From: Candidatus Thorarchaeota archaeon
Lineage (GTDB): Archaea; Asgardarchaeota; Thorarchaeia; Thorarchaeales; Thorarchaeaceae
Reading direction: 5' to 3'
Assembly: GCA_011364985.1 (NCBI GenBank)
Contig: RDOC01000001.1
Location: 159,576-223,575 of the forward strand
Length of the DNA: 64,000 nt
Shown: positions 1 through 64,000 of the stretch, piece after piece
How the letters are laid out: each line of letters opens with the position of its first letter
Numbering within the stretch: position 1 is the stretch's first letter
Notes under the pieces: generated by a model
Told to the model about the DNA's origin: nothing
Databases searched by the model: none
Seen by the model: the letters and a program-made list of their open reading frames with translations, nothing else
Position numbers and translations under genes: made by a program

Positions 1-1430
1 TCAGGAGTGATGATAAAGTCCCAGTAGAACGACTCGATCTCTCTAGCAAGGAAGCCAATTCTATTCCGTGCTCGTATCAATCGCTTGTTTGTCCGAACGA
101 TGCCAACATAGTTGACCATCAAACGGCGCACTTCGTCCCACATATGAGAAATGACCACGAGCTCATCAGGATCGGTTGCTTCGCCTGGATCCCAAGGAGG
201 CATGCTATGGACTTCGATGCCCCGCTGCAAGTCATCGCTCACAGCCGCAGCTGTATTATGAGCCATGACAACTCCTTCCAATAGGGAATTGGATGCAAGA
301 CGGTTGGCGCCGTGAAAACCGGTGCCGGCACACTCTCCAATGGCATAGAGACCCCTCACATCGGTTTTTCCATTAATATCGGTCTTCACCCCTCCACACA
401 CATAGTGAACACCAGGTACAACTGGAATTGGTTCCTGCGTGATGTCGATACCAGCATTCAAGCATGTCGAGTAGATAGCAGGAAAACGGTCTTTGATGAA
501 ATCTGCATCTTTGAAGGAAATATCCAAGTGGACAAAATTCGCTCCTGTCCTCTTCAGTTCACTGTCAATTGCCCTCGCTACAACATCTCGAGGCGCAAGC
601 TCTGCATCTGGATGATAGGCATCCATGAAGCGTTTTCCATCTGGTCCAAGAAGAACGGCTCCCTCCCCTCTTAATGCCTCAGAGATTAGGAAAGAACGTA
701 TCTTTGAATGATAGAGAAGCGTGGGATGGAATTGAATGAATTCGAGATTTGTGATGCTCGCCCCTGCGCGATATGCCATTGCAATCCCGTCACCTGTTGC
801 AACATCGGGGTTGCTTGTGTAAAGAAACACCCTGCCCGCCCCGCCAGTAGCAAGAACTGTAACCTTCGAGGGAAAACGCTTCACGGTTTTAGTTTCCTTG
901 TCAAGGACATAGGCACCCATCACACAGTCGTTGCTCATATAGAGATTCACTGCGGAATGGTTCTCGTAGACTGTGACGTTGGAGCGCTTTCTTATCTGTT
1001 CTACCAGAGCTCTCTGAATGTCTGCTCCCGTATGGTCTTTTACGTGCAAGACACGTCTGTTTGTATGCCCACCCTCAAGGCCAAGGTCAAAATCATCACA
1101 TCCCTCTTCCCTACAAAACTCGACTCCAAGACGAACCAGTTCTTCTATTCGCTTGGGACCACTCTTTACAATGGATTCTACAACCTTGGGATGGCAGAGA
1201 CCTGCACCAACACGGATTGTATCTTCAATATGGGAAGCAACTGAGTCCTTATCCGAGATCACAGCAGCTATACCACCCTGAGCCCTATTTGTGGCGGTCT
1301 CCAAGATGGAGGTTTTTGTCACTACTGTCACTGTATAGGTCTCAGGAATATTAAGAGAAAATGATAGTCCTGCAATCCCAGACCCAATGACTAAGACATC
1401 TGACGATACGACATCGCTCAATCTTTTCAC
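1..1430 (-). CDS. nadB: L-aspartate oxidase (3' end runs off window)
   Basis: Absent from the ORF track because its stop lies outside the window. Manual translation from GTG 1430 gives MKRLSDVVSSDVLVIGSGIAGL...TNRAQGGIAAV (FAD-binding start), and the same frame near the window edge reads VNYVGIVRTNKRLIRARNRI...IESFYWDF. Confidence 0.92.
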   Translation of the reverse strand, partial: MKRLSDVVSSDVLVIGSGIAGLSFSLNIPETYTVTVVTKTSILETATNRAQGGIAAVISDKDSVASHIEDTIRVGAGLCHPKVVESIVKSGPKRIEELVRLGVEFCREEGCDDFDLGLEGGHTNRRVLHVKDHTGADIQRALVEQIRKRSNVTVYENHSAVNLYMSNDCVMGAYVLDKETKTVKRFPSKVTVLATGGAGRVFLYTSNPDVATGDGIAMAYRAGASITNLEFIQFHPTLLYHSKIRSFLISEALRGEGAVLLGPDGKRFMDAYHPDAELAPRDVVARAIDSELKRTGANFVHLDISFKDADFIKDRFPAIYSTCLNAGIDITQEPIPVVPGVHYVCGGVKTDINGKTDVRGLYAIGECAGTGFHGANRLASNSLLEGVVMAHNTAAAVSDDLQRGIEVHSMPPWDPGEATDPDELVVISHMWDEVRRLMVNYVGIVRTNKRLIRARNRIGFLAREIESFYWDFIITP

Positions 1431-1572
1431 ATCTCAGCAGTTGCACGTCGAGTGCCATTGATTTCACGGATTCTAATTCCCGTTAAGAGATTTCCTGAGG
1501 TACATGATAAGAAGATTTTATTATGAGACATCAGGGGCGAATGCAAATCGTTGAAACGTCCAGCGAAAGACC

Positions 1573-2517
1573 GTGAGTCGAATGGAAATGGCTGTGCCGC
1601 GGGAAAAACCTCATCCTGAATTGGAAAAGCAGGGGTCCAAGATAGAAGGAGTTGTCATCTTCGATGCTAATTCTGGAATACCGCTTTATTCTAGGCTTGA
1701 GAAACGAATCGATCCATCGCTGTTTACGGGCTTCGTTTCTGCTGCGAGACACTTCTCTAACGAGCTATCCCTTGGCGGACTCACTTCCTTTACAACGGAA
1801 GAAAAGGTAATCTTCTTGGCTCGTAAGAACAAGGTTATCACAGCAATAATAAAACCCCAAAATCCTGATCATCAAAGCACAGTATCATTAGCATACGAGC
1901 TAGCAGAGCAGTTTGAGTCTAGGTTTGATGTCCCCCGGAATCCGCAGCCAAGCATGTACAAAGACTTCGAGGGCGTTGTTGATGATTACATCAGAGAAAT
2001 CAAGAACCCCTTTTTGAGTAGAGTTGCTAGGTTCATTCATAAGCAATACGGGGGAGAGGTGGCCATCAAACCTCGATTTAATAAAAAGAGCGGAAGCCAA
2101 GGTGTCATTGATATCGTAGCCAGTACTCAAGAAGAATCACGGGATCTCAGAAATGGAATTTCTAATCTCTATTCGGATAAATACACCTTTGTGCAGGCTG
2201 TTGATGGTGTGGCCAAGAAGGGGGATATAATGGAATTCCTAGATAACACTGACTGCTACGGGGTAATGGTCATGATAAAGGACAGTCTGGAATTCGTCCC
2301 GTACTTTCCGTCTCGTGCAGTTGTGGTAGCTAGGCAGTACCCTGAGGATCTTCTTGGCTACTTGGACAAACTACCGCGTGACAAAGGGCGAATCTACATT
2401 GATGGAACTCATGCCTTCGTCGGTCTTGGAATCAAAGGGCTTAAGAGAGACCCGAAATGCTTCGTTGAGCTTTGGAAGTGGCGTGATAGTGATGACCCTG
2501 TGAGAGCCTATCCATAG
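1573..2517 (+). CDS. Longin-like domain protein with C-terminal PD-(D/E)xK-like domain
   Basis: N-terminal VVIFDANSGIPLYSR...DPSLFTGFVSAARHFSNEL...LAEQFESRF...YKDFEGVVD fits the longin pattern. C-terminal KKSGSQGVIDIVA resembles Mrr-type nuclease folds. Confidence 0.6.
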   Translation: MSRMEMAVPREKPHPELEKQGSKIEGVVIFDANSGIPLYSRLEKRIDPSLFTGFVSAARHFSNELSLGGLTSFTTEEKVIFLARKNKVITAIIKPQNPDHQSTVSLAYELAEQFESRFDVPRNPQPSMYKDFEGVVDDYIREIKNPFLSRVARFIHKQYGGEVAIKPRFNKKSGSQGVIDIVASTQEESRDLRNGISNLYSDKYTFVQAVDGVAKKGDIMEFLDNTDCYGVMVMIKDSLEFVPYFPSRAVVVARQYPEDLLGYLDKLPRDKGRIYIDGTHAFVGLGIKGLKRDPKCFVELWKWRDSDDPVRAYP

Positions 2518-2524
2518 CCATGCA

Positions 2525-3193
2525 TCAGCATATTGCAGTCCCGCAGTACTCGCAGGTCACAAGTTTCCCTTTTCGAAGTTTCTTAGCTTGCTCTACGTTA
2601 AATCTGCTCCCACACATTGGACATAGATACGGTTGCATCTCAACTGGAGGCCCACTCTGAATCTCGCCTCCTATTTCCGTCAAGGATTTCTCGGCCCATT
2701 GAACATACTTCGACTGGTTAGTCTTTCTGAAATTGTATACTGCTTCTTCGAGTAGGCTTCTCGCCTCCTCTAATCTACCTGTACCTCTGTAGGCACTTGC
2801 AAGACCCATTGCATTCCAAGCAGTATACCATGCGTCCGCTGTTGTTCTGGCCAAGGTCAGGCCCTGCTCAAAAAGCTGGACAGCGGTACTGTAATCCAGC
2901 CTTCGTAGTGCTACTTGCCCAAGGCCCCATTTCGCAGCAGATTGGTACCAATAGTTGTCAATCTTAATTCCTTCGCGGTGTAGATTCTCGTAAATGGTCT
3001 GGGCTTTCTTCAGATTGTGTGCATTCAGCGTGCAATCACCCATCACACGAAGAGCCTCTACAGCGCGGTCAATCTGCCCGCTCTTCTGGAATTTCTTATG
3101 TGCTTTCTCAGCAGCCTTAATGCACTTGTCAAACTTGGAAGACTGATGCATCGAAATGGCCTCTTGGAGAAGTTCTTCTGGTTCCGGCGACAT
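2525..3193 (-). CDS. TPR-repeat protein with C-terminal Zn ribbon
   Basis: Helical TPR-like repeats (ALRVMGDC, AKWGLGQVA, AMGLASAY) followed by CPMCG...CEYCG. Start placed at ATG 3193 (MSPEP). Confidence 0.8.
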   Translation of the reverse strand: MSPEPEELLQEAISMHQSSKFDKCIKAAEKAHKKFQKSGQIDRAVEALRVMGDCTLNAHNLKKAQTIYENLHREGIKIDNYWYQSAAKWGLGQVALRRLDYSTAVQLFEQGLTLARTTADAWYTAWNAMGLASAYRGTGRLEEARSLLEEAVYNFRKTNQSKYVQWAEKSLTEIGGEIQSGPPVEMQPYLCPMCGSRFNVEQAKKLRKGKLVTCEYCGTAIC

Positions 3194-3250
3194 AGCCTGA
3201 AACAAACACCCCTGCGTAATAAAAAAGCTGCCATCTCAAGTGCAATGAAA

Positions 3251-5668
3251 TCATCTATGGAAAGTCGCAATCACTGTGTTGGACATTGGCAAAGCGCGAA
3301 TGTATGCAATTCCAACCTCCTTCACTCGGTTTACAATGCCTCCTCCAAAGACTTTCATCATAGGCAAGGAGAAATACGTAGGCACATGAATTTCCAATTC
3401 ATTTGGCAGCTGAGTCATCCGGATCTCAATCTGGTGTTGATTTGTAGATGCTCCAACTTCAATGTCTACCTCACCCAGTGACAGTGGAATTCTATCTACG
3501 AGGAGGGGTGTGGGAGAAGTATACCATTCATCAGGAATGGCCGGGAGGACAACGATATCCGACTCCATTTCAGATACCACCATTTCGCGCAAGAGGATGA
3601 GAAGATCTGCTGCTGCAATCATGCTGCATCCATCGCCAGAGTGTCCTGCACCCGAATGTGGATCGACAAACTCAGGAAGAGTATGGTATTCCGAGAGCAG
3701 CTCTATTGCTCTGCGAAGAATATTCCATGTGCCAGATTTGCGAAGCGTGAAGACGTAGTAGTGGGCCAAACGCAGTGCAAGATGACTGGAAAATCGTTTC
3801 TCCTCTCCCGGGATCATTACTAGATTCCTTCGCATAAGGTTGTCCAAAGTGGTGTTTAGCGACCATTGTTCAAGACTGCTGTCGATAGTACCCTTTCCGA
3901 GAAGAGCAATTGCTGCAAGGAGGTCAAGTGATGCAAGCGATAGATCGGGGTCATCCGCTTGGTCTACGACACTTTGGTAGACCCTCACTGATTTGGATTC
4001 AAGCCATTTTGCATAGTCGTTCTGCAGACTACAGAGCGATTCTGCCAATTGGGTCATTTCAAGTGCCTCGAGAGACACCACACCGATTCTTAGAGCTGCT
4101 AAATCCCATAGTGAATCAACAATATCACGAAGTCCAAACTGCATTCTTATTGGAACAGGAGCCACATCCGTTGTGATGTCCTCACGCAATTCAGCCGTTA
4201 CCGCCAGTATTTCATCGACACCCAAGAACTCCTCTTTCGGCTCACTGTCTTCTCTGATTTTACCATGAATACTCCCAGACTTCACTGATTCATCAGCCAA
4301 ATCGCCAGACTCACTTTGCACTCTGATTCTGGCCTCAATTGTCAATTGCATCTTAGAATAATATGCGCCAATCAATGGGCTTATTGTCTTCAGAAACGTC
4401 ATATCTCGGAAATAGAAGAAATACTGAAGAATTCCCCAAATCAACGAACTCTGGCTATTAGGAGGTGTTTCCTTTTCATCCGAAAACCACTTCCGGATTG
4501 CTTTAAGGGCAAGTTCTTTCGCTAGCTCGGAACAGCCAGAGCGGCATAGTGCAGAAAAGACTCTAGCCCATTCGATAGACTCGGTTGAGCCTACTGAGCT
4601 AATGCCTGAGTTCAGCTTTGTGTCAACTTGTTGTGCAAGAACGGCCTTCGCCTGCAGAGCGGCATCATTCAGCACTACCTCTGGAAAAGTAAGATTCGTT
4701 GTCTTTTCGGCGAAATCGAACCACATGCCTACATATTCATCCCTTACGTTCGTATTCATTTTGAAGGGGATTTCGTCTGTCTTCGTCATTCTGGATAAGG
4801 GACTCACAAAGAAATACTTCTTGGATTCAGCCGGAGCTAAATTGACTCTGTACTTCAGAACAGCAGTAACGAGACCTTTGACGCTAGAGAACTCTGTGTC
4901 CTTTCGGTCATTCTCTTCTTGGATAGTGGCGATCAGATTCGGATTATCAGCAGTTGAAAGAACGATTGACGATGCCAGCTTGTCAAAGAGCATGGCAACG
5001 TAACCATTGGAAATCATCATCTTCTGAGCGGAATCATACTCGACGGACTCCAATGGTTCGACCCCTCTAACGGAAGTGGGTCTAAGAACTGCATAGAAAA
5101 CAAACTCAGTATCATTCAGCGAATGGTTCTTTAAGTGAATCTCATTGTATAGAGCTTCGCGTCCGCTCGATGTGCCATGATAAATCTGGCGAATCACTTC
5201 GATCGCCCCAAAGAATTTTCTCCATTCGAAAAGCTGATCATCAGGACTATACAGCTCGATTCTTGATTCGTTTCGGTCAACCAAGGCAGGGAAGACCATA
5301 GAGCCTTTATCCTCAAACCAGAAATCAATGGACCCACATTCACGATTAGCTGTCACAAGTCCTGTTTCATCCATTATTGCATAATTGCTGGATCCCACTC
5401 CGCCAATGGTGATCCAGTTCTGGCTCATGTTATTGGAAAGGGCATCCTCGGATATACTGCCAGATTTGGAAATTGATGCCTGCTTTGTAGCCCAAGCGGG
5501 GAGCATCCATGATTCCGAGGAGGTATAAACTACCTTGTTCAATCCAACCTGTAGATCACGTATTTCAAGTGCTGCGGAAGAATGTTGAAAGGATGACGAC
5601 GGCACTTTGTTATTTCGTGCTACTCGCCTGAATCGCTCAATAAGGTTATCATCTGTTAGGTCCAACAC
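3251..5668 (-). CDS. Six-hairpin (alpha/alpha)6 glycosidase-like protein, possibly inactive
   Basis: 805 aa ORF: beta-rich N-terminus (NWITIG...GLVT...SIDFW), helical core, LPEFVDPHSGAGHSGDG...AAADLLILLREMVV and a C-terminal LPAIPDEW beta domain typical of GH15/65/95-clan proteins. Confidence 0.55.
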   Translation of the reverse strand: MLDLTDDNLIERFRRVARNNKVPSSSFQHSSAALEIRDLQVGLNKVVYTSSESWMLPAWATKQASISKSGSISEDALSNNMSQNWITIGGVGSSNYAIMDETGLVTANRECGSIDFWFEDKGSMVFPALVDRNESRIELYSPDDQLFEWRKFFGAIEVIRQIYHGTSSGREALYNEIHLKNHSLNDTEFVFYAVLRPTSVRGVEPLESVEYDSAQKMMISNGYVAMLFDKLASSIVLSTADNPNLIATIQEENDRKDTEFSSVKGLVTAVLKYRVNLAPAESKKYFFVSPLSRMTKTDEIPFKMNTNVRDEYVGMWFDFAEKTTNLTFPEVVLNDAALQAKAVLAQQVDTKLNSGISSVGSTESIEWARVFSALCRSGCSELAKELALKAIRKWFSDEKETPPNSQSSLIWGILQYFFYFRDMTFLKTISPLIGAYYSKMQLTIEARIRVQSESGDLADESVKSGSIHGKIREDSEPKEEFLGVDEILAVTAELREDITTDVAPVPIRMQFGLRDIVDSLWDLAALRIGVVSLEALEMTQLAESLCSLQNDYAKWLESKSVRVYQSVVDQADDPDLSLASLDLLAAIALLGKGTIDSSLEQWSLNTTLDNLMRRNLVMIPGEEKRFSSHLALRLAHYYVFTLRKSGTWNILRRAIELLSEYHTLPEFVDPHSGAGHSGDGCSMIAAADLLILLREMVVSEMESDIVVLPAIPDEWYTSPTPLLVDRIPLSLGEVDIEVGASTNQHQIEIRMTQLPNELEIHVPTYFSLPMMKVFGGGIVNRVKEVGIAYIRALPMSNTVIATFHR

Positions 5669-5872
5669 GGTCCAACTCCAATTTGTGAGAGTGAGAAGCT
5701 GGCTGATGAGTCCTAAGTTGCGGAATAGGTAATTAATGTAGCTTGTTCATTTTTCGGACATGTCATGGATACCTAAGCCTTAATAACACTCTCAAGCCCG
5801 ATTGTACAAAAGCTCGATATGATTGCGTATTAAGCCCAAATGCTGATTGACCAAAGATATGAGGGATTTGCT

Positions 5873-7060
5873 ATGGCGGAAGTCCTCACGAAACCGTCTC
5901 GTAGAATTAGGAATATGGTTGCAAAGGAACTCAGATTAATAGCTAAAGACAAGGTTGCTCTGTTCTTGATCTTTCTGCTTCCAGCCGCGCTGATTGGAAT
6001 GCTCTGGTGGGTTACGGATATGAGCGACATGGGAGATATTCAGTTAGGCGATGATGACGGCGGCACAGACATTGGCACAAGCACAAACATAACCGAAGCT
6101 GAGGACACAGGTATCAGCATTGGGCTATTAGACTTCGACACAACACGCGTCTATGAAGGAGAGGACCTCTCTACAAACTTCACAAACTACTTGGAGATGT
6201 TCGTTGACGATTTAATAATGTACAACGACACGGCAGATGCTTTTCGAGACTTGTATGAGGGCGAAATCCTTGGATATGTAATAATCCCTGATGGATTCGA
6301 GGCCAACCTGACTGAGAACATACCAACATATGTTGAAATTCATGTAGATGCCACAGCACTATTGGATCAAGCTTCTGTTCAAGGTGTAATTCAGGGGGCT
6401 ATAATAAGCTTCAGGGCATCAAAACTGTGGATTAGATCTGAAGTGTTTCCTTCGATGATAATCGAATTCCAGCCAGAAGGAAGCTACCTTGCTGCAGTCT
6501 TTGGAGCATTCATTGTCATAATATCCTCATACCTAGGAATTGCTATGACTTCTGCCCAATCCATTGTAGGTGACATTCCTCTTCGTAGAATGTTACTCAC
6601 CCCGACAAACAGGCTAGAAGTGATTACTTCTAAGGCCATCGCCTATGTGATTATTGGTTTCTTCCAATCGCTTCTTCTCATTTCCCTCTGGATTATTGCT
6701 TTCGATTTGGAGATGAACACTGGTTTTGGGAGTCTGGTTATCATTATGAGCCTAACAGCTTTGACAGGATCATCTACAGGGATAATCATCTCTGCAGCTG
6801 CAGGAACAAGATTGCAGGCCAATCAGATCTTTCTCTTTGTCATGTTTGGCTCTGTTATAATGTCAGGATTCTTTATCGACGTGGGTTGGCTCAATGAAGT
6901 ACTCCCCCTGAATCTGGGAATGAGCGTCCTGATTGATACAGCATTCAAAGGATTATCATTACTTGATATCATAGATGCCATTCTTAGACTTCTTGCAATT
7001 TCATTAGGGATGATACTAGCTGCATCATTCATTTTCTCTAGAAAGCCAACTCTTGACTAG
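5873..7060 (+). CDS. ABC-2 type transporter permease
   Basis: AKELRLIAKDK...LLP TM1, large extracellular loop (VIIPDGF), LRRMLLTPTNRLEVITSK motif and five further TMs. Start placed at ATG 5873. Confidence 0.9.
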   Translation: MAEVLTKPSRRIRNMVAKELRLIAKDKVALFLIFLLPAALIGMLWWVTDMSDMGDIQLGDDDGGTDIGTSTNITEAEDTGISIGLLDFDTTRVYEGEDLSTNFTNYLEMFVDDLIMYNDTADAFRDLYEGEILGYVIIPDGFEANLTENIPTYVEIHVDATALLDQASVQGVIQGAIISFRASKLWIRSEVFPSMIIEFQPEGSYLAAVFGAFIVIISSYLGIAMTSAQSIVGDIPLRRMLLTPTNRLEVITSKAIAYVIIGFFQSLLLISLWIIAFDLEMNTGFGSLVIIMSLTALTGSSTGIIISAAAGTRLQANQIFLFVMFGSVIMSGFFIDVGWLNEVLPLNLGMSVLIDTAFKGLSLLDIIDAILRLLAISLGMILAASFIFSRKPTLD

Positions 7061-8764
7061 GTGATGGACATGATAAAACAAGATCGTGACGAAGCATCAG
7101 AAATCGAAGCAAAACCAACCTTTGTAGAAGAAGCCTACTTCTCTGGGGGAAGACTGAACGAAGCCATTGATTGGTGTCTTGCTCGTCACGACCGAGAAAT
7201 TCACTGTATAGTGGAAGGAGTACTCAACAGTACAAGCAGGGAAGTACGTTTCAGCGGAAGGCTTCTGAAGATAAAGAAGAGTGTCTTGACACGGAGATTT
7301 GCCGCCCTTGTTGAAGAGGATTTGAGAAAGAGGAAGAGAGGAGATCTTGATGCAATTCTCACAGTGGGCGGAGAAGGGGCAACTCAAGAGGATGTTGCAG
7401 CCACCCAAATAACACTTCGTAATTACTTGAAAAGAAACCTCGCAGAAGACTTGTATTATGATGGACGTGACCTTCAGCAGGCAGTGAAGGACCTTGAAAA
7501 GATGAAGAGCACACAGAGCCTCTGTACTGTGTGGGGTAATAGAGCCTCTGATAGGCTTCCGATTATGATAAGCGGAATGGTTGTAGGATTTGCCATTGAA
7601 GCAATGCAGCCTGCTCGCGGCACGATTCTACCTGAAGGGTTTCTTGAAGTCAGGGTTGAGCCAGAGGGCTCTGTGGGAGATCCGAAGATATACTTGGTCG
7701 CTCAACCACAGCTATTCATTGGTCCAGGGTATAATCCCAATCTTACAATTATAGCCAGCAAGGTTTACATCCAGCCTTATGCCTGGAAAGAAGCGCCAGC
7801 CTATCGAGATGTCGTTGAAGCTAGGAACCTCACGGTCTCTCTAAAGACCGGCAAGAACCTAGTAGAGAATGTATCATTTGCATTAGAAGAGGGAGAGATG
7901 CTTGCAATAATCGGTGAGTCGGGAGCTGGCAAGTCAACAACTGTGAAGGCACTAATTGGGGATATACCTAGTACAGGAGTCGCCAGAATCGCAGGAGTCG
8001 ATTCCCGACAAACAACAAAGGTAAGGCACTTCTTTGGATATTGCCCACAAGACCTATCCTACATGTACGAGACCTTCACACCATTGGAGAATATCATTGC
8101 GTTTGGGAAACAATACGATATACCGGAGTGGCAATTGATTCAGAGAGGGAAATCGCTGCTTAGGGACTTTGGGATTCTGGAAAAAGGAAACAATGCTACA
8201 AGAGAATTGAGTGGAGGACAGCAACGACGCGTATCCATAGCTGTGGCCTTGGCCCACATGCCAAAGGTACTGTTGATGGACGAGCCGACTTCCGGACTCG
8301 ACCCAGACAACAGAAATGAGCTATGGAACTATCTAGCCTATATCAATCAGGAATATGGAACCTCAATCATTGTAATCACTCACTACCCGATAGAGGCAGA
8401 ATTCTGCGATAAGGTTGCGGTCTTTATTCGTGGAAAATCACTTGTTGCCTTTGGCAGCCCACAAAGACTCAAGGAGTCCCTCCCAAATAGAGGCTTTTCT
8501 GTTGGAGTCGTGCTTGAAGAGGTGGATCCGCGAGCAAGGACGATCCTTGAGGAAGTGGAAGGAGTCCGCTTTGTGCTTCAGCGAGGAGAGCTACTCAAGG
8601 TATTCACAGATGAGCCCCTTGAGAAAGTGGCTCAGAAATGTGTCTCCGCACTCGATACCAGAAAGATTGCGGTTAAGATTGTGAAGACAAAATCCGTGGC
8701 CGATATGGTGGACTATTACATAGCAATCACTAGGGGCCTAGTAACAGGAACAATCGAGAAGTGA
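7061..8764 (+). CDS. ABC-2 ATP-binding protein with ~245 aa N-terminal TrmB-C-like tandem domains
   Basis: Walker A GESGAGKST, LSGGQ, Walker B LLMDEPT, H-loop ITH. The N-terminal extension contains TVGGEGATQED. Confidence 0.9.
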   Translation: MMDMIKQDRDEASEIEAKPTFVEEAYFSGGRLNEAIDWCLARHDREIHCIVEGVLNSTSREVRFSGRLLKIKKSVLTRRFAALVEEDLRKRKRGDLDAILTVGGEGATQEDVAATQITLRNYLKRNLAEDLYYDGRDLQQAVKDLEKMKSTQSLCTVWGNRASDRLPIMISGMVVGFAIEAMQPARGTILPEGFLEVRVEPEGSVGDPKIYLVAQPQLFIGPGYNPNLTIIASKVYIQPYAWKEAPAYRDVVEARNLTVSLKTGKNLVENVSFALEEGEMLAIIGESGAGKSTTVKALIGDIPSTGVARIAGVDSRQTTKVRHFFGYCPQDLSYMYETFTPLENIIAFGKQYDIPEWQLIQRGKSLLRDFGILEKGNNATRELSGGQQRRVSIAVALAHMPKVLLMDEPTSGLDPDNRNELWNYLAYINQEYGTSIIVITHYPIEAEFCDKVAVFIRGKSLVAFGSPQRLKESLPNRGFSVGVVLEEVDPRARTILEEVEGVRFVLQRGELLKVFTDEPLEKVAQKCVSALDTRKIAVKIVKTKSVADMVDYYIAITRGLVTGTIEK

Positions 8765-8771
8765 TGAAGAA

Positions 8772-11700
8772 GTGGCTCTGACGAACTTGCTAAGACGAAC
8801 AGCGACTGGTTTCGCAGTTTTGGTTCTAGTGATGGTCGTTTCAGTTAGCCCTATGATTGCTACGATGTCTGTACTACCGGAGATGACTGAAGAATCACCG
8901 GTAGTCAGAATAGATGACGCCCTCTTAGATGATATGAACTCGAGCAATGAAACTGATATTCTTCTCACGTATAGTGATGCTGTTACCGAATACAAAGCGA
9001 AAACATCAATTGAGATGATAGACAGCTCAGCCAGAATCATTGAGACATTCACTGACCTGAATATGCTTCGGGTGAAGCTCATAGGAAGCTCGATTGGGAA
9101 ACTGGTCGAACTGAATTTCATCACGAATATATGGTCAAATGAGTTGTGTGAGGTGTCATCAGGCACCAATGCCTTGAGTCCAAGCGTTGCATCAAATCAG
9201 TACCAACCTGCTATCGACCTTATAGGTGGTCGGGGTCTCTGGGAGGAAGGATTCAATGGAACAGGTGTTGTCATTGCGGTTCTTGACACAGGTGTAGATA
9301 GCACCCATGCAGACCTTGACGACTTTGATGATAATGCCAGCACTTCTGACACGAAAGTTGCAGCTTCGGCATCCTTCTCCGAAGGCGATACACTGCCCAT
9401 CGATATAATAGGCCATGGGACTTACGCGGCATCAATTGCTGCAGGCACTGGGAATAGCTCGGAAGGCTTGTATGCCGGGATAGCTCCAGGAGCTACTATT
9501 CTTTCAGCCAAGGTAACACTGGGAGGCCTATACGCATCACCTAGCTGGATTGTATCAGGAATCGAATGGGCTGCAAGTAGAGGCGCAGACATCATCCTCC
9601 TGCCCTTCAACACCTTTGGTGCGCCAGGAGATGCTGTTTCTGTCGCAGTACGCGAAGCAGCAGAGAAGGGAATCTTCGTTGTTGCGGCGGCCGGTGACGA
9701 TGGACCAGATTACCTCACAATCATGTCACCAGGGGGTTCTGCTGCAACATTTACAGTTGGGGCGTATGATACCGAGAAGCAAGAGATTCCTGATTTCTCG
9801 GGAAGAGGACCATCTCTTGACCTCCTAACAAAACCGGACATTGTGGCACCAGGCGTAGGTGTTGTTGGAGCAAAGATGGGATCTGCGCTCGAAAGCCTTG
9901 GTTTCGGATCCTTTGACCTTGGCACCATTGGAAGCCTCTCGGGGCTTCTCGGTGGCGATAGCACCGGAGAAGACCTTGATGAGTACTACATGGTTGACGA
10001 TACAACAACTGCATCTGCATCAATCGTAGCAGGAGCTGCTGCAATTCTCATGCAGGCATTCGATAGGGTAACACCCATTGCCCTTGGCAATGTCCTAAGA
10101 GACACTGCAACTCTAATTCCCTACGGAGCAAATGATGGAGGTGCTGGACTTCTCAATCTGCAAGCAGCATTTAGCTATCTTCGAACCAAGCAAGAGCCCA
10201 TAAACCCCCAAAACAGAACAACGGGAACATCACAACTTGCTCTTGGTATCGTGACAACTGCAGGAACTGATTCCTCAACCATTCTACTAATGAGCAGCTA
10301 CGGTACTACTGTGGCAGCAGTTGATACACGAACTAGTCAAGACACCAGCATTCACATTCTCATGGGGATGTTTGCCCTCAGCTGGGAAAACAGAAGCCCC
10401 ACTAACCTCATGGAATTTGAAGTGAAAAGTGAACTTCACTACACTAGACTAGACTCAGGAGATCTTGGTTACAACAGAATGGTTGGAGTTCTTGCGTATG
10501 ATGAGATTTATGTGGTTCTGCTTGTGGAATCATATAATCTTACAACATATTCTTCTTTGCCACTTGACGGATTAAAGGTAACACCGTATATTCTTAATCT
10601 GGGTCCTAATCCTATTGATAATGTCAGTCTATTCCTGTCCTATTCTCTTGATCTCTTTAGTGACGGAGAGGATGACCATGGAAAATACTCGTTGGGCATG
10701 CAGGAGTTGTTTGTCTATGGCCAATCAGAAGACTTGGATAGCTTCTACTTCGGTCTGAATTCCAGCATCCCATTATCCGCCTTTGAGATTGGCAATTCTT
10801 CCGAGGTATCATCTCATATTTCAGATGACGGCTTGACCGGCTCAACCACATTCGACGGTTCGGTGGGTCTAGGGATGAAATGGCATTTTGGAGAACTCCC
10901 TGTGAAGAAACCAGCTAACGTTTCAATTGCTATGGGCTTCGGAGAGAATCGAACAGTCCTTGATGCGTCAATCCTAGCACAATGGGAAGCAGAGCCTCCA
11001 TCTACGGTTACTGATGAAGGAGACCTCATTATTGTCGAGGCAGACATTCCACGAGTTGCCGAGATAGGGGAGCATTATAAAACAAGGGCAGTCATGATCA
11101 ACGTGGGTGGAAATGCCTCACAAGCGACCGGCGCATTCTTGGTGGCAAAGGAAGAGGACAACGGACTATCGATGTTCAGCAGAGTGTTCTTGTTTGATGA
11201 AGTAAAACCATTCCATGCAGAGATACTAACAACAACTTGGAGCCCTGAGAAGATGGGCATAAACACTGCTGCATGGATTGCTGCACCAGATTTCGCTATT
11301 GTAACACAACTATTCTTGGGAACAGCGAATATCGTTGACCTGATCAATCTCTTGGACAACTTTCTCTTGCGAGATGTTTTTGTCATTGACCCAATCTCCT
11401 CAACATCAGTGTTCCCTAAACAGCTGCCATTTGCACCCTTTGATATCGTATTTCCCGCTGATTTTGGTTTATACACATTCGTAGTCGCCACAACAGAAAG
11501 CCTTGGAAACCTCACTGTACAGAAGTATGGCAATGCAAGCGATTGGGGTAATGCCACACTACCAAGTACAGAAACAGTGGAGGGTTATTACAACTTCTCA
11601 CTCTTTCTTCTAGCATCCCCGATAACCATTGATGGATACCATCGATGTGACTATGTAATCGATACGGACACAGGCTGGACCTACAATATTACGTTGGAAA

Positions 11701-13142
11701 CAAGCCTTAGATATCCTAGAGCAATGATGCTGGTTGACACCTCTCACGGGGGAGGATTGAGTTTCTTTGGAGGCTTTGGGGATGTGGGAGGTATGGGAGA
11801 TATTGGCGGAAGCATGGAATTCCCGCTTGCACAGGATGATAGCGGAGGCATTTCACTTGATTCAGGATTCGACCTCAGCAGCCTTGGAGACCTAGGTGAT
11901 CTTACCGGTCTATTGGATGCATTTCGTCTCACAACATTCTCAGGACTATCAAGCATGAAGAAAGCGATGGCCAACAGAGGTCTTGATTTGGTTGAAACGC
12001 CAGGAATTGAGCTTGATGAAGACCTTCTAAGCCAGTTCTCGGCAGTCTTTGTCTTCAGTCCAACGGAAGAATTCAACAGCACAGACGTTGACATGCTCAG
12101 GAAATATACAAGAGATGGTGGCAAGCTAATAGTCCTTGGAGATGAGGATGGTACAGCCAATCTAACTGGCATTAACAATTTGATTTCGCCTTTTGGATAC
12201 TCGATGCAAGGCGCTCATCGGCAAGAGAACACCACAGACATCATAAGTGGAACGCTGCTTGGGAGTAGTCTAGACTCAATCTGGCTTGGTGGTGGAACCT
12301 ACATTCTGGGTAATCAGTCGTTATCCACCGCTTTCGTCAATGGAAAACCTGTTGTCCTCCTTGACGATTCAAGACCAGAGTTGGCCCTCTTTGGGTCTTC
12401 AAGAATATTCATGAACAAGAATCTTGCAAAATGCAACAATTCTCTTCTATTAGATAATCTAATCACATACCTATTGAGAAACACGCTGACGGGAGAGGCA
12501 TCACTGGCTGAAGACACCCACTTATACGAGGCGGGAAAGAGCGTCTATCTGAATCTTGTGATAACAGACATACATGGGCGTCCTGTGAACGATTTGTTCG
12601 TGGCAATAGCCTTTGAGCTGCCCAATGATACGCTTGTCTTTTTTATTGCCGGATTTGTGGAGAACGGACTCTACTCGTCCCAGTTCACTCCGAGCTACTG
12701 GAAATCAGCAGGAAGAATCAACGGTATCTTTGTGATAATGGGTGGGGAGAACTATGCCAATACCTATGCCGGCATAGGATTCGAGCTTTATGAACCAAGT
12801 GCCACTACAGGAGTCGAGCCGCCGTTCAGACTCTTGACAATGGCCCAGATAGCCATGTTAGCTGCCGGCGGCATCTTTGGCTCTCTAATACTGGGGCTCG
12901 TCTACAATAGAAGAGCCAAGCGCAAGAAGATGCGCATCATTGAGATTGAGCCCGAATTAGTGAGAGAGATTGACAATACGCTAAATGCATTGCTTGCTGC
13001 TTTCACGCAGATAGAACAGCTCATCCAACGAGAAGACCTAGACCGAGTACAGAAAATAGAATCGTTGAGAGGACTTATGGAAGGGCTCGAAAAGGGACAA
13101 AAGGAGTTCAAGAAGGTGAGCGATAGAGTGGGAGGTGTGTGA
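8772..13142 (+). CDS. Membrane-anchored S8 subtilase-like protein with GIFT/DUF4350-like domain (Site-1 protease-like architecture; probable pseudoprotease)
   Basis: Signal peptide, prodomain, VAVLDTG (Asp), GHGT (His), KPDIVAPG. The Ser motif reads DTTTASASIVAGAAA. Then LVDTSHG...FSPTEEF...GGKLIVLGD...NNLISPFG...LFGSSRIF, a TM and a coiled-coil tail. Confidence 0.85.
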   Translation: MALTNLLRRTATGFAVLVLVMVVSVSPMIATMSVLPEMTEESPVVRIDDALLDDMNSSNETDILLTYSDAVTEYKAKTSIEMIDSSARIIETFTDLNMLRVKLIGSSIGKLVELNFITNIWSNELCEVSSGTNALSPSVASNQYQPAIDLIGGRGLWEEGFNGTGVVIAVLDTGVDSTHADLDDFDDNASTSDTKVAASASFSEGDTLPIDIIGHGTYAASIAAGTGNSSEGLYAGIAPGATILSAKVTLGGLYASPSWIVSGIEWAASRGADIILLPFNTFGAPGDAVSVAVREAAEKGIFVVAAAGDDGPDYLTIMSPGGSAATFTVGAYDTEKQEIPDFSGRGPSLDLLTKPDIVAPGVGVVGAKMGSALESLGFGSFDLGTIGSLSGLLGGDSTGEDLDEYYMVDDTTTASASIVAGAAAILMQAFDRVTPIALGNVLRDTATLIPYGANDGGAGLLNLQAAFSYLRTKQEPINPQNRTTGTSQLALGIVTTAGTDSSTILLMSSYGTTVAAVDTRTSQDTSIHILMGMFALSWENRSPTNLMEFEVKSELHYTRLDSGDLGYNRMVGVLAYDEIYVVLLVESYNLTTYSSLPLDGLKVTPYILNLGPNPIDNVSLFLSYSLDLFSDGEDDHGKYSLGMQELFVYGQSEDLDSFYFGLNSSIPLSAFEIGNSSEVSSHISDDGLTGSTTFDGSVGLGMKWHFGELPVKKPANVSIAMGFGENRTVLDASILAQWEAEPPSTVTDEGDLIIVEADIPRVAEIGEHYKTRAVMINVGGNASQATGAFLVAKEEDNGLSMFSRVFLFDEVKPFHAEILTTTWSPEKMGINTAAWIAAPDFAIVTQLFLGTANIVDLINLLDNFLLRDVFVIDPISSTSVFPKQLPFAPFDIVFPADFGLYTFVVATTESLGNLTVQKYGNASDWGNATLPSTETVEGYYNFSLFLLASPITIDGYHRCDYVIDTDTGWTYNITLETSLRYPRAMMLVDTSHGGGLSFFGGFGDVGGMGDIGGSMEFPLAQDDSGGISLDSGFDLSSLGDLGDLTGLLDAFRLTTFSGLSSMKKAMANRGLDLVETPGIELDEDLLSQFSAVFVFSPTEEFNSTDVDMLRKYTRDGGKLIVLGDEDGTANLTGINNLISPFGYSMQGAHRQENTTDIISGTLLGSSLDSIWLGGGTYILGNQSLSTAFVNGKPVVLLDDSRPELALFGSSRIFMNKNLAKCNNSLLLDNLITYLLRNTLTGEASLAEDTHLYEAGKSVYLNLVITDIHGRPVNDLFVAIAFELPNDTLVFFIAGFVENGLYSSQFTPSYWKSAGRINGIFVIMGGENYANTYAGIGFELYEPSATTGVEPPFRLLTMAQIAMLAAGGIFGSLILGLVYNRRAKRKKMRIIEIEPELVREIDNTLNALLAAFTQIEQLIQREDLDRVQKIESLRGLMEGLEKGQKEFKKVSDRVGGV

Positions 13143-13143
13143 G

Positions 13144-14133
13144 ATGTCTGATGCTGAGAAGACTCAAGCACTCGAGATTGACATCAAGGACCTCAAGGTT
13201 GCCTTTGGTGATTTTTACGCACTTAATGGGGTTTCGTTTTTCGCTTACAAGAAGGAGTTCCTCGGAATCATTGGGGCCTCTGGAGCAGGGAAGACCACTG
13301 TTCTCCGTGTTCTTACAGGACAGGTCGGACCAACCTCTGGTCAAGCCTTTGTTGGCGGCTTTGATGTGACTAAGAAGAGCGACCTAATCAGCCTTCTAGT
13401 TGGCTACGTTCCTCAACTAGAGCATCTCAGTCTGTACTATGACTTTACCGCCCTTCAAAATGCCGAGTTCTTTGGTAGGTGTTTTGGCCTGAGGCCTAAG
13501 GAGATAGAGAAGCGTGCTCGAAACATCCTGACAATTCTTGGTTTCGATGAAGAACTCATGACAAAGGCGGTAAAGAGACTCTCAGGTGGAGAGAGGAAGC
13601 GTGTTTCCATTTGTCTTGGCATGATTCATGATCCCCCAGTGCTGTTGCTCGACGAACCTACAACCGGCCTCGATGCACACCTCAGACACGAGACTCTGAA
13701 CTACCTGAAAGAACTGAACTACGAACTGGGAACAACGATGGTCATCATCTCCCATGACCTTGAGATTGTTGACTATTGTACACGAGTATGCCTGCTGGAA
13801 GACGGGCTCATTAGCCAATTTGGCACTCCAGAGGAGTTGATCTCCACGCTGCCCGGAAAAGGCGAGAGTTTGAGGATTGTTCTTCCAAAGATAACGACTG
13901 GAATCATGAACCAAGTGATGTCACTTCCTGGCGTCGAATATGTGGCTGCAGCCGGTAGAAACGCAGTCAAGCTTTTCATTGATGATCCGGATAAGCAGAT
14001 TCTTCCAATTATCAAAATGCTCAACCAGAGAGGTATACCCTTTGAGGAGATATCCCTAGTAGAGAGCGATTTCTTCGATTACTTCCAAGTGAAGCCTTGG
14101 AAAGACAATGGTGGAGGAGAGAGTACTCCGTGA
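13144..14133 (+). CDS. ABC-2 type ATP-binding protein
   Basis: GASGAGKTT, LSGGE, LLLDEPT, ISH and a C-terminal DUF4162/ACT-like extension. ATG 13144 follows the stop of the preceding gene. Confidence 0.92.
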   Translation: MSDAEKTQALEIDIKDLKVAFGDFYALNGVSFFAYKKEFLGIIGASGAGKTTVLRVLTGQVGPTSGQAFVGGFDVTKKSDLISLLVGYVPQLEHLSLYYDFTALQNAEFFGRCFGLRPKEIEKRARNILTILGFDEELMTKAVKRLSGGERKRVSICLGMIHDPPVLLLDEPTTGLDAHLRHETLNYLKELNYELGTTMVIISHDLEIVDYCTRVCLLEDGLISQFGTPEELISTLPGKGESLRIVLPKITTGIMNQVMSLPGVEYVAAAGRNAVKLFIDDPDKQILPIIKMLNQRGIPFEEISLVESDFFDYFQVKPWKDNGGGESTP

Positions 14134-17100
14134 AACGAAACAGAATACTCCTAGTATTATTGTGTGCTTGTGTGCTAATCGGACTCCAAGCATTAATTGG
14201 AGATCCCACAGGGCAATCTGTTGCCATCATACAGGACAGGTCCAGTGCAGTAGTCGCGGAGATTGCTCCGTTCGACACCGCGATTGTGTGGTCCAATGAC
14301 ACAGGAGGACAGGTGGCTGGTATTGCCATTGCTAATTTTGATGGCGATAACTACGATGAGATGGCGGTGGTCACTCAGGCCGGGGTGTTACAGCTCTATG
14401 ATCACACTGGGAATCGTCTCTGGAGCAGAGACCTGATGACTCCAGCCAATGACATCGCGACCTTGGATAGGAACGCCGACGGAGAAATGGAGATCGTGGT
14501 GGGAACTGACGATGGCTTCATGGTGATGACAGCATCCCAGACCGTTCTTGCCAATATTGCCCTTCCAAATCCAGTACAGGCCGTTGATTCCGGTGACCTT
14601 GATCTGGACACCTTTGACGAGGTCTTCATTGGATGCGATGACAACCATCTCTACGCCTATGAGGCAAATGGCACCTATATCTGGGAGTTTGCAAGCAATG
14701 GGCCCATCACTCAGGTTCTGGCCGCTGATGTTGACCTCGACAGTGGAGCAGAGGTGCTTGTCGGGTCCTCAGCTGGAAAATTCGCTCTGGTCGAAACCAC
14801 TGGAGCCGTCACATTCAGTGTAGACAAGGCTTATGCTATCACTGGAGTGGCTGCAGGAAACCTGCTGAGCGGGGGAAATCTAGAGGTAGCCTTTGGTACC
14901 GCTGGGGGCGAAATTGCAGTCTATCGAAGTGCCGGCACTCCAGAATATGGCATCTACCATGATGATGCAGTGACCGCCTTGCACATTGGACAGCTTGTTT
15001 CTGGAGGCTTTGATGAGATGGCCTTTGGCACTGCAGGAAACGAACTGCACGTCTACAATGGCACCGGCTCTATGCAATGGAATAAGACGTTGGCAGGCCA
15101 AGTAAACAGCATCCGCTTTGCCAATGTGGGCGGTCTCCCGAACAATCAGCTCATCTCTGGTACTGGGGCTGGGACCCTCAACGTCTACAATGCCACAGGT
15201 TACAGGGTGGTTCAGACTACCCTTGATACTTTCCAAGGAGTCATTGCCATCGGTGATATCGACACCAATGGCAACAGCGAGTATGCCGCAGGAACCAACA
15301 ACGGCATCATTAACGTCTACGGAAGGGATCTTGATGGCGACGACCTTGCAGATGCGCGAGAAACCCTCATCGACCTCACTAACCCCGCAGAGCCTGACTC
15401 GGACTATGACAATTTAGATGATGGTGAAGAGGTTCTTCAGTATGGTACAGATCCAAATAGCGACGACTCAGACTCAGATAAGCTGAAGGACTTCTCAGAA
15501 GTTCACACCTATGGAACCGATCCCAACGATGCTGATTCTGACGATGACCTTCTCACAGACTGGCAAGAGATCTACCTCGGTACCGATCCCAATGACGAAG
15601 ACTCGGACGGAGATGACTTGACAGACTTTGAAGAGAACAACGTGACTCTCACGGACCCACTTGATTCTGACACGAACAACAATGATATCAATGACGGGGC
15701 TGACGATAATGATGGCGATGGCCTGACAAATCTGCAAGAAGTGCGTCTTACGCTTACCGATCCCAATGATGTGAACACAGATGGAGATGCGCTCAGCGAT
15801 TATTATGATGATGAGGACGCAGATAGCCTCGCCAACTGGAAGGAGATTCAGGTCGGTGCGGACCCGCTTGATCCTGACTCAGATGATGACTTGCTTTTGG
15901 ACGGTGCAGAGGTCAAGATATGGAAGTCCAGCCCCACGAATCCAGACACTGACGGAGACGATTTGACCGACTATGAAGAAGTCATGATTGTTGGCTCGAA
16001 CCCCACCAAAGCTGATACTGACGAAGACACGCTGTCTGACTACGAAGAATACGTGACCTACGGAACCAACGTCACCAATGCCGACTCGGACTATGACGAC
16101 TTGGAAGATGCAGACGAGATCAATGAGTACTTCACAGACCCTCTCGATTGGGACTCGGACGGAGATACTCTGTCGGATGGCGACGAAGTAAATGTATATG
16201 GTACTGACCCCAACTCGGTGGACACGGATCTAGACACGCTTTCGGATGATTATGAGATTACACAGGGAACGAACCCCAAGAAGGCAGACACCGACGGAGA
16301 CACGATAAATGACGCGCTTGAATTGCTTACCTATTTCACCAATGCCACAAATGTCGACACCGATGGCGACCTGATTCGGGACAACGATGAGATCAAGTAT
16401 CTGGCATTTGGTTTCGACCCCACGGATTCGACTTCTTGGGGGCAGCCAGAGAGCGATTATGATTATGATGCTGACGGTGACTTGCTTACTAATGGTCAGG
16501 AGATATACCTCACCCGAACGCATCCAGGCCGAATTGACTCAGACCTAGATGGTACCAACGACAATCTTGAGGATGCTGACTTGGATGACATCAACAACTA
16601 CGATGAGATCAACGTGACTGATACAGACCCTCGAAATCCTGATACCGATGGGGATGAAGTGAAGGATGGTGATGAGTATCTCATTTTAGGAACTGACCCC
16701 AACGATGAGGACACGAATGATAATTCAATCAACGATTATGATGAGGACCCCGATGAGGACAACCTCTCCAATGGTGTCGAGCTCTATATCACCGATACTG
16801 ACCCCTTGGACGCAACAACTCACGGGACAACGCCAGACGACGAATATGATGGTGACGGAGATTTCTTGCCAAACTGGTTTGAAGTCTTTAGAACTGGGAC
16901 TGACCCGCTGTACAATGATACCAATGACAATGGCATCTTTGACTGGGAGGAGGACCCAGACAATGATGATTTGACCAATCTGCAGGAGTATGAGGTATGG
17001 AGAGATTTTGGGTACGAGTGTGATCCCCTCGATGCAGACTCTGACAATGACCAACTAACGGATGGTGAAGAGGTCCTCTACACGCTCACCGATCCCAGCG

Positions 17101-20100
17101 ACAATGATGACGACGATGACACGATTCTCGATGGTCAAGACGACCAGGACAACGATGGCCTAACAAACATAGAGGAACTGCGGATCTATAACACGAATGC
17201 CACCAATTGGGATACCGACGGAGACATGATCCGCGACGGGCTTGAGATTCAGATAGGGCTGAATGCGACAAACTTTGACACGGATGGGGATGGGATCTAT
17301 GATGGATGGTTCGATGAGGATGGGGACGGAATCTATGACCCTGAAGAGCTAGGAGAAGATGTGGATGCAGATGGCATTGTTGACCCTGAAGAAACCGACC
17401 CGAACAACGCAGATTCCGACGGGGATGAGTTAGATGATTATGAGGAATACTTAGTGGGCACGAATCCGTTGAAACCAGATTCGGACGAAGATTTGCTGCT
17501 TGATGGTCAGGAGGTTCTTCACTTCGGGACGAATCCGCTTTCAAACGACACTGATGGAGATCTCCTTGATGACTATATTGAGGTGAATGTTACCCTTACC
17601 GACCCAACTAATATGTGGTTCAATGGCACTCACACGGATTACCAAATTGACTCGGATAATGACATGCTGTCAAATGGTGACGAAATCTACATCTATGACA
17701 CTAGCCCCGGCGACTTCGACTCCGATGACGACCTCATTGGAGATGGCGAAGAGATACTTGTCTATGGCTCAGACCCGCTAAAATGGGACTCCGATGGAGA
17801 CCTGCTATCGGACTACGATGAGATTATGAGATACGGGACGAACCCCGCGGCCCAGGACTCTGACGCAGATCAGGTCGATGACTATTCGGAGATTGTGATT
17901 CTTGGCACTGATCCGAACCTATGGAGCACAGCAGGCAACGGCACTTCAGACTATGACCGAGATGAGGATGGAGATGGTCTAAGCAACGGTCTCGAACTCT
18001 ATGGTTACCACAGCAATGCCACGTCTTCTGACACTGATGGAGATGAATTGGAAGATGGCATAGAGGTCTATCTCGCAGGGAGCAGCCCGACCGACAAAGA
18101 CACTGACGATGACGGTGTTAGTGACTACTTAGAATACATGGTCTACCACACAGACGCTTCGGGCTCGGATTCAGACTCAGACGATTTGACGGACTACTAT
18201 GAAATCTACGTGTCCCTTACGAGTCCTACTGACTGGGACTCAGACGATGACCAGCTCTCTGACGGTGACGAGGTGAATGAATATGGGACAGACCCCAAGG
18301 CAGCGGACTCGGACAACGACCAGCTCAATGACAGAAGGGAGCTGTTTGAGGTTGGTACCGACCCCTTGCTCAACGATACTGACGGAGACACCCTCAGTGA
18401 CTACGAAGAATGGGTTATTTACGGTACAGACCCGCTAGTGGCCGATGCAGACGAAGATGGACTTAACGACGCAGAAGAAATAGAGAACGGAACTGACCCA
18501 GAGAATGAAGACTCCGACTTTGATTCCCTTAGCGATTATGATGAGGTCAATATCTACGAAACCAGTCCTATTAACGCAGACACAGACTTTGATAACCTTG
18601 CAGATAGTGATGAAATATTCAATAGCAAGACCGATCCCAATCGCGCGGACACCGATGGGGACTCAATCCCGGATGACCTTGATGATAAGGACGCCGATGG
18701 AATAAGCAACTTCGATGAGATCTACGTGTATGAAACCAACTGCACTCTCTTTGACACCGACGGGGATATGCTAGGGGATGGCTATGAAATCGCACAAAAT
18801 CCATGGGTAACCGACCCGAATGAGGTTGATACCGATGATGATTTGCTTAGCGACTGGGATGAAATCTTCATGTGGTCTAGCAATCCAACACGCAAGGATA
18901 CCGACGGGGATCTCCTCCAAGATGGTGAGGAAGTTCTGACCTGGCACACCGACCCTAACCTCGATGATACAGACGCCGATATGGTCAACGATTATGATGA
19001 AATCAAGGTCTTCGAAACAAACGCGTTGGACCCCGATTCTGATGATGACAATTTGTCCGATGGTTATGAGTTGTTCGTCTACAACACGGACCCCCTCAAT
19101 GAAGACACAGACAATGACAGACTACTGGACGACGAAGAGGAATTCTATGGTACTGACCCAAGAGTGGAAGATACAGATGAAGACGAACTAACAGACTATG
19201 AAGAAGTGTACTTGACGGGTACAGATCCGACCCTATACAGTACGGAGGGCGACGGAATTTCAGACGCCGACCGTGACGGCGATAACGACATGCTCACAAA
19301 TTCTCAGGAGATTCGTCTGACTAAAACAAACCCTGCTAGCAATGATACCGATGCCGATGGCAAAATCGATGGATTAGATGACGAGGATAGAGACCTCTTG
19401 ACCAACTACGAGGAATGCGTCATTACTGAAACTGACCCCAGAGACAGAGACTCCGACGACGACGGTGTTAGCGACCTGAACGACGATCAGGACGGGGATG
19501 GACTCACGAATGGTGATGAGGTGCACATTTATCTGACAGACCCGCTACGTCGCGATACTGACGGAGACAAACTGTCTGACAGAGAAGAGGTTGAAGACTA
19601 CGGCACAGATCCGCTCGTCAAGGACACGGACATGGACGAAATCGAGGACTACGAGGAGATAAACACCTATCACACCAATGCGACCTACTTTGATACAGAC
19701 TACGACCTGCTCAGCGATTGGATCGAAATCTTCCTAACTGAAACTGACCCGACGAATATGTGGTACAATGCGACTCATACGGACTATGAGATTGACTCAG
19801 ATGGTGACTTCTTATCCAATGGTGCAGAGATCTACAATTACGCCACATCACCGGGAGACCCTGATTCGGACAACGACAACTTGCTTGATGGCGAAGAAAT
19901 CGCACTGGGAACGGACCCCCTTGAAGAAGACTCAGACTTGGATAATCTCATTGACGGCTTGGAAGTGCACGTATACCAAACTGACCCCCTCTCCGAGGAC
20001 ACCGACGAAGACCAAATCAATGACTACGATGAAGTGCGCATCTACTTCACGAACCCAAACGTTGAAGACACGGATCAAGACAACCTATCAGATTACGATG

Positions 20101-20909
20101 AAATCTTCGTCTACTTTACGGACCCGAACTCCGGAGACTCCGATAGGGATCAGGTCCCTGACTATACCGAAGTTGTAACCTATGCCGAGTATAACATGAA
20201 TCCCTGGCAGGCAGATTCTGACAGCGACGGGCTGAGCGACAGCCTTGAACTCTACACAATAGGCACGAACCCCGGTCTGAATGACACAGACGCGGATGGA
20301 CTTGACGACTATGCAGAATACTACACCTACAAAACCTCCCCGTTGGCTCCTGATACAGACCAAGATGGCTGGACGGACTATGAAGAAGTCACCATCTACG
20401 GGACCGACCCGCTAAAGGTCGACACGGATGCAGACGGTCTCATGGACTCAATGGATTTCAATCCGCGGCTCCACTGGGTCGTGCCAATCATCGTTCTACT
20501 ATTCGTTGGCGGCATCACCGCAGTAGTCTATAAACGCGTACGTAGAACTACACGCAGAGAGGAGTACATCACAAAGGCAGAGCCTGCAAGCCTCGGTCTT
20601 GAGAAGGGGATGGACATCGCGGTGGAGTACAAGATACGCGAAGGCAAGGTGGTCTTTGGCGTGGCGATACGGAATAACTCTGCGAACCCCATGAGCAATG
20701 TGCAGGTGGTGCTTGGTATACCCGAACTGACAGATACCATCCAGAGCAAGAGCGCAGGTTCTGTTGAGCCCGGCGATAGTGCAGTGGTAGAGATCGCCTT
20801 CGAATTGCAGCCCGGCGCCGAGGGCGAGCTAGTAGGCATGGTGGAATATGACTCCGTCGAGGGTGAGCACCGTATAGTGAACCTAAAGCCCGTCAGGATT
20901 GTAGCATAG
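14130..20909 (+). CDS. Giant single-pass surface protein: FG-GAP-like beta-propeller, TSP3-like Ca-binding repeats, TM, cytoplasmic Ig-like domain
   Basis: GTG 14130 overlaps the upstream TGA (GTGA) and is followed by signal peptide MKRNRILLVLLCAC. DxDxDGxxE(V/I)xVG blades, then D(S/T)DxDxLxDxxE...TDP repeats, TM WVVPIIVLLFVGGITAVVY plus KRVRR, and a C-terminal beta sandwich. Confidence 0.9.
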   Translation: MKRNRILLVLLCACVLIGLQALIGDPTGQSVAIIQDRSSAVVAEIAPFDTAIVWSNDTGGQVAGIAIANFDGDNYDEMAVVTQAGVLQLYDHTGNRLWSRDLMTPANDIATLDRNADGEMEIVVGTDDGFMVMTASQTVLANIALPNPVQAVDSGDLDLDTFDEVFIGCDDNHLYAYEANGTYIWEFASNGPITQVLAADVDLDSGAEVLVGSSAGKFALVETTGAVTFSVDKAYAITGVAAGNLLSGGNLEVAFGTAGGEIAVYRSAGTPEYGIYHDDAVTALHIGQLVSGGFDEMAFGTAGNELHVYNGTGSMQWNKTLAGQVNSIRFANVGGLPNNQLISGTGAGTLNVYNATGYRVVQTTLDTFQGVIAIGDIDTNGNSEYAAGTNNGIINVYGRDLDGDDLADARETLIDLTNPAEPDSDYDNLDDGEEVLQYGTDPNSDDSDSDKLKDFSEVHTYGTDPNDADSDDDLLTDWQEIYLGTDPNDEDSDGDDLTDFEENNVTLTDPLDSDTNNNDINDGADDNDGDGLTNLQEVRLTLTDPNDVNTDGDALSDYYDDEDADSLANWKEIQVGADPLDPDSDDDLLLDGAEVKIWKSSPTNPDTDGDDLTDYEEVMIVGSNPTKADTDEDTLSDYEEYVTYGTNVTNADSDYDDLEDADEINEYFTDPLDWDSDGDTLSDGDEVNVYGTDPNSVDTDLDTLSDDYEITQGTNPKKADTDGDTINDALELLTYFTNATNVDTDGDLIRDNDEIKYLAFGFDPTDSTSWGQPESDYDYDADGDLLTNGQEIYLTRTHPGRIDSDLDGTNDNLEDADLDDINNYDEINVTDTDPRNPDTDGDEVKDGDEYLILGTDPNDEDTNDNSINDYDEDPDEDNLSNGVELYITDTDPLDATTHGTTPDDEYDGDGDFLPNWFEVFRTGTDPLYNDTNDNGIFDWEEDPDNDDLTNLQEYEVWRDFGYECDPLDADSDNDQLTDGEEVLYTLTDPSDNDDDDDTILDGQDDQDNDGLTNIEELRIYNTNATNWDTDGDMIRDGLEIQIGLNATNFDTDGDGIYDGWFDEDGDGIYDPEELGEDVDADGIVDPEETDPNNADSDGDELDDYEEYLVGTNPLKPDSDEDLLLDGQEVLHFGTNPLSNDTDGDLLDDYIEVNVTLTDPTNMWFNGTHTDYQIDSDNDMLSNGDEIYIYDTSPGDFDSDDDLIGDGEEILVYGSDPLKWDSDGDLLSDYDEIMRYGTNPAAQDSDADQVDDYSEIVILGTDPNLWSTAGNGTSDYDRDEDGDGLSNGLELYGYHSNATSSDTDGDELEDGIEVYLAGSSPTDKDTDDDGVSDYLEYMVYHTDASGSDSDSDDLTDYYEIYVSLTSPTDWDSDDDQLSDGDEVNEYGTDPKAADSDNDQLNDRRELFEVGTDPLLNDTDGDTLSDYEEWVIYGTDPLVADADEDGLNDAEEIENGTDPENEDSDFDSLSDYDEVNIYETSPINADTDFDNLADSDEIFNSKTDPNRADTDGDSIPDDLDDKDADGISNFDEIYVYETNCTLFDTDGDMLGDGYEIAQNPWVTDPNEVDTDDDLLSDWDEIFMWSSNPTRKDTDGDLLQDGEEVLTWHTDPNLDDTDADMVNDYDEIKVFETNALDPDSDDDNLSDGYELFVYNTDPLNEDTDNDRLLDDEEEFYGTDPRVEDTDEDELTDYEEVYLTGTDPTLYSTEGDGISDADRDGDNDMLTNSQEIRLTKTNPASNDTDADGKIDGLDDEDRDLLTNYEECVITETDPRDRDSDDDGVSDLNDDQDGDGLTNGDEVHIYLTDPLRRDTDGDKLSDREEVEDYGTDPLVKDTDMDEIEDYEEINTYHTNATYFDTDYDLLSDWIEIFLTETDPTNMWYNATHTDYEIDSDGDFLSNGAEIYNYATSPGDPDSDNDNLLDGEEIALGTDPLEEDSDLDNLIDGLEVHVYQTDPLSEDTDEDQINDYDEVRIYFTNPNVEDTDQDNLSDYDEIFVYFTDPNSGDSDRDQVPDYTEVVTYAEYNMNPWQADSDSDGLSDSLELYTIGTNPGLNDTDADGLDDYAEYYTYKTSPLAPDTDQDGWTDYEEVTIYGTDPLKVDTDADGLMDSMDFNPRLHWVVPIIVLLFVGGITAVVYKRVRRTTRREEYITKAEPASLGLEKGMDIAVEYKIREGKVVFGVAIRNNSANPMSNVQVVLGIPELTDTIQSKSAGSVEPGDSAVVEIAFELQPGAEGELVGMVEYDSVEGEHRIVNLKPVRIVA
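15327..20465 (+). repeat. Coding tandem repeat array (~22-23 aa bacterial TSP3-like units)
   Basis: Recurring D(S/T)DxDxLxDxxExxxxxTDPxxx over ~1700 aa, roughly 70-80 units estimated from length/period. Units diverge at the nucleotide level. Confidence 0.9.
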
Positions 20910-21195
20910 AAGAACGGATATGGTCAGCAATCTCCACCACGTAGCAGTCTACATCAAGTGCAAGACAAACGAAGTCACCCATCTCTTAATGTTCTGACAC
21001 CTCGCCTAGGGATTAAGGAGATTCCATCTTGTCTTCGAGTCACAGTCATGTGCCTTGGATATCTACAACTATGATGCACACTGTTATAACGGCGAGTCTG
21101 CTCGGCCAGAGCAGATTGGGAGAAGATCAGGGTTCTATTGATACAAAGAGCCAACACTCATCCATTGCTGTCCACAGATGTTCGATTAGCCTTAC

Positions 21196-22008
21196 TTGGA
21201 GGCTCCATTATTGAATAAGAAACTAATCATCCTTGGTTCAGGAGGACCGTTCACACTTCCTCGATTCTTCTGTGAGTGTGATACCTGTGAAACAGCCCGC
21301 AGAGAACCCGCACTGAGAAGAACAAGAGCTTCTGCAGCTATCTTGGGTGACGAGGTGACACTCATTGATGCAGGACCTGACCTAGAAATGCAGCTTGAGC
21401 GCGAAAGCATCAGAAGGATTGACAATATTCTCATCACTCACTGGCACTATGATCATGTGGCAGGTCTTGGAGCGATCAACTATCCACAGGTCATGCGCGA
21501 ATGGAAACCGATAGATGTCTATGTGGAGAAGAGCTTGATATCCCATTTTGCCAAAGAACTCATATATCTGGAAGACAGAGTCACGCTTCATTCGATATCT
21601 CCAGGCGATACGATAGCACTTCCCGATGCAACCATCGAGGTGGTTAAGACCGCCCACACAGAAGATAGTGTAGGATACATTTTCAACTCCAAGTCGAGAA
21701 TTGCATACCTTGTCGATACCGCGCTACCGTCTGATGAAACCGCTCGAAGTATCAGTGATGCAGACACGTTAATCCTTGATGCCATGTTTGATTCTGCAGA
21801 CATCGAATGGAGGCATTTCACTGTCCACGGAGCCATTGACTTCTGGAAAAGCAGTGGTCCTGAGAGATGCATTCTGACGCATCTTGCATGCCATAAATGG
21901 GCAAACTGGCACTGGATTGCGGGGTTCACATGCAAGGAGAGGCTACAAATAGAAAGACAGAATCCCGGACTCCAATTTGCTTATGATGGATTGGAAATCT
22001 CTCTATGA
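21196..22008 (+). CDS. Metallo-beta-lactamase fold hydrolase, PhnP-like
   Basis: LGSGG...CECDTC, RTRAS, IDAGPD, THWHYDH, and HF/THL motifs. Confidence 0.85.
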   Translation: MEAPLLNKKLIILGSGGPFTLPRFFCECDTCETARREPALRRTRASAAILGDEVTLIDAGPDLEMQLERESIRRIDNILITHWHYDHVAGLGAINYPQVMREWKPIDVYVEKSLISHFAKELIYLEDRVTLHSISPGDTIALPDATIEVVKTAHTEDSVGYIFNSKSRIAYLVDTALPSDETARSISDADTLILDAMFDSADIEWRHFTVHGAIDFWKSSGPERCILTHLACHKWANWHWIAGFTCKERLQIERQNPGLQFAYDGLEISL

Positions 22009-22110
22009 GCTAGAAGACTATCTCACTCTCTTCACAGGAGCAACGTCGAACCATTCGGAACAAACACTAACCATACTTCATCTCTGGAACAGATTGCCAT
22101 TGCATTTTTG

Positions 22111-22233
22111 ATGGTCGGTGTCATCTTTGGAAGGATAATTGGCATTTATGGCGGATTCAAGTCCTACCATAAAGAGGCATATCCCTATCTGGCAGTCTTG
22201 TGTCTCATTCCGGTCATTGTAGTGTCGTTCTAG
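22111..22233 (+). CDS. Possible 40 aa hydrophobic peptide or membrane-gene remnant
   Basis: MVGVIFGRIIGIYGGFKSYHKEAYPYLAVLCLIPVIVVSF*. The frame is open back to the MBL stop. Confidence 0.3.
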   Translation: MVGVIFGRIIGIYGGFKSYHKEAYPYLAVLCLIPVIVVSF

Positions 22234-22316
22234 TATCTCCTTCGATGAGAGGAATCAGTATCCGATGAAGTAAGAGATTCAACACTCATAAGGAGGAACT
22301 TCCTTAGTTCTAGGTC

Positions 22317-23030
22317 ATGTCATTCATTCTCTTTGTCACGCTATTCTGGGTCTTTGCAGTCATTGCCATTCTCCTTAGAGCCATACCCAAGTTCGAGATT
22401 AGAACCCCGATCGGCGCATCAATCAAGGCAATTCCGGGAGTCTTGGCTGTTGTCTTCATTCTGCGGATGCAACCTGATCCGGTCTTCTTCTATTCGATTC
22501 TGGCCATTGCCTTGTTCTTTTGCGCGTGCGGAGACTTCAGCATCGAGTTCAAGCTCATTGCAGGACTTGGTTGTTTCCTCATATCACATATCTTCTATGT
22601 CATAAACTTCCTTCTGCTTAGTATCACAATTGGACTAACTCCTATTCCGATCCTAGCCTTCGTCATCTGCTTGGCGGCATTGATGGTCTACATATTCTTC
22701 TATCACAGATATCTCAAAACTTCTGAGACAGAAATCCCCAGACCTATGCTTCGAGCAGTGGACTTCTATGCCTTCATGATCTCTCTAACACTCAGTGCAT
22801 CGCTTCTCTTGTGGCTATCTTCAGAGCTAATCAACGGCGCCTATGTATTCCTTGGAGCGCTGTTTTTCGTGATATCGGACTCGATGATCGGAATCAGGGA
22901 ATTTCATCACCAGTCTGCACGACAGGAAATCCAAGAACTGCTGATTCTGGTGACCTATTACCTGGCAATCTTCTTGCTGGCTGTTGGAACATTCCAGAGC
23001 ATCCATGCAACCATTTTCACAATGCCATAG
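22317..23030 (+). CDS. YhhN/TMEM86 family lysoplasmalogenase-like membrane protein
   Basis: KAIP, CACGD, GLGCFLISHIFY, GALFFVISDSMIG and TYYLA motifs; about 8 TMs. Confidence 0.85.
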   Translation: MSFILFVTLFWVFAVIAILLRAIPKFEIRTPIGASIKAIPGVLAVVFILRMQPDPVFFYSILAIALFFCACGDFSIEFKLIAGLGCFLISHIFYVINFLLLSITIGLTPIPILAFVICLAALMVYIFFYHRYLKTSETEIPRPMLRAVDFYAFMISLTLSASLLLWLSSELINGAYVFLGALFFVISDSMIGIREFHHQSARQEIQELLILVTYYLAIFLLAVGTFQSIHATIFTMP

Positions 23031-23041
23031 ACTCTGATACT

Positions 23042-23566
23042 TCAACTGCTACCCGGACAAAGCATGGTGACATGGGTATTGATATCTTGTAGCTGTGCCC
23101 CGGGTGATACGAAATCGAAAGTGGTCATTAGGTTGCTCAGGCCGTCATGAGCTTTTCTCAGCAGGTCGCCTTGAAGAACGCCTAACTCAGCGGAGCTCTC
23201 AATCGTGTTTCTCAAGCTAAGGAGAGTAAAGGCGGATTTTCGCTGTTTCTCCAGCGCCTCTATATCCTCTCGAATCATCTTCTGGATGTATGGTGGAATC
23301 GCGTTTACTGCATTGATGACAGCGACAAGAATCTGGTCAGTAAGAAAGATGAGATAGGTGGAAATGATTGCTACCATCAACGGGAGAAGGATGATTATGA
23401 ATTCTAGCCAGCGTTGCTGCTTCTTCTTCCTTGCCAAGAGTCCCTTATCCTGCTCAAAAGAATCGCCCATGAAGTTGGCAATCGTATCAATTCGCCCTTC
23501 ATAATCTCTGGCTAGATTCTTCTGGCAGCTAGATGAGAGATCATTCAGGTCGACTGGCATTATCAA
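23042..23566 (-). CDS. Hypothetical protein with central TM hairpin and flanking helices
   Basis: 174 aa ORF with KKKQQRW followed by a hydrophobic hairpin. Start overlaps the stop of the upstream small ORF. Confidence 0.65.
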   Translation of the reverse strand: MIMPVDLNDLSSSCQKNLARDYEGRIDTIANFMGDSFEQDKGLLARKKKQQRWLEFIIILLPLMVAIISTYLIFLTDQILVAVINAVNAIPPYIQKMIREDIEALEKQRKSAFTLLSLRNTIESSAELGVLQGDLLRKAHDGLSNLMTTFDFVSPGAQLQDINTHVTMLCPGSS

Positions 23567-23715
23567 TCATCCCCCCTGTCATCATCCGTAGGTTTCTTCT
23601 TGCGTACTTTGATTTCCATCTGCCTTACAAAGTCGCGATCATCAACAATCTCGTCGATTTCGACAAGAGCTTTCTCGAGCCGCTCCTTTTGTTTCTTCTT
23701 TTCATCTTCAGACAA
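23563..23715 (-). CDS. Small charged helical protein (50 aa), not in ORF track
   Basis: TTG start with GGAGG upstream; MSEDEKKKQKERLEKALVEIDEIVDDRDFVRQMEIKVRKKKPTDDDRGDD*. Stop overlaps the next gene start. Confidence 0.6.
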   Translation of the reverse strand: MSEDEKKKQKERLEKALVEIDEIVDDRDFVRQMEIKVRKKKPTDDDRGDD

Positions 23716-23856
23716 TGGGGCCCCTCCAAATGATACTTCTATCAGCGCAAGCTAATCCTAATATTAAGTTATTTCTTCATCAGAAGGCGATATGTTGCCA
23801 AGGTTGATAAGATATTAGGTAGATGAGGAGCTTAAGACTCAAGGGGAAATCCTAGC

Positions 23857-25119
23857 ATGAATCCTGACCAGCTCTTGAGCGAACTCGAAGCAAAACTCAA
23901 AGTAGTTGGGATTAAGGAGATTATTGAGCCAGAGCTTGTCAGACCGGCAAGGCATCAGAGCAGAAACCGAAGAGCTATCACTTCTCTTGAGCCCGAATTG
24001 CAGAATGCATTGGAAGCCCTGAAACACGATGAGAGACTGCCAATAGTCCTGTTCAAGATGGCTAATCTTCACCTTCTGGAAGGAAGTTTTGCTAAGGCAA
24101 TAATGCTCTACGAGATTACCCTTGGAATGGATAGCAGGCAAATTCCTGCATGGGTTAACATGGGTCTTGCATATCTCCTATCAAATGAATACAAGGATGC
24201 GGCAAGTTGTTTCGGAAGTGCCCTTGCATTAGACAATGAAAATGTGGTTGCCTTGGTTCATATGTCAGTGGCTCAATGTGAGCTAGGGAGTTCTGATGCT
24301 TGCCAGAAACATCTGGACCTTGCGTTGAAAGTAGACCCAAACAGCGCGAGAGCTCGACATGGAAAGGGAATGTACCTAAAACGTCAAGGAATCTTGGAAG
24401 GGGCCCTCAATTGGTTTGCCAAGGCACTTGAAGTCGATGAGTTCTTTGTCCCTTCCCTGATGGAGCTCGGAAGAGTCCATCTGGAACTCGGACAGCACGA
24501 AAAAGCAGTGGATGACCTCAAGAAGGTCCTTCGAGTGGATCCAAACCAAGCATATGCATATGCTATTCTTGGAGATGTTTTCTACGAACTCAAGGACTAC
24601 AATCAATGCCTCTTCTATTACGATAGAGCCGTTGCAATAAAATTCGACGACCCTGCGCTCTGGATTAGGAAGGGGGACATTCACAAACTACTGAAGTCAT
24701 ACAAGCAGGCACATGACGCATATCAAAAGGCAATTAATGCGGATCCAGAACACGTGGAAGCTTGGGCAAGAAGTGGAGAGAACCTCCTGTGGATGAATGA
24801 CCAAGATGTTGCTCTTGAGTACTTCAATACAGCTCTAGCTCTAGCACCAGATGATGCAGATGTAGCGCACAAAAGGGGTCTTGTATATTATGGAATGCAG
24901 AGATACGATGAGGCCCTGGCCGATTTCGATATTGCATTCTCTGTTGAGCCAGACAACCCAGAACATCTATACCACAGGGCATTCTGTTTGGAACATCTTG
25001 AAAGATATGCTGAGGCAAAACGCACTTGGCAGGTTGCCAAGGCACTCTACGACGAGGAAGGTAATGATATCCGGTCTGCAGAGTGCAATGCAAGAATGAA
25101 GAGACTCTCAAGTTCATAA
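23857..25119 (+). CDS. Tetratricopeptide repeat protein
   Basis: About 10 consecutive 34-aa TPRs (AWVNMG, ALKVDPN, AYAILGD, AINADPE). Confidence 0.92.
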   Translation: MNPDQLLSELEAKLKVVGIKEIIEPELVRPARHQSRNRRAITSLEPELQNALEALKHDERLPIVLFKMANLHLLEGSFAKAIMLYEITLGMDSRQIPAWVNMGLAYLLSNEYKDAASCFGSALALDNENVVALVHMSVAQCELGSSDACQKHLDLALKVDPNSARARHGKGMYLKRQGILEGALNWFAKALEVDEFFVPSLMELGRVHLELGQHEKAVDDLKKVLRVDPNQAYAYAILGDVFYELKDYNQCLFYYDRAVAIKFDDPALWIRKGDIHKLLKSYKQAHDAYQKAINADPEHVEAWARSGENLLWMNDQDVALEYFNTALALAPDDADVAHKRGLVYYGMQRYDEALADFDIAFSVEPDNPEHLYHRAFCLEHLERYAEAKRTWQVAKALYDEEGNDIRSAECNARMKRLSSS

Positions 25120-25222
25120 GGAGACTCCTACTGGGTGTGTCCTACATAGAATAAGAATAAATACAAAGAGAAATTACATCTCTCGCAATTCCAAAACGTT
25201 GTGCAGGTTGCCCTGGCAGAAT

Positions 25223-26251
25223 ATGAAGGATAACCCAGAGAATAGCCACATTGTCAAATCCAATTCAGGAGATGATACAAGGAAAGCGATTCCCAAGGCG
25301 AGATGGAAAGACCTTGTTGGATCGTCCACCTTTCTGGAATCGCGAAACCTCGCACCAAAGGTGGGAGTGGAGAAGCTCTTTCTCAAATTTGAAGGAGGAA
25401 ATCCGACTGGCACTCAGAAAGACAGAATTGCTCTGGCATTAGCTGAGGATGCTTGGAAGAAAGGCACAGCTGCTATTGTTACCGCTACATGCGGGAATTA
25501 CGGAGCTGCACTTGCATATGCGGCAAAACTATGGCAGTTGCCGGCGCACATCTATATACCCAAGGAATATCACGTTCCAAAGGATAGGATGAAACGAATA
25601 CAGGAATCGGGTGCTGTACTCCATTTTGAGGAGGGACAATATGAGGATCTGGTTTATCTCTCAGGCCAGGTGTGCGACGAGAATAGATGGTACGATGCAA
25701 ATGCTGGTGCAGAAGGAACAACAGAAATCGCACTTAATGCCTATGCAGAGATTGCCCTTGAGGTCTTTAGAGACATTAGAAGAGCCCCAGATTTTGTATT
25801 CTGCCCTGTTGGAAATGGTACTACACTGGCTGGAATCTATCAAGGCTTCAAAAGCTTGGTAGCATCTGGAAAGACCATGAAGGTTCCTAGAATGGTTGCC
25901 ACTAGTACTCGTCGGGGAAATGCCATTGTGAAGTCCTACAAGATGAGAAGTAGACGGCTTATTGATTTGAGCAGAGAAGAGATCAAGGAGACTAAAATCA
26001 ATGAACCGTTGACCAACTGGCATTCCTTTGACGGCCAAGAGGCCTTAGATGCCATCTATGAATCTGATGGATTTGCCGACTATGCATCCGAAGTGAAAAT
26101 GGTCGAGTTCTCAAGGCTACTTCGCGAAGAAGAAGGACTGAACGTATTACCAGCAGCAGCCAGCACCCTGGCTGTCATGTCCGACCTCGCTGACAGCCGA
26201 GTAGTTGTGAAAGGAACTTTCTTGGCCATTCTCACAGGTAGAGACTTCTAA
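25223..26251 (+). CDS. PLP-dependent fold-type II enzyme, threonine synthase-like
   Basis: LKFEGGNPTGTQKDR (PLP Lys), ATCGNYG, PVGNGTT. Confidence 0.85.
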   Translation: MKDNPENSHIVKSNSGDDTRKAIPKARWKDLVGSSTFLESRNLAPKVGVEKLFLKFEGGNPTGTQKDRIALALAEDAWKKGTAAIVTATCGNYGAALAYAAKLWQLPAHIYIPKEYHVPKDRMKRIQESGAVLHFEEGQYEDLVYLSGQVCDENRWYDANAGAEGTTEIALNAYAEIALEVFRDIRRAPDFVFCPVGNGTTLAGIYQGFKSLVASGKTMKVPRMVATSTRRGNAIVKSYKMRSRRLIDLSREEIKETKINEPLTNWHSFDGQEALDAIYESDGFADYASEVKMVEFSRLLREEEGLNVLPAAASTLAVMSDLADSRVVVKGTFLAILTGRDF

Positions 26252-26261
26252 GATCATTGGG

Positions 26262-26807
26262 TTAAAGAACGAGCTTCATTGTAAGATTGCCTGAGTTCTC
26301 ACGAGCCACTATACTGAATCCAAAACCTTCATAGAATCGCTGGAGCTGGATGCCTTTTTCATCCTCCACTTCAGTATCAACAGAGATGACCAGAAAGTTC
26401 TCAGTTCGGGCCCAGTCTATCAAAGCCTCAATCATTCTTTTGCCAATTCCCTTTCTCTGTTGCTTCACTGCAATTGTATCTAGATGGAATGTCTTCACGT
26501 AAGTACTTGGCAATGTATATCCGAAGAGCACAGCCTCCGGTACCGAGTTTACAACTACATACATCAGGAGGTGTCCTGGAGCCTGGAGCCGCTCAAGGAT
26601 TTCATCCTCTGAATATCTAAGGGAGGATCTGAAAGCCACACGTTCGAGGTCCATGAACCAATCGACATGATAGTCCTTGAGTTCTTGAGGGAAGAATATC
26701 TGTACCTCATCAGAGAATATCTCCGAAAGCTTCTCATTAAGGCTAAGCCAAATCGATTCATCGGGTTCAGGTTGATCCTTTAGATACATTCCTGATTCAG
26801 CTCCCAT
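26262..26807 (-). CDS. GNAT family N-acetyltransferase
   Basis: LDTIAVKQQRKGIGKRM acetyl-CoA motif; FYEGFGF. Confidence 0.88.
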   Translation of the reverse strand: MGAESGMYLKDQPEPDESIWLSLNEKLSEIFSDEVQIFFPQELKDYHVDWFMDLERVAFRSSLRYSEDEILERLQAPGHLLMYVVVNSVPEAVLFGYTLPSTYVKTFHLDTIAVKQQRKGIGKRMIEALIDWARTENFLVISVDTEVEDEKGIQLQRFYEGFGFSIVARENSGNLTMKLVL

Positions 26808-26842
26808 TCTTTTTTTTCTAATCGACCCAAATTATAGTTTAC

Positions 26843-27847
26843 TCATGAATCTATGCCATAACGACTTCTAGCTGATTCTATCAACCGATGAATCAACTGG
26901 TCATAAGTATACCCGCCCTTCATTGCCATGTAGGGATAGAAGGAGATATCCTTCTCCTCCAAATCGAAATCCATTCCAGGAAGAGGATTGATTTCAAGGA
27001 AAAAGATCTTTCCGCCATCATTCATGCGATAATCGATTCTGGCAAAGTCGGGAATCTCAAGATGCCTGCATACATCAATTGTAATCTGTTCAATTTCCTC
27101 CTTCAGAAACTCGGGAATCTTGGCCGGGCAGACGTAGTGATCAAGATCCTCGTATATCGTCTTTGCCCTTTGACCATAGACCCCCATAACTTCTGGCGGA
27201 AATCCAGAGAAGTCAATCTCCAGAATGGGTAGTACCTCTGGAGTTCCTCCAGGCACACCCAGTATTCCGACACTAAACTCCCGTCCTTCGATGAATTCTT
27301 CTATCAGAATCGACTGCTCATAAGACTCTAGCATAGCTGTAAGCTTGACCCGAAGTCCGTCCCGATTCCTTACCACATTGTCCTCGTTTATTCCAACTGA
27401 AGACCCCTCCTCATTTGGCTTGAGAATAACGGGAAACGTGAAGTCAAGGGATTCGGTTTCTTCGACGGTTCTACACACATGGAAAGCTGCTGTGCGAACG
27501 CCATGATATGCAAGTATCATCTTTGTCCAGGCCTTGTTGAGACATACTGCCGTGGTGAGAACGTTAGCACCTACATACGGAATGCCAAGCATCTCAAGAA
27601 GCGCAGGAATGTGAGACTCTCTGCTCTCGCCTCGTAGGCCTTCAGCCCTGTTAAACACCAGATCAGGTTTGACATCCTTGAGGTTTTCTATGACGTTCTC
27701 GTCAGCTTCGATGAATATGTAATTGTGCCCAGCCGCTTCAATGCCGTGTTTAATCATCTCGATTGTATGAGGTGGATCGTATTCAACTTCGAATTCGGAT
27801 TCTCCAAGACGAGTATTTACTATCAGTGCAACTAGCATTTTTCGCAC
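26843..27847 (-). CDS. D-Ala-D-Ala ligase-like ATP-grasp peptide ligase
   Basis: VFNRAEG, LEMLGIPYVG, ILKPNEEGSSVGI, EEFIEGREFSV, ARIDYR, LEINPLPG. Confidence 0.9.
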   Translation of the reverse strand: MRKMLVALIVNTRLGESEFEVEYDPPHTIEMIKHGIEAAGHNYIFIEADENVIENLKDVKPDLVFNRAEGLRGESRESHIPALLEMLGIPYVGANVLTTAVCLNKAWTKMILAYHGVRTAAFHVCRTVEETESLDFTFPVILKPNEEGSSVGINEDNVVRNRDGLRVKLTAMLESYEQSILIEEFIEGREFSVGILGVPGGTPEVLPILEIDFSGFPPEVMGVYGQRAKTIYEDLDHYVCPAKIPEFLKEEIEQITIDVCRHLEIPDFARIDYRMNDGGKIFFLEINPLPGMDFDLEEKDISFYPYMAMKGGYTYDQLIHRLIESARSRYGIDS

Positions 27848-27935
27848 AGTCTCAAAAATGTGTCTTTTCGGATTAAATATCCATCCAAATGCTTCATTTG
27901 TCGTCTAGCTCACGTATTTGACGCTATTCCCGCAT

Positions 27936-29336
27936 CTAAAGCGAGAAGGATGAAACCTCCTCCCGGTAGATAGACATTACCTCCTTTTTCAGGTCTTTTG
28001 GAACCGAGATTGGCTCATAGACTCGTACGAATTTCTTGAAGAGCTCATCCTCACGCTCTAAGGCTTCTTCGTAAATCTTACTCGCCCTGAATTCTTCGAT
28101 TAGTCCACCCTTTGCGCCCCGCTTTGATGCACATAGGAAGGCAAAGAGCTGTTCGTCGCGCGCCATCGCCGTATTCGCATAGGTGAAGCTTGACTTTCCC
28201 CCAAAAAGCGTGAAGAGATGTCTCTTGTCCGAGGTGAGCATATTCTCCTTCAATCCAATTGCAGCTGGATCAATTCCGGAACCAACAATGAGGAGGTACA
28301 TCTTGGCACAGATTGTGCAGTCATGACACCAATGATAGTCCTTACCTGACTCCTTCTCAGTGAAACAACTCATTTGGTACTTGGAATAATTCGGATATCT
28401 ATGAGCCAATGTCCTTTGCACCATCATGTCCATGAGTGGTTCAATGAGGCTGCCAGTTCTTATTGATCCCCCTGAGAACATCTGAGAAATCTGATCTATA
28501 TGGACTGTCCAAGCATGCGATTGGTCATAGCAGGGATAGACAATCCACTTGTTTTCGGCGTCCATATAGGTTGCAGAGGCGGACTGCTCATTGCCAAAGA
28601 GAATGTACTTTGCATTGTGAGCATACGCGAATGGGATAAGTTCCAATGCGTACTCGGTAGTCTGAAGACCCCATCCAAGCTCAGAGAATGGTAAACCAAG
28701 ATGGTTGTAATCTCTTAAACGCCCAGTATCATGATGAAGAACAAGGAGCTCCGTTCCGAACTCCTCCTTGAATCGATGTCCAAGGGCCTTCTTGTGTTTT
28801 TCCTCATATGTCATGCTTTCTTCAACAATGTACACTGGTAGAGGGTCAAGGCCAATCTCATTTGCGACAGCAAAGGTCAAGAGACTGTCCTTTCCAAAGC
28901 TTAGCCCCACAATCGCACGGCTTGCCGAATCAACTGGGATAGAGGAGGGCAGAGCTATTTCCGGTTGTCTAAACTCATACTCTGTGTTGAAGAACTGACG
29001 CACCACTTCTGCTGTATCAGTTCCATCCACTTCAGTGCAGGAAGGAATGTCCTTTAGGAAGTTCTGAGTGAAGTATGTTTCAAGCAAGGGACGACCAGAA
29101 TGATAGACTGCGCGACTCTCACCAAAGATCAGAGGGAGATGCATTGTTACAGCCAAGGCGAGGTTGTCACGCAAGGCAATCTTGCTTTCGTCAGGAGTTG
29201 AAGCCCATACCTCAGGAGAGTATCCAATGGCGTAGGTTTCGCCCCTGAAGTAGATAACAATACCATTCTCTGTAACTCTCGAATCAAACTCCAATTTGAG
29301 CGACCACTGAACAGATTCTCCAATTGCGTATAACAA
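27936..29336 (-). CDS. PP-loop ATPase, MurL/QueC-like
   Basis: GLSFGKDSLL PP-loop, FGNEQSA, DQSH, and the SCF...WCHDCTICAK Cys cluster. Confidence 0.65.
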   Translation of the reverse strand: MLYAIGESVQWSLKLEFDSRVTENGIVIYFRGETYAIGYSPEVWASTPDESKIALRDNLALAVTMHLPLIFGESRAVYHSGRPLLETYFTQNFLKDIPSCTEVDGTDTAEVVRQFFNTEYEFRQPEIALPSSIPVDSASRAIVGLSFGKDSLLTFAVANEIGLDPLPVYIVEESMTYEEKHKKALGHRFKEEFGTELLVLHHDTGRLRDYNHLGLPFSELGWGLQTTEYALELIPFAYAHNAKYILFGNEQSASATYMDAENKWIVYPCYDQSHAWTVHIDQISQMFSGGSIRTGSLIEPLMDMMVQRTLAHRYPNYSKYQMSCFTEKESGKDYHWCHDCTICAKMYLLIVGSGIDPAAIGLKENMLTSDKRHLFTLFGGKSSFTYANTAMARDEQLFAFLCASKRGAKGGLIEEFRASKIYEEALEREDELFKKFVRVYEPISVPKDLKKEVMSIYREEVSSFSL

Positions 29337-29394
29337 TTACTGAAGTGCCAAGGAACCAAACAAGAAATAAACAGAATGTGATGCATACGAGTTC

Positions 29395-30414
29395 ATGTCC
29401 AAACCATTTAGAGTTGTACAGGTTGGCCTTGGTAGTATAGGCCTGCCAATTGCCAAGGCAATTCTCAACCGAGGGAATTTGAGCCTTGTAGGAACTATGG
29501 ATGCCAATCCTGAACTTATCGGAAAGAAACTGTCCCAGATTCTAAGGGAAGACAGTAATACGCGCCTGACCATAAGCGGAGTGTTAGAGGAGGTAATAGG
29601 TGCTTCTGCAGATGTCGCAATAATTGCAACATCATCCTCCTTGAAGACTGTAAAACAGACGATCATGAAGGCACTGGATGCAGGACTCCATGTTGTGTCA
29701 ATCTGCGAGGAACTCTCGTATCCCTACAAGCGGCATGCAAGGATTGCTAAAGAGATCGACCATGCAGCAAGAGATGTGGGGCGATCCGTTCTAGGAACAG
29801 GGATCAATCCGGGATACCTGATGGATATTCTCCCAATACTCCTGACTGCACCGTGCCTGACACTTGAAGCGCTGTATGTCACACGTTGCGTTAATTCAAG
29901 CAGACGACGAATGTCGTTTCAGAAGAAGATCGGAACGGGAATGAAGAAGAAGGATTTCTCCAATGCAATCAGTAGCGGAGTGATTACAGGTCATGTGGGG
30001 CTGGAGGAGTCCATTTGCATGATTGATGACACACTGAAATTGGGCTTGGACAACGTTGAAGAGCTACCTCCCAAACCCGTTATCGCGGACTCAGAAGTAG
30101 TAACTCCACTTGCGACGATCAGCCCTGGAGATGTCCTTGGTCTGCGAAGCAGGGCTGTAGGAAAGAGGGAGGACACCACCGTGGTGACTCTTGATTTCAT
30201 AGCCTATGCAGATGCGGACCCCGAATATGATGAAGTCGTTGTCGAGGGATTTCCAAGGATTCAACAGAGGATAGAAGGAGGCGTAATGGGAGACCATGGC
30301 ACGATTGCAATGGCGATAAACGCCATACCTCTTGTTGTACATGCACATCCAGGACTCTTGACAATGAAGGACCTTCCAAGCCCAAGGAACACCCAATTCT
30401 ATTTCAGAGGATGA
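29395..30414 (+). CDS. 2,4-diaminopentanoate dehydrogenase (Ord)-family NAD(P)-dependent amine dehydrogenase
   Basis: VGLGSIG, CEELSYP, LGTGINPGYLMD, GHVGLEES, GGVMGD...NAIP...PGLLTMKDLP. Confidence 0.82.
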   Translation: MSKPFRVVQVGLGSIGLPIAKAILNRGNLSLVGTMDANPELIGKKLSQILREDSNTRLTISGVLEEVIGASADVAIIATSSSLKTVKQTIMKALDAGLHVVSICEELSYPYKRHARIAKEIDHAARDVGRSVLGTGINPGYLMDILPILLTAPCLTLEALYVTRCVNSSRRRMSFQKKIGTGMKKKDFSNAISSGVITGHVGLEESICMIDDTLKLGLDNVEELPPKPVIADSEVVTPLATISPGDVLGLRSRAVGKREDTTVVTLDFIAYADADPEYDEVVVEGFPRIQQRIEGGVMGDHGTIAMAINAIPLVVHAHPGLLTMKDLPSPRNTQFYFRG

Positions 30415-30456
30415 TGAAATCACAAACACAGCTGCAATGATACATGAGGTGATCTC

Positions 30457-31761
30457 TTGTTAGAGGATTACAAAAAACGTACGCCCAAATCGGAGAAGCT
30501 TTGGTTTCGTGCAAACAAGGTCTTCGCAGGAGGCGTTAATCACAATATTAGGAACTTCGGGATGCTATCTGCTGGAGCTTATCCCCCTTATATCAAGAGT
30601 GGAAAGGGAAGCAGGATATGGGATGTTGATGGAAATGAGTACATCGATTGGTGGATGACTCACTATTCAGATATCTTGGGTCACTGCCACCGTTCCATTG
30701 TAAGCGCTCTTCGAGCCCAATTGGAAGAATGTATCCATATCGGCGCTTTGAATGAGCACCAAGTGAAGTTTGCCGAAGAGCTTCAAGAGGCAATTCCATT
30801 CCTCCAAAAGATGAGATTCTGCACGACAGGAAGCGAGGCTACAATGTATGGCACCAGACTAGCAAGATTGTTCACAGGCAGAAAACTTGTCGCCAAAGCT
30901 CGTGGCGGCTGGCATGGAGGAAATGATGCCGTTGGATTCCATGTAAGTCATCCCTATGACGACGAACCTTACTATAACGGGCTTTCCTTCGATTTCAATG
31001 ATGCAGAAAGTGTGACTTCGTTACTTAAACAGCATGGAAAAGAAATAGCAGCGATTATCGTTGAACCCGTTATGGGAGCAGCTGGAGGGATACCTCCAAC
31101 CGATGGATTTCTTTCCTTCTTGAGAGAAGAGACTGAGAAACGAGATATTCTACTGATTTTCGATGAGATCATAACTGGATTCAGATTGTCATACGGGTCA
31201 GCTGGCTCCAACATCTTTGGCGTCGAACCAGACCTTCTAACGCTTGGTAAGATAGTGGCGGGGGGTATGCCATTTGGGCTGTACGGAGGGCGAGAAGATA
31301 TCATGGGGCTAGCAGCTCCGGGAGCAAAAGGTGGACGATGGGTAGGCGGAGGAACCTTCTCCAGCCATCCACTCTCGATGACAGCAGGCTTGGCCACTCT
31401 TGCAGAACTCAAGAATCGTACAAGCCAATACACCCAGCTCTCTCAGAAAGGAAACAGATTCAAACAGAAACTGAACGAAGCATTTGACAATGTTGGCTCG
31501 AACAATCTTGCAACTGGATTTGGATCCATTCTCTTCATCAGCTGCCTCTCCAAGCGAATAGACGAGCCGCTCACTGGAACCAAAGTTGGTGACGTTTTTG
31601 ACCACCAGAAACAGGACCTGTTCCAAGCCTATCTAATGGAGATGGGCATCTTTGGATACCATGGTCTAGGAGCAATGTCTTTCGTTCATAGTGATGAGGA
31701 CTTGGATAAGACTCTGCTATGCGCGGAGAATGCAGCATCGAAGCTTCTTGGCAACGAGTAA
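30457..31761 (+). CDS. Class III aminotransferase, glutamate-1-semialdehyde aminomutase-like
   Basis: GKGSRIWDVDGNEYID, TTGSEAT, IVEPV, FDEIITGFR, LGKIVAGGMP, GGTFSSHP. Confidence 0.88.
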   Translation: MLEDYKKRTPKSEKLWFRANKVFAGGVNHNIRNFGMLSAGAYPPYIKSGKGSRIWDVDGNEYIDWWMTHYSDILGHCHRSIVSALRAQLEECIHIGALNEHQVKFAEELQEAIPFLQKMRFCTTGSEATMYGTRLARLFTGRKLVAKARGGWHGGNDAVGFHVSHPYDDEPYYNGLSFDFNDAESVTSLLKQHGKEIAAIIVEPVMGAAGGIPPTDGFLSFLREETEKRDILLIFDEIITGFRLSYGSAGSNIFGVEPDLLTLGKIVAGGMPFGLYGGREDIMGLAAPGAKGGRWVGGGTFSSHPLSMTAGLATLAELKNRTSQYTQLSQKGNRFKQKLNEAFDNVGSNNLATGFGSILFISCLSKRIDEPLTGTKVGDVFDHQKQDLFQAYLMEMGIFGYHGLGAMSFVHSDEDLDKTLLCAENAASKLLGNE

Positions 31762-31775
31762 TGGCGGGCTTTTGC

Positions 31776-32381
31776 TCATTTCCTGAGGGCCATACGTACA
31801 AAGAATGTCAATCCACTGGTTACCTGTTCAATGGCCTCGAATCCATGTTTCTGAGCTTCAACTATAAACGAATCCATGTTTTGGTCTCGTATAGCTGCAC
31901 CGTAGCCGGTTGTTCTTCTTCTCCCATCAGGAAAGACTACAGTCAGTGGCACTAAGAAGTACTTCTTCTCTTCTATGTCGGAAGGCAGCTCCACATTGAC
32001 ATCCCAAATGAGTAGCTCGCCGCCGGGTTTGAGAACACGTGATATCTCCCCAAAGACGGAAGATAGGTCGTCAAGGGGAATATACATGAGGGTGAAAAAG
32101 AGAGTTGCAGTCCCAAAGGAATTCTCAAGGAAATTCAACTGACGGGCATCCATCACAAGTTTCAAAGCTTCGTTCCTCGTGTCTAAGAGCTCATCGCTCA
32201 CGCGATCAATGGCCACTACTTGACGGCCTTCGAGGCTGCCAATGATGCCCTCGCCACCTCCTCCTATGTCAAGAATCCACTCTTCGTCATGATGAATTCC
32301 ACAAAGATTGACCTCCTGATGGGGAAGCTCATGCACTTCCGATAGATCAATTTCGGGATGATGATTGGACATTTCAAGCAA
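31776..32381 (-). CDS. Class I SAM-dependent methyltransferase
   Basis: ILDIGGGGEG, MDARQLNF, RVLKPGG. Confidence 0.85.
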   Translation of the reverse strand: MLEMSNHHPEIDLSEVHELPHQEVNLCGIHHDEEWILDIGGGGEGIIGSLEGRQVVAIDRVSDELLDTRNEALKLVMDARQLNFLENSFGTATLFFTLMYIPLDDLSSVFGEISRVLKPGGELLIWDVNVELPSDIEEKKYFLVPLTVVFPDGRRRTTGYGAAIRDQNMDSFIVEAQKHGFEAIEQVTSGLTFFVRMALRK

Positions 32382-32466
32382 GGAAAGTCATTACATACAT
32401 TCAAAATATGTTTTCTGGATGAGAGAAAAAGAAGAGAAAAGGGAGAATCTTCTTCTTCAAAGCGTA

Positions 32467-33222
32467 CTAGTGGACCTCGATATCTACTTCGCCAATGTCA
32501 GTTGTTGCAGTGACTGTGACAGTCTGGCTGGCTGTGTCGTAATCAGACGACTCATAGTGGCTGGACGTGAGTTCATGCCAGCCAAGAGCATCAATATCAA
32601 CTGCACCGATTTCAGTTACCGCTTCAACGCTACCTCCGATGCCTGCAGGCAAATCAAGGTCAATCTCTATTGCGCCTATACTGGTTTCAAAGGCGAAGTC
32701 AGGACTTCCAATAATAACAATATCGTCAGTCATTGAGAACTCGATGGCACCTGCATCGGTCGTGATTGAGATATCACTTACGTTTGCCCCGCTTGCTAAG
32801 GCGCAGGTTACAGCACCTGCTGTTGTTGTTATGTCAAGGGTGTAGTTTGTACCGCTGCCCAAAGTGATGTTCACTGCACCTGCAGTATATTTGTATATAA
32901 TCGTATTAGATGCGTAACTAACAGTTGGGGGACCTTTCTCTTGGACGGTCGCGTTGTCCACAGCAATGTCGATCTCATAGAGAAGTGTTGTATTCTCCAC
33001 AAACTCAATATTGACTGACCCAGCAGTCAAATCTACATCCAAGGTTACAAGTCCTGAAGTTGTGTCTACGACCTCATCAAACGAGTAGTAGACTGTTTCT
33101 CCAGGGCCGACAAACCAATGACTGGGCCCGTAGAAAGACAGAACTCCAACCACGACTGCGCTTCCAATCAGCACAGCTAGTATACACAGAACCATTCCAG
33201 TATTTCGTTGATATTCACTCAT
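32467..33222 (-). CDS. Membrane-anchored DUF4097/toast-rack-like beta-repeat protein
   Basis: N-terminal TM followed by repeated TTxxGAV/IxI strands. Confidence 0.7.
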   Translation of the reverse strand: MSEYQRNTGMVLCILAVLIGSAVVVGVLSFYGPSHWFVGPGETVYYSFDEVVDTTSGLVTLDVDLTAGSVNIEFVENTTLLYEIDIAVDNATVQEKGPPTVSYASNTIIYKYTAGAVNITLGSGTNYTLDITTTAGAVTCALASGANVSDISITTDAGAIEFSMTDDIVIIGSPDFAFETSIGAIEIDLDLPAGIGGSVEAVTEIGAVDIDALGWHELTSSHYESSDYDTASQTVTVTATTDIGEVDIEVH

Positions 33223-33859
33223 TTTCTATACCTACCTTTCGATGCGATCGGAGAAAGCCGTGCCACTCCTCTCGCAGCCGTTGATATTCCGAATCTTCTT
33301 CCAGAGAGAGGCGACGCATGATTCGGGATGCATCACCCCTTACTGCGGGAGGAAGTGCTTGATAGGCTCTTTCATTCGAAATTGGCAGATTCGAGCTTAC
33401 AACATTCTCCCGCTCTATTAGCCTCCTAAGAATGTCCACCGCCTTCTTCATCTGAGACTCTGGAATCTCTATACCATAGACGGAGAGGCTGGATATTGTG
33501 GACGTGAGGCGGTCTCTTGCAAACTGGGCTACGCCACCGTTTGCTTCCATCATCCCACTGATTCCTAATCTGTACTCTCGAGCCGTTGCACGATAGTATC
33601 TTTGCACAATACCAGTAGGTGTTTGTTCAGTACGTTCCTGAACTACAAGGCCCGCTTCCTGAAGTTTCTGAATGTGATGAAGTATTGTTCCAGGATTCTT
33701 GCCTGTGGCATCAGATAGTTGCTTTACTGTCATTGATCCATTGACCAAGTAGTTGAAGACAATCTTTGCCCTGGTTTCTTCAAAGAGAATCTTGATGGCA
33801 TTAGTATCCGAAATAATTTCAAGGTCCTTCATTGGCGGGACAGAATCAATCGTTTCCAT
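33215..33859 (-). CDS. ArsR-like winged-helix transcription regulator
   Basis: ETRAKIVFNYL...MTVKQLS...PGTILHHIQKLQEAGLV...QRYYRATA. Confidence 0.88.
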   Translation of the reverse strand: METIDSVPPMKDLEIISDTNAIKILFEETRAKIVFNYLVNGSMTVKQLSDATGKNPGTILHHIQKLQEAGLVVQERTEQTPTGIVQRYYRATAREYRLGISGMMEANGGVAQFARDRLTSTISSLSVYGIEIPESQMKKAVDILRRLIERENVVSSNLPISNERAYQALPPAVRGDASRIMRRLSLEEDSEYQRLREEWHGFLRSHRKVGIENE

Positions 33860-33862
33860 TAA

Positions 33863-34792
33863 TCACACGCCCCCTATGAAACTCAAATCAGGGTCTCCCG
33901 GTTCTTGGACGGTGACCTCAATCCCACTAAAGATTAGGTAGAGCCGGTTCGAAGCTATGACTAATGCAGGAAAGTAAAGAAGCAACAGGAATACTGCTAA
34001 GGGCAATGTCATTATTCCAATTACAATCGCTCCTGCTTCTCCCAGAACCTCGAATCCTGCAAGTGGAGGAACAATGCAGATTACCAACATTCCTAAGAAG
34101 CTAAGCCAAAGCGAAAAGACCCTGTCGAAGTGCCTAATACTTAGCCTGAAGGACTCTTTGAATGCATCAAACACTGAAAGGCCATCGATGACAGCTGGAA
34201 ATACCATTAAAGACAATCCAAGGCTTATTACCAACCAGAGCCCCGAAATGGTAGCAATCACTGCATTGAGAATATTCGGCAACTCAAACCCTATTATGGC
34301 AAATGCAGTACCATAGAGCATTAACAGGGGCAGCAATACAATAAGTAGGAGCAAAATGCCAGTACCGGCCAGGGAGAAGAACTCCTTTCTGTACCATACA
34401 AAGACACCTTCAGCTGTTGTGCCCTCGCTTTCAACAATCTCACGCCCCATGCCAAAGAGAGCCCCGATGGCAATGAAGAAGGGACTTGCGATGATTGCAA
34501 TAATGAACGCCATCGCTCCAAATGCCGCAGGATTCATTATGCTACCCGAAGTGAATACATCTTCGAGTACAACTCCTAGATTCATGAAGTAGATTGCGAG
34601 TCCTTCCCATCCTCCAAGTAAAATCAGCATTGGGATAAAAGCAGCTATCATGAAGAGTACGAGTACCACAACGGACACCAACACAACCCCAATCGTCCCA
34701 AGTAGAAAGGAAATGATGTTCTTGGCGGCAAACTTGAAACTTACCTTTAGGTCCTCCACTAATGCCCCGAAACTCGCGTTTTTGTTACTCAT
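33863..34792 (-). CDS. Multi-pass membrane protein (paralog of 34864-35772)
   Basis: About 6 TMs; LFGMGREIV...AEGVFVWYR...MVFPAV...DAFKESF. Confidence 0.8.
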   Translation of the reverse strand: MSNKNASFGALVEDLKVSFKFAAKNIISFLLGTIGVVLVSVVVLVLFMIAAFIPMLILLGGWEGLAIYFMNLGVVLEDVFTSGSIMNPAAFGAMAFIIAIIASPFFIAIGALFGMGREIVESEGTTAEGVFVWYRKEFFSLAGTGILLLLIVLLPLLMLYGTAFAIIGFELPNILNAVIATISGLWLVISLGLSLMVFPAVIDGLSVFDAFKESFRLSIRHFDRVFSLWLSFLGMLVICIVPPLAGFEVLGEAGAIVIGIMTLPLAVFLLLLYFPALVIASNRLYLIFSGIEVTVQEPGDPDLSFIGGV

Positions 34793-34863
34793 TTTTTTAC
34801 CTCAAGAAAGGATTGAGAGTGCCCCGTTGAAAAATCATTCGAGGCACTCTCGACAACAGCCAC

Positions 34864-35772
34864 CTACACAAGTGGAAGAGGCGGGGGCTGTTGCTTAGCC
34901 ACCTGACCACCGGCCATCTCGGCATAGACTTTCACAAATGATATAATTGCCATTGGTAGGAACCAAAGGATCCAGAGAAACATCATGACCACAGTGTAGA
35001 CCATTATAGTGACGGCCAATGGATTGGCGATATGGACCAAAGTTGGCACGGCTGGGAGAATCAAGCCCCATGCAATGGCGGGACCAAGGGATGCGGCAAA
35101 GAGGAGAAGAATACCAGAGAGCAATCCATAGACTCGCTCAAACTGTGTTCTTGCCAAGTGAAAAGATTCCTTGAAGGCATCCTGAACGTCCTTGCCGTAG
35201 GTGATAGCAGGGAAGACCATTGCGCACAGGCCCACTGTGAGGAAGACCCAGACAAAGGTCACAACAGAGAGGATCGAGGAGAGGAGGAGATCGATTGAAT
35301 AGCCTGAGAGAATGGAAGCTGAACCCCAGAGAACCAATGGAGGGATAATAATAATGACAGTTAGTAGCACTCCAGCTCCAGCAAACGTCAGGAACTTGTG
35401 TCTAAACCAGCTGAAAGCTCGCTCCGCCTTGGTCTCACCATTTGCCACCAGATCCTTGCTCATGCCATAGACAGACGCGATGAACGTGAATAGAAAGGAG
35501 ATAATGGGTATGAGTACCAATAGCCCAACACCTCCAACAACCCAGGGATTAGCCTGAGTCCATGCTGCTGCGGCTGCCTCATTAAAGCCTTCAAAGTTGA
35601 ACCCGAAGATAAGAAAACCAGCTGCAGCCAGAGGAATTGCTGTTATGACCGCTAGGACAACAAGGAGAATCAGAAGTCCGATGTTCGCAAGGAAATAGCT
35701 AAGCATGCTACTCCTGGCAAGCTTCAGACTCGACTTCATATCATCAATAATCGTGTTGAAACTCGTAGACAT
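34864..35772 (-). CDS. Multi-pass membrane protein (paralog of 33863-34792)
   Basis: VYGMSKDLV...AERAFSWFR...MVFPAI...DAFKESF. Start placed at ATG 35772 by alignment with the paralog. Confidence 0.8.
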   Translation of the reverse strand: MSTSFNTIIDDMKSSLKLARSSMLSYFLANIGLLILLVVLAVITAIPLAAAGFLIFGFNFEGFNEAAAAAWTQANPWVVGGVGLLVLIPIISFLFTFIASVYGMSKDLVANGETKAERAFSWFRHKFLTFAGAGVLLTVIIIIPPLVLWGSASILSGYSIDLLLSSILSVVTFVWVFLTVGLCAMVFPAITYGKDVQDAFKESFHLARTQFERVYGLLSGILLLFAASLGPAIAWGLILPAVPTLVHIANPLAVTIMVYTVVMMFLWILWFLPMAIISFVKVYAEMAGGQVAKQQPPPLPLV

Positions 35773-35826
35773 TTCGTTTCGCCATAATTGTTTGTTACAG
35801 GCATACGTACGCACATTTACTTATTA

Positions 35827-35850
35827 AATGTTTGGTTATTGTCAAACATT
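35827..35850. promoter_or_regulatory. Palindromic candidate operator AATGTTTG-N8-CAAACATT
   Basis: Perfect 8-bp inverted repeat abutting a minus-strand TTTAATAA TATA-like box upstream of the operon containing the wHTH gene. Further CAAAC half-sites extend to 35890. Confidence 0.5.
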
Positions 35851-35957
35851 AAACACCAAACGAATCTATGAGTATCAAACGTCAAACATCAGAAGCAGAT
35901 TTGGGGCTTTAGTAAGTGTAAGCCTGAGGTCGCATGAGACGCTCAGGAATTGACATC

Positions 35958-36416
35958 ATGAAAAAGGTACTAGTATTCTACGGCACGAAATTTGAGAACA
36001 CTAAATAACTTGCTTCGGGAATTGCACTAAGCATTCAGAAGCCTAGAGAGATCACACAAAGGTGTAGAGCATTGATGATTTTTGACCGAGAAACAAATGC
36101 TTTCGACGAAGTGCTATTTGGTTATCCATTCCATGTCTTTCATGTGACTCGTGGGATGCTGTCTGCCATTAAGAAAGCAGCAAAGAATGGACCTAGCGGA
36201 AAGCCTGTAGCTACATTTGAAACGTATATAGAAGCACCATACGAAGGCAACTCCAAAGATGGAGGAAACACTGACAAAGAAGAACACAGATACTAGATTT
36301 GTGGATCCAAGATTCTTGGCTCTGATCGACAATTAAGAAAACCCACTCCATGAAGCTCACATCCTGATGCCAACATCTTTGGGGGGAGATTTGGTAAGAG
36401 GCTACTTGCTTCTTAG
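35958..36416 (+). pseudogene. Flavodoxin-like pseudogene
   Basis: MKKVLVFYGTKFENTK* (TAA 36006-36008), then in frame VLFGYP...GKPVATFETY. After a frameshift, KMEETL...ALID*ENPLHE...FGGRFGKRL. Confidence 0.75.
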
Positions 36417-36485
36417 TGTTCTAAGAAATGAGATAATGCCTCAATAGCTCCAATAGACTACTGCATGCTACAAACGATTTGGTTT

Positions 36486-37001
36486 CTAGACCATGTCATC
36501 AGGTTGTGCGATTTCTTCCGATTTCTCTTTGCTAGTTACTGGTTCCTCTTCCGTCTGGGCTTTCTTCTCTTTGTCCTTCTTTTCAAGAATGTCAGAGAAT
36601 GACTCCATCAGGGGTGCATTACCGTACTGAAGTGCCAGGGGTACTGCACTAAAGAGGATGAGGACTGCTCCAATGACACTCAGCGCATTGCCTAGAATTG
36701 GGATGAACGCTAGGTATAGGCCCACAAGATAAATCAGTATACCAATAATCAGCCCGGGCCAAGCCATGGTAAGGGGACGCTTGAGGGCCGAGGCCGCTGT
36801 GGCCAAGCATGTTAGCACGAATCCAGCCGTCATAAAGATGGGCTGAATGAATGGGATATACGGAGCAGCAAACCAAATCACCGCACCAATCACGATGAGA
36901 ATGAAGTTTGGGTCTTTTACTAATTCGTTGAAGGGAACTTCTATGTCTGATGCCTTCAATCTAGTTACACCGCTATTAACAAGGAAAGAAAGTGTTATCA
37001 T
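36486..37001 (-). CDS. Small four-TM membrane protein with charged C-terminal tail
   Basis: Four hydrophobic segments followed by a K/E-rich tail. Confidence 0.75.
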   Translation of the reverse strand: MITLSFLVNSGVTRLKASDIEVPFNELVKDPNFILIVIGAVIWFAAPYIPFIQPIFMTAGFVLTCLATAASALKRPLTMAWPGLIIGILIYLVGLYLAFIPILGNALSVIGAVLILFSAVPLALQYGNAPLMESFSDILEKKDKEKKAQTEEEPVTSKEKSEEIAQPDDMV

Positions 37002-37547
37002 TCTTTCCCCGAGTTCTGACGATTATGACATGACTTGAAAAACTCAATATCAGCATGGAATTGTTCGGTATGCATACTTAGGAGGAACTACCCTGAAGAC
37101 ATCAGACATTCTTTTTATCCCTCTTCTCTGTGCAGGTGTGCTGTTACTATTCCTTGTACAAACACAGCTTATCACAGTACAGATCTTAGGAGACCTTGTA
37201 GAACGATGCAATACTCTAACGAGCCCTCAAGATTTTGGTAATCCAAGCGACTACCATGGTGTTGACATTCTGCCATCAGAGCATTATAATCTCCGCGTTG
37301 AGTCAGTTCGTGATTCAGCTGTGTACACATCGTCTTATACTATAATATGAACGGATTTCGTTTCATCGGAATCACTGATGCCGCCGCAAGAGGCGTAGTA
37401 AGAGAACACATTGTCAGAAGGGGAGGGATTTTGTCTCACCAGATAGCATCATAGATAAATCAGCATAGAAGGGTCTGGCTGATTGCTCTCGGCAAGATCT
37501 TTCCTCTATTCTTCTCATCCAAGAAGTTCTGTCAGATTCGCGTTTTG

Positions 37548-37582
37548 AAAAAAAAGGAAGAATGTCGTGCGGTTTGCACGAC
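37548..37582 (-). terminator. Hairpin plus T-tract terminator
   Basis: Minus strand GTCGTGC-AAACC-GCACGAC followed by ATTCTTCC and T8, just downstream of the 37 aa ORF. Confidence 0.6.
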
Positions 37583-37605
37583 GCTTTACTAAAACTCATT
37601 CGTTC

Positions 37606-37719
37606 CTATCTCCTGAATGAGACTCTGTAGAGTTCAACGCGAACATCGTTCTTGAACTTCATGTAGTCTGACATATCAGGTTCGGGCTTAGTTGTTTTAT
37701 CTTGCTTTGCAAATGCCAT
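37606..37719 (-). CDS. Small protein (37 aa), not in ORF track
   Basis: ATG-initiated MAFAKQDKTTKPEPDMSDYMKFKNDVRVELYRVSFRR*, followed by a terminator-like structure. Confidence 0.5.
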   Translation of the reverse strand: MAFAKQDKTTKPEPDMSDYMKFKNDVRVELYRVSFRR

Positions 37720-38541
37720 TTTGATTCACATGCCATGCTCGTACGTTGACACATATCTAGTCACGGTAGCCAAGTGGTTCACTAAATAGAAGAAAACGAT
37801 CAGAAAGATGCCGGTTTCCGAAGCAATTGGTTATGAAAAGCGCAGGTCAGCATCTGGTACGAAATGGATGAGGGCTCAATGCAGCCTGCGCCGGACTAGA
37901 AGTAGCTACTTCTAGATTAGAAGGACATGAGAAAGCGATGCCATACCACACTCAGTCGACTATAGCCCGGGTCCATCTGAAACATGAGGATTTGCATGGT
38001 CCGATCAGTTCGGATTCTCATCTCCAAAGGAATTCTTTGAATGCGAGTCGGAATTAACACTTTAACAACACACCCGTTCCGTATTATTCCCTCAACAAGC
38101 GCTTCTACATCTTCCATTCTTCCATCAGAGATATAGATTCCATATGCTCCAAGAGCACGCAGGATTTCGATGATACTGGCTTCTACCACAGGTCTTGATT
38201 CCGATTTTGCCTAAGCAACGGCCTCGTCACGCAAGTGATACTTCCTCGCTATGGCACGACAGCATTTTGGTACAACCCTTGTCGTTGTCCGCTCAGTACA
38301 AGGATTCAGACAATAAATGAGAGGAATGGTGAATAGGATCACGCCAAAAAAGGAGCTTTCGGGGAGATGCTGTGAGAGAAGATTCGCAACAGTATTCACG
38401 CCATTGTATTGCCTATTCACCTGCAGATAGAAAACACACTTCTCCTAATAACCGAAGTCATAGTCCAAATCTCGTACCAGGTTCAACACACATAATAGGA
38501 AAGCCTGATTCTGGAATCATGAAGCATAAGGAGGGAGCACT

Positions 38542-40568
38542 CTGAAGTCAAGATACTTACTCGTTCTTCTCCTGCTCATCCTTGAGTCAAACCTTCCAGT
38601 CATGATATCGTTTGAACAAGTCAGCGCACAATCTCCCGGAGACTTGGTTCATCCCGGTGACGCCATGGTAGGGGAATTGACCAAGGAGAACGACAAGGAC
38701 TTCTTTGGAATCCAGATTAGTTCACCGGGTCTGTACAACTTCACACTGGAATCGTTGGGACAAACCTCCGCCGTAGCTTACTTCCGTTCTTACGAGGGAG
38801 GATACCCTTACTCAGGAGGCGCTTCGATAACGTCCAATGGTCAAGAATCGTAGATATTCATCCAGACCAATTAGGAGAACGCTTTACCTATCAAATCGTA
38901 ATATACGGTGAGCTTTGGTGGAAGGCAATCTTTCCAGTAGCATACACCATGCGATTTGTTTTATTGTCAGATATTGATATTGCTGCAATCAGCGTACCAA
39001 TATCCCATGATTTTCGCCAAGATGGGGAGTATAAGTGGTTCCTATTACAAACTGGGCAGAACCGCCTCTTTCCCACAATGCAAGCTTACAAATTCAGACT
39101 AGACAGCAATGAATCAGGACTAGTGGACTGGTGCTTTTATCAAAAGAATGGATTAATCCACAGCTATGGGTCAGCACTTCCTAACCGAACAAACGTGGCT
39201 CTCTTGGATGCAGCTGAGTACTACTTCTGTATGGTAAGTCATTCAGCGTTGCCGCGTACAGTCACGGCTTTCTTCAAGCCCACCGAGCTGGAGATTTTGG
39301 AACCCGGAGAGTCATTGAAGGTCAATATGCTCCAAGCAGTAGAGGCGCAACAACGAACGTTCTATCAACTAAGTCTTCTCCAAGGAGTTCACTATGAAAT
39401 CTCTGCCAACTGTGAAGCAAGTATGGATGTAGCATTCAAGATATACAAAGGACCTGCAACCGGTGCAATATCACTCGATTTCTCTGATGGGGGATATGGT
39501 GAAACGGAGATCGTCACTGATCTGATTCTTTGGGGTCAATTCTCTTCCTATTCCTCTGGGAGGAGAAGACCTGAAGAACCAGGTGGAGCTGAGTCACAAT
39601 TGGAAACAGGGTGGAATGGAGACATTATCGATCATTCACGAATGATTCTCGAATTGCTAGTAGAGTCAGGAGAGGGAGATGTTACGTTGGCCGTCACTCA
39701 AAGTGTAGAAGCACCAATAGTTACGGTAGGCAGTAGTATCGCATGTCCATTGGACAACTATGAAGGGCCCTATTGGTATCTCTTCCAATTGATGGACCTT
39801 CAAGGGATGACCGTCTACGACATAACCCTGAACCATTCCGCTGGTCTGGCCACATCGTATTCTGTCTTTCAATCCATGAGATTCGATCAGAGCTATCTGT
39901 ATAATGAAAGGCAATGGTTGGATGAAAAAAGCAGAACATATGTGGAAAGAAGACAGGACTATGATGTCCATGTGTTATGGGACAGCTACGACCCCGGGGG
40001 AAGCCAGACTTATTTGGTGTATCAGCCGATGGCAGGAAACCAATGGCTTCTTGTTGAAGTGCCAAATATTGATATCTCATCCCGTTTGACCGGAGAAATC
40101 AATGTCTCAATAAAGGCATCACCACATTTCGACGCAACGATGGGTAATAGTCAACATATTGATGTCAAGGAGAATCAAGCTGCTGTGTTGCGAATACCAC
40201 TCGAAAGCAGTCACACCTATGGCATTGAGATTACAGCTATTAATGGGAGCAGCTATGCAGACTGTGCGCTGTACAATGAGAGCGGGTTCTTCCTGACTGG
40301 TCAATTCGAATACTTATGGTATTATACTCCAAGGCAAAAAAATGAAGATGTGAGATACAGGTGTTACTACATTGCATCGACTGGATTGCATGCGTTCATA
40401 ATTTCAGGCGATGGCGATGCTCCCGTAACTGTGAGGATATTTGAACTCGGGCAGGCAATACCTATCGATCTGACCATTACATTCTTGGGTATGATAGGTG
40501 CTGCTTCAGGGGGTATTGTTGTCGGCGTCCTAATTGGAAGGAGAAAGTACGGTCCAGTGATAAAGTGA
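38542..40568 (+). pseudogene. Frameshifted secreted, C-terminally anchored beta-sandwich surface protein
   Basis: CTG 38542 after GGAGGG gives signal-like LKSRYLLVLLLLILE, in frame with ORF 38602-38853 (PPC-like DKDFFGIQISSPGLYNFTL). The frame of ORF 38949-40568 is open upstream across that stop and ends in TM + RRK. Confidence 0.6.
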
Positions 40569-40608
40569 AATAAGAGAATTGCCAACTCTAAAATCAATAA
40601 TCAGGAAA

Positions 40609-40641
40609 GGGCCTGCTGCATCCACATTTGCAGCAGGGCCC
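40609..40641. terminator. GC-rich hairpin between convergent genes
   Basis: CCTGCTGCA (40612-40620) pairs with TGCAGCAGG (40629-40637) around an 8-nt loop, extended by GGG/CCC. Confidence 0.5.
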
Positions 40642-40805
40642 GCGGAAGAGAGGAGTAGGGAAATCTGCAAGGTTTCTTTAACTCTAATCCTGAATGGCGA
40701 AAATCATATTTTCATCGAAGACATTTCGGAAACTCAAATAATCATATAGTGTATGACGACTTTCCTAAATAATAGCTATCATTAAAGCAGGCCAAACGGT
40801 TCAAT

Positions 40806-42614
40806 TCATACGGACTCGTAGCGGGACTGAACAAGTTCTCTAAGGTCACTAAGAAAGCGTTCCGCCTGCTTGGTACCAAGCTCCCAAAATGCAGGGTCAG
40901 AAATATCATAACCAAACTCAAGTAATTGGTCATGAGGACTTTGGCTACCGCCCTTGGAAAGCAGCTTCTTGAATCGTTCTACAAATGTAGAACCTTCCTG
41001 CTTATAGGTCTCGTAGAGGGCAAAGACCAGCATCTGTGCAAAGCAGTAGCTATAATTGTAGAAACGGAAGTTAGGTTTGTAAAAATGGGGAATTCGTGCC
41101 CATTCATAGTCGATGTAATCTGCTTCTGCCCAATCCACAGTCTCGCCAAAGATCTCTCTTCTAGCCTCACTCCACAAGATACACGCAGCATCGGCATCGA
41201 TAACCTTCCCGGCTTCAATCGCCTCATACACTTTCTTCTCAAAGAATGCTCTGACACCGACATAGTAGACTATATAGAAGAAGCGGGTTAGCAGTTCTCC
41301 AAGTGTTTCGATTTTCTGTTCCCTCGATTCAGCCAGTGAGAGTAGTCTCTCGGAGAGTAGCAGCTCTCCAAAGACGCTGCCCATTTCTGCCATACAATGA
41401 CCCGGGGACCTGCTTAGTACTGATTGTGCATGCAGAGCATAGTGTCCTTGAACAGCATGCCCATTCTCATGAGTAAGAGTGAATATGTCGCTCAGGGAGT
41501 TGTCATAAGTTGTCTGTATGAAAGAAGTCTTCGCATGGAACCAATAGGTACAGAATGCCCCGCTACGTTTTCCAACACGACTGGCAGCGTCAACCCGTTT
41601 CCCATCAAACATGTTTTTTACTATTGTCCCCATCTCTTCATCAAATGAGCTATATGCATCAATCACCATTTTCTTAGCCATGGGCCATTCAAGGGACCAG
41701 TCTGACTTCACAGTCATTGGAGCAATGACATCAAATCCTGCCAACTTCTCAAGTCCTAGAACTCTGCCTTTAAGCCTCAGAAACTCTCGATATTTGCCAG
41801 CAGTATTCTTGATTGCAGAAAGGAGACTCTCTATCGTCTTTTCATCCACATCTTGATCTAGAAGGCTCTGTGTCATTGAAGACGGCATTCCCCTTCTCTT
41901 TGTCATGGAGAAATGGTCTGCACAGATTGAACGCAGTGCATAGGCATGTAGAAGACCATCATCATGAAGGCTCTTGTACTCCATTGCTGATGCCATTTTG
42001 CGAATATTCCGGTTCGGATTACTTCTCAGAGCACTGAGTGAGGAGTATGGCAGTATCTTTTTCTCACCATCAATCTCAACTTCATATTTCTTTCTCGATA
42101 CCCATGTTTGCCTCAATTCTTCAAAGAGAAAGATGCCATAGAGGTCCTTTGATACAATGATTCTCTCTTCATCATCGGATAGTCGATATGGAAGCCAAGC
42201 TGCCAGTTTCTCAAGCCAGTGACGATGCCGAGCAAGGGCAGCGTTTTCGAGCAAGTCTGGGGATTCATGTGCTACCTTTCCTAGTCGGATGTACAACGGT
42301 TTCTCTATCTGCTCGAATTTCCTGCGCGCTTCTTCTCCCCATTGCCTCAGCTGGATGGAGATCCTATCTTGACTATTTGCAGAAAAACTCAATCTGCAAT
42401 AAAGATTCAAATCCATGAATCTGGCATAGAGCTGTTCGTACTCATCAATGAACATCTTCAGGGCATGTGGGTTCATTGATTCGATTTCATCCATGTATTT
42501 GCGGGAAAAAGACTCCGCTTCCTCAATCGTCTCCTGAAGCATATCATGAACTTCATCTGGAGATGCACCGTTGACAATCTGAGAGAGATCCCATGACATA
42601 TTGTTGTCAGACAT
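40806..42614 (-). CDS. pepF: Oligoendopeptidase F (M3B)
   Basis: WDLS, GKRSGAFC, HENGHAVQ (HExxH), AEMGSVFGE, WARIPHF...FYNYSY. Confidence 0.9.
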   Translation of the reverse strand: MSDNNMSWDLSQIVNGASPDEVHDMLQETIEEAESFSRKYMDEIESMNPHALKMFIDEYEQLYARFMDLNLYCRLSFSANSQDRISIQLRQWGEEARRKFEQIEKPLYIRLGKVAHESPDLLENAALARHRHWLEKLAAWLPYRLSDDEERIIVSKDLYGIFLFEELRQTWVSRKKYEVEIDGEKKILPYSSLSALRSNPNRNIRKMASAMEYKSLHDDGLLHAYALRSICADHFSMTKRRGMPSSMTQSLLDQDVDEKTIESLLSAIKNTAGKYREFLRLKGRVLGLEKLAGFDVIAPMTVKSDWSLEWPMAKKMVIDAYSSFDEEMGTIVKNMFDGKRVDAASRVGKRSGAFCTYWFHAKTSFIQTTYDNSLSDIFTLTHENGHAVQGHYALHAQSVLSRSPGHCMAEMGSVFGELLLSERLLSLAESREQKIETLGELLTRFFYIVYYVGVRAFFEKKVYEAIEAGKVIDADAACILWSEARREIFGETVDWAEADYIDYEWARIPHFYKPNFRFYNYSYCFAQMLVFALYETYKQEGSTFVERFKKLLSKGGSQSPHDQLLEFGYDISDPAFWELGTKQAERFLSDLRELVQSRYESV

Positions 42615-42723
42615 CGCCGTAACCCGAATCGGCTGGGTTCCGTGCCCCAATAAAAGAACTCCTTTATGGCAGGTTTCCGGTAAGCGCTAAGTTAAATTCG
42701 CGCAGAAAACACTGGCATCAACA

Positions 42724-43374
42724 ATGAATAAGCCTCAATATGACCTCCACATTCACTCCAACTTTTCAGACGGAATTCCAAGTGTTGCCCAGATAGTAGA
42801 AAGAGCGTCAGAGCTTCGCTTGAAAACTATCGCAATAACAGACCACTTCTGGCCATCCTTAGGATCTCAAAGAGGAGGGCTTGGAACGATAGAAGAACGG
42901 CGTATGCAAATTGCCGTCCTCAGAGAGGATTTCCCTGCAATGACAATCCTTGATGGGGCAGAGATTGATATTCTCTCCAATGGTGGATTTGTACCTGTTG
43001 CTGGCGGCCCCGACAAGTTTGATCTTGTAATTGGCTCGGTGCATTGGCTATCTGGATCTGAACAATGGACATCAGCAATGCTGAAAACACTCGCAATGAC
43101 CCACTTTGATGTTCTTGGTCACTGGGATGGCTACCTGACAACTTACAAGCATGAAGAAGGAGTCAAGGTGGCGGAGGCGCTTGCAGAGGCTGAAGTAGCA
43201 ATCGAACTCAGTTCAAGGTATGAACCTGTGCATACGGAGTTTCTAGAAGCAGCACGGGATGCAGGATGTCTGTTTACACTTGGCAGTGACTCTCATAGCT
43301 TGGACACCATAGGAAAATTAGATGACCAATTCAAATTAGCTGTTGCGCTGGATCTTACACTATTGAATGCATAA
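42724..43374 (+). CDS. PHP-domain phosphoesterase
   Basis: DLHIHSNFSDG, AITDH, GAEID, GSVH, LGSDSH. Confidence 0.9.
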   Translation: MNKPQYDLHIHSNFSDGIPSVAQIVERASELRLKTIAITDHFWPSLGSQRGGLGTIEERRMQIAVLREDFPAMTILDGAEIDILSNGGFVPVAGGPDKFDLVIGSVHWLSGSEQWTSAMLKTLAMTHFDVLGHWDGYLTTYKHEEGVKVAEALAEAEVAIELSSRYEPVHTEFLEAARDAGCLFTLGSDSHSLDTIGKLDDQFKLAVALDLTLLNA

Positions 43375-43466
43375 ATACCCTAGAAACAGACGGATTCTTA
43401 GGACCCAGAAGGCTTTTCTCATGCCATTCCTTCATTACAACAAGACGTAGTCAGGAGAGTAGTGCT

Positions 43467-43892
43467 ATGGGTGATAACAAATTCATTTTTCCTTCAGAGG
43501 AATGGATTGAGAAATATGAAGAAGTCCTGAACGCCAGCAAAGAATACGAAGACGCGGCCTATGATTGGGAAGGAGACTTCGTATTTGAGATAGAACCAGA
43601 TGGAGAGATAATAAAGGAGTCCATCCGGTTCTATTTGGATCTATGGCATGGGAAGTGTAGGTCTGCACGGATGGCTGGAGCCAATGATACGGCCGAGTTC
43701 ACTTACGCTGGCCCCTATAAGAATTGGAAGCTCCTCTTCGACAAGAAGATAGACCCGATAAAGGGCCTGATGCAGAGGAAATTCAAGTTGGGCAAAGGAA
43801 ATGACATGGGGAAGATAATGCGCTATACCAAAGCGGCTATGGAACTTGTCAATGCGACAACGAAAGTCCCCACCAAGTTCCTTGATGAGTAG
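43467..43892 (+). CDS. SCP2 sterol/lipid-binding domain protein
   Basis: FPSEEW, WEGDF, DLWHGKC, W..L...IDPIKGLMQRKFKL. Confidence 0.88.
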   Translation: MGDNKFIFPSEEWIEKYEEVLNASKEYEDAAYDWEGDFVFEIEPDGEIIKESIRFYLDLWHGKCRSARMAGANDTAEFTYAGPYKNWKLLFDKKIDPIKGLMQRKFKLGKGNDMGKIMRYTKAAMELVNATTKVPTKFLDE

Positions 43893-43952
43893 TTCATGGG
43901 TAAATCCATAGAATCACATACTTAATACGATATCAAAGCTTCAAAAGAGGCT

Positions 43953-45044
43953 ATGCCCTCCATTCGAACACCGATATGCGAAATTCTAGGAATTAAGCAT
44001 CCGATTCTTCAAGGGGGAATGGGACCGTACAAGACTGAAGATCTTGCAATTGCTGTATCAAATGCGGGTGCGCTTGGGGTTATCAGCAGTATTGGCATGG
44101 CAGCGACACTTCTGCCAGACGCCGCCCCCATAGACGCAGTGAAACTCTTTGGTATGGATCCTCCAACAGTCATTCTGCAGAAATCAATCGAGAAAGTTGC
44201 CAAGGAAACAAGACAGTCAGGAGGCGTCTTTGGCGTCAATATTCCTGTCGCCTCTGAATTTATCCTTGCCTCACAGATATTTTCTAAACAGGTTCTCGAA
44301 TCTCGCTCGGATGATTCGGATATAGAAAGATCTCTCAGGGTTGTTGTGACATCCGCTGGAAACCCTACTCCATGGGCTGAACTAAAGAAACATGGTCTGA
44401 TTTGGATTCACGTCGTGCCATCAGTTTATCATGCAAAAAAGGCTGAGAAAGCAGGTGTGGATATCATAGTTGCTTCGGGGCATGAAGGGGGCGCCCATGT
44501 CTCATGGGATCCTGTTCACTCCATCGTATTAGTTCCCGCTGTGGCAAAGGCAGTTAAGACGCCAGTTGTTGCAGCAGGAGGATTCTGCGATGGGAGATCG
44601 CTAGCCTCAGCATTGAGTCTTGGAGCTGAAGGAATACAAATGGGTACAAGGTTCATTGCCACCAAAGAAAGCGACTTCGAACCAATATGGAAGCAAGCTA
44701 TCATGTCACATGAGGAAAGAGAGACTCTTGTGGGCAGGGGCATTTTTGGCCCAATGAGATTCCTGAGGAATAGACGTGCAGAGCAAATAGTAGAACAGAC
44801 ACTCCAAGATTTGCCACGTTTTTATCTCGGAAAACCCATTGACTCCAACGCAGAGATACTAAGGCTGGAAAGGACCGGATTTGACGACCTTCTTGACGCA
44901 AAGAAAGATACTTCCTTGATGTTCGGTGGAGAGGTGGTTGGTAGAATCAGTGACATGCCAACGGTGAAAGAGCTAATCACAGAGATTATAGAAGAAGCTG
45001 CTTCAACTCTTCGATGGCTCCTTCAGTATGTTGATGAAAGGTAG
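43953..45044 (+). CDS. Nitronate monooxygenase / FabK-like FMN oxidoreductase
   Basis: LGIKHPILQGGM, SGHEGGAH, VAAGGFCDG, GIQMGTRF. Confidence 0.88.
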   Translation: MPSIRTPICEILGIKHPILQGGMGPYKTEDLAIAVSNAGALGVISSIGMAATLLPDAAPIDAVKLFGMDPPTVILQKSIEKVAKETRQSGGVFGVNIPVASEFILASQIFSKQVLESRSDDSDIERSLRVVVTSAGNPTPWAELKKHGLIWIHVVPSVYHAKKAEKAGVDIIVASGHEGGAHVSWDPVHSIVLVPAVAKAVKTPVVAAGGFCDGRSLASALSLGAEGIQMGTRFIATKESDFEPIWKQAIMSHEERETLVGRGIFGPMRFLRNRRAEQIVEQTLQDLPRFYLGKPIDSNAEILRLERTGFDDLLDAKKDTSLMFGGEVVGRISDMPTVKELITEIIEEAASTLRWLLQYVDER

Positions 45045-45133
45045 TACGTCAGAAATAAGTGGGCGTTTACAATTCACATATACCAAGGCTTGTAGCAAAA
45101 AAGAGATTGGTACTGCAAAATAAGGTGCAGAAT

Positions 45134-46306
45134 ATGTCATGGGAATATGATATACCAAAGATAGTCTTCGGTGAGGATGCCATTGAAGAGCTTAATCGAC
45201 TGAAGGGAAATAGCGCATTCCTTGTCACTGATGGTGTTATCAACAAGCTTGGACTTGTAGAGAAGGTTGTCCAGATTCTGAGCGACAACCAGTGGAATAT
45301 TGCCGTTTGGGACTGCGCAGAACAAGACCCACGTGTTTCATCGGTTCGGGAAGCTGCTGAAGGGATGAGGAACTTCTGTGCAGATATCATAGTCGCTTTG
45401 GGAGGCGGAAGCGTGATGGACACGGCAAAGGCCGCCTGGGCGCTATACGCTCAGCCTGACATGGACCTCACAGCCCTTAACCCCTTTGAAGAGCTTGGAG
45501 TAAGGGAGAAAGCGAAACTTATCTGTATTCCAACAACCTCAGGAACAGGATCTGAAGTAACCAAGGCTGTTGTCATCAGAGAAGATGAATCAGGACGTAA
45601 GTTTGCGACAATCAATCCTGAGCTTGTACCTGACCTTGCAATACTTGACCCTTATTTTGTGAAGGATTTACCGAAGAACCTCACCGCATGGACAGGAATG
45701 GATGCGCTCACCCACGCTGTTGAAGCATATACCTCGTCATGGAAGAATGCCTTCTCAGATGCATGCACGATGAAGGCTGTGAAAATGGTCTTCGAATGGC
45801 TTCCAAAATCGGTTGCTGACACTTCAGATATGGATGCAAGAGGGAAGATGCAAGTCGCTGCCTGTCTTGCGGGAATGGCCTTTAGCAATTCGCAAGTAGC
45901 ACTAGCCCACTCGTTAGGACATTCTCTTGGTTCAGTCCTTCGCCTTCATCATGGAATGTCCGTTGGAATGGCATTGCCGTACACAATCGAATATTGCTGC
46001 ACGGATGAGGACACTGCCAAATACTACGCTGAGCTGGCTGCTATCATTGGAATCGTTGGGAAAAAACCCGAAACCGTCGCTAGGAAGTTCGCTGAAGCAA
46101 TAAGAGTGCTAATGGAAAAGATAGACAGCCCAACAAGTCTCAAGGCTGCAAAGGTTACGAAGAAGAAGTTCAAGGAAGGACTGAACAAGCTGGTTGAATA
46201 TGCCATGATGGATGCAGCAATCACCATGAGCCCGCGAAACACAGACAGCAACATAATCAAAAGGATCTATATGGCCATGTTTGATGGTGAGCCAATCGAC
46301 TTCTAG
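45134..46306 (+). CDS. Iron-containing alcohol dehydrogenase
   Basis: LGGGSVMDTAK, IPTTSGTGSE, GMDALTHAVE, HSLGH, HHG. Start placed at ATG 45134. Confidence 0.92.
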   Translation: MSWEYDIPKIVFGEDAIEELNRLKGNSAFLVTDGVINKLGLVEKVVQILSDNQWNIAVWDCAEQDPRVSSVREAAEGMRNFCADIIVALGGGSVMDTAKAAWALYAQPDMDLTALNPFEELGVREKAKLICIPTTSGTGSEVTKAVVIREDESGRKFATINPELVPDLAILDPYFVKDLPKNLTAWTGMDALTHAVEAYTSSWKNAFSDACTMKAVKMVFEWLPKSVADTSDMDARGKMQVAACLAGMAFSNSQVALAHSLGHSLGSVLRLHHGMSVGMALPYTIEYCCTDEDTAKYYAELAAIIGIVGKKPETVARKFAEAIRVLMEKIDSPTSLKAAKVTKKKFKEGLNKLVEYAMMDAAITMSPRNTDSNIIKRIYMAMFDGEPIDF

Positions 46307-46319
46307 CAGGGACGAATCA

Positions 46320-48146
46320 ATGTTTGGATATCGAGGAAAGATACTGAGGGTAAATCTAAGTTCTCAGGATATCTCTGAGATGGCATTGGACCAAGATGTT
46401 GCCCGTGAGTTCATTGGTGGAATTGGACTTGCTGCAAGTATCCTCTACGATATGGTTGACAAAGACACCGACCCGTTAGGGCCTAACAATCCGCTTCTTA
46501 TACTGAATGGTCCATTCTGCGGAACGATGATTCCCACAGGGAGCAAGGCTGCAATGTGTAGCAAGTCACCACAGACCGACCTTTGGGGACATAGCATATT
46601 TGGAGGACACTTCGGAGCAAATCTGAAGTTTGCAGGTTATGATGGTATTTTGATTGAGGGTTCATCGGAGAAACCATGCTACATTTTGGTTGATGACTCA
46701 AATGTAGAGGTCAGAAATGCAGAACACCTCTGGGGAAGGAATACTGAAGAAACGTGGGATACTTTGAAGGAAGAGACCGGACTTAGGAATGCAGGTGTTG
46801 CACGAATCGGGCTGGCCGGTGAAAATCTCGTCAGATATGCCTGCGTCTGTGTTGACCACTATAGGGCTGCAGGGCGGACGGGCATGGGTGCGGTCATGGG
46901 CTCTAAGAAACTCAAAGCAATTGTTGTGAATGGCACAGATCGAAATGTGCCAGTGGCAGATCCAGATGGCTTGAATGAGCTAGCAAAGAGCCTCAACGAA
47001 TCGTTGAGTGAAGACCCAACCTTCAACATGTATTCGGAGTTGGGCAATGCCGGTTATGTGGATATGGCAAGCATGATGTATGGTTCCTTGCCTGCGGGGT
47101 ACTATACCGTTTCAGACTTTGATTCATACAATCTCAGCGGAACAACCATGCGTGAAACGATACTTGTTGGAAAATCAGCCTGTTACAGGTGCCCGATAGG
47201 CTGCGGTAGAGTAATTGAGATAAAAGAGGGTAAGTACGCAACAGGACGTTTTGCTGGACCTGAGTATGAGGTCATTGGTTCAATGGGAACGCTCATCCTC
47301 ACCAATGATTTGGAAGCTGTCACATTCACTGCAAAACAGATGGAACTTCTGGGTATTGATTTCATATCTGGTGGAAGCACAATTGCTCTTGCATACTATC
47401 TGTTTAAGGAGGGAAGAATAACAGCCAAAGACTTGGATGGCATTACCCCCGAATGGGGCGAGTCTGATTCTGCCTTGGCATTGCTTGCAAAAATCGCCAA
47501 GAGAGAGGGAGTAGGGAACATCATGGCGGAGGGGTCTCTTGCATTCGCGAAGAAGCACGGCTGTGAAGAGCTTGCTGCGCAGGTCAATGGCCTTGAGATG
47601 CCCATGCATGATCCCAGAGGCTTCTCAGGCATGGCAATAGGATATGCGACTTCGCCACGCGGTGCTTGCCACATGACTGCGGACATGTATAATGTGCAGA
47701 TGGGGCAGACAAATGAAGCACTTGGCATTGAGAGTCAGAACAGGTTCACCAATGAAGCAGAAATTACTGCAAAGCAACAGAACCTGAGATGTGTCACCAA
47801 CTCACTACTCATTTGTCACTATTATCCAGCCTTGGCTGAGGAGTTGGTGGAGTTTATACAGAAGACAACGGGCTGGAAGGACTACTCCGTGGAGCAATTG
47901 GCTGAGAGCGGTGAGCGGATTTTCACACTCCTGCGCCTCTTCAATTTGAAGATGGGATATAGAACAGAAAACGAACGCCTACCTGAGATAGTCTTGAGCC
48001 CCCTCGAAGGTCCAACTGAGGGGTATGTACCGGACGTTGATGAGATGCTTGATACCTGGTACCAGTTCAGAGGTTGGGACAGAAAGACAGGAATGCCCCC
48101 CAAGAAGCGAATCAAGGAATTGGGGCTCTCTAGTTTTATTCAATGA
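46320..48146 (+). CDS. aor: Aldehyde:ferredoxin oxidoreductase (W/Mo)
   Basis: GYRGKILRVNLS, KSPQT, GRTGMGAVMGSKKLKA, CYRCPIGC, GPEYE, PMHDPRG, TSPRGACH. Confidence 0.93.
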   Translation: MFGYRGKILRVNLSSQDISEMALDQDVAREFIGGIGLAASILYDMVDKDTDPLGPNNPLLILNGPFCGTMIPTGSKAAMCSKSPQTDLWGHSIFGGHFGANLKFAGYDGILIEGSSEKPCYILVDDSNVEVRNAEHLWGRNTEETWDTLKEETGLRNAGVARIGLAGENLVRYACVCVDHYRAAGRTGMGAVMGSKKLKAIVVNGTDRNVPVADPDGLNELAKSLNESLSEDPTFNMYSELGNAGYVDMASMMYGSLPAGYYTVSDFDSYNLSGTTMRETILVGKSACYRCPIGCGRVIEIKEGKYATGRFAGPEYEVIGSMGTLILTNDLEAVTFTAKQMELLGIDFISGGSTIALAYYLFKEGRITAKDLDGITPEWGESDSALALLAKIAKREGVGNIMAEGSLAFAKKHGCEELAAQVNGLEMPMHDPRGFSGMAIGYATSPRGACHMTADMYNVQMGQTNEALGIESQNRFTNEAEITAKQQNLRCVTNSLLICHYYPALAEELVEFIQKTTGWKDYSVEQLAESGERIFTLLRLFNLKMGYRTENERLPEIVLSPLEGPTEGYVPDVDEMLDTWYQFRGWDRKTGMPPKKRIKELGLSSFIQ

Positions 48147-48164
48147 AGCGGAGGTCAATCAGGA

Positions 48165-49670
48165 TCACTCATCGAGGCGAGGTATTTCTGTAATCACGGA
48201 CTTCAAGAGCCTATACAGGACAGGTATATCCGAGATTCTTACCCGCTCATCTGGAGTATGCGCGTTTTGAATATCAGGCCCAACTGATACCATTTGGATG
48301 CCAGGGATTTTGGCCCCAATGATTCCTGTTTCGAGTCCTGCGTGGATAGCAGAAACCTCTACTTCTCTTCCAAACACGCGGCCATAGATGTCCTTTACAA
48401 AGAGAAGGAATGGACTTTCAGGTTCTGGTTTCCACCCTGGATATGCGGGAGTCTGTGTGAGATTCCAATGTCCCAGGCTGGCAATTCCTGCAATTGACCG
48501 GCGAGTAGCTGCAATCTCTTCATCAACGCTGCTTCGTATGGAGAGATGAAATGTGATTAGCTCTTCTTCGGTCTCGATTATTGCGAAGTTTGAAGACGTT
48601 TCAACAAGGCCTTCAACAGAAGGAGAGTATCTTAATGGTCCGTGAGGAAGGGCACTTGCGGTAGCAATGATGGCTTTGGATTCTCTTACTGAAAAGGTGG
48701 GTCTTTTCGCTTCATCATACCAGGAGATTTCAATTTCTGGCTCAAGTATCTTTGCACCTGTGACATCACTTCGATAGTATGACAGGATCGCTTTGCGTTC
48801 ACTCTTCAGAATCTCTATTGCAGCATCTATGTTCTTGACTGCAACAATTGCCTCGGATTCACGGGCAATAGCATTATGTTTGGACCCTCCGTTCCACTCA
48901 GCCAATGAGATCGTGACATCGTTGGAAATGGCCGAGAGAATTCGTGCAAGAAGAACATTAGCATTACCGCGCGGAAGATGAATGTCAACACCTGAGTGGC
49001 CACCAAGCAGACCTGAAACAGAAATATGGAGGAAATGCCAGTCTTTACTCTCATCGGAAAGAGAAACTTGCCTCTTCAAGATGGCATCACCCCCGCCGGC
49101 AGAGCCAATGGTCATTGTGCCCAGCAATTCGGAGTCAATGTTGATCATCAACTTGCTCCTGATTCCCAATGCATCAATGTCGAGACCAAATGCACCAACA
49201 AGACCTGTCTCTTCATCCACGGTGATCAGAACTTCAAGAGGACCATGAGAAATTGTATCATCAAAGAGCAAAGCCAAGGCAAGGGCAATGCCAATCCCAT
49301 TATCAGCACCGAGGGTTGTACCCTCTGCTTCTACCCACTTACCATCTTCAGACAGCTGGATGGGAATTGGATTGGAATCGAAGTTGAAGCCCTCAGGTCT
49401 GTTGGTTTCGCAGACCATATCACAGTGTCCCTGAAGAAGTATTGATGGCCATGATTCATTTCCCTCTGTTGCAGCCTTTCGAATAAGGAGGTTTCCAATT
49501 TCATCCTCTAATATCTCGAGGACATTGTCCTTATTCTTCGCCATCTTAACAGCCCAAGTCTTAATTGCCGATCGTACTCGGGCCTCCTTCTTTGATGGTC
49601 GTGGATTTTTCGATAAGACGAATTCAAAAATCTCCCATACCAGCTTTGGCTCCAAGTCTTCCAATACCAT
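48165..49670 (-). CDS. pepD: Aminoacyl-histidine dipeptidase (M20C)
   Basis: LQGHCDMVCE, GTTLGADNGIG, VDEETGL, NIDSE, GGHSGVDIH, IHAGLE, HTPDE. Start placed at ATG 49670. Confidence 0.92.
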   Translation of the reverse strand: MVLEDLEPKLVWEIFEFVLSKNPRPSKKEARVRSAIKTWAVKMAKNKDNVLEILEDEIGNLLIRKAATEGNESWPSILLQGHCDMVCETNRPEGFNFDSNPIPIQLSEDGKWVEAEGTTLGADNGIGIALALALLFDDTISHGPLEVLITVDEETGLVGAFGLDIDALGIRSKLMINIDSELLGTMTIGSAGGGDAILKRQVSLSDESKDWHFLHISVSGLLGGHSGVDIHLPRGNANVLLARILSAISNDVTISLAEWNGGSKHNAIARESEAIVAVKNIDAAIEILKSERKAILSYYRSDVTGAKILEPEIEISWYDEAKRPTFSVRESKAIIATASALPHGPLRYSPSVEGLVETSSNFAIIETEEELITFHLSIRSSVDEEIAATRRSIAGIASLGHWNLTQTPAYPGWKPEPESPFLLFVKDIYGRVFGREVEVSAIHAGLETGIIGAKIPGIQMVSVGPDIQNAHTPDERVRISDIPVLYRLLKSVITEIPRLDE

Positions 49671-49774
49671 TCTAAGCATACCTTGGACTGAATTAGAACC
49701 GAAGGCACTATTTAGCCTTCCACTACCGGCGTAGTAGGTACATTTTTCATTGCTATCTTGAAAGATAGAACGCC

Positions 49775-50647
49775 ATGATTTTTGATCCAGGAATCTCGAC
49801 TTTTCTACAGAATCTAATACCTTGGGCAAACCTATTCTTCCGCCTGATGACCGAGCTAGGTTCGGAAACGTTCTATGTATCAGTAATACTGATTGCCTAT
49901 TGGGCGTTCAGGAAGAAAGAAGCAATAGCAGCTGCGATTCTGCTGCTTCTTACCTATTTGTCCAACTACTGGCTGAAGTATGTGATTGCCAATCCCCGTC
50001 CGCCCACCTCCGTGTGGGTTGAAGGAGTTGAAGCAACCAACTATAGCACACCTAGTGGTCATGCCCAGCTTGCAGCAACCTTGTACGGTTGGCTAGACCT
50101 GAAGGTTAGAAAATGGTGGATGGTAGTTTTGTCGATAGTAATCGTCACGCTGATTGGCATCTCGCGAGTCTATCTTGGGGTACACTATCTGGGCGACGTG
50201 CTACTAGGGTGGGCAATAGGCATTCTAACCGTCATTCTCTATTATTGTTTAGAAGGATCGCTTGAAAGAGCACAGGAAAGACTACGTGGAGAGTATCTAT
50301 ACTTCATTCTGTTTCTAGTAGGTTTCATGGGTCTACTTATCAGCCTAGCATTGCCGTCGCCCCCTAGAGACAATTTCGGATCATACGCAGGACTGTTAAT
50401 GGGTTTGGCTGTTGCATTTCCGTTGGAGCAGCGTTTCGTGGGCTTTGAAACTAATTTGTTTCCAGTGCCAAAATGGAAGCTTGTTCTCCGAGTGGCGTTT
50501 GGTATTTTGCTAGTGCTCGGAGTCATGCTTGGATTGTCGCCGTTCTTGCCGACAGAAGACATCATACTCCGAGCTTTACGCTATTTCCTTGTTGCTCTGA
50601 TCGGAGCCTTTCTTTGGCCATTGATTTTTACTAAAGCAAAGATATGA
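49775..50647 (+). CDS. PAP2 family membrane phosphatase
   Basis: K...PRP, PSGH and SRVYLGVHY motifs. Confidence 0.9.
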   Translation: MIFDPGISTFLQNLIPWANLFFRLMTELGSETFYVSVILIAYWAFRKKEAIAAAILLLLTYLSNYWLKYVIANPRPPTSVWVEGVEATNYSTPSGHAQLAATLYGWLDLKVRKWWMVVLSIVIVTLIGISRVYLGVHYLGDVLLGWAIGILTVILYYCLEGSLERAQERLRGEYLYFILFLVGFMGLLISLALPSPPRDNFGSYAGLLMGLAVAFPLEQRFVGFETNLFPVPKWKLVLRVAFGILLVLGVMLGLSPFLPTEDIILRALRYFLVALIGAFLWPLIFTKAKI

Positions 50648-50767
50648 TCAATTGTGGGAAGAAGGAAGCTCATCATGAAGGTGTCTCTTACTTTCCCATA
50701 CATCATCCGATTATTGTATTCAATCGTTATTCCTGAGGACTAGTGAGGATTCTCGGCAGATTCAATA

Positions 50768-51520
50768 ATGCATCCGTATTCAGCCATGTTTGTGATCAAT
50801 TTGCCAAACGAGTTCAGTACACCACTTGGCAGTCCTTTGTATCCCAAAGCGCCCTATCATTACAAGGACGCGAAGCTTTTCCTCGCACTCTTCAACCCTA
50901 CGGAGTCTTCGTTGAAGAGGATGCTGCGGGAGCCACTTCGGCCCTCTCAAATGCCGTTGGCGGGAATGATGTTCGGCGAGCAAAGATGTGTTGAAACAGG
51001 TACGTTCATGGAGGCGGCAATACTTGTGCAGTGCATGTTTGACAACCCAGATACCAATGAGGAGGAAGTCGGAGTTTACTTTGCCCACAACTATGTCGAT
51101 ACTGATGTGGCCCAATCTGCAGGCCGAGAGATCTGGGGATATCCTCGAAAACTAGCAGAGATTGAGTTGAGCGTGAAAGGAGATGTTGTGGAAGGGACTG
51201 TTGCCCGCCATGGCATCACGCTCTTGAAGGCTTCTTGCATCCTTGAGGACGACGGGGAATGGATTGATAGCGGCCCAAACATCAATTTCAAGGTAATCCC
51301 AAGTGTTACAGGAAACGGATATGACCTAGCACAAATCACGGCAGGATATCTTACCTATGACATAAAGTGTGGCAAGTCAGGAGAGGTTGAGTTTGAAATC
51401 CAGAATGGTCCAGAGGATGATTTTTGCTCTATTGAAATAGAAGCATCAATGCTTGGTCTCTACTTTGATTGCGACATCACAGTCCCTCCTGGAAGAGTCG
51501 TGGGAGAAGTCAAGTTATAG
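50768..51520 (+). CDS. Acetoacetate decarboxylase family protein
   Basis: GREIWGYPRK Schiff-base Lys motif; NFKVIPS. Confidence 0.85.
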   Translation: MHPYSAMFVINLPNEFSTPLGSPLYPKAPYHYKDAKLFLALFNPTESSLKRMLREPLRPSQMPLAGMMFGEQRCVETGTFMEAAILVQCMFDNPDTNEEEVGVYFAHNYVDTDVAQSAGREIWGYPRKLAEIELSVKGDVVEGTVARHGITLLKASCILEDDGEWIDSGPNINFKVIPSVTGNGYDLAQITAGYLTYDIKCGKSGEVEFEIQNGPEDDFCSIEIEASMLGLYFDCDITVPPGRVVGEVKL

Positions 51521-51524
51521 CCCA

Positions 51525-52151
51525 TTACTCTAAGGTTATCCATCCATAGTAAAGCAAGATTGAAGCTAGGGCAATTGCCTCACCGTCGGAGAATCCCACC
51601 ATACGAGCAATATCGCGGAGCGTGCGTTTTCCATTGGTTGATTGCTCAATTAGCTCAAGTTTGAAATCAACTTCTGCAGTTCTCCAAGGAATGACTTCAC
51701 CAGTGTCTGAAGCCTTGAGAACTACATCTAGATTGAGATTTGCTAAGGGGAACTCCTCGATTATGTTCAGTGCAAAGTCCTTGAATTGCCGAATATCTCC
51801 AACACCAGAATGAATAGCATCGTCAAATTCAATCTCAAACTGCTGTAGAATCCGCATTAGCTTTGCCCGATAGACATCTTCATCATCAACAGAAATCATA
51901 CCAATTAGAGCGATGGCATGGCTAGCAGTCTCAAAAATATAGATGGAGTTCTTCCATCGAATTGCTCGCAAGTCATCCTTGGACAAATGTAGGACTGCCC
52001 TTAGTAGAGCTGCATGCATATCAGGATTAACTGGTTCTGCGCCTGCATAGGGAATATAGAGCATCAGCTCACCACCTTCTGTACCCAAAATCATTACATG
52101 CCTGATTTTGGACACATCAATATTGTCCTTTGCAGGGTTCACATCATTCAT
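51525..52151 (-). CDS. Longin-like + winged-helix protein (NPRL2-like)
   Basis: Longin pattern (VMILGTEGGELML...NPDMHAALLRAV...ILQQFEIEF...FKDF) followed by NGKRTLRDIA...LLYYGWITL. Confidence 0.65.
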   Translation of the reverse strand: MNDVNPAKDNIDVSKIRHVMILGTEGGELMLYIPYAGAEPVNPDMHAALLRAVLHLSKDDLRAIRWKNSIYIFETASHAIALIGMISVDDEDVYRAKLMRILQQFEIEFDDAIHSGVGDIRQFKDFALNIIEEFPLANLNLDVVLKASDTGEVIPWRTAEVDFKLELIEQSTNGKRTLRDIARMVGFSDGEAIALASILLYYGWITLE

Positions 52152-52233
52152 GATACGTAACCACTGGAATTCAGCATTAAATTATGATGTATCGTGTGGG
52201 AAATATTCGTTTTCGGAGTCTACTTCATCTATC

Positions 52234-53970
52234 CTAGAGATATTTCGATGCCTCAATCTGAGCAAGCTTCACACCCGCACTATGAGAATACCGTCTAAAG
52301 AGGAAATAGCAGATGGCAGCATAAATCGGAAGGAAGATGTAGACGGAAAGAATGCCTATCAACGCGCCTTGAACTGCTCCTACAAGTGTGCCAATACCGA
52401 GCATTCCAAAAACGCCAGCATATCCCAAGATGTAGGGAATGACCTGAGCTCTCACAATGGACCATCCGCGAATAGGTTGCTGAACTGCGGAACCTCTCTG
52501 TCGTGTAATTATCCGTTCCGCCTTGAAGTCGCCCCCAATTGCTGCTGCATTGGCCGCTATCGCTCCAGATGCAACATTTATGAAAACAGCTGCAATTGCC
52601 ACTGCAGGGAGATAGGGTAAGAGGGAGAAATCAATGATGATAATAATAACGGAAATAATGACAGTAGCAGCAATGACAAATGGTACAGCACTGTATACCT
52701 TACCTTTGATATAGTCAGCCATGTTTGCCGCCGCCAGCTGAAGAGTCATTATGTTTTTCCCTTCGTAGACAATTTCATAGCCTGCGAAATATACACCGTA
52801 TGAAATGGCGAAGGGAATGAGGGCTGCAAGTATGAGGAAGGGAGTAAATATCATTGCTTCCTCACCCACTGCGAACACTGGGAGGATTAGGAAGATGACA
52901 AACCGAAGGGGACCAACGAGATATTGAGCCAAGACGCGGCCCTCCCTCCTAATCGAGGCAATATTATACCATATAGATACGCTAACCGTTTGGTTGAAGG
53001 TAAATCCAGGAATAGGTTGTGGGTTCCAAGTTGCATGAGATAATGACTCCAATTTTGCAGAAGTACGCTTGGATCCGCTAGCAAGCCAGCCGCTGTAATG
53101 CGCTTTTTCACTAACGACTGCATTGAGATATACAAGAAATACGCCACCCAATAGAAAGACAAGTCCCATTAGTACATCCTGAATCCGGATTGGCACTCCC
53201 ACTAGAACGCTCAATGAGAGTGCACTGACGGCATAGCCGGGAGTCATGTCTGAGGAGAATCCTAAGGCATTAGTTATTGCGAATAGCCACTGAAAGAGTT
53301 CTCCACTATCAGAGGAATAGATTGCATAGTAATAGAATACACTTACCACGATGGCTGCAGCACTTCCAAGGAACCAGCCAATTTGCTTCAACGTTCGGCG
53401 ACCAGCAAGGAGTTTTGAGAACAGGAGTCCGAGAAGACCTCCAAGAGAAACCCCAATCGTAATCACCCCCAGCACAAGAACAACAAAGACTGGAATTGAA
53501 AGAAAAGCGAACAAGGATGATGATGCGATTGAAAGACCAATGAAGATAGAAACGCCGACTAGCTGCCAGAGAATAGAGTTGTACAGAATTACATAGATTG
53601 TCTTCTCCAAGAAGATTGTCCGCATCGAAATTGGCATGATGAGGACGTACTCCATCTTTGAGCTATTACCCACAGTGCTAGCAGACACCATGATTGAACC
53701 AATGAACGAAAAAAGGAGGATTGCATTGAAGATGGTTGCACCAATCCCAAGATTTTCGGAGATAAGCTCAGCCACAAACGGCCAGCCAAACAAAGGAACG
53801 ATTGTGGTGATAATCCAGATAATGAATAAAGCAACAAGTGTTCCGCCAATGACTGGAAAGAATCGGCGCAACGTGCTCTTTTGTTCGGTTCGCTTTCCCT
53901 TGACACGTCCAACCCGGAAGCTCTTGCGAAAATCTTCGTGCAACAAAAGCAGCAAGTCCGATAGATTCAC
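52234..53970 (-). CDS. ABC exporter permease (large ABC-2-like)
   Basis: More than 10 TMs; MEYVLIMPISMRTIFLEK and EGKNIMTLQ motifs; overlaps the ATPase gene. Confidence 0.82.
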   Translation of the reverse strand: MNLSDLLLLLHEDFRKSFRVGRVKGKRTEQKSTLRRFFPVIGGTLVALFIIWIITTIVPLFGWPFVAELISENLGIGATIFNAILLFSFIGSIMVSASTVGNSSKMEYVLIMPISMRTIFLEKTIYVILYNSILWQLVGVSIFIGLSIASSSLFAFLSIPVFVVLVLGVITIGVSLGGLLGLLFSKLLAGRRTLKQIGWFLGSAAAIVVSVFYYYAIYSSDSGELFQWLFAITNALGFSSDMTPGYAVSALSLSVLVGVPIRIQDVLMGLVFLLGGVFLVYLNAVVSEKAHYSGWLASGSKRTSAKLESLSHATWNPQPIPGFTFNQTVSVSIWYNIASIRREGRVLAQYLVGPLRFVIFLILPVFAVGEEAMIFTPFLILAALIPFAISYGVYFAGYEIVYEGKNIMTLQLAAANMADYIKGKVYSAVPFVIAATVIISVIIIIIDFSLLPYLPAVAIAAVFINVASGAIAANAAAIGGDFKAERIITRQRGSAVQQPIRGWSIVRAQVIPYILGYAGVFGMLGIGTLVGAVQGALIGILSVYIFLPIYAAICYFLFRRYSHSAGVKLAQIEASKYL

Positions 53971-54731
53971 GCAATCTCACCTAGAAATTCTGCGATTTTC
54001 TGCATATCAGGTCCACCAGTCAAGGAGAGGAAAATCTCTTCCAGACTCGAATGACCCTTTGCTTGAAGTCTTAATTCATCCATTGTACCCTCTGCAATCA
54101 TCTTCCCTTGGTTAATTATCCCGATGCGGTCACACATCTGCTCGGCAATTTCCAAGACGTGAGTACTCATTAGTATGCTAGCGCCTCTGTCGCGCAGGCC
54201 GTTCATTATCTCCTTGATTGTGGCAGCCCCTCTAGGGTCGATGCCGGCTTGAACCTCGTCCAGAATAAGCACCTTGGGATGGTGAATCAAGGCGGCAACA
54301 AGACCTATCTTTCGAGCCATCCCTTTCGAGTAGGTCTCGATAAGATCATCACTCGCATCACGAATGTCAAGAAGGGTTAGAAGCTCTTCGATTTCCTCTT
54401 CACGTTCAGGGCCTCTTTGTATTCGCCAAATATCAGCTACGTAGTTGATATACTCCCAGCCAGTAAGACGCTCCGGTAAGACAGGTTCTTCAGGAACATA
54501 ACCCATGACACGTTTGGCGGCTACTATCTCGTTGGCGATACCATGTCCCATAATCCGAGCTGTGCCAGAGGTTGGTTGCAGGATACCCAACAGCATTCTC
54601 ATTGTTGTGGACTTTCCGGACCCATTGGGCCCCAGCAAGCCGTAAATCTCGCCCGCGCCTACATGAAACGAGAGACCGTCAACAGCGGTGAATTCGGTGA
54701 ACTTCTTTGTGAGTTCCAGTGCCTCAATCAT
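53967..54731 (-). CDS. ABC transporter ATP-binding protein
   Basis: GPNGSGKST, YSKGM, ILDE, STH. Confidence 0.93.
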   Translation of the reverse strand: MIEALELTKKFTEFTAVDGLSFHVGAGEIYGLLGPNGSGKSTTMRMLLGILQPTSGTARIMGHGIANEIVAAKRVMGYVPEEPVLPERLTGWEYINYVADIWRIQRGPEREEEIEELLTLLDIRDASDDLIETYSKGMARKIGLVAALIHHPKVLILDEVQAGIDPRGAATIKEIMNGLRDRGASILMSTHVLEIAEQMCDRIGIINQGKMIAEGTMDELRLQAKGHSSLEEIFLSLTGGPDMQKIAEFLGEIA

Positions 54732-54826
54732 CTATATCAGTGTCAACTTCAATCATCTAGAGTTTTAATAGTTGGGATATTAGCCAACCGAATTCATTAT
54801 TAGTCACTCCTAGGTCGGCCCACGAC

Positions 54827-55921
54827 ATGACAGTCGAAACGTGGAGACTACTTGACCTTGGTCCGATTCCACCACTCGAAACACAGATTATCTATGACAT
54901 GATTGCGCAAGGAATCACAGAGAAAGAATCTGAAAACACACTGGTCATTTGCTGGCCCACAAAGCCCATTGTCTGCCTAGGCTACTTCCAAGAAATAGAG
55001 AAGGATATTGATACACAGTTTTGCATTGAGAATGATATAGTATTCACGAGACGAGTGATTGGTGGTGGAGGCGTCTATCTTGACGACGGTCAGCTGTTCT
55101 ACCAGCTCATCAGTCGATTGGATAGCCCCACGACACCAAGAAAGATAGATGACTATTATAGAAAATTCCTTGAAGCACCTGTTCAAGCCTATAGGAATCT
55201 CGGAGTTCCAGCGGAATTTAAGCCAGTCAACGACTTGATTGCAAATGGAAAGAAGGTTTCAGGAAACGGTGCAGGGGACGTAGGAGATGCGAGGATTCTA
55301 ACAGGGAACCTCATTTTCGACTTCAATTTTGACATGATGGTCAAGGTTCTCAAAGTACCCGACGAAAAATTCAGAGACAAAATTGCAAAGAGCCTACGTG
55401 AACGGATGACTACAATCCTCTTAGAAACGGGAGGGCTCCCAGACAGGAACGAGGTGAAGGAGGATTTAGTTAGGCTCTATGAGGAAACCCTAGATATCGA
55501 GTTGGCGCAAGGCAAGCTCAGCTCATGGGAAATGGGTAGGATGGCTGAGCTGAAACCCAAGTATCTCTCTGATGAGTGGTTACATTGGAGGCGCGGCGGG
55601 AGAATAGATGCGAGAACTGTTCGCATATCAGCCAGCGCACTTGTCGGAACGTCAAATTTCAAAGCTCCAGGAGGGCTCATCAGGGTGACAGTTGAAGAGG
55701 TTGAGAAGAAGATCAAGGAGATAGTCATCAGTGGCGATTTCTTCATGCTCCCAGGTGATGCCATAAGTAACCTTGAACACGCCTTGATCGGAGCCAAGAC
55801 CGAGAACGGAGAAACATCTAGCAGAATTCAATCTGTCTACGAGAAATACAAGATTGAATCACCAGGGGTCACTCCAGAAGATCTAGAAATGGCAATCAAG
55901 ATGGCTCTCGAACAGAAGTAA
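54827..55921 (+). CDS. lplA: Lipoate-protein ligase A with fused C-terminal domain
   Basis: RRVIGGGGVYLD, VNDLIANGKKVSGNG, C-terminal KAPGGLI...ISGDFF. Confidence 0.88.
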   Translation: MTVETWRLLDLGPIPPLETQIIYDMIAQGITEKESENTLVICWPTKPIVCLGYFQEIEKDIDTQFCIENDIVFTRRVIGGGGVYLDDGQLFYQLISRLDSPTTPRKIDDYYRKFLEAPVQAYRNLGVPAEFKPVNDLIANGKKVSGNGAGDVGDARILTGNLIFDFNFDMMVKVLKVPDEKFRDKIAKSLRERMTTILLETGGLPDRNEVKEDLVRLYEETLDIELAQGKLSSWEMGRMAELKPKYLSDEWLHWRRGGRIDARTVRISASALVGTSNFKAPGGLIRVTVEEVEKKIKEIVISGDFFMLPGDAISNLEHALIGAKTENGETSSRIQSVYEKYKIESPGVTPEDLEMAIKMALEQK

Positions 55922-56052
55922 AGCAAATCTGTGACCTTCGATGGTTTCAGTTTCTGAAGCCTTTTGCATTGATGAATTCTGGTATGATAAGCGAGTTGTT
56001 TGTACTTCCGAATTACATATGAGAGATGGCACCATACAATTAGCAGGCTAAG

Positions 56053-56730
56053 ATGAAAAGAGTAAAGGCAATTGGGATTATAGTAATTCTAATCTCTGTG
56101 GCTGTTACGGTTACCCTTCTATTATCATACACAATGTTAGAGCCGCACCAATGCGAGTGGGGAATTGCAACTGGTGATGACTTCCTCTTTGACATTAGAG
56201 TTGAAGGGGCGCATATCAATGAGGAGATTCCCATTCCATTCTTGATATTCAATAACACTCGAATACAAACCACTATCATTAGCTTACCGAATATTTCAAC
56301 AATCGATTTGGAACAGAACTTCGAGCAGCTTGTGGGCGCTATGGAAGTACATAGTGTATTTGCTAATGGAACTGAATTCCCAGCAGACAAGCCGGAGGGG
56401 TATGACGCTCCATGGGTTACAACGATATCCACAATGATTTCAAGGGCAATTCTACCGATTGATGAATGGAGTCTAATAGATAGGCTCTTCTTTGATGAAA
56501 ATGACTACAACATTTCGGTGTTGATTGGTCGACCTGAGAATGATTACTATGCCTCAAGCAATCAGGATTACTTCTTCTTCTTCGCTCATAGAATCTTTAG
56601 CATTGATTCTGGCAATGGATGGTATGCCAAACTTGATTATGGCACCGGATTTCCCTTCTACATAAATCACTGGGAAAGCGACCCAATCTGTATCGGATAC
56701 TACAAGGTGATTCTCACACTTGTTGTCTGA
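56053..56730 (+). CDS. Hypothetical N-terminally anchored exported protein
   Basis: N-terminal signal/anchor, beta-rich body with AILPI.EW motif; visibly AT-richer DNA. Confidence 0.7.
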   Translation: MKRVKAIGIIVILISVAVTVTLLLSYTMLEPHQCEWGIATGDDFLFDIRVEGAHINEEIPIPFLIFNNTRIQTTIISLPNISTIDLEQNFEQLVGAMEVHSVFANGTEFPADKPEGYDAPWVTTISTMISRAILPIDEWSLIDRLFFDENDYNISVLIGRPENDYYASSNQDYFFFFAHRIFSIDSGNGWYAKLDYGTGFPFYINHWESDPICIGYYKVILTLVV

Positions 56731-56883
56731 AGATACTAGGTTCTCATTCTCTAGATTAGACAAAAGGCTTTAATTTTGGTTCTTTGAAAAAGGGCTCTTT
56801 GAAGACAGAATTCCTAGTTGTCTGTTTAAGATTCTTATTACATTTCGAAAAGGCTTGGCAATTGTAGTGGAGTGAGATGTAAA

Positions 56884-57840
56884 ATGGCAGACCTAACATT
56901 CGTACCAACTTGGGTATTCCTGGATTCCTTAATCTTCATTATAGCAATGATAACCACCTATGATATTATCAAAAAGGAAGAATACCCTCAATATGTGCTA
57001 TTAGAGATGGTTTGTTTTTCACTACTCTATGCTGCAATCTTTGAGAACTTTGCAACAATAATGGGTTGGTACGAATATGGTAGGTCACTAATCATGGTTG
57101 GTAATGTTACTCTTGGCGTCCCAATAGTTGAGTATTTGGTGGTTTATACGACATTGGGTATGCTTAGGCATATGGAAATCCCAGAATGGTGCAAACCACT
57201 GATTGTGGGGTTTTTCGGAAGGATATTTGATTTCTCCCTTGATCCAGTCGCCGTACGTTTGAGATTTACAACAGTAGATGGCACCATTGGAAGGTGGACA
57301 TGGTTCATTGATCCTTCTGATGCTAACATCTATAATGTTCCTGTGTACAACTTCTCTGGCTGGGTTCTCCTATGCGGGTATGCAGCGGTATTTCTTATCC
57401 TTGGACGTCGATGGTTCAAACGCTCAAATTACAACCATAAAGTAGGCGTGCTCTATCCTATGCTCTCTATGCTCGCTGCCTTAGCAGTATTAATGTCTCC
57501 ACTCAGTAATTTCCTTCTGTGGCTAGAACCTATATTCTTCAAAGGTAGTATTGGAGAATGGATAATGCTGTCAGTATTCTTGGCCGCGCCAGTTGTATTG
57601 CTTCTGGTTTTTTGGAGAGGAAGGATGAAACATAGATTCCTACTCAAAGAGAACTATCCTACAGCCTTGGTATTTATCCTTCTACCGGTTGTTAATGTTG
57701 TATTTGCAGTCGTCTATGGATTCTTTGAAATCCTCTGGTTAGAACTGCTTTTCGCATTTCTTTCTTGTTTCTTGGTTCTATTAGTGGATTATATAAGTAG
57801 AAGCGAAAAACAAGTTGAAGCTTCTCAAATAGGATCGTGA
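56884..57840 (+). CDS. CruF/DUF422-like membrane hydratase (carotenoid biosynthesis family)
   Basis: FENFA...GWYEY, DFSLDPVAV...WTW...YNVPVYNFSGW; multi-pass. Confidence 0.7.
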   Translation: MADLTFVPTWVFLDSLIFIIAMITTYDIIKKEEYPQYVLLEMVCFSLLYAAIFENFATIMGWYEYGRSLIMVGNVTLGVPIVEYLVVYTTLGMLRHMEIPEWCKPLIVGFFGRIFDFSLDPVAVRLRFTTVDGTIGRWTWFIDPSDANIYNVPVYNFSGWVLLCGYAAVFLILGRRWFKRSNYNHKVGVLYPMLSMLAALAVLMSPLSNFLLWLEPIFFKGSIGEWIMLSVFLAAPVVLLLVFWRGRMKHRFLLKENYPTALVFILLPVVNVVFAVVYGFFEILWLELLFAFLSCFLVLLVDYISRSEKQVEASQIGS

Positions 57841-57846
57841 AACTGA

Positions 57847-58923
57847 ATGTCATTCGAAGTACAAGCACCAGGAAGAGTCTGCTTGTTTGGTGAACATAGT
57901 GACTACTTGGGACTCGATGTCATCCCTGCGGCCATTGACATGTACATTCGAATTACTGCCCATCCCGGAGATGATGACACAATCAGTATTGAATATCTAG
58001 ATACAGGCCAAAAGGACACCTTTCCTGCCGCTCAGTGCATCCCATATAAGAGAAGTAGGGATTATGTCCGAAGCGCGTTTAACGTGATGCGTAGAAACGG
58101 TATGTCACCGAAACACGGTTGGCATCTGGAGATAGAAGGTAACATACCTATTGCTGCAGGACTATCTTCATCATCAGCACTAACTACTGCGGCTGTCCTC
58201 GCAGTGGCAAGAATGTCAGAAGAGGAAATTGGGAAGGACAGACTCGCCGAGCTTGCATTCTTCGCAGAAGTTGCCGAGTTCAAAGAGAGTGGTGGGAGAA
58301 TGGACCACTACGCTTCGGCATATGGTGGACTCATACATCTAGCCTTTGATGAGAAGCTGAAGGTGACCCAGATTCCTGCCGAACCAGAAGGATTTGTAAT
58401 TGGGGATTCCATGCAAAGAAAGCAGGACACTGTGGGAGATCTTCGATCCATTAGAGAAACCGTCGAGAGCGAATATGAGAGGTTCAAGCGGCAGATGCCA
58501 GAATTCGACCTGAAACATACACCTGTCAATCAGATTGAGGAGCTTTCACGTAATACGGCAGATAAGGCAAGAACAATGGCGATAACAACACTGAGAAATC
58601 GCGACCTCACAAAAAGAGCCCTAGGAGTGCTCAACGGGCCCAAAGTGGACGCTGGAGATCTAGGCGATTTGATTAACGAACATCACAAGTACCTTAGAGA
58701 TGGTCTTGGGCGGTCAACCCCAAAGATTGAGAAGCTAATAGCACGGTCTCTTGATGCTGGTGCCCTTGGCTGTAAGATCAATGGCAGTGGAGGCGGAGGA
58801 ACTATGCTTGCATATGCGCCGAAGGCCCAGGAAGAAGTTGCCAAAGCAATTCAAGATGCAGGAGGAGCTCCATACATTGTGCGAATTGGCAAGGGAGCCG
58901 CCTTTATGGAATTGGATAGGTGA
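57847..58923 (+). CDS. GHMP kinase, galactokinase/mevalonate kinase family
   Basis: APGRVCLFGEHSDY, PIAAGLSSS, GRMD, GCKINGSGGGG. Confidence 0.88.
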   Translation: MSFEVQAPGRVCLFGEHSDYLGLDVIPAAIDMYIRITAHPGDDDTISIEYLDTGQKDTFPAAQCIPYKRSRDYVRSAFNVMRRNGMSPKHGWHLEIEGNIPIAAGLSSSSALTTAAVLAVARMSEEEIGKDRLAELAFFAEVAEFKESGGRMDHYASAYGGLIHLAFDEKLKVTQIPAEPEGFVIGDSMQRKQDTVGDLRSIRETVESEYERFKRQMPEFDLKHTPVNQIEELSRNTADKARTMAITTLRNRDLTKRALGVLNGPKVDAGDLGDLINEHHKYLRDGLGRSTPKIEKLIARSLDAGALGCKINGSGGGGTMLAYAPKAQEEVAKAIQDAGGAPYIVRIGKGAAFMELDR

Positions 58924-58924
58924 C

Positions 58925-60487
58925 TCAGTTATCCTCAGCTAGTTCTTTCATCCTGCTCTCAACGACTTCAAGGATTTCATCCTTCAGCTTCCGTCCTTTG
59001 GCAATTATCTCACTTACTTCATCTAAAGTACGCTTCACAAATGTCTGATCCTTGATATTCCCAAGGTTGATTCGAACATTCAAAGCAGCACCTTCGATAG
59101 CCGCCATCAAGGCGTGTGCTGCAACTCCAGCGTCGGTAATCGAATTGATGTTACCCTTCTGAGCTGCTACAAGGTCATGTGACAGCGCCTTCAGTGAATG
59201 GCGCATGGTTGAGAGAGGCACCTCTGCTGCATGAATTGTGGCTTTTTCTGTTGCTTCTTCCTTCTCCTTCTTCTGAGCAGGGGTTTCTTCGGGAAGTCTA
59301 AAGGTGGCCATGACGTCATCAAAGGCTGCAGAATCGGTTTCAATAAGGTCCATGAGGATTCCTCTATCATTGTCAACAGCATGACGATGCTCTAGCATCT
59401 TTTCCTTGATCGCAGCAAACTTGCGTCCGGACAATGAAAGACCTGTTACCATTCCAACCAGAGCCGCACCATAAGAGCCCAAAGCAGCAGCCACGCTTCC
59501 TCCACCAGGAGTAGCACGCGCTCTCTTCACCTCGTCTCCGAATTCGATGAGCGACATCTCAGTGAAGGTCTTTTCCTTGGGGTCCTCCGCACCTCCAAGA
59601 TAGTAGAGATCCAGTATCATAGACTCATCCAGTTTCTCGGGCTGTAGATAGTATCGAAGAGTGTCCAACAATGCAAAGAGGGGCACCATACCAACGATTT
59701 CTGTTTCTATGACAGTGGCCCCAAATCTCTTGGCCTCAAGCTTGACGACCTCGAACACCTGATGTATCTTTGTACGTCTTGGATGTGTTAAGTTGAGGGA
59801 CACTTGAACGCAATTCTTGGCTGGAAGGTCCAAGCCAATTCCTTGGACATTCACGAAGCCACCTGTGAGCCCTCGCACGGCATTAGCGCAGGATTTTGCC
59901 ACTTCCAGATTCCTTGTATTCAGATTAAAATTGATGGCGATGAGAAAGTTGCGTGCTCCTGTGGCTGTTGCTCCCGCTGTAGGATGGATCTTCTTAGGAC
60001 CGTAGTCAGGATCCTTTGAGGAATCGGTCCCAATCAATTCTCGTAAACCTTCAAACTCACCCTCACGAATATTGGGAAGGTCAGCTCTTTCCGGCCGAGT
60101 AGCGGACTTATTGTACAGGTAAACAGGGACATTGCACTTGGAAGAGAATTCCTCCGCAAACTCTTTCGAGAGTTCGATGCATTCTCCGGTGGTTGCCCCG
60201 TGAAGAGGAATGAAAGGAACAACGTCAACAGCCCCCATTCTCGGATGCTCACCCTTATGTTTGGTCAAATCGATCTTTTCGACCGCCAGCTCTGCAGCTT
60301 TAAGAGCTGCCTGCTTTACCATCTGGGGTTCCCCAACAAAGGTAAAGACAGACCTGTTGTGATCGGGGTCAAATTCAATGTCCAGTAATCTTATGCCCTC
60401 AACACTGCGAATTGCATCCGCAAGGGCATCGATGACATCCTTTCGACGGCCTTCAGAGAAGTTTGGAACACACTCAATGATCTTCAC
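58925..60487 (-). CDS. ftcd: Bifunctional glutamate formiminotransferase / formiminoTHF cyclodeaminase
   Basis: IECVPNFSEGR, DPDHNRSV, GEHPRMGAVDVVPF, then TPGGGSVAA...NSITDAGVA...NVRINL. Start placed at GTG 60487. Confidence 0.93.
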   Translation of the reverse strand: MKIIECVPNFSEGRRKDVIDALADAIRSVEGIRLLDIEFDPDHNRSVFTFVGEPQMVKQAALKAAELAVEKIDLTKHKGEHPRMGAVDVVPFIPLHGATTGECIELSKEFAEEFSSKCNVPVYLYNKSATRPERADLPNIREGEFEGLRELIGTDSSKDPDYGPKKIHPTAGATATGARNFLIAINFNLNTRNLEVAKSCANAVRGLTGGFVNVQGIGLDLPAKNCVQVSLNLTHPRRTKIHQVFEVVKLEAKRFGATVIETEIVGMVPLFALLDTLRYYLQPEKLDESMILDLYYLGGAEDPKEKTFTEMSLIEFGDEVKRARATPGGGSVAAALGSYGAALVGMVTGLSLSGRKFAAIKEKMLEHRHAVDNDRGILMDLIETDSAAFDDVMATFRLPEETPAQKKEKEEATEKATIHAAEVPLSTMRHSLKALSHDLVAAQKGNINSITDAGVAAHALMAAIEGAALNVRINLGNIKDQTFVKRTLDEVSEIIAKGRKLKDEILEVVESRMKELAEDN

Positions 60488-60546
60488 GTGAGTCACCGAT
60501 GCCCGTTCCCTGCAGCCATGCACAAAAGGGTTTGGGCAGTTGGAAT

Positions 60547-61434
60547 TCATGCTGCAACTTGGGCTGAAAACGCTGAAACAACATTCTTGAGAAGCATAGC
60601 AATTGTCATCGGACCAACGCCACCAGGAACAGGAGTAATGAGAAGCACTTTTTCCTTGACCTTATCGAAATCAACATCTCCGTGTGGGGTGGCAACGTCA
60701 ATAATAACTGACCCATCCTTGACCATATCAGACGTGATGAAGAAGGGGGCATCCTTGGATTTACGCCGGCCTATTGCTGTAACTAGAACATCAGCATTTC
60801 TCGTGAAATCAGATATGTTTGCAGTTCGTGAGTGACATACAGTGACCGTCGCATTTCGGTTTAGAAGAAGAAATATGAGAGGCTTTCCTACGATCGTAGA
60901 CCTGTTGATGATTACAGCATGCTTTCCTGAAAGGTCATTCATCCCGATGTGATCCAGAATTGTTACAATTCCGTGTGGAGTGGCAGAAGTGAGTTCTTCA
61001 TCACCATGAAAGAGACGGTAGATATTCGCAGGAGAAAATCCGTCGATGTCTTTCAAAGGTGCAATTGCACCAATAATCTGCTTCTCATCAATATGCGGCG
61101 GAAGAGGCAACTGGACGAGAATCCCATGCACCGCCGGATCTTCATTCAATTTGTCGATGAGAAATAGCAGCTCCTTCTCGGTTGTCTTCTCAGGAAGACC
61201 ATAATGGTCTGAGAGAATTCCAACCTTTTCTGAGGCTTCCCGTTTCATTCGAACATACATCTCAGACCCAGGATCATCACCAACAATCACAGTGACAAGC
61301 TTTGGAACTTTGCCATACTTGTCCACGAGTTTTGCCACCTCTTCCTTGACCTCTTCGCGAAGTCGTTTGGAGAGGCGACGGCCTTTGATGATGTGATTTT
61401 CATAGATAGGTTTCTCATTATCATCTGATGACAG
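60547..61434 (-). CDS. folD: Methylene-THF dehydrogenase/cyclohydrolase
   Basis: HGILVQLPLP, KDIDGF, ATPHG, TPVPGGVGPMT. The frame extends upstream through IIKGRRLSKRLREEVKEEV to a CTG at 61434 with SD GGAAGGTGA. Confidence 0.93.
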   Translation of the reverse strand: MSSDDNEKPIYENHIIKGRRLSKRLREEVKEEVAKLVDKYGKVPKLVTVIVGDDPGSEMYVRMKREASEKVGILSDHYGLPEKTTEKELLFLIDKLNEDPAVHGILVQLPLPPHIDEKQIIGAIAPLKDIDGFSPANIYRLFHGDEELTSATPHGIVTILDHIGMNDLSGKHAVIINRSTIVGKPLIFLLLNRNATVTVCHSRTANISDFTRNADVLVTAIGRRKSKDAPFFITSDMVKDGSVIIDVATPHGDVDFDKVKEKVLLITPVPGGVGPMTIAMLLKNVVSAFSAQVAA

Positions 61435-61448
61435 CCTTGTTCACCTTC

Positions 61449-63050
61449 CTAGAATACACCGCTAATATTGCCATCCTCATCAATGTCCATCCCCCAAGCT
61501 GCAGGCTCTTCTGGGAGACCGGGCATAAGACGAATGTCTCCCATGTAAATGACAACAAAGCCAGCTCCTGCGCTTACATCAGCCCCCACTACTTCTACCT
61601 CAAAACCTGTAGGTCTGCCTCTGAGAGCGTCATTGTCAGATAGGCTGAATTGGGTCTTTGCAATACAAATGGGCAAATTATCATACCCTCTCTTCTCAAG
61701 GGAACGTATTCTTCCCTTTGCTCCGGTGGTGTAGTCAACTTCGGCACCACCATAGATTTTCTCCACAACCTTGGAGATCTTCGTCTTAATTGGGTCGTCA
61801 AGGTCATAGGTGTAGTTGGTCTGCCTGCCGGGAGATTCGTTTATTGCATTTATCAATACAGAGGCAAGCGCCTTTCCACCCTCACTTCCCCTCGCAAAGA
61901 CTTCCGATATCTCCATTTTCCAGCCTTTCTCTTCGCACCAACGTTTCAGAAGTGTGATTTCCTCGTCAGTATCGTCACGAAATCTGTTCAGGGCAATCAC
62001 TGCTGGTGGTCCAAAGGCTGCGATGTTCTCCATGTGTTTCTCCAGATTAGGAAAGCCAGCTGCAAGATTTCCATTTCCATGATCTTTCAATGCCCGTATA
62101 GTTGTCACAATCATAACTCCATCAACTTTGAAGCCCCCAGCTCTTGTTACAATGTTGAAGAATTTCTCAGCGCCAAGATCAGCCCCAAATCCTGCTTCTA
62201 CGACGACGTAATCAAACAGTCGAAGAGCCATATCTATTGAAACGATGGAGTTGGTTCCATGAGCGATATTCGCAAAGGGACCTGTGTGAACAAGGGCGGG
62301 AGTACCCTCCGATGTTTGGACAAGATTCGGTTTGAGCGCATCTCGAAGAAGGACTGCCATCGCACCCTCTGCTTTGAGATCTCTGGCAAACATCTCTTTC
62401 AGAGCCATGCTTCTGCCGATCAGAATATCACCAAGCCGCTTCTTCAGGTCAGGATAGTCCTTGCTAAGACCAAGAATAGCCATGACTTCGGAGGCTGCAG
62501 TAATGACAAAACTGTCCTCTCTCGGAAAACCATCAAAACGGCCTCCAAGACCAACAATTACTTTCCTCAAAGCACGATCATTCATGTCCAATGCCCTGGG
62601 CCAATAGACTCTTCGGAGATCAATTTCGGGCTGTGATTCGTGGTGGATGTGATTATCAATCATTGATGATAGCAGGTCGTGAGCTGCAGTAACGGCAGGA
62701 AAGTCACTAGTGAATAATAGATTGATTTGTTCGAAAGGAAGGACCTTTGATTCTCCACCGCCAGCTGCCCCACCCTTCACTCCAAACACAGGACCGAGAG
62801 AGGGCTCTCTTAGGGTGACAACCGCCTTGTGACCCAAAGCATTGAGAGCCATTGACAATCCGATTGAATTAGTTGTCTTGCCTTCTCCTGCAGGGGTTGG
62901 ATTGGTAGCAGTAACAAGAACCAGCTTACCCTTCCGTTTGCCCAAGGTCTTCTTGAACTTCAAATCAATCTTCGCCATGTATTTGCCATATAGCTCTAAA
63001 TACTCCTCAGGGATTCCTGCTCTTTTTGCAACTTCGATGATATGCATCAT
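61449..63050 (-). CDS. fhs: Formate-tetrahydrofolate ligase
   Basis: PTPAGEGKTT, LREPSLGPVFGVKGGAAGGG, HTGPFANIAHG, EAGFGADLGAEKF, CIAKTQFSLSD, MPGL. Confidence 0.96.
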   Translation of the reverse strand: MMHIIEVAKRAGIPEEYLELYGKYMAKIDLKFKKTLGKRKGKLVLVTATNPTPAGEGKTTNSIGLSMALNALGHKAVVTLREPSLGPVFGVKGGAAGGGESKVLPFEQINLLFTSDFPAVTAAHDLLSSMIDNHIHHESQPEIDLRRVYWPRALDMNDRALRKVIVGLGGRFDGFPREDSFVITAASEVMAILGLSKDYPDLKKRLGDILIGRSMALKEMFARDLKAEGAMAVLLRDALKPNLVQTSEGTPALVHTGPFANIAHGTNSIVSIDMALRLFDYVVVEAGFGADLGAEKFFNIVTRAGGFKVDGVMIVTTIRALKDHGNGNLAAGFPNLEKHMENIAAFGPPAVIALNRFRDDTDEEITLLKRWCEEKGWKMEISEVFARGSEGGKALASVLINAINESPGRQTNYTYDLDDPIKTKISKVVEKIYGGAEVDYTTGAKGRIRSLEKRGYDNLPICIAKTQFSLSDNDALRGRPTGFEVEVVGADVSAGAGFVVIYMGDIRLMPGLPEEPAAWGMDIDEDGNISGVF

Positions 63051-63288
63051 GACCGGGCCTTCTCCATTTCCAGCACGCTTGCTAAGATATGCTATTTGCG
63101 GTTGCAAATAAACTAGACTCTAGGGGAATCTGAAATGGGTCAGAAAATGTTAGAGAAACGCCTTGCACTGAAGCTGAACTCAGACTTTCATCATGCAGGT
63201 ATCAGGTCAGTACGAATCACCAAATAGTGAAAGAGATTCTGCCAAAGGGAATAAAGGGAAGGACGTGTTACAGACTTCTATGATAAAA

Positions 63289-64000
63289 ATGGACCGATTA
63301 CCACTTGAAGCACTCCCTGAGGCGCTTCCCGACGGTATTGATGTAGAGAAATATGTCATTTGCACTTATTATGCAGGGCTTCCTCCCTTCATTGACGCTT
63401 GTGAGGTGGCGCACTTTGCCGCCATAGAACAGACGACCGGGACTTGGACATTGGTACCAGGTGAAACTGTTGAAGTGAGGAGAAGACACGTCGCTAAGGT
63501 CATTGGAGTCTATGAGGTACCCTTTTACGAGTACAGCACTCCAAAGGATATTGAAAGGAGGGAGTACATTCTCCAGGTGGCATTTCCCTGGGAGAATTTT
63601 GGACAACAGATACCCATGCTTCTAACTACTGTAATTGGAAATATCTGTCTCTATGGAAGAATCAAGTGTCTTGACATGAGGTTCCCAAAGAGCTGGTTAA
63701 AGGGGTTCAAAGGTCCGAAATTTGGCATCAAGGGCCTTCGCAGACTTCTGAATGTGAAAAAGCGGCCACTTCTGAACAATATGATCAAGCCCTGCGTCTA
63801 TACTGAGGCTAAAGTTGGAGCTAGTCTGTGCTATGAGGCCGCGGTCGGTGGGGCAGATATTGTGAAGGATGACGAGCTTCTGGCCAATCCTGCATTCAAC
63901 ACGCTGGAAGAACGAATACCGCTCTTCATGGAGGCCATTGATAAAGCAGACTCAGAAAAGGGAGAGAAGACCCTCTACACTGTGAACATTACCGATAGAA
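63289..64000 (+). CDS. RuBisCO-like protein, form IV (3' end runs off window)
   Basis: Not in the ORF track. Manual translation gives IEQTTGTW, IGNI, GFKGPKFGIKG, NMIKPC, GGADIVKDDELL. ATG 63280 is an alternative start. Confidence 0.9.
   Translation, partial: MDRLPLEALPEALPDGIDVEKYVICTYYAGLPPFIDACEVAHFAAIEQTTGTWTLVPGETVEVRRRHVAKVIGVYEVPFYEYSTPKDIERREYILQVAFPWENFGQQIPMLLTTVIGNICLYGRIKCLDMRFPKSWLKGFKGPKFGIKGLRRLLNVKKRPLLNNMIKPCVYTEAKVGASLCYEAAVGGADIVKDDELLANPAFNTLEERIPLFMEAIDKADSEKGEKTLYTVNITDR

Follow-up and report, generated by a model that had tools for sequence, protein, structure and literature searches.

The window, a stretch of 64,000 nucleotides from a Candidatus Thorarchaeota contig, encodes an ABC ATPase (ORF 7061–8764; alternative ATG starts at 7064 or 7070) with an N-terminal extension of ~245 aa, which raises the question of what this extension is and what it does for the ATPase behind it (Table 1). 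The ATPase itself belongs to the DrrA/GldA class. In Pfam, ABC_tran (PF00005) matches aa 269–411 (E 6.5e-27), and the Walker A, signature, Walker B (with the catalytic Glu) and H-loop motifs are all canonical as read from the translation. The TIGR01188 drrA model spans aa 268–556 (E 4.8e-52; 177 bits, below the equivalog cut-off of 312), and a weak DrrA1-3_C match was found in the homologue P0129. The motifs of ABC_tran, the DrrA-type C-terminal domain and an adjoining ABC-2 permease together place the protein in the ABC-2/DrrA class. A mis-assembly or false gene fusion was rejected because the same architecture is common to 122 further full-length homologues on many contigs. NCBIfam returned nothing meaningful on the extension. 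An exhaustive representative search with aa 1–250 gave only 16 clusters and none outside this family, and a profile search for shorter proteins (47–483 aa) gave 19 matches, all of them fragments of the Asgard ATPase family and none with another architecture. Look-alikes in the ESM Atlas (best score 0.89) fell into unnamed clusters and were uninformative.

Table 1. Features of the ATPase locus and its neighbours (positions in the window)
Feature	Positions	Strand	Basis or remark
ABC-2 family permease, 406 aa	5840..7060	+	Stop abuts the ATPase start
ABC ATPase, whole ORF, 567 aa	7061..8764	+	Tandem barrels N-terminal, then ABC nucleotide-binding domain and DrrA-type C-terminal domain
Copy 1, aa 21–126	7121..7438	+	TrmB effector-domain C-terminal subdomain type: strand, helix, beta-barrel
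Copy 1 loop, T101–D111 (T-V-G-G-x5-E-D)	7361..7393	+	Putative counterpart of the TrmB Gly320...Glu326-Asp sugar loop
Copy 2, aa 127–241	7439..7783	+	Fold as copy 1, loop diverged
Copy 2 loop, aa 213–235	7697..7765	+	Clade-specific conserved motif in place of the TrmB-type loop
ABC nucleotide-binding domain, aa 251–480	7811..8500	+	Pfam ABC_tran and motifs
C-terminal domain, DrrA/ABC-2-type	8501..8764	+	TIGR01188 drrA alignment
S8 subtilase + GldG/GIFT-like fusion, 1456 aa, membrane-anchored	8772..13142	+	Pfam, TM scan
Second, plain ABC ATPase, 332 aa	13135..14133	+	ABC_tran E 4.2e-26, canonical motifs

The extension is an internal duplication that is visible at the level of profiles and structure only. 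Pairwise BLASTP of copy 1 against copy 2 finds no similarity (E 7.7); hhalign, run on slices of a 28-sequence family alignment, joins half 1 (aa 18–127) to half 2 (aa 128–245) with a probability of 98.6% (E 7.8e-16) over 96 columns, in the very register that the first-pass annotation had proposed. In the shuffle control, all 20 column-shuffled alignments stayed at a probability of ≤0.9% and an E of ≥0.063, whereas the unshuffled pair reached 98.7% and 2.9e-16. Additionally, an HMM of one copy finds the other in independent genomes (L016, iE 3.4e-14; L019, 1.5e-9; L020, 2.8e-8), and the AlphaFold2 model of the extension contains two strand–helix–barrel repeats. The four peptides quoted in that annotation are exact (aa 32–69, aa 138–175, aa 100–117 and aa 218–235), as is its placing of the motif T101–D111 at 7361–7393.

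Predicted models support the assignment of both halves to the C-terminal, sugar-contacting subdomain type of the TrmB effector domain (3QPH/2F5T). The Pfam family PF11495 matches aa 31–120 of the window protein at profile positions 152–231 of 233 (E 3.4e-6; 26.9 bits, cut-off 22.2), it matches 23 of 28 family members at E ≤ 0.01 (best E 2.6e-11), and in six distant members (P0128, P0129, P0131, L016, L019 and L022) it matches both copies. Copy 2 of the window protein, taken alone, has no Pfam match. Links to solved TrmB structures that use sequence alone are weak. Searched against the PDB, the family profiles A2 (E 0.019 and 0.039) and A7 (E 0.013 and 0.021) each place two TrmB chains first; aa 1–250 as a single sequence has no TrmB match in the PDB, its best match being a lipoyl-domain repeat (E 0.0013) without a significant stretch, and the copy-specific profiles A3 (copy 1) and A4 (copy 2) retrieve no TrmB among PDB sequences at E ≤ 10. 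The predicted structures are much closer. The AlphaFold2 model of copy 1 (pLDDT about 90 over most of its length) aligns by VIA-align with chain 3qph_A at Z 15.3 (rmsd 1.5 Å, 92 residues, 21% identity; model 22–126 to TrmB 248–342) and matches TrmB in Foldseek at E 9.3e-6. Copy 2, modelled alone as aa 126–246 (pLDDT 83.4), aligns with TrmB 246–342 of the same chain at Z 12.9 (rmsd 2.6 Å, 96 residues, 12% identity) in a VIA-align search of 48,161 chains, and its top Foldseek matches are 3qph_A (E 2.3e-3) and 2f5t_X (E 3.6e-3). Thus, the earlier proposal of two TrmB effector-domain C-terminal subdomains is borne out by a Pfam match above cut-off and by 3QPH/2F5T ranking first for both copies, and the fold check suggested with it, run here as Foldseek plus structural alignment of predicted models, gave TrmB as the top match each time. 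A Foldseek resemblance to the two-barrel proteases HtrA/DegQ was rejected (rmsd 13–15 Å).

The next fold after TrmB, for either copy, is the Pelota/Dom34 N-domain (Z 6.0–6.9). This second tier, which also holds Sm/Hfq-like and ribosomal protein bL19-like barrels (Z 4–7), would fit an Sm-like or Pelota-N-like extension that binds nucleic acid or ribosomes and has a function unrelated to TrmB. We regard this as very improbable, as these matches lie 6–8 Z units under TrmB, within the common background range of the tool, and the sequence profiles point to TrmB only.

What the two copies share with TrmB of Pyrococcus furiosus/Thermococcus litoralis (3QPH, 2F5T) is a strand, a helix and a flattened barrel. 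In contrast to TrmB, the ATPase lacks the winged helix, the coiled coil and the first effector subdomain: PF01978, the winged-helix DNA-binding domain, has no match in the window protein, and the PF11495 match begins only at profile position 152. Without a winged helix and a complete two-subdomain effector domain, the protein is not a TrmB-family transcription regulator. Its barrel instead occurs as a tandem pair in one chain with an ABC ATPase, and four of the six sugar contacts named for the barrel differ. In this lineage, the first TrmB subdomain occurs in separate ORFs of ~150–350 aa (most about 250–290 aa; two are in far longer ORFs); the regulators retain the first subdomain only and the ATPase retains the barrel only.

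Copy 1 may still hold part of a sugar site. The residue lists of a TrmB review (PMC4158304) name Gly337, Glu343 and Asp344 (Halobacterium) and Gly320 and Glu326 (Pyrococcus) as a triad critical for sugar binding by TrmB, and Maruyama 2011 calls the C-terminal part ‘the sugar binding domain’, missing from some TrmB paralogues. We mapped residues to TrmB from the predicted models, the alignment ranges and these PMC4158304 lists, rather than by a residue-level structural alignment. By this range-based mapping, the invariant T-x-G...D loop of copy 1 is predicted to superpose on the TrmB Gly320–Glu326/Asp sugar loop. In the window protein the triad would be G104, E110 and D111, with the Gly-x5-Glu-Asp spacing of TrmB; copy 2 is without it. 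The first-pass annotation expected the motif GGxGAxxED to be conserved in orthologues. The core of the loop is indeed conserved, with T101, G103 and D111 invariant in all 123 family members at copy 1 identities to the window down to 28%, but the literal motif is not: the position of G104 is Gly in 84 members, Ser in 35, Ala in 3 and Asn in 1, and that of E110 is Glu in 55, Gln in 40, Asp in 23 and another residue in 5.

The remainder of the TrmB site is largely gone. Two of the six barrel sugar contacts of Pyrococcus TrmB (Gly and Glu) are identical in the window on the range-based mapping; Gly, Glu and Asp are the sole residues of the TrmB contact set that are retained, and four of seven contacts are lost. 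Met321, Val324 and Ile325 of TrmB correspond to E105, T108 and Q109 by the same mapping, and Asn305 aligns tentatively to R78. Ser229, which in TrmB sits on the first subdomain and so across the sugar cleft from the barrel, has no counterpart, that subdomain being absent. Ahead of the loop strand, copy 1 carries an insertion of ~11 residues (aa 88–98). The lost contacts and the absent subdomain favor tandem barrels that do not bind sugar and serve as a spacer, as a dimerisation element or as a dock for the second ATPase or for the cytoplasmic tails of neighbouring proteins, a possibility that we take seriously and still consider doubtful. Three invariant copy 1 residues at the position of the TrmB sugar loop, with the Gly-x5-Glu-Asp spacing in the window, are not what a plain structural or docking module would lead one to expect.

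Copy 2 cuts both ways. The earlier description of its loop as degenerate holds for the TrmB-type loop in the window, but the main clade has a different and strongly conserved motif there, A-Q-P-Q-L-L-x-G-P...N-P-N-L-T...A-x-K, with Q215 and P216 each in 117, G221 and P222 each in 118, A232 in 122 and K234 in all of the 123 members. A loop that is strongly conserved yet different suits a protein interface, and this exchange therefore counts in favor of docking. On the other hand, distant relatives still have a V-G-G...D/E-V-x-A loop in copy 2. Judging from these alignments, copy 2 lost the TrmB-type loop in this clade; its retention in both copies of the distant relatives points to a retained pocket and against a purely structural role.

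The fusion is old and conserved, being present in 136 of 400 Asgard genomes, and the cassette in which it sits is Asgard-specific. Wherever it occurs, the fusion shares this cassette with an ABC-2 permease, with a subtilase-GldG/GIFT protein anchored in the membrane and with a second ATPase, a plain one; an adhesin-like giant also belongs to it. The permease, with homologues that are syntenic in 8 of 8 loci, matches ABC2_membrane_3 (PF12698; E 1.5e-24) and ABC2_membrane (PF01061; E 1.6e-10), and a hydropathy scan predicts six TM segments with a large loop between TM1 and TM2. The subtilase-GldG protein matches Peptidase_S8 (E 7.1e-42) and IFT52_GIFT (PF23355; E 1.3e-9, 37.9 bits, cut-off 27.2). 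TM segments lie at either end of this protein, and its cytoplasmic tail of 78 aa is conserved. The second ATPase, a distinct orthologue that adjoins the extended ATPase in 7 of 8 loci, is possibly its heterodimer partner. Two standalone single-barrel ORFs, L024 and L025, have unrelated housekeeping genes as neighbours, with no theme.

This setting lends the docking alternative further weight. Among the cassette products are two bitopic giants, each with a conserved cytoplasmic tail, and these, like the second ATPase, need cytoplasmic contacts; the phyletic patterns of the N-terminal extension and the subtilase-GldG protein are nearly identical. However, no specific partner emerged. A complex prediction of the extension (aa 18–245) with the 78-aa tail, made without controls, scored 0.00 (mark 0.32) and is uninformative either way.

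A similar layout is known from GldA-GldF-GldG of Bacteroidota gliding motility, likewise an ATPase, an ABC-2 permease and a large membrane-anchored partner of GldG/GIFT type. The Asgard cassette departs from GldAFG in that its GldG-like protein is a fusion with an S8 subtilase, it includes two ATPases, and the first of these bears the TrmB-barrel extension. The likeness extends to the layout but not to membership: the GldA and GldG equivalogs stay far below their cut-offs (TIGR03522, 103 versus 402.6 bits; TIGR03521, 12.5 versus 389.85 bits), and only the GIFT domain (PF23355) passes its own.

The other comparison that has to be weighed is with WzmWzt, an O-antigen exporter of the ABC-2 class which, according to PMC9445017, reads the glycan cap through a carbohydrate-binding domain of its ATPase, the occupancy of which modulates ATP hydrolysis. 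The Asgard protein is similarly an ATPase of an ABC-2-class exporter with a cytoplasmic accessory domain, sugar binding being putative in this case. The barrels could accordingly recognise cargo, binding the sugar moiety of a lipid-linked glycan or glycoconjugate and loading the ABC-2 channel. The module is homologous to a sugar-binding barrel, and a protein that in part resembles the TrmB sugar-binding domain is noted in a predicted archaeal glycosylation context by a comparative-genomics paper (PMC5898192). We nevertheless judge cargo recognition unlikely. The Wzt domain is C-terminal, whereas the extension is N-terminal, tandem and of the TrmB-barrel type, with TrmB and no carbohydrate-binding module among its top folds; the C-terminal region of the Asgard protein aligns with a DrrA-type domain, where Wzt has its carbohydrate-binding domain. 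In the Pfam and NCBIfam comparisons, the ATPase scores highest with the DrrA, RbbA and GldA models and the permease comes out as ABC2_membrane_3; the latter also has a large loop on the outside and a GldG-like protein as partner. The partner is a GldG/GIFT-subtilase and not a glycan pathway. In the window region examined, no sugar-metabolism, glycosyltransferase, sugar-uptake or polyprenyl-glycan genes were recognised beside the cassette. An upstream 805-aa ORF considered as a possible sugar enzyme was set aside, with no Pfam, NCBIfam or PDB match.

We favor a reading in which the extension is a cytoplasmic sensor of a carbohydrate-type small ligand that modulates the ATPase of the cassette transporter, and we give it a probability of roughly 0.38. 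Two TrmB barrels of the kind that grips sugars stand in tandem at the front of the ATPase, and the pump is therefore plausibly tuned by a cytoplasmic sugar-like ligand; regulation of an ABC ATPase by a ligand-binding accessory domain has precedents in known systems. The ligand site would be the loop of copy 1, possibly as a cleft against copy 2. As the module immediately precedes the nucleotide-binding domain in the fused chain, occupancy would alter the ease with which the two nucleotide-binding domains close and hydrolyse ATP, in parallel to what accessory domains do in MetN, ModC, OpuA and Wzt. PMC10710835 describes ligand-binding accessory domains on nucleotide-binding domains (MetN C2, ModC, OpuA CBS) that regulate ATP hydrolysis, and reports that ligand or protein binding to MetN C2, the ModC C-terminal domain, the tandem CBS of OpuA and the regulatory domain of MalK restricts closure of the nucleotide-binding domains. 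OpuA also shares the tandem arrangement of the sensor repeats. In contrast, the domains of MetN, ModC, OpuA and MalK are C-terminal, have other folds and sit on importers, whereas the present one is N-terminal on an exporter-class (ABC-2) ATPase. The output under control would be the permease and, from the adjacent gene, the subtilase-GldG/GIFT machine tethered in the membrane. Against this reading stand the lost sugar contacts and the missing first subdomain, the variation at the Gly and Glu positions across the family, the weak sequence-only links to solved TrmB and, in the region examined, a cassette neighbourhood in which no sugar gene was recognised.

In our literature search, we found no published description of a fusion between TrmB barrels and an ABC ATPase. 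The first-pass annotation had presented the fusion as one that it had not seen described. Databases already tag such proteins PF00005+PF11495, and exporter ATPases with a cytoplasmic carbohydrate-binding domain are known, WzmWzt (PMC9445017) being one. Should the barrels prove to bind a ligand, the protein would be a case for which we found no example in print: an ABC ATPase of the exporter class with a tandem sensor, derived from TrmB, at its N-terminus. The TrmB ‘sugar-binding’ barrel would then be a mobile module for sensing that can also work apart from transcription factors. A bolder reading, which we hold to be improbable, is that the duplicated TrmB sugar-sensing barrel, detached from its transcription factor, switches an ABC motor post-translationally, and that this motor drives a membrane-tethered subtilase-GldG/GIFT surface machine, whereby cytoplasmic carbon status would gate extracellular proteolysis or surface-protein handling by an FtsEX-like logic of mechanotransmission with a metabolite as input. 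The extension offers a handle on an uncharacterised and widely conserved Asgard cassette, and a ligand of the putative sensor would give a first hint of what this cassette does.

Judged from its Pfam domains and its nearest NCBIfam model, DrrA (aa 268-556, 177 bits, below the subfamily cut-off, followed by RbbA and GldA), the window protein is an ATPase of the DrrA/ABC-2 class, its C-terminal domain is the usual one for the class, whereas the roughly 245-aa extension at its N-terminus is unusual. The four peptides quoted in the first-pass annotation, and its coordinates 7361-7393 for T101-D111, match the ORF translation exactly.

Features of the ATPase locus and residues of the copy 1 loop (TrmB counterparts inferred from structural-alignment ends)
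Feature	Position	Strand	Evidence or TrmB counterpart	Residues (n=123)
ABC-2 permease gene	5840..7060	+	stop one base before ATPase ORF start	
ATPase with N-terminal extension, 567 aa	7061..8764	+	ORF translation; contains region 7130-7790	
Regulator_TrmB (PF11495)	aa 31-120		profile positions 152-231 of 233; E 3.4e-6; 26.9 bits vs gathering score 22.2	
Loop residue	T101			T 123/123
Loop residue	G103			G 123/123
Loop residue	G104		Gly320	G 84, S 35, A 3, N 1
Loop residue	E105		Met321	
Loop residue	T108		Val324	
Loop residue	Q109		Ile325	
Loop residue	E110		Glu326	E 55, Q 40, D 23, other 5
Loop residue	D111		Asp following Glu326	D 123/123
ABC_tran domain	aa 269-411		Pfam, E 6.5e-27	
S8 subtilase (aa 163-453) + GIFT/GldG-like domain, 1456 aa	8772..13142	+	IFT52_GIFT E 1.3e-9, above cut-off	
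Second, plain ABC ATPase	13135..14133	+	start overlaps subtilase-GldG stop by 8 bases	

Both halves of the extension are predicted to be barrels of the type found in the sugar-responsive regulator TrmB, as the first-pass annotation had proposed. The AlphaFold2 model of aa 1-250 (pLDDT 80.1, pTM 0.74) contains two repeats, each of a strand, a helix and five strands. Its top Foldseek matches are the TrmB structures 3qph_A (E 9.3e-6) and 2f5t_X (E 8.6e-5), with HtrA-type two-barrel proteases below them at an rmsd of 13-15 Å. In VIA-align, copy 1 superimposes on 3qph_A with Z 15.3 and an rmsd of 1.5 Å over 92 residues at 21% identity (model 22-126 on TrmB 248-342; runner-up fold, Z 6.9). A separate model of copy 2 (aa 126-246, pLDDT 83.4), compared with 48,161 representative chains, again gave 3qph_A (Z 12.9, rmsd 2.6 Å, 96 residues, TrmB 246-342; runner-up fold, Z 6.0), and Foldseek placed TrmB chains on top at E > 0.001. 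An Sm-like nucleic-acid role for the barrels is highly improbable beside these matches. At the sequence level, PF11495 matched 23 of 28 family members at E <= 0.01 (best E 2.6e-11) and recognised both copies, as separate stretches, in the distant proteins P0128, P0129 and P0131 and at the cassette loci L016, L019 and L022; copy 2 of the window protein alone had no Pfam match. Among 177,635 PDB sequences, profiles of the whole extension (E 0.019 and 0.039) and of the pooled copies (E 0.013 and 0.021) placed the two TrmB structures on top, weakly, and neither the single sequence nor copy-specific profiles found TrmB.

The internal duplication becomes visible in the family profiles. The first-pass annotation paired the copies by eye in one sequence, which is at chance level, and BLASTP showed no similarity between aa 20-125 and aa 128-242 (E 7.7); the register it proposed nevertheless holds. 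When the alignment of 28 family members was cut at aa 18-127 and aa 128-245, hhalign matched the two halves with a probability of 98.6% (E 7.8e-16, 96 columns). Twenty column-shuffled controls of half 2 reached at most 0.9% (E >= 0.063), against 98.7% (E 2.9e-16) for the real pair at the same settings. One-copy HMMs also find the other copy in independent genomes (e.g., L016, iE 3.4e-14), and the joint alignment of both copies has three cross-copy invariant glycines, G29, G53 and G66 in window numbering.

The loop T101-D111 is the most constrained part of copy 1. The first-pass annotation describes the TrmB loop as VGGMFAVIED-type, a string whose spacing fits the residue numbers in the TrmB review. 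The structural alignment of copy 1 pairs model residue 126 with TrmB 342 at its C-terminal ends, and the counterparts in the table are deduced from this pair on the assumption of a gap-free stretch after aa 99; the roughly 10-11 surplus model residues lie in a low-confidence loop (aa 88-98), and R78 is a tentative counterpart of Asn305. Among 123 full-length sequences (the window protein and 122 proteins of at least 480 aa, with copy 1 identity down to 28%), only 24 extension positions reach at least 97% identity. The loop core is invariant at T101, G103 and D111, but the literal GGxGAxxED of the first-pass annotation is not conserved, since G104 and E110 vary. According to the TrmB review (PMC4158304), TrmB uses Asn305, Gly320, Met321, Val324, Ile325 and Glu326 of the barrel and Ser229 of the first subdomain; TrmBL1, Tgr and MalR keep only Gly320 and Glu326, and Gly337, Glu343 and Asp344, a Gly-x5-Glu-Asp pattern, are critical in a Halobacterium protein. 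The exact TrmB contacts seem to be retained only in part. The copy 2 loop, called degenerate at first, is indeed unlike a TrmB-type loop in the main clade, but it is strongly conserved in its own right (Q215, P216, G221 and P222 in 117-118 of 123; K234 in all 123). Distant members keep V-G-G...[DE]-V-x-A in copy 2, which argues that the ancestor probably carried two TrmB-type loops.

A word-indexed search returned 151 proteins at E <= 0.001, with extension identities of 60-91% among the 120 matches listed; source labels of the nearest relatives are mainly Thorarchaeota, with a few Hod-, Loki-, Odin-, Sigyn- or Promethearchaeota. An exhaustive search of aa 1-250 against 1.84 billion representatives gave only 16 clusters, every one of the same ATPase family. 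Of 400 genomes of the phylum, 136 match the extension profile, most of them with a single ORF of about 550-610 aa: 80/85 in the window's own family, 17/19, 5/5, 6/6, 3/3, 11/14, 4/4, 3/3, 1/2, 1/1 and 4/135 in others, and absent from the remaining families of the set. In 31 own-family genomes, the barrel part of PF11495 is confined to these ATPases, and matches to the first subdomain (profile 1-153) fall in other ORFs; these measure 150-352 aa, mostly about 250-290 aa, apart from two much longer ones (1090 and 1299 aa). The two halves of the TrmB effector domain reside in different proteins in this lineage, in agreement with PMC3031468, where the C-terminal "sugar binding domain" is a module absent from some TrmB paralogues. 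The window's own genome has two TrmB-like ORFs with the first subdomain only, of 271 aa (L001, G000:C11:411188-411586, minus strand; PF11495 profile 2-134) and 292 aa (L003, G000:C18:50179-50400, plus strand; profile 2-72). Lone single-barrel ORFs of 139-168 aa also occur (L024, G334:C8:66551-66862; L025, G299:C53:10852-11175; and genomes G333, G335, G319, G298 and G300), resembling copy 2 in one genus and copy 1 in another family; the neighbourhoods of L024 and L025, the two examined, have no evident shared theme.

The extension ATPase travels with its neighbours. Across eight loci (L016-L023) from eight families of the 400-genome tally, the window's own included, one or more ABC-2 permeases adjoin it in 8/8, the second-ATPase orthologue in 7/8 (the exception, L023, is a 5.8-kb contig) and the subtilase-GldG orthologue in 7/8 (the exception, L019, has no match within the 20 kb fetched). 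The subtilase-GldG protein is anchored by transmembrane segments at aa 7-25 and 1360-1378, and its helical cytoplasmic tail of 78 aa is conserved. Of the 400 genomes above, 123 match the region outside the protease (aa 500-1456), in nearly the family pattern of the extension; in the 135-genome family the positive genomes are the same four. Because the genomes are related and so not independent, this co-occurrence shows that a cassette is inherited together across Asgard families but does not amount to a statistical test. A distinct second ATPase in the cassette and a single permease gene in the window suggest that the two ATPases form a heterodimeric nucleotide-binding-domain pair with the putative sensor on one subunit only.

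A 2270-aa bitopic giant (14097-20909, plus strand; transmembrane segments at aa 12-30 and 2127-2145, 125-aa cytoplasmic tail) has many TSP3 repeats (CglD-like) and an N-terminal beta-propeller with weak BBS2_Mid (28.5 bits against a cut-off of 27, no single stretch) and BBS7-propeller matches. Only the second ATPase separates this BBS-like gene from the GIFT-domain gene, a curious arrangement in an Asgard genome. The divergently transcribed 805-aa ORF at 3251-5668 (minus strand) matches nothing in Pfam, NCBIfam or the PDB sequences; its counterpart adjoins the cassette in L021 (33% identity).

The barrels would form a putative cytoplasmic ligand-binding module directly N-terminal to the nucleotide-binding domain. 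By analogy, the extension may be an allosteric small-ligand sensor, a tentative reading to which we give a probability of about 0.38. A carbohydrate-type molecule would be the most likely ligand, because TrmB, the only characterised homologue, binds sugars via this loop. Against a sugar stand the loss of four named TrmB contacts, the missing TrmB subdomain 1, the variable Gly and Glu positions and surroundings in which no sugar gene was recognised. A structural or docking function that involves no ligand is somewhat less likely than the sensor. Were the extension a sensor, its most likely effect would be on nucleotide-binding-domain closure and ATP hydrolysis, which accessory domains modulate in MetN, ModC and OpuA (PMC10710835). 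The Wzt carbohydrate-binding domain recognises the O-antigen cap and alters ATPase activity (PMC9445017); comparable cargo recognition by these barrels is improbable.

The fusion itself, which the first-pass annotation had not seen described, was found in no paper by our literature searches, although supplementary tables might list related architectures; many of the matches listed already carry the PF00005+PF11495 tag. [quoted passage not shown] That ABC ATPases can carry accessory domains for ligand binding is well established as a principle; new in this fusion are the module type, tandem form, N-terminal position, exporter-class host and Asgard-specific cassette.

Follow-up and report, generated by a model that had tools for sequence, protein, structure and literature searches.

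The S8 pseudoproteases CspC and CspA of Clostridioides difficile are presented, in the available text of the reports on them, as sensors or regulators that do not cut (10.1101/461657; PMC7200643; PMC12880746), with a subtilisin fold that was kept, and stayed functional, after catalytic residues had been lost. The protein that we describe here, from an Asgard archaeon (Candidatus Thorarchaeota), appears to share this trait; it differs from CspC and CspA in that they are soluble Firmicutes spore proteins without a GIFT domain, membrane anchor or ABC operon and, as far as can be judged from sequence, its catalytic loss is independent of theirs.

GldG (with GldA/GldF, of Bacteroidota gliding) is, like our protein, a GIFT membrane protein encoded beside an ABC-2 permease and an ATPase; the GIFT domain takes its name from GldG and IFT52, according to the available text of PMC7226087. 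Unlike GldG, the protein described here has its GIFT domain in a membrane-proximal position within 1456 residues topped by a “dead” protease head, belongs to an Asgard host, and is encoded in an operon with two ATPases and a giant TSP3-repeat protein.

The order of its domains resembles that of eukaryotic site-1 protease (MBTPS1/S1P): propeptide, S8 domain, beta-sandwich, GATase/GIFT-like domain, transmembrane (TM) helix and short cytoplasmic tail, a likeness that does not imply shared descent. S1P is an active protease and differs in its intact Asp-His-Ser triad. The closest solved S8 protein, by sequence (E 3.1e-39 for 3afg and 1.3e-39 for 9ues) as well as by fold, propeptide included, is Tk-SP of Thermococcus kodakarensis, which differs in keeping the oxyanion Asn and in having neither GIFT domain nor membrane anchor. 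We take Tk-SP to be an active protease and the deposited 3afg and 9ues chains to be engineered inactive forms; the deposited chain reads GTA for GTS, and the title of 9ues names an inactive mutant.

OST48/Wbp1 of the eukaryotic oligosaccharyltransferase combines a GIFT domain, a beta-sandwich and a C-terminal TM helix, as our protein does, and has no S8 head. Asgard homologues of WBP1 are reported, in the available text of PMC10307638, only from Heimdallarchaeia, and the accessible portions of the literature on Asgard OST48 do not mention subtilisin. In the literature searched (Thorarchaeota/Asgard, subtilisin, pseudoprotease, GldG, IFT52, OST48, site-1 protease) we found no description of the dead S8-GIFT family.

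Gene and Domain Organization

The S8-GIFT gene lies within a stretch of 64,000 nucleotides from a Thorarchaeota contig, here called the window (Table 1). The initial annotation had reported an intact ORF of 1456 aa, and the frame is indeed open throughout, with no stop across its codons. From N to C terminus the protein comprises a propeptide, a dead S8 domain, a glucoamylase-N-like sandwich, further beta-sandwiches, a GIFT domain, another beta-sandwich, a TM helix and a cytoplasmic tail.

Table 1. Features of the S8-GIFT gene and its neighbors; positions are those of the window. Row counts refer to the 120-row ortholog alignment.
Feature	Residues	Position	Strand	Basis and remarks
ABC-2 permease, first cluster gene	406 aa	5840..7060	+	Pfam ABC2_membrane_3, E 1.5e-24
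ABC ATPase 1, N-terminal extension of ~250 aa	567 aa	7061..8764	+	Pfam ABC_tran, residues 269-411
Pseudo-subtilase/GIFT membrane protein, whole gene	1456 aa	8772..13142	+	GTG start, uninterrupted frame
N-terminal hydrophobic segment, predicted signal peptide or signal anchor	~10-35	8799..8876	+	Kyte-Doolittle
Subtilisin-type propeptide (I9-like)	42-122	8895..9137	+	AF2, profile, Foldseek
Propeptide/catalytic-domain junction, variable, low confidence	127-140	9150..9191	+	pLDDT <50
S8 (subtilase) domain, catalytically degenerate	163-453	9258..10130	+	Pfam Peptidase_S8 PF00082, E 7.1e-42
Catalytic Asp position, kept	Asp172	9285..9287	+	codon GAC; D in 117/120 rows
Catalytic His position, kept in the window protein	His215	9414..9416	+	codon CAT; H112/S5/P3
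Asp at the oxyanion-hole Asn position	Asp309	9696..9698	+	codon GAC; D in 120/120 rows, 56/56 genes
Loop of near-invariant sequence (DGPDYLTIMSPGG), low model confidence	310-322	9699..9737	+	conservation, pLDDT
Gly/Ser/Leu-rich insertion preceding the nucleophile helix	375-397	9894..9962	+	pLDDT <50; unaligned gap against Tk-SP
Thr at the nucleophile Ser position	Thr413	10008..10010	+	codon ACT; T63/A47/S10
Super-beta-sandwich	488-743	10233..11000	+	resembles N-terminal domains of GH15, GH94 and GH116 enzymes
Beta-sandwich domains	752-989	11025..11738	+	AF2 secondary structure, pLDDT mostly 80-90
Gly/Asp-rich disordered linker	995-1046	11754..11909	+	pLDDT <50, model residues 516-567
GIFT (IFT52/OST48/GldG-type) domain	1047-1239	11910..12488	+	profile and fold
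Membrane-proximal beta-sandwich	1240-1334	12489..12773	+	AF2 model
C-terminal transmembrane helix	1354-1378	12831..12905	+	hydropathy windows, motif position; followed by NRRAKRKK
Cytoplasmic helical tail, conserved, VGGV end	1379-1456	12906..13139	+	dN/dS 0.085
ABC ATPase 2	332 aa	13135..14133	+	Pfam ABC_tran
Giant surface protein, beta-propeller and TSP3-type calcium-binding repeats	2270 aa	14097..20909	+	Pfam TSP3_bac, E 1e-24

At the N terminus, 19-residue Kyte-Doolittle windows exceed 1.6 from residues 6-19 onward, preceded by an RR motif, and all 25 N-x-S/T sequons fall within residues 56-1285, the predicted ectodomain. The propeptide is modeled by AF2 in blocks over model residues 11-90 with pLDDT 84-92; the family profile finds its counterparts in ProN of 3afg and the 3whi propeptide, and both of these structures, which are uncleaved pro-forms, head the Foldseek matches. 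At the junction, over residues 126-146, column entropy reaches 2.56 bits, the highest measured (the S8 median is 0.57), and no processing site is conserved.

The S8 domain itself has the fold of its family, with a Foldseek E of 2.6e-25 to 3afg and TM-scores of 0.85-0.88 to subtilisins (normalized by target length). In the loop that follows Asp309, residues D310, G311, P312, D313, Y314, S319, P320, G321 and G322 are invariant, and model residues 281-290, which lie within it, have a pLDDT of 33. Residues 488-743 align by VIA-align with 1ug9 (Z 22.2, 231 residues, rmsd 2.9) and with 1lf6_A (Z 21.0). The GIFT assignment rests on Pfam IFT52_GIFT PF23355 (37.9 bits against a cutoff of 27.2), on a sequence match to PDB IFT52 (E 6.5e-5), and on the fold (5fmr_A, VIA-align Z 23.1, rmsd 2.3, 196 aligned). 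In the tail, G1454, G1455 and V1456 are invariant, and I1400, D1401, A1409, Q1413, K1428, E1430 and R1433 are conserved.

Against the models of described families, the window protein scored 32 bits with the Csp model NF040808 CspC_non_triad (NCBIfam cutoff 675), 100.4 with the T7SS mycosin model TIGR03921 (cutoff 278.75), and, for GldG/ABC_transp_aux, 19.5 with PF09822 (cutoff 34.7) and 12.5 with TIGR03521 (cutoff 389.85), and was assigned to none of them.

Active-Site Positions

Reading the sequence alone, the initial annotation had located the active-site residues listed in Table 1, together with Ser415 (TCT, 10014), and had taken the domain for a subtilase in which the oxyanion Asn had become Asp (AAGN to AAGD) and Thr stood in the place of the nucleophile, the Gly and Pro of the motif being gone. 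The codon positions proved exact, and the residue assignments were borne out by three independent alignments. In phmmer alignments to Tk-SP (3afg/9ues), AAAGDDGPD pairs with AAGNSGPN and DDTTTASASIVAG pairs with APGTAMATPHVAG; the motif Gly is replaced by Thr411 and the motif Pro by Ser417, so that G-T-S-x-A-x-P is lost. BLASTP to a canonical S8 paralog encoded in the same genome, which has intact DTG, HGT, AAGN and GGTS motifs, pairs Asp172 with Asp, His215 with His and Asp309 with Asn, and when 97 S8 domains were aligned with MAFFT, all 60 canonical rows read D/H/N/S at the four active-site columns. Thr413 also stands eight positions before the invariant glycine of VAG, and in the AF2 model it forms the N-terminal end of helix 412-429 (block pLDDT 92); the nucleophile Ser of subtilisin stands at the start of the corresponding helix. 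Of what an active S8 enzyme requires, then, the catalytic Asp and His are present, and the nucleophile Ser and oxyanion Asn are absent.

Variation and Selection

We compared the window protein with 119 relatives (65-89% identity over the S8 part) in an ortholog alignment of 120 rows, and with a species-level set of 56 genes, restricted to full-length frames of 1250 codons or more (left out were the Hermodarchaeota-labelled L071, L072, L074 and L075, L069, and the Woesearchaeota L079, without a full-length frame). The non-canonical pattern occurs in every ortholog examined and is thus not due to chance. The initial annotation had proposed to check whether the substitutions are fixed among orthologs; Asn to Asp is, since Asp309, like Asp410 and Thr412, is found in 120/120 rows, and Ser to Thr is not, with position 413 a mixture of Thr, Ala and Ser. 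Among the 56 genes, position 413 is Ala in 31 (GCN), Thr in 20 (ACN), Ser in four (TCN) and Val in one (GTT), codons that are single-base neighbors; the nearest relative, with 86% identity, has Ser there. In a tree built from residue 501 to the end of 111 full-length orthologs, position 413 changed state at least 22 times and His215 twice; His215 was replaced by Ser or Pro in one clade of eight, which kept the rest of the site. At position 411 only Thr and Ser occur (T100/S20); position 415 is Ser in 103 rows and Ala in 17. These columns show a predicted nucleophile position that drifts freely among Thr, Ala and Ser beside an oxyanion Asn that has permanently become Asp.

Median dN/dS (18 gene pairs with dS of 0.1-1.3) was 0.062 for the S8 domain, 0.070 for the GIFT domain, 0.077 for the middle, 0.085 for the tail and 0.110 for the propeptide, with values across the whole gene of 0.05-0.14. 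Mean identity was likewise highest for the S8 domain (0.717, about 72%) among the four regions computed, the TM-and-tail region lying outside these four. Although catalytically degenerate by its predicted residues, the S8 domain is, by these measures, conserved more strongly than any other part of the protein, and we regard it as a presumptive pseudoprotease that is under selection and not in decay.

Phylogeny

In the tree of 97 S8 domains, from which the eight active-site columns had been removed, the 35 non-canonical rows form one set (SH-aLRT 100), and the set one step larger takes in 14 canonical rows as well, seven of them with GIFT-type domains; such a domain is present in 25 of 32 non-canonical representatives. 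The tree shows a loss of the predicted catalytic set that is ancient and took place only once, in a clade that adjoins S8-GIFT proteins of Asgard archaea with intact triads. The putative catalytic serine and oxyanion asparagine, then, are residues lost long ago. Across this wider clade the His position reads H15/R12/S5/E2/I1 (35 rows), and 24 of these rows have G, A, F or D in place of the nucleophile. Outside Thorarchaeota position 410 is N, S or T, with D only in the closest representative, P0122.

Gene Neighborhood

The genes of the cluster in the window overlap or almost abut: between ATPase 1 and the S8-GIFT gene lie 7 nt, and ATPase 2 begins within the latter, overlapping its stop by 8 nt. 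Across 80 loci with the S8-GIFT gene (80), the permease was found in 71, ATPase 1 in 79, ATPase 2 in 51 and the giant protein in 51. ATPase 2 in those 51 loci lies downstream of the S8-GIFT gene with 63-84% identity, while its raw tally of 79/80 includes cross-matches of ~32-37% to ATPase 1 where the contig ends first; the 51/80 for the giant protein refers to its N-terminal part, and its misses coincide with contig ends. The non-S8 part of the protein is present in 72 of the 76 genomes of the window organism's own family. From synteny, close gene spacing and the analogy to GldG we infer an accessory partnership with the ABC transporter.

Discussion

The explanation that we favor, and hold to be quite probable, is that a large, glycosylated surface protein of type I carries the inactive subtilase as its distal head. 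Because the nucleophile is missing and auto-cleavage would be impossible, the propeptide would stay attached. The remodeled cleft (PFN for SLG, the invariant 310-322 loop, and Asp172, His215, Asp309 and Asp410) would offer a surface to which a partner or ligand binds. With a permease and two ATPases flanking its gene, the S8-GIFT protein may act as a GldG-like accessory subunit of an ABC-2 transporter, its TM helix and tail coupling ATP-driven movements to the cell surface, and its target could possibly be the downstream-encoded giant calcium-binding protein or a glycan. Most likely, then, this predicted surface protein binds or scaffolds beside an ABC transporter, without cutting. A retained pseudoprotease in a binding or scaffold role was one of two readings put forward in the initial annotation, and it gains support from the fixed Asn to Asp change and from purifying selection that is strong across the whole gene and strongest in the S8 domain.

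The other was an enzyme with an atypical nucleophile, in which Thr413 or a neighbor (Thr/Ser411, Thr412 or Ser415) would work with His215 and Asp172 in an active hydrolase. Thr413 does stand at the helix start, where the Ser is expected, position 411 is always a hydroxyl residue, Thr412 is invariant, and most Thorarchaeota copies retain Asp172 and His215, which are not obviously required for a purely structural role. Against this, the mixture of residues at position 413 and its repeated changes mean that no nucleophile is conserved there, with Ala in 47 of 120 rows and 31 of 56 genes; Ser415 gives way to Ala in 17 rows; and Thr412 is paired, in the Tk-SP alignment, with the canonical GTS threonine, a residue that active subtilases conserve without using it as the nucleophile. 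Every copy also has the oxyanion Asp, a clade of eight lacks His215, and of the 35 rows of the wider clade 20 have R, S, E or I instead of the His and most have G, A, F or D instead of the nucleophile. We therefore find this reading unsupported and very unlikely, even if the members with Ser413 (10/120 rows, 4/56 genes) may have residual activity.

A rebuilt center, in which Asp172, His215, Asp309 and Asp410 hold a metal or activate water to process a glycan or another non-peptide substrate, strikes us as very unlikely too. Each of these four acidic or imidazole residues varies little or not at all across Thorarchaeota, the flanking domains resemble the N-domains of carbohydrate enzymes and GIFT, and sugar binding has been proposed for the GIFT domain in the available text of PMC7226087; yet outside Thorarchaeota the His position is Arg, Ser, Glu or Ile and position 410 varies as described above, so there is no common catalytic set. 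As for recent decay, a pseudogene or a sequencing error in the assembly, we found nothing in its favor and give it virtually no chance: orthologs with GTS throughout, which would have pointed that way, were not seen, the same substitutions occur in the 119 relatives and in 55 other species genomes, and the 1456-codon open frame and the dN/dS across the whole gene refute it. Independent data for this exact DNA are limited to two metagenome runs that may be its source; two DNA and two RNA runs mapped to 9200-10100 placed no reads, which speaks neither for nor against expression.

The preferred account of a non-cutting surface head has practical consequences. Public records label members of this family “S8 family serine peptidase,” and the substitutions indicate that the S8-GIFT pseudoproteases, as predicted from sequence, cannot work as serine peptidases; peptidase counts for Thorarchaeota would therefore be inflated by one conserved gene per genome, which bears on the protein-degrading lifestyles inferred for these archaea. 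The family also illustrates cleanly, as a natural case, how the dead domain of a pseudoenzyme can be more constrained than the remaining protein, and the presence of the five-gene cluster in nearly every genome of the organism's family points to an uncharacterized Asgard cell-surface system.

The likeness in order and anchor module to S1P, OST48 and IFT52 makes the question of prokaryotic roots testable. It is conceivable, though we think it unlikely, that dead S8-GIFT proteins, intact Asgard S8-GIFT proteins and eukaryotic S1P (and, for the anchor module, OST48) all derive from one Asgard surface-protein architecture, and that in Thorarchaeota the head came to serve as the gate, by binding a ligand or partner, of an undescribed ABC-driven surface machine that handles a giant calcium-binding protein.

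The structural comparison with OST48 gave Z 18.6 over 279 aligned residues (protein 984-1335 with OST48 45-406) at an rmsd of 13.5, which implies that the domain orientation differs. For the non-catalytic part, the best Foldseek match is the S1P ectodomain 9csd_A (E 3.6e-11); by VIA-align, 304 residues superpose (protein 878-1238 with S1P 482-874, Z 18.9, rmsd 5.7, identity 14%), so that the beta-sandwich portion from residue 878 aligns with S1P from residue 482 onward and the glucoamylase-N-like domain at 488-743 is left out. S1P is absent from the best 60 PDB sequence matches of the S8 domain, of the family profile and of the intact relative P0233, and the window protein has no MBTPS1 Pfam match at E up to 0.1. 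Pfam MBTPS1_4th is found in three of the 32 dead relatives and in two of the 24 intact ones. Among ESM Atlas feature matches, an S1P cluster came third, at 0.85, and is noted as a lead only.

The active site of the S8 domain

The head of the S8-GIFT protein is a strongly constrained subtilisin fold in which neither a nucleophile nor the oxyanion Asn is conserved. It is joined to a membrane-anchored stalk of GIFT type, and the gene lies inside an ABC-2 transporter cluster (Table). The reading frame is open over 1456 codons from a GTG start, with a Peptidase_S8 match (Pfam) over residues 163-453 (E 7.1e-42), and the key residues fall where the initial annotation had placed them (Asp172 at 9285, His215 at 9414, Asp309 at 9696, Thr413 at 10008 and Ser415 at 10014). 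The nearest solved protein to the S8 domain is Tk-SP, the subtilisin-like protease of Thermococcus (3afg, 9ues; E about 1e-39). In this alignment AAAGDDGPD stands opposite AAGNSGPN and DDTTTASASIVAG opposite APGTAMATPHVAG, pairings that put Asp309 at the oxyanion Asn and Thr413 at the nucleophile position. BLASTP against the genome's own canonical S8 paralog gave the same Asp, His and Asn correspondence, and all 60 canonical rows of a 97-row MAFFT alignment have D/H/N/S at the four key columns, so that both replacements, Asp309 for Asn and Thr413 for Ser, are upheld.

Besides the S8-GIFT gene, the window's genome (1.70 Mb in 22 contigs, 74% complete) yielded a single S8 gene, that of this paralog (579 aa; L082, a locus on another contig, 1090-2829). 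The paralog has a signal peptide, intact DTG, HGT, AAGN and GGTS motifs and a fully canonical Asp/His/Asn/Ser set; thus, where the organism needs the canonical set, it retains it.

Directly after Asp309 lies a loop (residues 310-322, window 9699-9737, DGPDYLTIMSPGG) whose sequence is near-invariant, yet the AF2 model of the S8 domain has its lowest confidence there (pLDDT 33); the loop, a candidate for binding a partner or ligand, may fold only in complex.

Variation among orthologs and selection

A search with residues 130-500 gave, among the matches listed, 120 proteins: the window's own and 119 relatives (65-89% identity), most of which carry the names Thorarchaeota and, for the protein, “S8 family serine peptidase.” Asp309, Asp410 and Thr412 do not vary across the 120 rows and position 172 is Asp in 117, while the counts are H112/S5/P3 at position 215, T100/S20 at 411, T63/A47/S10 at 413 and S103/A17 at 415. 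The 80 genome loci yielded 55 full-length genes, the other 25 being cut by contig ends or lacking a frame of 1250 codons or more; with the window included, Asp309 is present in 56/56 genes and position 413 reads A31/T20/S4/V1. The oxyanion substitution is therefore fixed among orthologs; Thr413 is not.

The initial annotation had proposed either a pseudoprotease or an enzyme with an atypical nucleophile. On a FastTree phylogeny of 111 orthologs (at least 1300 aa), built from residues 501 to the end, a region independent of the active-site trait, position 413 changes state at least 22 times and His215 only 2. Its codons (GCN, ACN, TCN) are single-base neighbors, and its column entropy is 1.38 bits, with zero in the adjoining columns on both sides; in the nearest relative (86% identical) the residue is Ser. 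These changes, codons and entropy argue that position 413 accepts any small residue and is not kept up as a nucleophile, which speaks against the atypical enzyme. Decay of the gene was likewise rejected, since dN/dS (Nei-Gojobori, 18 gene pairs, dS between 0.1 and 1.3) is low throughout, with medians of 0.062 in the S8 domain, 0.070 in the GIFT region, 0.077 in the middle region, 0.085 in the TM helix and tail and 0.110 in the propeptide; the annotated view of a retained protein thus stands. The S8 domain also has the highest mean pairwise identity (0.717) among the four regions computed (propeptide, S8, middle and GIFT). We consider it very probable that the protein is non-catalytic and under selection.

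Distribution and the wider S8 family

Matches to the non-S8 part (query residues 501-1333, E up to 1e-10) occurred in 107/301 genomes, including 72/76 sampled from the window's own family. Among the other sampled families of the phylum they were patchy (f2 1/1, f7 5/5, f12 17/19, f19 6/6, f9 3/68, f24 1/7, f30 1/1), and this query found none in the remaining 22 families.

An exhaustive S8-domain search gave 150 representatives among the matches listed, of which 54 were excluded (matched span outside 220-700 residues, or at least one of the four key positions unaligned); the 96 retained and the window make up the 97 rows, 37 non-canonical and 60 canonical. In an IQ-TREE phylogeny computed after removal of eight active-site columns, with three changes in total, 35 of the 37 non-canonical rows form one set (SH-aLRT 100); the two outside it are a DHD protein retaining GTS and one misaligned row. 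When these 35 rows are aligned by phmmer (MAFFT shifts one row), the nucleophile position is G12/A10/T7/S4/F1/D1, the His position H15/R12/S5/E2/I1 and the oxyanion position D31/N4. Named members belong to Promethearchaeota, Ranarchaeia, Lokiarchaeota and Helarchaeota, and 25 of the 32 non-canonical representatives scanned have a GIFT-type domain near the C-terminus.

One step further out on the tree, a set of 49 tips (support 82) takes in another 14 canonical rows. Seven of these (P0189, P0208, P0220, P0233, P0258, P0263, P0266) have an intact triad and are 1220-1290 aa long; in them a GIFT-type domain follows the S8 domain immediately, 5/7 also have a zinc ribbon at the C-terminus, and two are named (Promethearchaeota and Odinarchaeota). 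With this intact S8-GIFT family as the nearest canonical neighbor of a single dead clade, the tree places one ancient loss of catalysis inside an Asgard S8-GIFT lineage.

Predicted structure and proposed role

In the AF2 model covering residues 32-530 (mean pLDDT 73.5), the propeptide domain is predicted with confidence; a junction of low confidence (127-140) follows, and then the subtilisin fold, with a low-confidence Gly/Ser/Leu insertion at 375-397. Foldseek ranks two uncleaved pro-forms highest for this model, ProN-Tk-SP and pro-subtilisin E, and of all stretches measured the junction varies most (2.56 bits), which would be compatible with an unprocessed propeptide. A second model (residues 480-1335, mean pLDDT 81.5) has five parts, from the super-beta-sandwich to the last beta-sandwich (Table). 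All 25 sequons of the protein lie in the ectodomain.

Features of the gene cluster and of the S8-GIFT protein
Feature	Window position	Strand	Residues	Remarks
ABC-2 permease	5840-7060	+		cluster gene 1
ABC ATPase 1	7061-8764	+		cluster gene 2; N-terminal extension
S8-GIFT gene	8772..13142	+		cluster gene 3
Super-beta-sandwich	10233-11000		488-743	resembles N-terminal domains of GH15 (glucoamylase/glucodextranase), GH94 (cellobiose phosphorylase) and GH116, Z 17-22 (1ug9, Z 22.2)
Beta-sandwiches				between super-sandwich and linker
Gly/Asp linker			995-1046	disordered
GIFT domain			1047-1239	IFT52: Z 23.1, rmsd 2.3, 196 aligned; E 6.5e-5 by sequence
Last beta-sandwich				after GIFT domain
TM helix			1354-1378	
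Conserved tail				78 residues, C-terminal of TM helix
ABC ATPase 2	13135-14133	+		cluster gene 4
Giant beta-propeller/TSP3-repeat protein	14097-20909	+		cluster gene 5; 2270 aa

The top Foldseek match of the second model is the ectodomain of the eukaryotic site-1 protease, S1P (9csd_A, E 3.6e-11). VIA-align (Z 18.9, 304 residues) pairs residues 878-1238 with S1P 482-874, but leaves the super-beta-sandwich outside the match, and S1P was absent from the best 60 sequence matches listed. OST48 matches the GIFT-plus-sandwich module (Z 18.6). S1P and OST48 appear similar to our protein in domain order and anchor-module fold, with common descent no more than a possibility. The Csp pseudoproteases of C. 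difficile are reported to keep the S8 fold in a sensor role (10.1101/461657, PMC7200643, PMC12880746); they are alike in keeping the fold without catalysis, as GldG is alike in genomic context. Membership of either family was rejected (both profiles score below their cutoffs), and a search of main texts found no description of the dead S8-GIFT family.

We lean toward the protein being a subunit of the neighboring transporter. The propeptide would remain attached, the remodeled cleft would bind a partner or ligand, and the whole might act as a GldG-like accessory subunit relaying ATPase-driven movement between cytoplasm and surface. Its target could be a glycan or the giant calcium-binding protein. 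Both the sandwich and the GIFT domain are similar to carbohydrate-related modules, and sugar binding has been proposed for GIFT (PMC7226087).

Gene neighborhood

The cluster consists of five genes in the same orientation, overlapping or almost abutting, and S8-GIFT is the third. Across the 80 loci, S8-GIFT recurs in 80, ATPase 1 in 79, the permease in 71 and the giant protein in 51, while 51 loci have ATPase 2 downstream of S8-GIFT (a raw tally of 79 was inflated by weak cross-matches to ATPase 1). Absent genes coincide with contig ends, except in a Woesearchaeota locus with an S8 match only.

Upstream of the cluster, a divergent 805-aa ORF (3251-5668, minus strand) keeps its place in 52/80 loci at 28-47% identity; a Pfam search with it returned zero matches. 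The N-terminal extension of ATPase 1, about 250 residues ahead of ABC_tran, is highly conserved among orthologs and matches the C-terminal domain of the TrmB regulator (26.9 bits, cutoff 22.2). Calcium-binding repeats of TSP3 type number in the dozens in the giant protein (TSP3_bac, E 1e-24), which has, toward its C-terminus, a hydrophobic segment and after it a domain of about 130 aa; weak BBSome matches of its N-terminal beta-propeller (BBS2_Mid 28.5 bits and Beta-prop_BBS7 26.3, cutoff 27 for both) may be a generic propeller signal only. Two loci of one assembly, G233 (L010 and L011, on contigs C9 and C11), are apparent duplicates of the whole locus, with equal coordinates, identities and score for every gene compared, and are probably an assembly duplication, not two gene copies.

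Follow-up and report, generated by a model that had tools for sequence, protein, structure and literature searches.

The 64,000-nucleotide stretch of a Candidatus Thorarchaeota contig analyzed here (RDOC01000001.1, positions 159,576 to 223,575; referred to below as the window) contains a gene whose product resembles the eukaryotic Site-1 protease (S1P, MBTPS1) in its domain order, raising the question as to whether Asgard archaea encode relatives of this membrane-bound protease and whether such relatives still function as proteases. An earlier note on the 3′ part of the gene (11715-13142), made from the sequence alone, had read the product as an S8 protease followed by a GIFT domain, a transmembrane (TM) segment and a cytosolic tail, and had suggested that it could be an archaeal relative of the S1P lineage. 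We find that 11715-13142 encodes residues 982-1456 of a single 1456-aa open reading frame extending from 8772 to 13142 on the forward strand, to which all coordinates given for this gene and its operon refer. The protein has 134 close homologues of similar length (about 1450 aa), the named ones being from Thorarchaeota or Promethearchaeota, and the gene is present in 69 of 76 genomes of the source genome's own family. Among the read data sets listed as containing this DNA none is of RNA; those of DNA are metagenomes from marine sediment, which may be its source. We refer to these proteins and their more distant Asgard homologues as family A.

Domain organization of the family A protein

The domain order is signal anchor, propeptide, S8, a 400-aa insertion, a beta-sandwich, GIFT, an MG-like beta-sandwich, a TM helix and a 78-aa helical tail, in agreement with the order that the earlier note had given for the domains it recognized. 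A Kyte-Doolittle scan places the N-terminal hydrophobic signal anchor or signal peptide at residues 6-37 (8787..8882). The putative subtilase propeptide, at about residues 45-135 (8904..9176), is identified by profile alignments; the family A profile from position 45 aligns with residues 13-418 of Pro-Tk-SP (3afg_A), and also with the propeptide region of a second Asgard family (family B, described below). The S8 domain follows at residues 140-475 (9189..10196), with a Pfam Peptidase_S8 match at residues 163-453 (E 7.1e-42). Tk-SP of Thermococcus kodakarensis (3AFG, 9UES) supplies the nearest solved S8 structure together with its propeptide (family profile E 3.5e-84, window protein alone E 4.1e-38), but it is an active secreted protease with neither a GIFT domain nor a membrane anchor.

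Mapping against family B with hhalign shows that the 402 residues following S8 (476-877; 10197..11402) are absent from that family. This insertion has no Pfam match at E ≤ 0.01, an 11-sequence profile of it finds 0 PDB sequences at E ≤ 10, and it contains no internal duplication and no similarity to other domains of the same protein. To its right, residues 878-997 (11403..11762) form a putative beta-sandwich at the place of the P-like subdomain of S1P. This assignment derives from sequence alignment only, with hhalign mapping these residues to 478-594 of the family B protein L041, and the family B counterpart sitting opposite the S1P stretch between S8 and GIFT.

The domain at residues 982-1239 (11715..12488) is a true GIFT domain, as the earlier note had called it. 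With a cut-off of 27.2 bits, the Pfam IFT52_GIFT model matches the complete protein at 37.9 and its C-terminal 475-aa piece at 41.8 bits, and a phmmer search of PDB sequences with this piece finds IFT52 (5fmr_A, E 1.9e-5). An AlphaFold2 model of residues 960-1456 (mean pLDDT 71, with 75-90 over GIFT) was compared with known structures by VIA-align, and superposes on IFT52 (5fms_B; Z 21.9, rmsd 2.1, 191 aligned), on OST48 (8b6l_N; Z 19.0) and on human S1P (PDB entries 8UW8, 8UWC and 9CSD) from residue 617-619 onward (Z 17.7-18.2 over 202-204 residues, with Z 18.2, rmsd 3.3 and 204 aligned in chain 619-874 for 9csd_A, and Z 17.7 for 8uw8_A). All three lie above other GATase-like folds, including the ThuA-like and GH42 domains (Z 12-15). 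S1P is absent among the Foldseek matches listed for the model, but was returned by the second comparison with VIA. The N-terminal GIFT domain of IFT52 (5FMS, 5FMR, 8BD7) is the best match in both sequence and fold, although IFT52 is cytoplasmic and is without S8, TM or ABC context. OST48/Wbp1 (6S7O chain G and others) shares a GIFT-like domain, a second domain and a C-terminal TM helix, and is the top Foldseek match (E 7.9e-13; Z 18-19 over 288-327 residues); the rmsd of 13-14 Å, however, reflects a different domain packing, and the sequence signal reaches only E about 0.6.

Within the GIFT domain lies a Gly/Asp-rich loop some 55 aa long (residues 998-1052; 11763-11927) that interrupts it, and after the domain, at residues 1240-1343 (12489..12800), comes the MG-like beta-sandwich, the strands of which are modelled by AlphaFold2 at pLDDT about 80-85. 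It resembles the MG domains of complement C3/C5 (Z 12, rmsd 1.9-2.3, about 100 aligned), with a weak match to Pfam MG2 (E 0.12). Both the hydrophobicity scan and the model predict a TM helix at residues 1354-1378 (12831..12905), which is followed by the basic stretch NRRAKRKK and a predicted cytoplasmic tail (residues 1379-1456; 12906..13139). The tail is 78 aa long, close to the 75 or so anticipated in the earlier note, is modelled as two helices (1394-1419 and 1425-1453), and is conserved in the family A consensus. The topology is marked by 25 N-x-S/T sequons within residues 56-1285, the predicted ectodomain, and by the positive cluster after the TM helix; the predicted C-terminal TM helix and cytoplasmic tail give the protein the type I topology of S1P.

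The active site of family A

The catalytic residues of human S1P are D218, H249, N338 and S414 (PMC12067269). In the window protein Asp172 and His215 are kept, while Asp309 replaces the oxyanion Asn and Thr413 replaces the nucleophilic Ser; HMMER alignments to 3afg_A, 9ues_B, 8jmw_A and BPN' place Ser221 of the GTSMA motif opposite Thr413 and Asn155 opposite Asp309. The Asp-His-Ser triad and oxyanion Asn of S1P are thus incomplete in this protein, and the same is seen throughout the family. Among 110 full-length close relatives the nucleophile column contains Thr in 59, Ala in 45 and Ser in 6, and in 10 distant Asgard homologues it contains Ala in eight, Leu in one and Asp in one; the oxyanion position is Asp in all 120 of these aligned members, eight of which have also replaced the catalytic His. 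A further 37 family A representatives have Ala (12), Gly (14), Ser (4), Thr (4), Phe (1), Arg (1) or a gap (1) at the nucleophile position, and of the four with Ser, three are without the His and all have Asp at the oxyanion site. The full D/H/N/S set occurs in no family A member examined. As judged from these columns, family A is a pseudo-protease family, with an S8 fold that is without the full set of active-site residues, although some members, having Thr (59/110) or Ser (6/110) at the nucleophile position, may retain residual or atypical chemistry.

Loss of catalytic residues from an S8 fold has a parallel in CspA and CspC of Clostridioides difficile, which are described in PMC7200643 as subtilisin-like pseudoproteases acting as non-enzymatic regulators. 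These are, however, soluble bacterial spore proteins without GIFT, TM or ABC context, and the NCBIfam models CspBA and CspC_non_triad give only weak local matches to the window protein, far under their cut-offs.

Family B and the relationship to S1P

Family B is a second Asgard-wide family of 970-1330 aa, spread from Odin- to Hod- and Heimdallarchaeia, in which the layout is propeptide, S8, beta-sandwich, GIFT, TM and a short tail, with no 400-aa insertion. The D/H/N/S catalytic set is kept in 120 of 120 members. In a homologue search with the family B profile, the best 120 of 6526 matches are all Asgard where named. A TM helix lies in the last 250 aa of 108 of 111 members, and the cytoplasmic tail that follows it often ends with a zinc ribbon. 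Examples include P0267 (Odinarchaeum yellowstonii), P0225 and L041-L048, which are annotated only as S8 family serine peptidases. A search of the source genome with L046 did not find a family B paralogue, which at 74% completeness does not imply its absence.

An hhalign comparison of families A and B (E 1e-102, probability 100, 794 columns) runs collinearly from the propeptide through the sandwich that follows GIFT. The family B profile matches human S1P without a break across S8, the P-like subdomain and GIFT (profile 158-777 to S1P 195-850, E 4e-76, 260 bits), and the spacing of the domains agrees, S8 ending at about 460 and GIFT starting at about 590 versus 617. The collinear order of S8, P-like sandwich and GIFT that is seen in S1P is therefore kept in the window protein in spite of the 400-aa insertion. 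S1P strings that the earlier note had cited (WDQYH, EEEYFPEEI, LVIFSD, ANIPALNELL and LYGDS) are present in the S1P chain and align to the family B profile, and their proposed window equivalents (LVDTSHG, SPTEEFNSTDV, KLIVLGD, ANLTGINNLISPFG and LFGSS) map to the same family B columns in profile-profile alignment. This correspondence of five GIFT motifs rests on the fold and on transitive alignment via family B, because the direct sequence signal is weak: the family A C-terminal, or GIFT, profile matches S1P at E 0.094, versus E 1.5e-14 for IFT52. Moreover, no MBTPS1 Pfam model matches the window protein at E ≤ 1, the curated S1P models (MBTPS1_4th PF23090 and other MBTPS1 domains) have sub-threshold matches in 3 of 10 distant family A members, PF23090 finds no match in the source genome (74% complete), and among PDB sequences matched by the family A profile S1P appears only about 53rd and in S8 only.

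The layout of signal, propeptide, S8, beta-sandwich, GIFT, TM and tail is common to the window protein and S1P, as the latter is laid out in PMC11231238 and PMC12067269. The two differ in several respects: the window protein is without the catalytic Ser and oxyanion Asn, has the insertion after S8, and adds the Gly/Asp-rich loop in GIFT, the MG-like sandwich, the 78-aa helical tail and an ABC-2 operon context. The suggestion of an archaeal relative of the S1P lineage holds at the superfamily level, through the GIFT domain and the A-B-S1P alignments, but does not extend to a working S1P, the active site being predicted to be dead. An S1P-type protease role would fit family B better, as its conserved catalytic columns indicate.

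In a tree of S8 domains all 40 family A rows form one clade (SH-aLRT 99), which lies inside the family B radiation and has an active subtilase, P0191, as its sister. The tree covers families A and B and P0191, with an outgroup formed by P0186, P0209 and P0217, which are S8+GIFT fusions with a thermitase-type S8 (1thm_A, E 7.5e-77 for P0209). We also examined language-model look-alikes. Those of one family B protein include nine eukaryotic S1P clusters as the next in order (score 0.92), above any bacterial cluster; for a family A protein a eukaryotic S1P cluster is at rank 3 (score 0.85), which serves as a lead only. Separately, of 133 matches in a representative search, the 58 matched in the GIFT core were scanned; the remote ones with GIFT alone are prokaryotic proteins with several GIFT domains and do not resemble S1P.

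Does this resemblance reflect common descent? Independent fusion of S8 and GIFT in Asgard archaea and eukaryotes would account for the finding that the S8 domains of A and B, taken alone, are at least as close to bacterial subtilisins as to S1P, with Tk-SP the nearest solved structure, and for IFT52 rather than S1P being the nearer sequence match of the family A GIFT; the thermitase-type fusions demonstrate that independent S8+GIFT fusions exist. We nevertheless consider such convergence unlikely, given that the family B alignment to S1P runs uninterrupted through S8, sandwich and GIFT with matching spacing, that the membrane topology is shared, and that S1P clusters come next among the look-alikes of a family B protein. 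The reading of the earlier note, in which the family A protein is an archaeal Site-1 protease cleaving membrane-bound regulators, seems to us very improbable. Its attractions are the S1P domain order and topology, the homology chain via family B and the rank 3 look-alike, but the nucleophilic Ser and oxyanion Asn are conserved nowhere in family A, the His is lost in several members, and family B, being intact, would suit that role better.

The ABC-2 operon and a proposed role for family A

The family A gene is the third in a run of five on one strand, the junctions of which are 0 to 8 nt or overlaps. It is preceded by an ABC-2 permease gene (5840..7060; Pfam ABC2_membrane_3, E 1.5e-24) and a gene for an ABC ATPase with an N-terminal TrmB-like domain (7061..8764; ABC_tran E 6.5e-27, Regulator_TrmB E 3.4e-6), and its 3′ end is overlapped by 8 nt by a second ABC ATPase gene (13135..14133; ABC_tran, E 4.2e-26). 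The last gene (14097..20909) encodes a 2270-aa membrane protein with Pfam matches indicating a beta-propeller and TSP3-type repeats, followed by a TM segment and a C-terminal domain; its NCBIfam CglD score of 310.7 bits is below the cut-off of 400. The same five ORFs are found at two other loci (L007 and L008) with 59-60% identity, the giant ORF having the same size and position. Across a broader set, Pfam-confirmed ABC-2 permease and ATPase genes adjoin the family A gene at 8 of 13 loci, at identities down to 22-28%, and at two of these (L025 and L029) the gene order is rearranged and divergent; ABC genes adjoin the family B gene at none of seven loci.

A GIFT domain encoded with an ABC-2 transporter has a precedent in GldG, the accessory protein of the GldA/GldF/GldG ABC-2 transporter, in which hydrophobic segments flank the GIFT ectodomain. 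The window protein similarly has a GIFT ectodomain between N- and C-terminal hydrophobic segments and shares an operon with an ABC-2 permease and an ATPase. GldG, however, has no subtilase module, and the Pfam model for its family (ABC_transp_aux, PF09822) scores the window protein at 19.5-21.7 bits, under the cut-off of 34.7; it passes the cut-off in 4 of 10 distant family A members. NCBIfam searches with six operon proteins gave nothing over curated cut-offs and no match to GldF or GldG models, and GldA scored 103 and 131 bits on the two ATPases, far under its cut-off of 402.6. To our knowledge, the role of the GIFT domain beside the ABC transporter is still open for GldG itself. We note also that ABC-2 membrane and GIFT domains are fused in one unrelated protein, P0237.

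The chances seem to us about evenly balanced that family A is a non-catalytic offshoot of S1P-like membrane subtilases that acts as a GldG-like ectodomain subunit of the adjacent ABC-2 transporter, rather than as a working S1P. Family A would have descended from the family B-type layout, losing catalysis and gaining the insertion and a longer helical cytoplasmic tail. Because there is no nucleophile, the propeptide presumably cannot be cut off, and the subtilase module would therefore be a scaffold or binding module. The protein may be the extracytoplasmic accessory subunit of the neighboring permease and ATPase pair, taking by analogy the place of GldG in its transporter, with the TM helix and helical tail coupling the ectodomain to the cytoplasmic side; in Thorarchaeota its probable partner would be the surface protein of 2270 aa, with TSP3 repeats, that the last gene downstream encodes.

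A different role is suggested by the 5 of 13 family A loci that are without adjacent ABC genes, four of them in genomic family f7 and one in f30. At 6 of 13 loci (L024, L025, L026, L028, L029 and L030), in addition, the 3′ end of the family A gene faces a convergent gene whose TPR product matches Pfam SNAP, and the window contains a TPR gene with a weak Pfam SNAP match at 2525-3205. The family A protein could accordingly be a stand-alone surface receptor, adhesin or envelope scaffold, whose conserved helical tail signals or anchors, for example to the neighboring TPR/SNAP-like protein, the ABC genes being mere neighbors in synteny or co-regulation. We think this somewhat unlikely, since the ABC linkage holds across lineages at such low identities and in rearranged order, and in the window ABC genes flank the gene on either side with overlapping or abutting ends.

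A full-text literature search found no paper linking Asgard archaea with Site-1 protease or IFT52. Searches for MBTPS1 with archaea, or Site-1 protease with an archaeal homologue, yielded, among the papers listed, none on an Asgard-S1P link as judged by title, and those for the GIFT domain with archaea concern OST and cilia only. S1P is described in PMC11231238 as unique among proprotein-convertase-type proteases in having a GIFT subdomain. It appears possible, though short of probable, that the active, membrane-anchored proteins of family B predate S1P and constitute its prokaryotic sister lineage, with family A an ancient pseudo-enzyme offshoot forming the extracytoplasmic arm of an ABC-2 machine. 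If so, membrane-tethered S1P-type proteolysis, and the re-use of its framework as a non-catalytic scaffold, would be older than eukaryotes, and S1P, with family B as its closest prokaryotic kin, would join the eukaryotic trafficking and signalling components with Asgard roots. Family A is in its own right a deeply conserved group of dead subtilases linked to ABC-2 transporters in Asgard archaea, and offers a testable way into the function of GIFT domains that accompany ABC transporters.

Domain anatomy and active site

The region 11715–13142, which the earlier note had likened to eukaryotic Site-1 protease (S1P, MBTPS1), is the final third of a single open reading frame, 8772–13142 (+), encoding 1456 residues. 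Pfam matches, alignments of profiles and a single structure model together define its anatomy, which begins with a hydrophobic N-terminal anchor (residues 6–37), a subtilase propeptide (∼45–135, from profile alignments) and an S8 domain (140–475, Pfam E 7.1e-42), followed by a 402-residue insertion (476–877), a beta-sandwich (878–997), a GIFT domain (982–1239) broken by a Gly/Asp-rich loop at 998–1052, an MG-like beta-sandwich (1240–1343), a predicted TM helix (1354–1378), and a basic stretch with a two-helix tail (1379–1456). All 25 N-x-S/T sequons fall within residues 56–1285, the predicted ectodomain.

HMMER alignments to the Thermococcus kodakarensis subtilase Tk-SP (3afg_A, 9ues_B), 8jmw_A and subtilisin BPN' place Thr413 opposite the GTSMA serine and Asp309 opposite the oxyanion asparagine. 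Among 110 full-length close relatives within its family (family A) the nucleophile column holds Thr in 59, Ala in 45 and Ser in 6, and among ten distant homologues Ala in eight, Leu in one and Asp in one; the oxyanion column is Asp in every one of these, and in the pooled set Asp172 is kept in 117 of 120 and His215 in 112 of 120. In 37 further representatives the nucleophile position is Gly (14), Ala (12), Ser (4), Thr (4), Phe (1), Arg (1) or a gap (1) and the oxyanion position mostly Asp, with Asn in five; all four serine-bearing rows have Asp at the oxyanion position and three lack the histidine. No family-A member in these three sets (110, 10 and 37) has the full D/H/N/S set, and as judged from sequence the family-A subtilase is dead.

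Close homologues number 134 (∼1450 aa, 51–87% identity in the C-terminal part), and those named are all Thorarchaeota or Promethearchaeota. Run against 301 genomes sampled from the phylum, the query protein matched 69 of the 76 genomes in the window's own family; long distant matches, at E 1e-17 to 1e-72 and in ORFs of ∼1400–1500 aa, came from five further genomic families. The ten distant homologues fetched all contain S8, nine with GIFT-type Pfam matches. Among 1.84 billion representatives searched with a profile, 133 proteins matched at E ≤ 0.001, including one full-length family-A member in a cluster named Hodarchaeales.

GIFT domain and likeness to S1P

Pfam IFT52_GIFT matches the window protein at 37.9 bits (cut-off 27.2). 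Against PDB sequences the C-terminal piece finds IFT52 chains at E 1.9e-5, improving to E 1.5e-14 with a profile of 13 family-A C-terminal sequences, whose eight matches otherwise comprise only S1P (E 0.094) and OST48 (E ∼0.6). In an AlphaFold2 model of residues 960–1456 (mean pLDDT 71; 75–90 within GIFT), the GIFT domain superposes on IFT52 (Z 21.9, rmsd 2.1, 191 aligned) and human S1P (Z 18.2 and 17.7, rmsd 3.1–3.3, 202–204 aligned, S1P residues 617/619–874) and the C-terminal part on OST48 (Z 18–19), whereas other GATase-like folds reach only Z 12–15, which bears out the proposed GIFT fold. Foldseek alone ranks OST48 first (E 7.9e-13) and IFT52 next (E 1.9e-10); S1P is absent from the 27 matches listed for this model.

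PMC11231238 and PMC12067269 give human S1P as signal peptide, A/B pro-domains, Peptidase S8, P-like beta-sandwich, GIFT (617–998), TM and tail, an order with which the window protein agrees; the S8, GIFT, TM and tail succession described in the earlier note is thus upheld by Pfam, the C-terminal model, the fold matches and this layout. The key departure of family A from S1P is its dead subtilase.

Two other GIFT proteins were seen. One, in the window's own genome (L001:1471–2661, contig C17; 396 aa, no signal sequence), has an IFT52-like layout of N-terminal GIFT (IFT52_GIFT, 59.1 bits, cut-off 27.2) and long coiled coil. The other, an Asgard protein of 1134 aa (L047:1286–4687(-)), has tandem GIFT domains, one matching OST48_N (67.4 bits, cut-off 36), with CARDB/NEW3 domains and no S8.

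A second Asgard family and probable common descent

The S1P-specific GIFT model PF23090, searched over the same 301 genomes, matched 27 (18 above cut-off); neither the genome that the window comes from nor any of 14 control genomes gave a match. Nearly all matches sit in ORFs of ∼970–1310 aa, distinct from those of family A; this second family (family B) is the S1P-like one of the two. Seven ORFs fetched have S8 at ∼165–460 and GIFT from ∼580–610, several with a terminal zinc ribbon. Family-B coordinates are L041:1777–5700 (protein P0225), L042:3288–7058(-), L043:2726–6550(-), L044:3488–6397(-), L045:3516–7328, L046:572–3496 and L048:1790–4720(-). Among the best 120 of 6526 family-B profile matches, the named proteins are from Odin-, Hod-, Heimdall-, Hermod-, Loki- and Thorarchaeota, D/H/N/S is intact in 120 of 120, and a TM helix lies within the last 250 residues in 108 of the 111 that are 1150 aa or longer (median tail 61 aa). 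Family B is Asgard-wide and collinear with human S1P; its members join an intact S8 to a sandwich, GIFT and a TM helix, in many cases with a zinc ribbon as well.

Against PDB sequences the family-B profile finds human S1P at E 3.9e-76 (260 bits), ranked 4–5, after Tk-SP (392 bits) and 8jmw_A and before the subtilisins (≤242 bits), with profile positions 158–777 aligning to S1P 195–850 (8uw8_A) without interruption. Language-model look-alikes of a family-B protein include nine eukaryotic S1P clusters (score 0.92), preceded by one Thorarchaeota cluster and with a family-A cluster lower (0.88); we take this likeness as a lead, not proof.

Families A and B are collinear by hhalign (probability 100, E 1e-102, 794 aligned columns): propeptide and S8 at 48–475 of the window protein correspond to 58–476 of L041, the beta-sandwich at 878–997 to 478–594, and GIFT with the subsequent sandwich at 1053–1321 to 595–917, the insertion (476–877) having no L041 counterpart. 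By way of this map the window's five motifs land on S1P motifs, and the S1P strings quoted in the earlier note are present in the family-B/S1P alignment, so the suggested motif parallels hold through family B.

In an S8 tree of 72 hand-chosen representatives, with three thermitase-type S8-GIFT fusions as the root and with S1P and classical subtilases left out (IQ-TREE quick search under LG+G4, support by SH-aLRT only), family A is a single clade (40 of 40 rows, SH-aLRT 99) within the family-B radiation. Its sister is P0191, a D/H/N/S-intact metagenomic subtilase of 1719 aa with a Tk-SP-type propeptide and part of the family-A insertion, which is possibly an intermediate form. The Asgard and eukaryotic architectures likely share common descent. 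Several results speak against a specific tie of the window gene to S1P: the MBTPS1 Pfam models have no match to the window protein at E ≤ 1; for the family-A profile S1P ranks only ∼53rd among PDB sequences (E 1.2e-41, best stretch in S8); the single family-B sequence L044 does not reach S1P at E ≤ 1e-20, Tk-SP giving E 1.9e-34; and S8+GIFT fusions with unrelated thermitase-like S8 also exist.

Gene neighbourhood and function

The window gene sits in a same-strand run of five ORFs, with an ABC-2 permease (5840–7060, +) and an ABC ATPase with a TrmB-like N-domain (7061–8764, +) upstream, and a second ABC ATPase (13135–14133, +; 8-nt overlap with the family-A gene) and a 2270-aa propeller/TSP3-repeat membrane protein (14097–20909, +) downstream. 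The same five ORFs are present in L007 and L008. Of 13 family-A loci, 8 have Pfam-confirmed ABC genes beside the family-A gene (the window, L007, L008, L021, L022, L023, L025 and L029), in divergent, rearranged order at L025 and L029. No such neighbours were found at L024, L026, L028 and L030, from one genomic family, or at L027; at family-B loci ABC neighbours number 0 of 7.

The first ATPase has an N-terminal extension of ∼240 aa, kept in L007, L021 and L023, that matches the TrmB regulator model over the model's C-terminal part. The 2270-aa protein starts with a beta-propeller (weak BBS2/BBS7-type matches) and continues through ∼1600 aa of calcium-binding-type TSP3 repeats to a TM helix and a C-terminal domain; it matches NCBIfam CglD, a gliding lipoprotein, at 310.7 bits, under the cut-off of 400. 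Upstream of the cluster lies an ORF in the ∼770–805-aa size range (3251–5668, -) without Pfam or NCBIfam match; ORFs in the same place at L007 (442–2760(-), no Pfam match) and L008 (1674–3986(-)) resemble it in size and position, and an 802-aa ORF overlapping the family-A gene start at L027 (3434–5842(+), no Pfam match) is comparable in size.

The window protein resembles GldG, an accessory protein of the GldA/GldF/GldG transporter, in that its GIFT domain lies between two hydrophobic segments and its gene has those of an ABC-2 permease and ATPase beside it. ABC_transp_aux is above cut-off in four of ten distant family-A members and below it for the window protein. On the strength of the GldG-like layout and neighbours and of ABC_transp_aux in distant members, the window protein may serve the adjacent ABC-2 transporter as an ectodomain subunit without catalytic activity, its scaffold S1P-like but inactivated, a reading to which we give about an even chance. 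Its main rival, a stand-alone receptor or scaffold using the helical tail, seems to us possible and rather less probable. A convergent TPR/SNAP-like gene lies at the 3′ end of 6 of 13 family-A loci, and its product is a possible partner of that cytoplasmic tail. These TPR proteins match Pfam SNAP (soluble NSF attachment protein) and are encoded at L024:5266–6225, L025:9899–10849(-), L026:10123–10950(-), L028:5638–6465, L029:10421–11245(-) and L030:10494–11339(-), with a window counterpart at 2525–3205(-).

The proposal that the window gene is a relative in the S1P lineage stands as a superfamily-level link through family B; it does not extend to activity, since with nucleophile and oxyanion residue lost family-wide S1P-type cleavage is very unlikely, and an active S1P-like protease is the reading we consider most improbable. 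The propeptide would probably stay attached. As a lead, family B is probably more important than the window gene itself.
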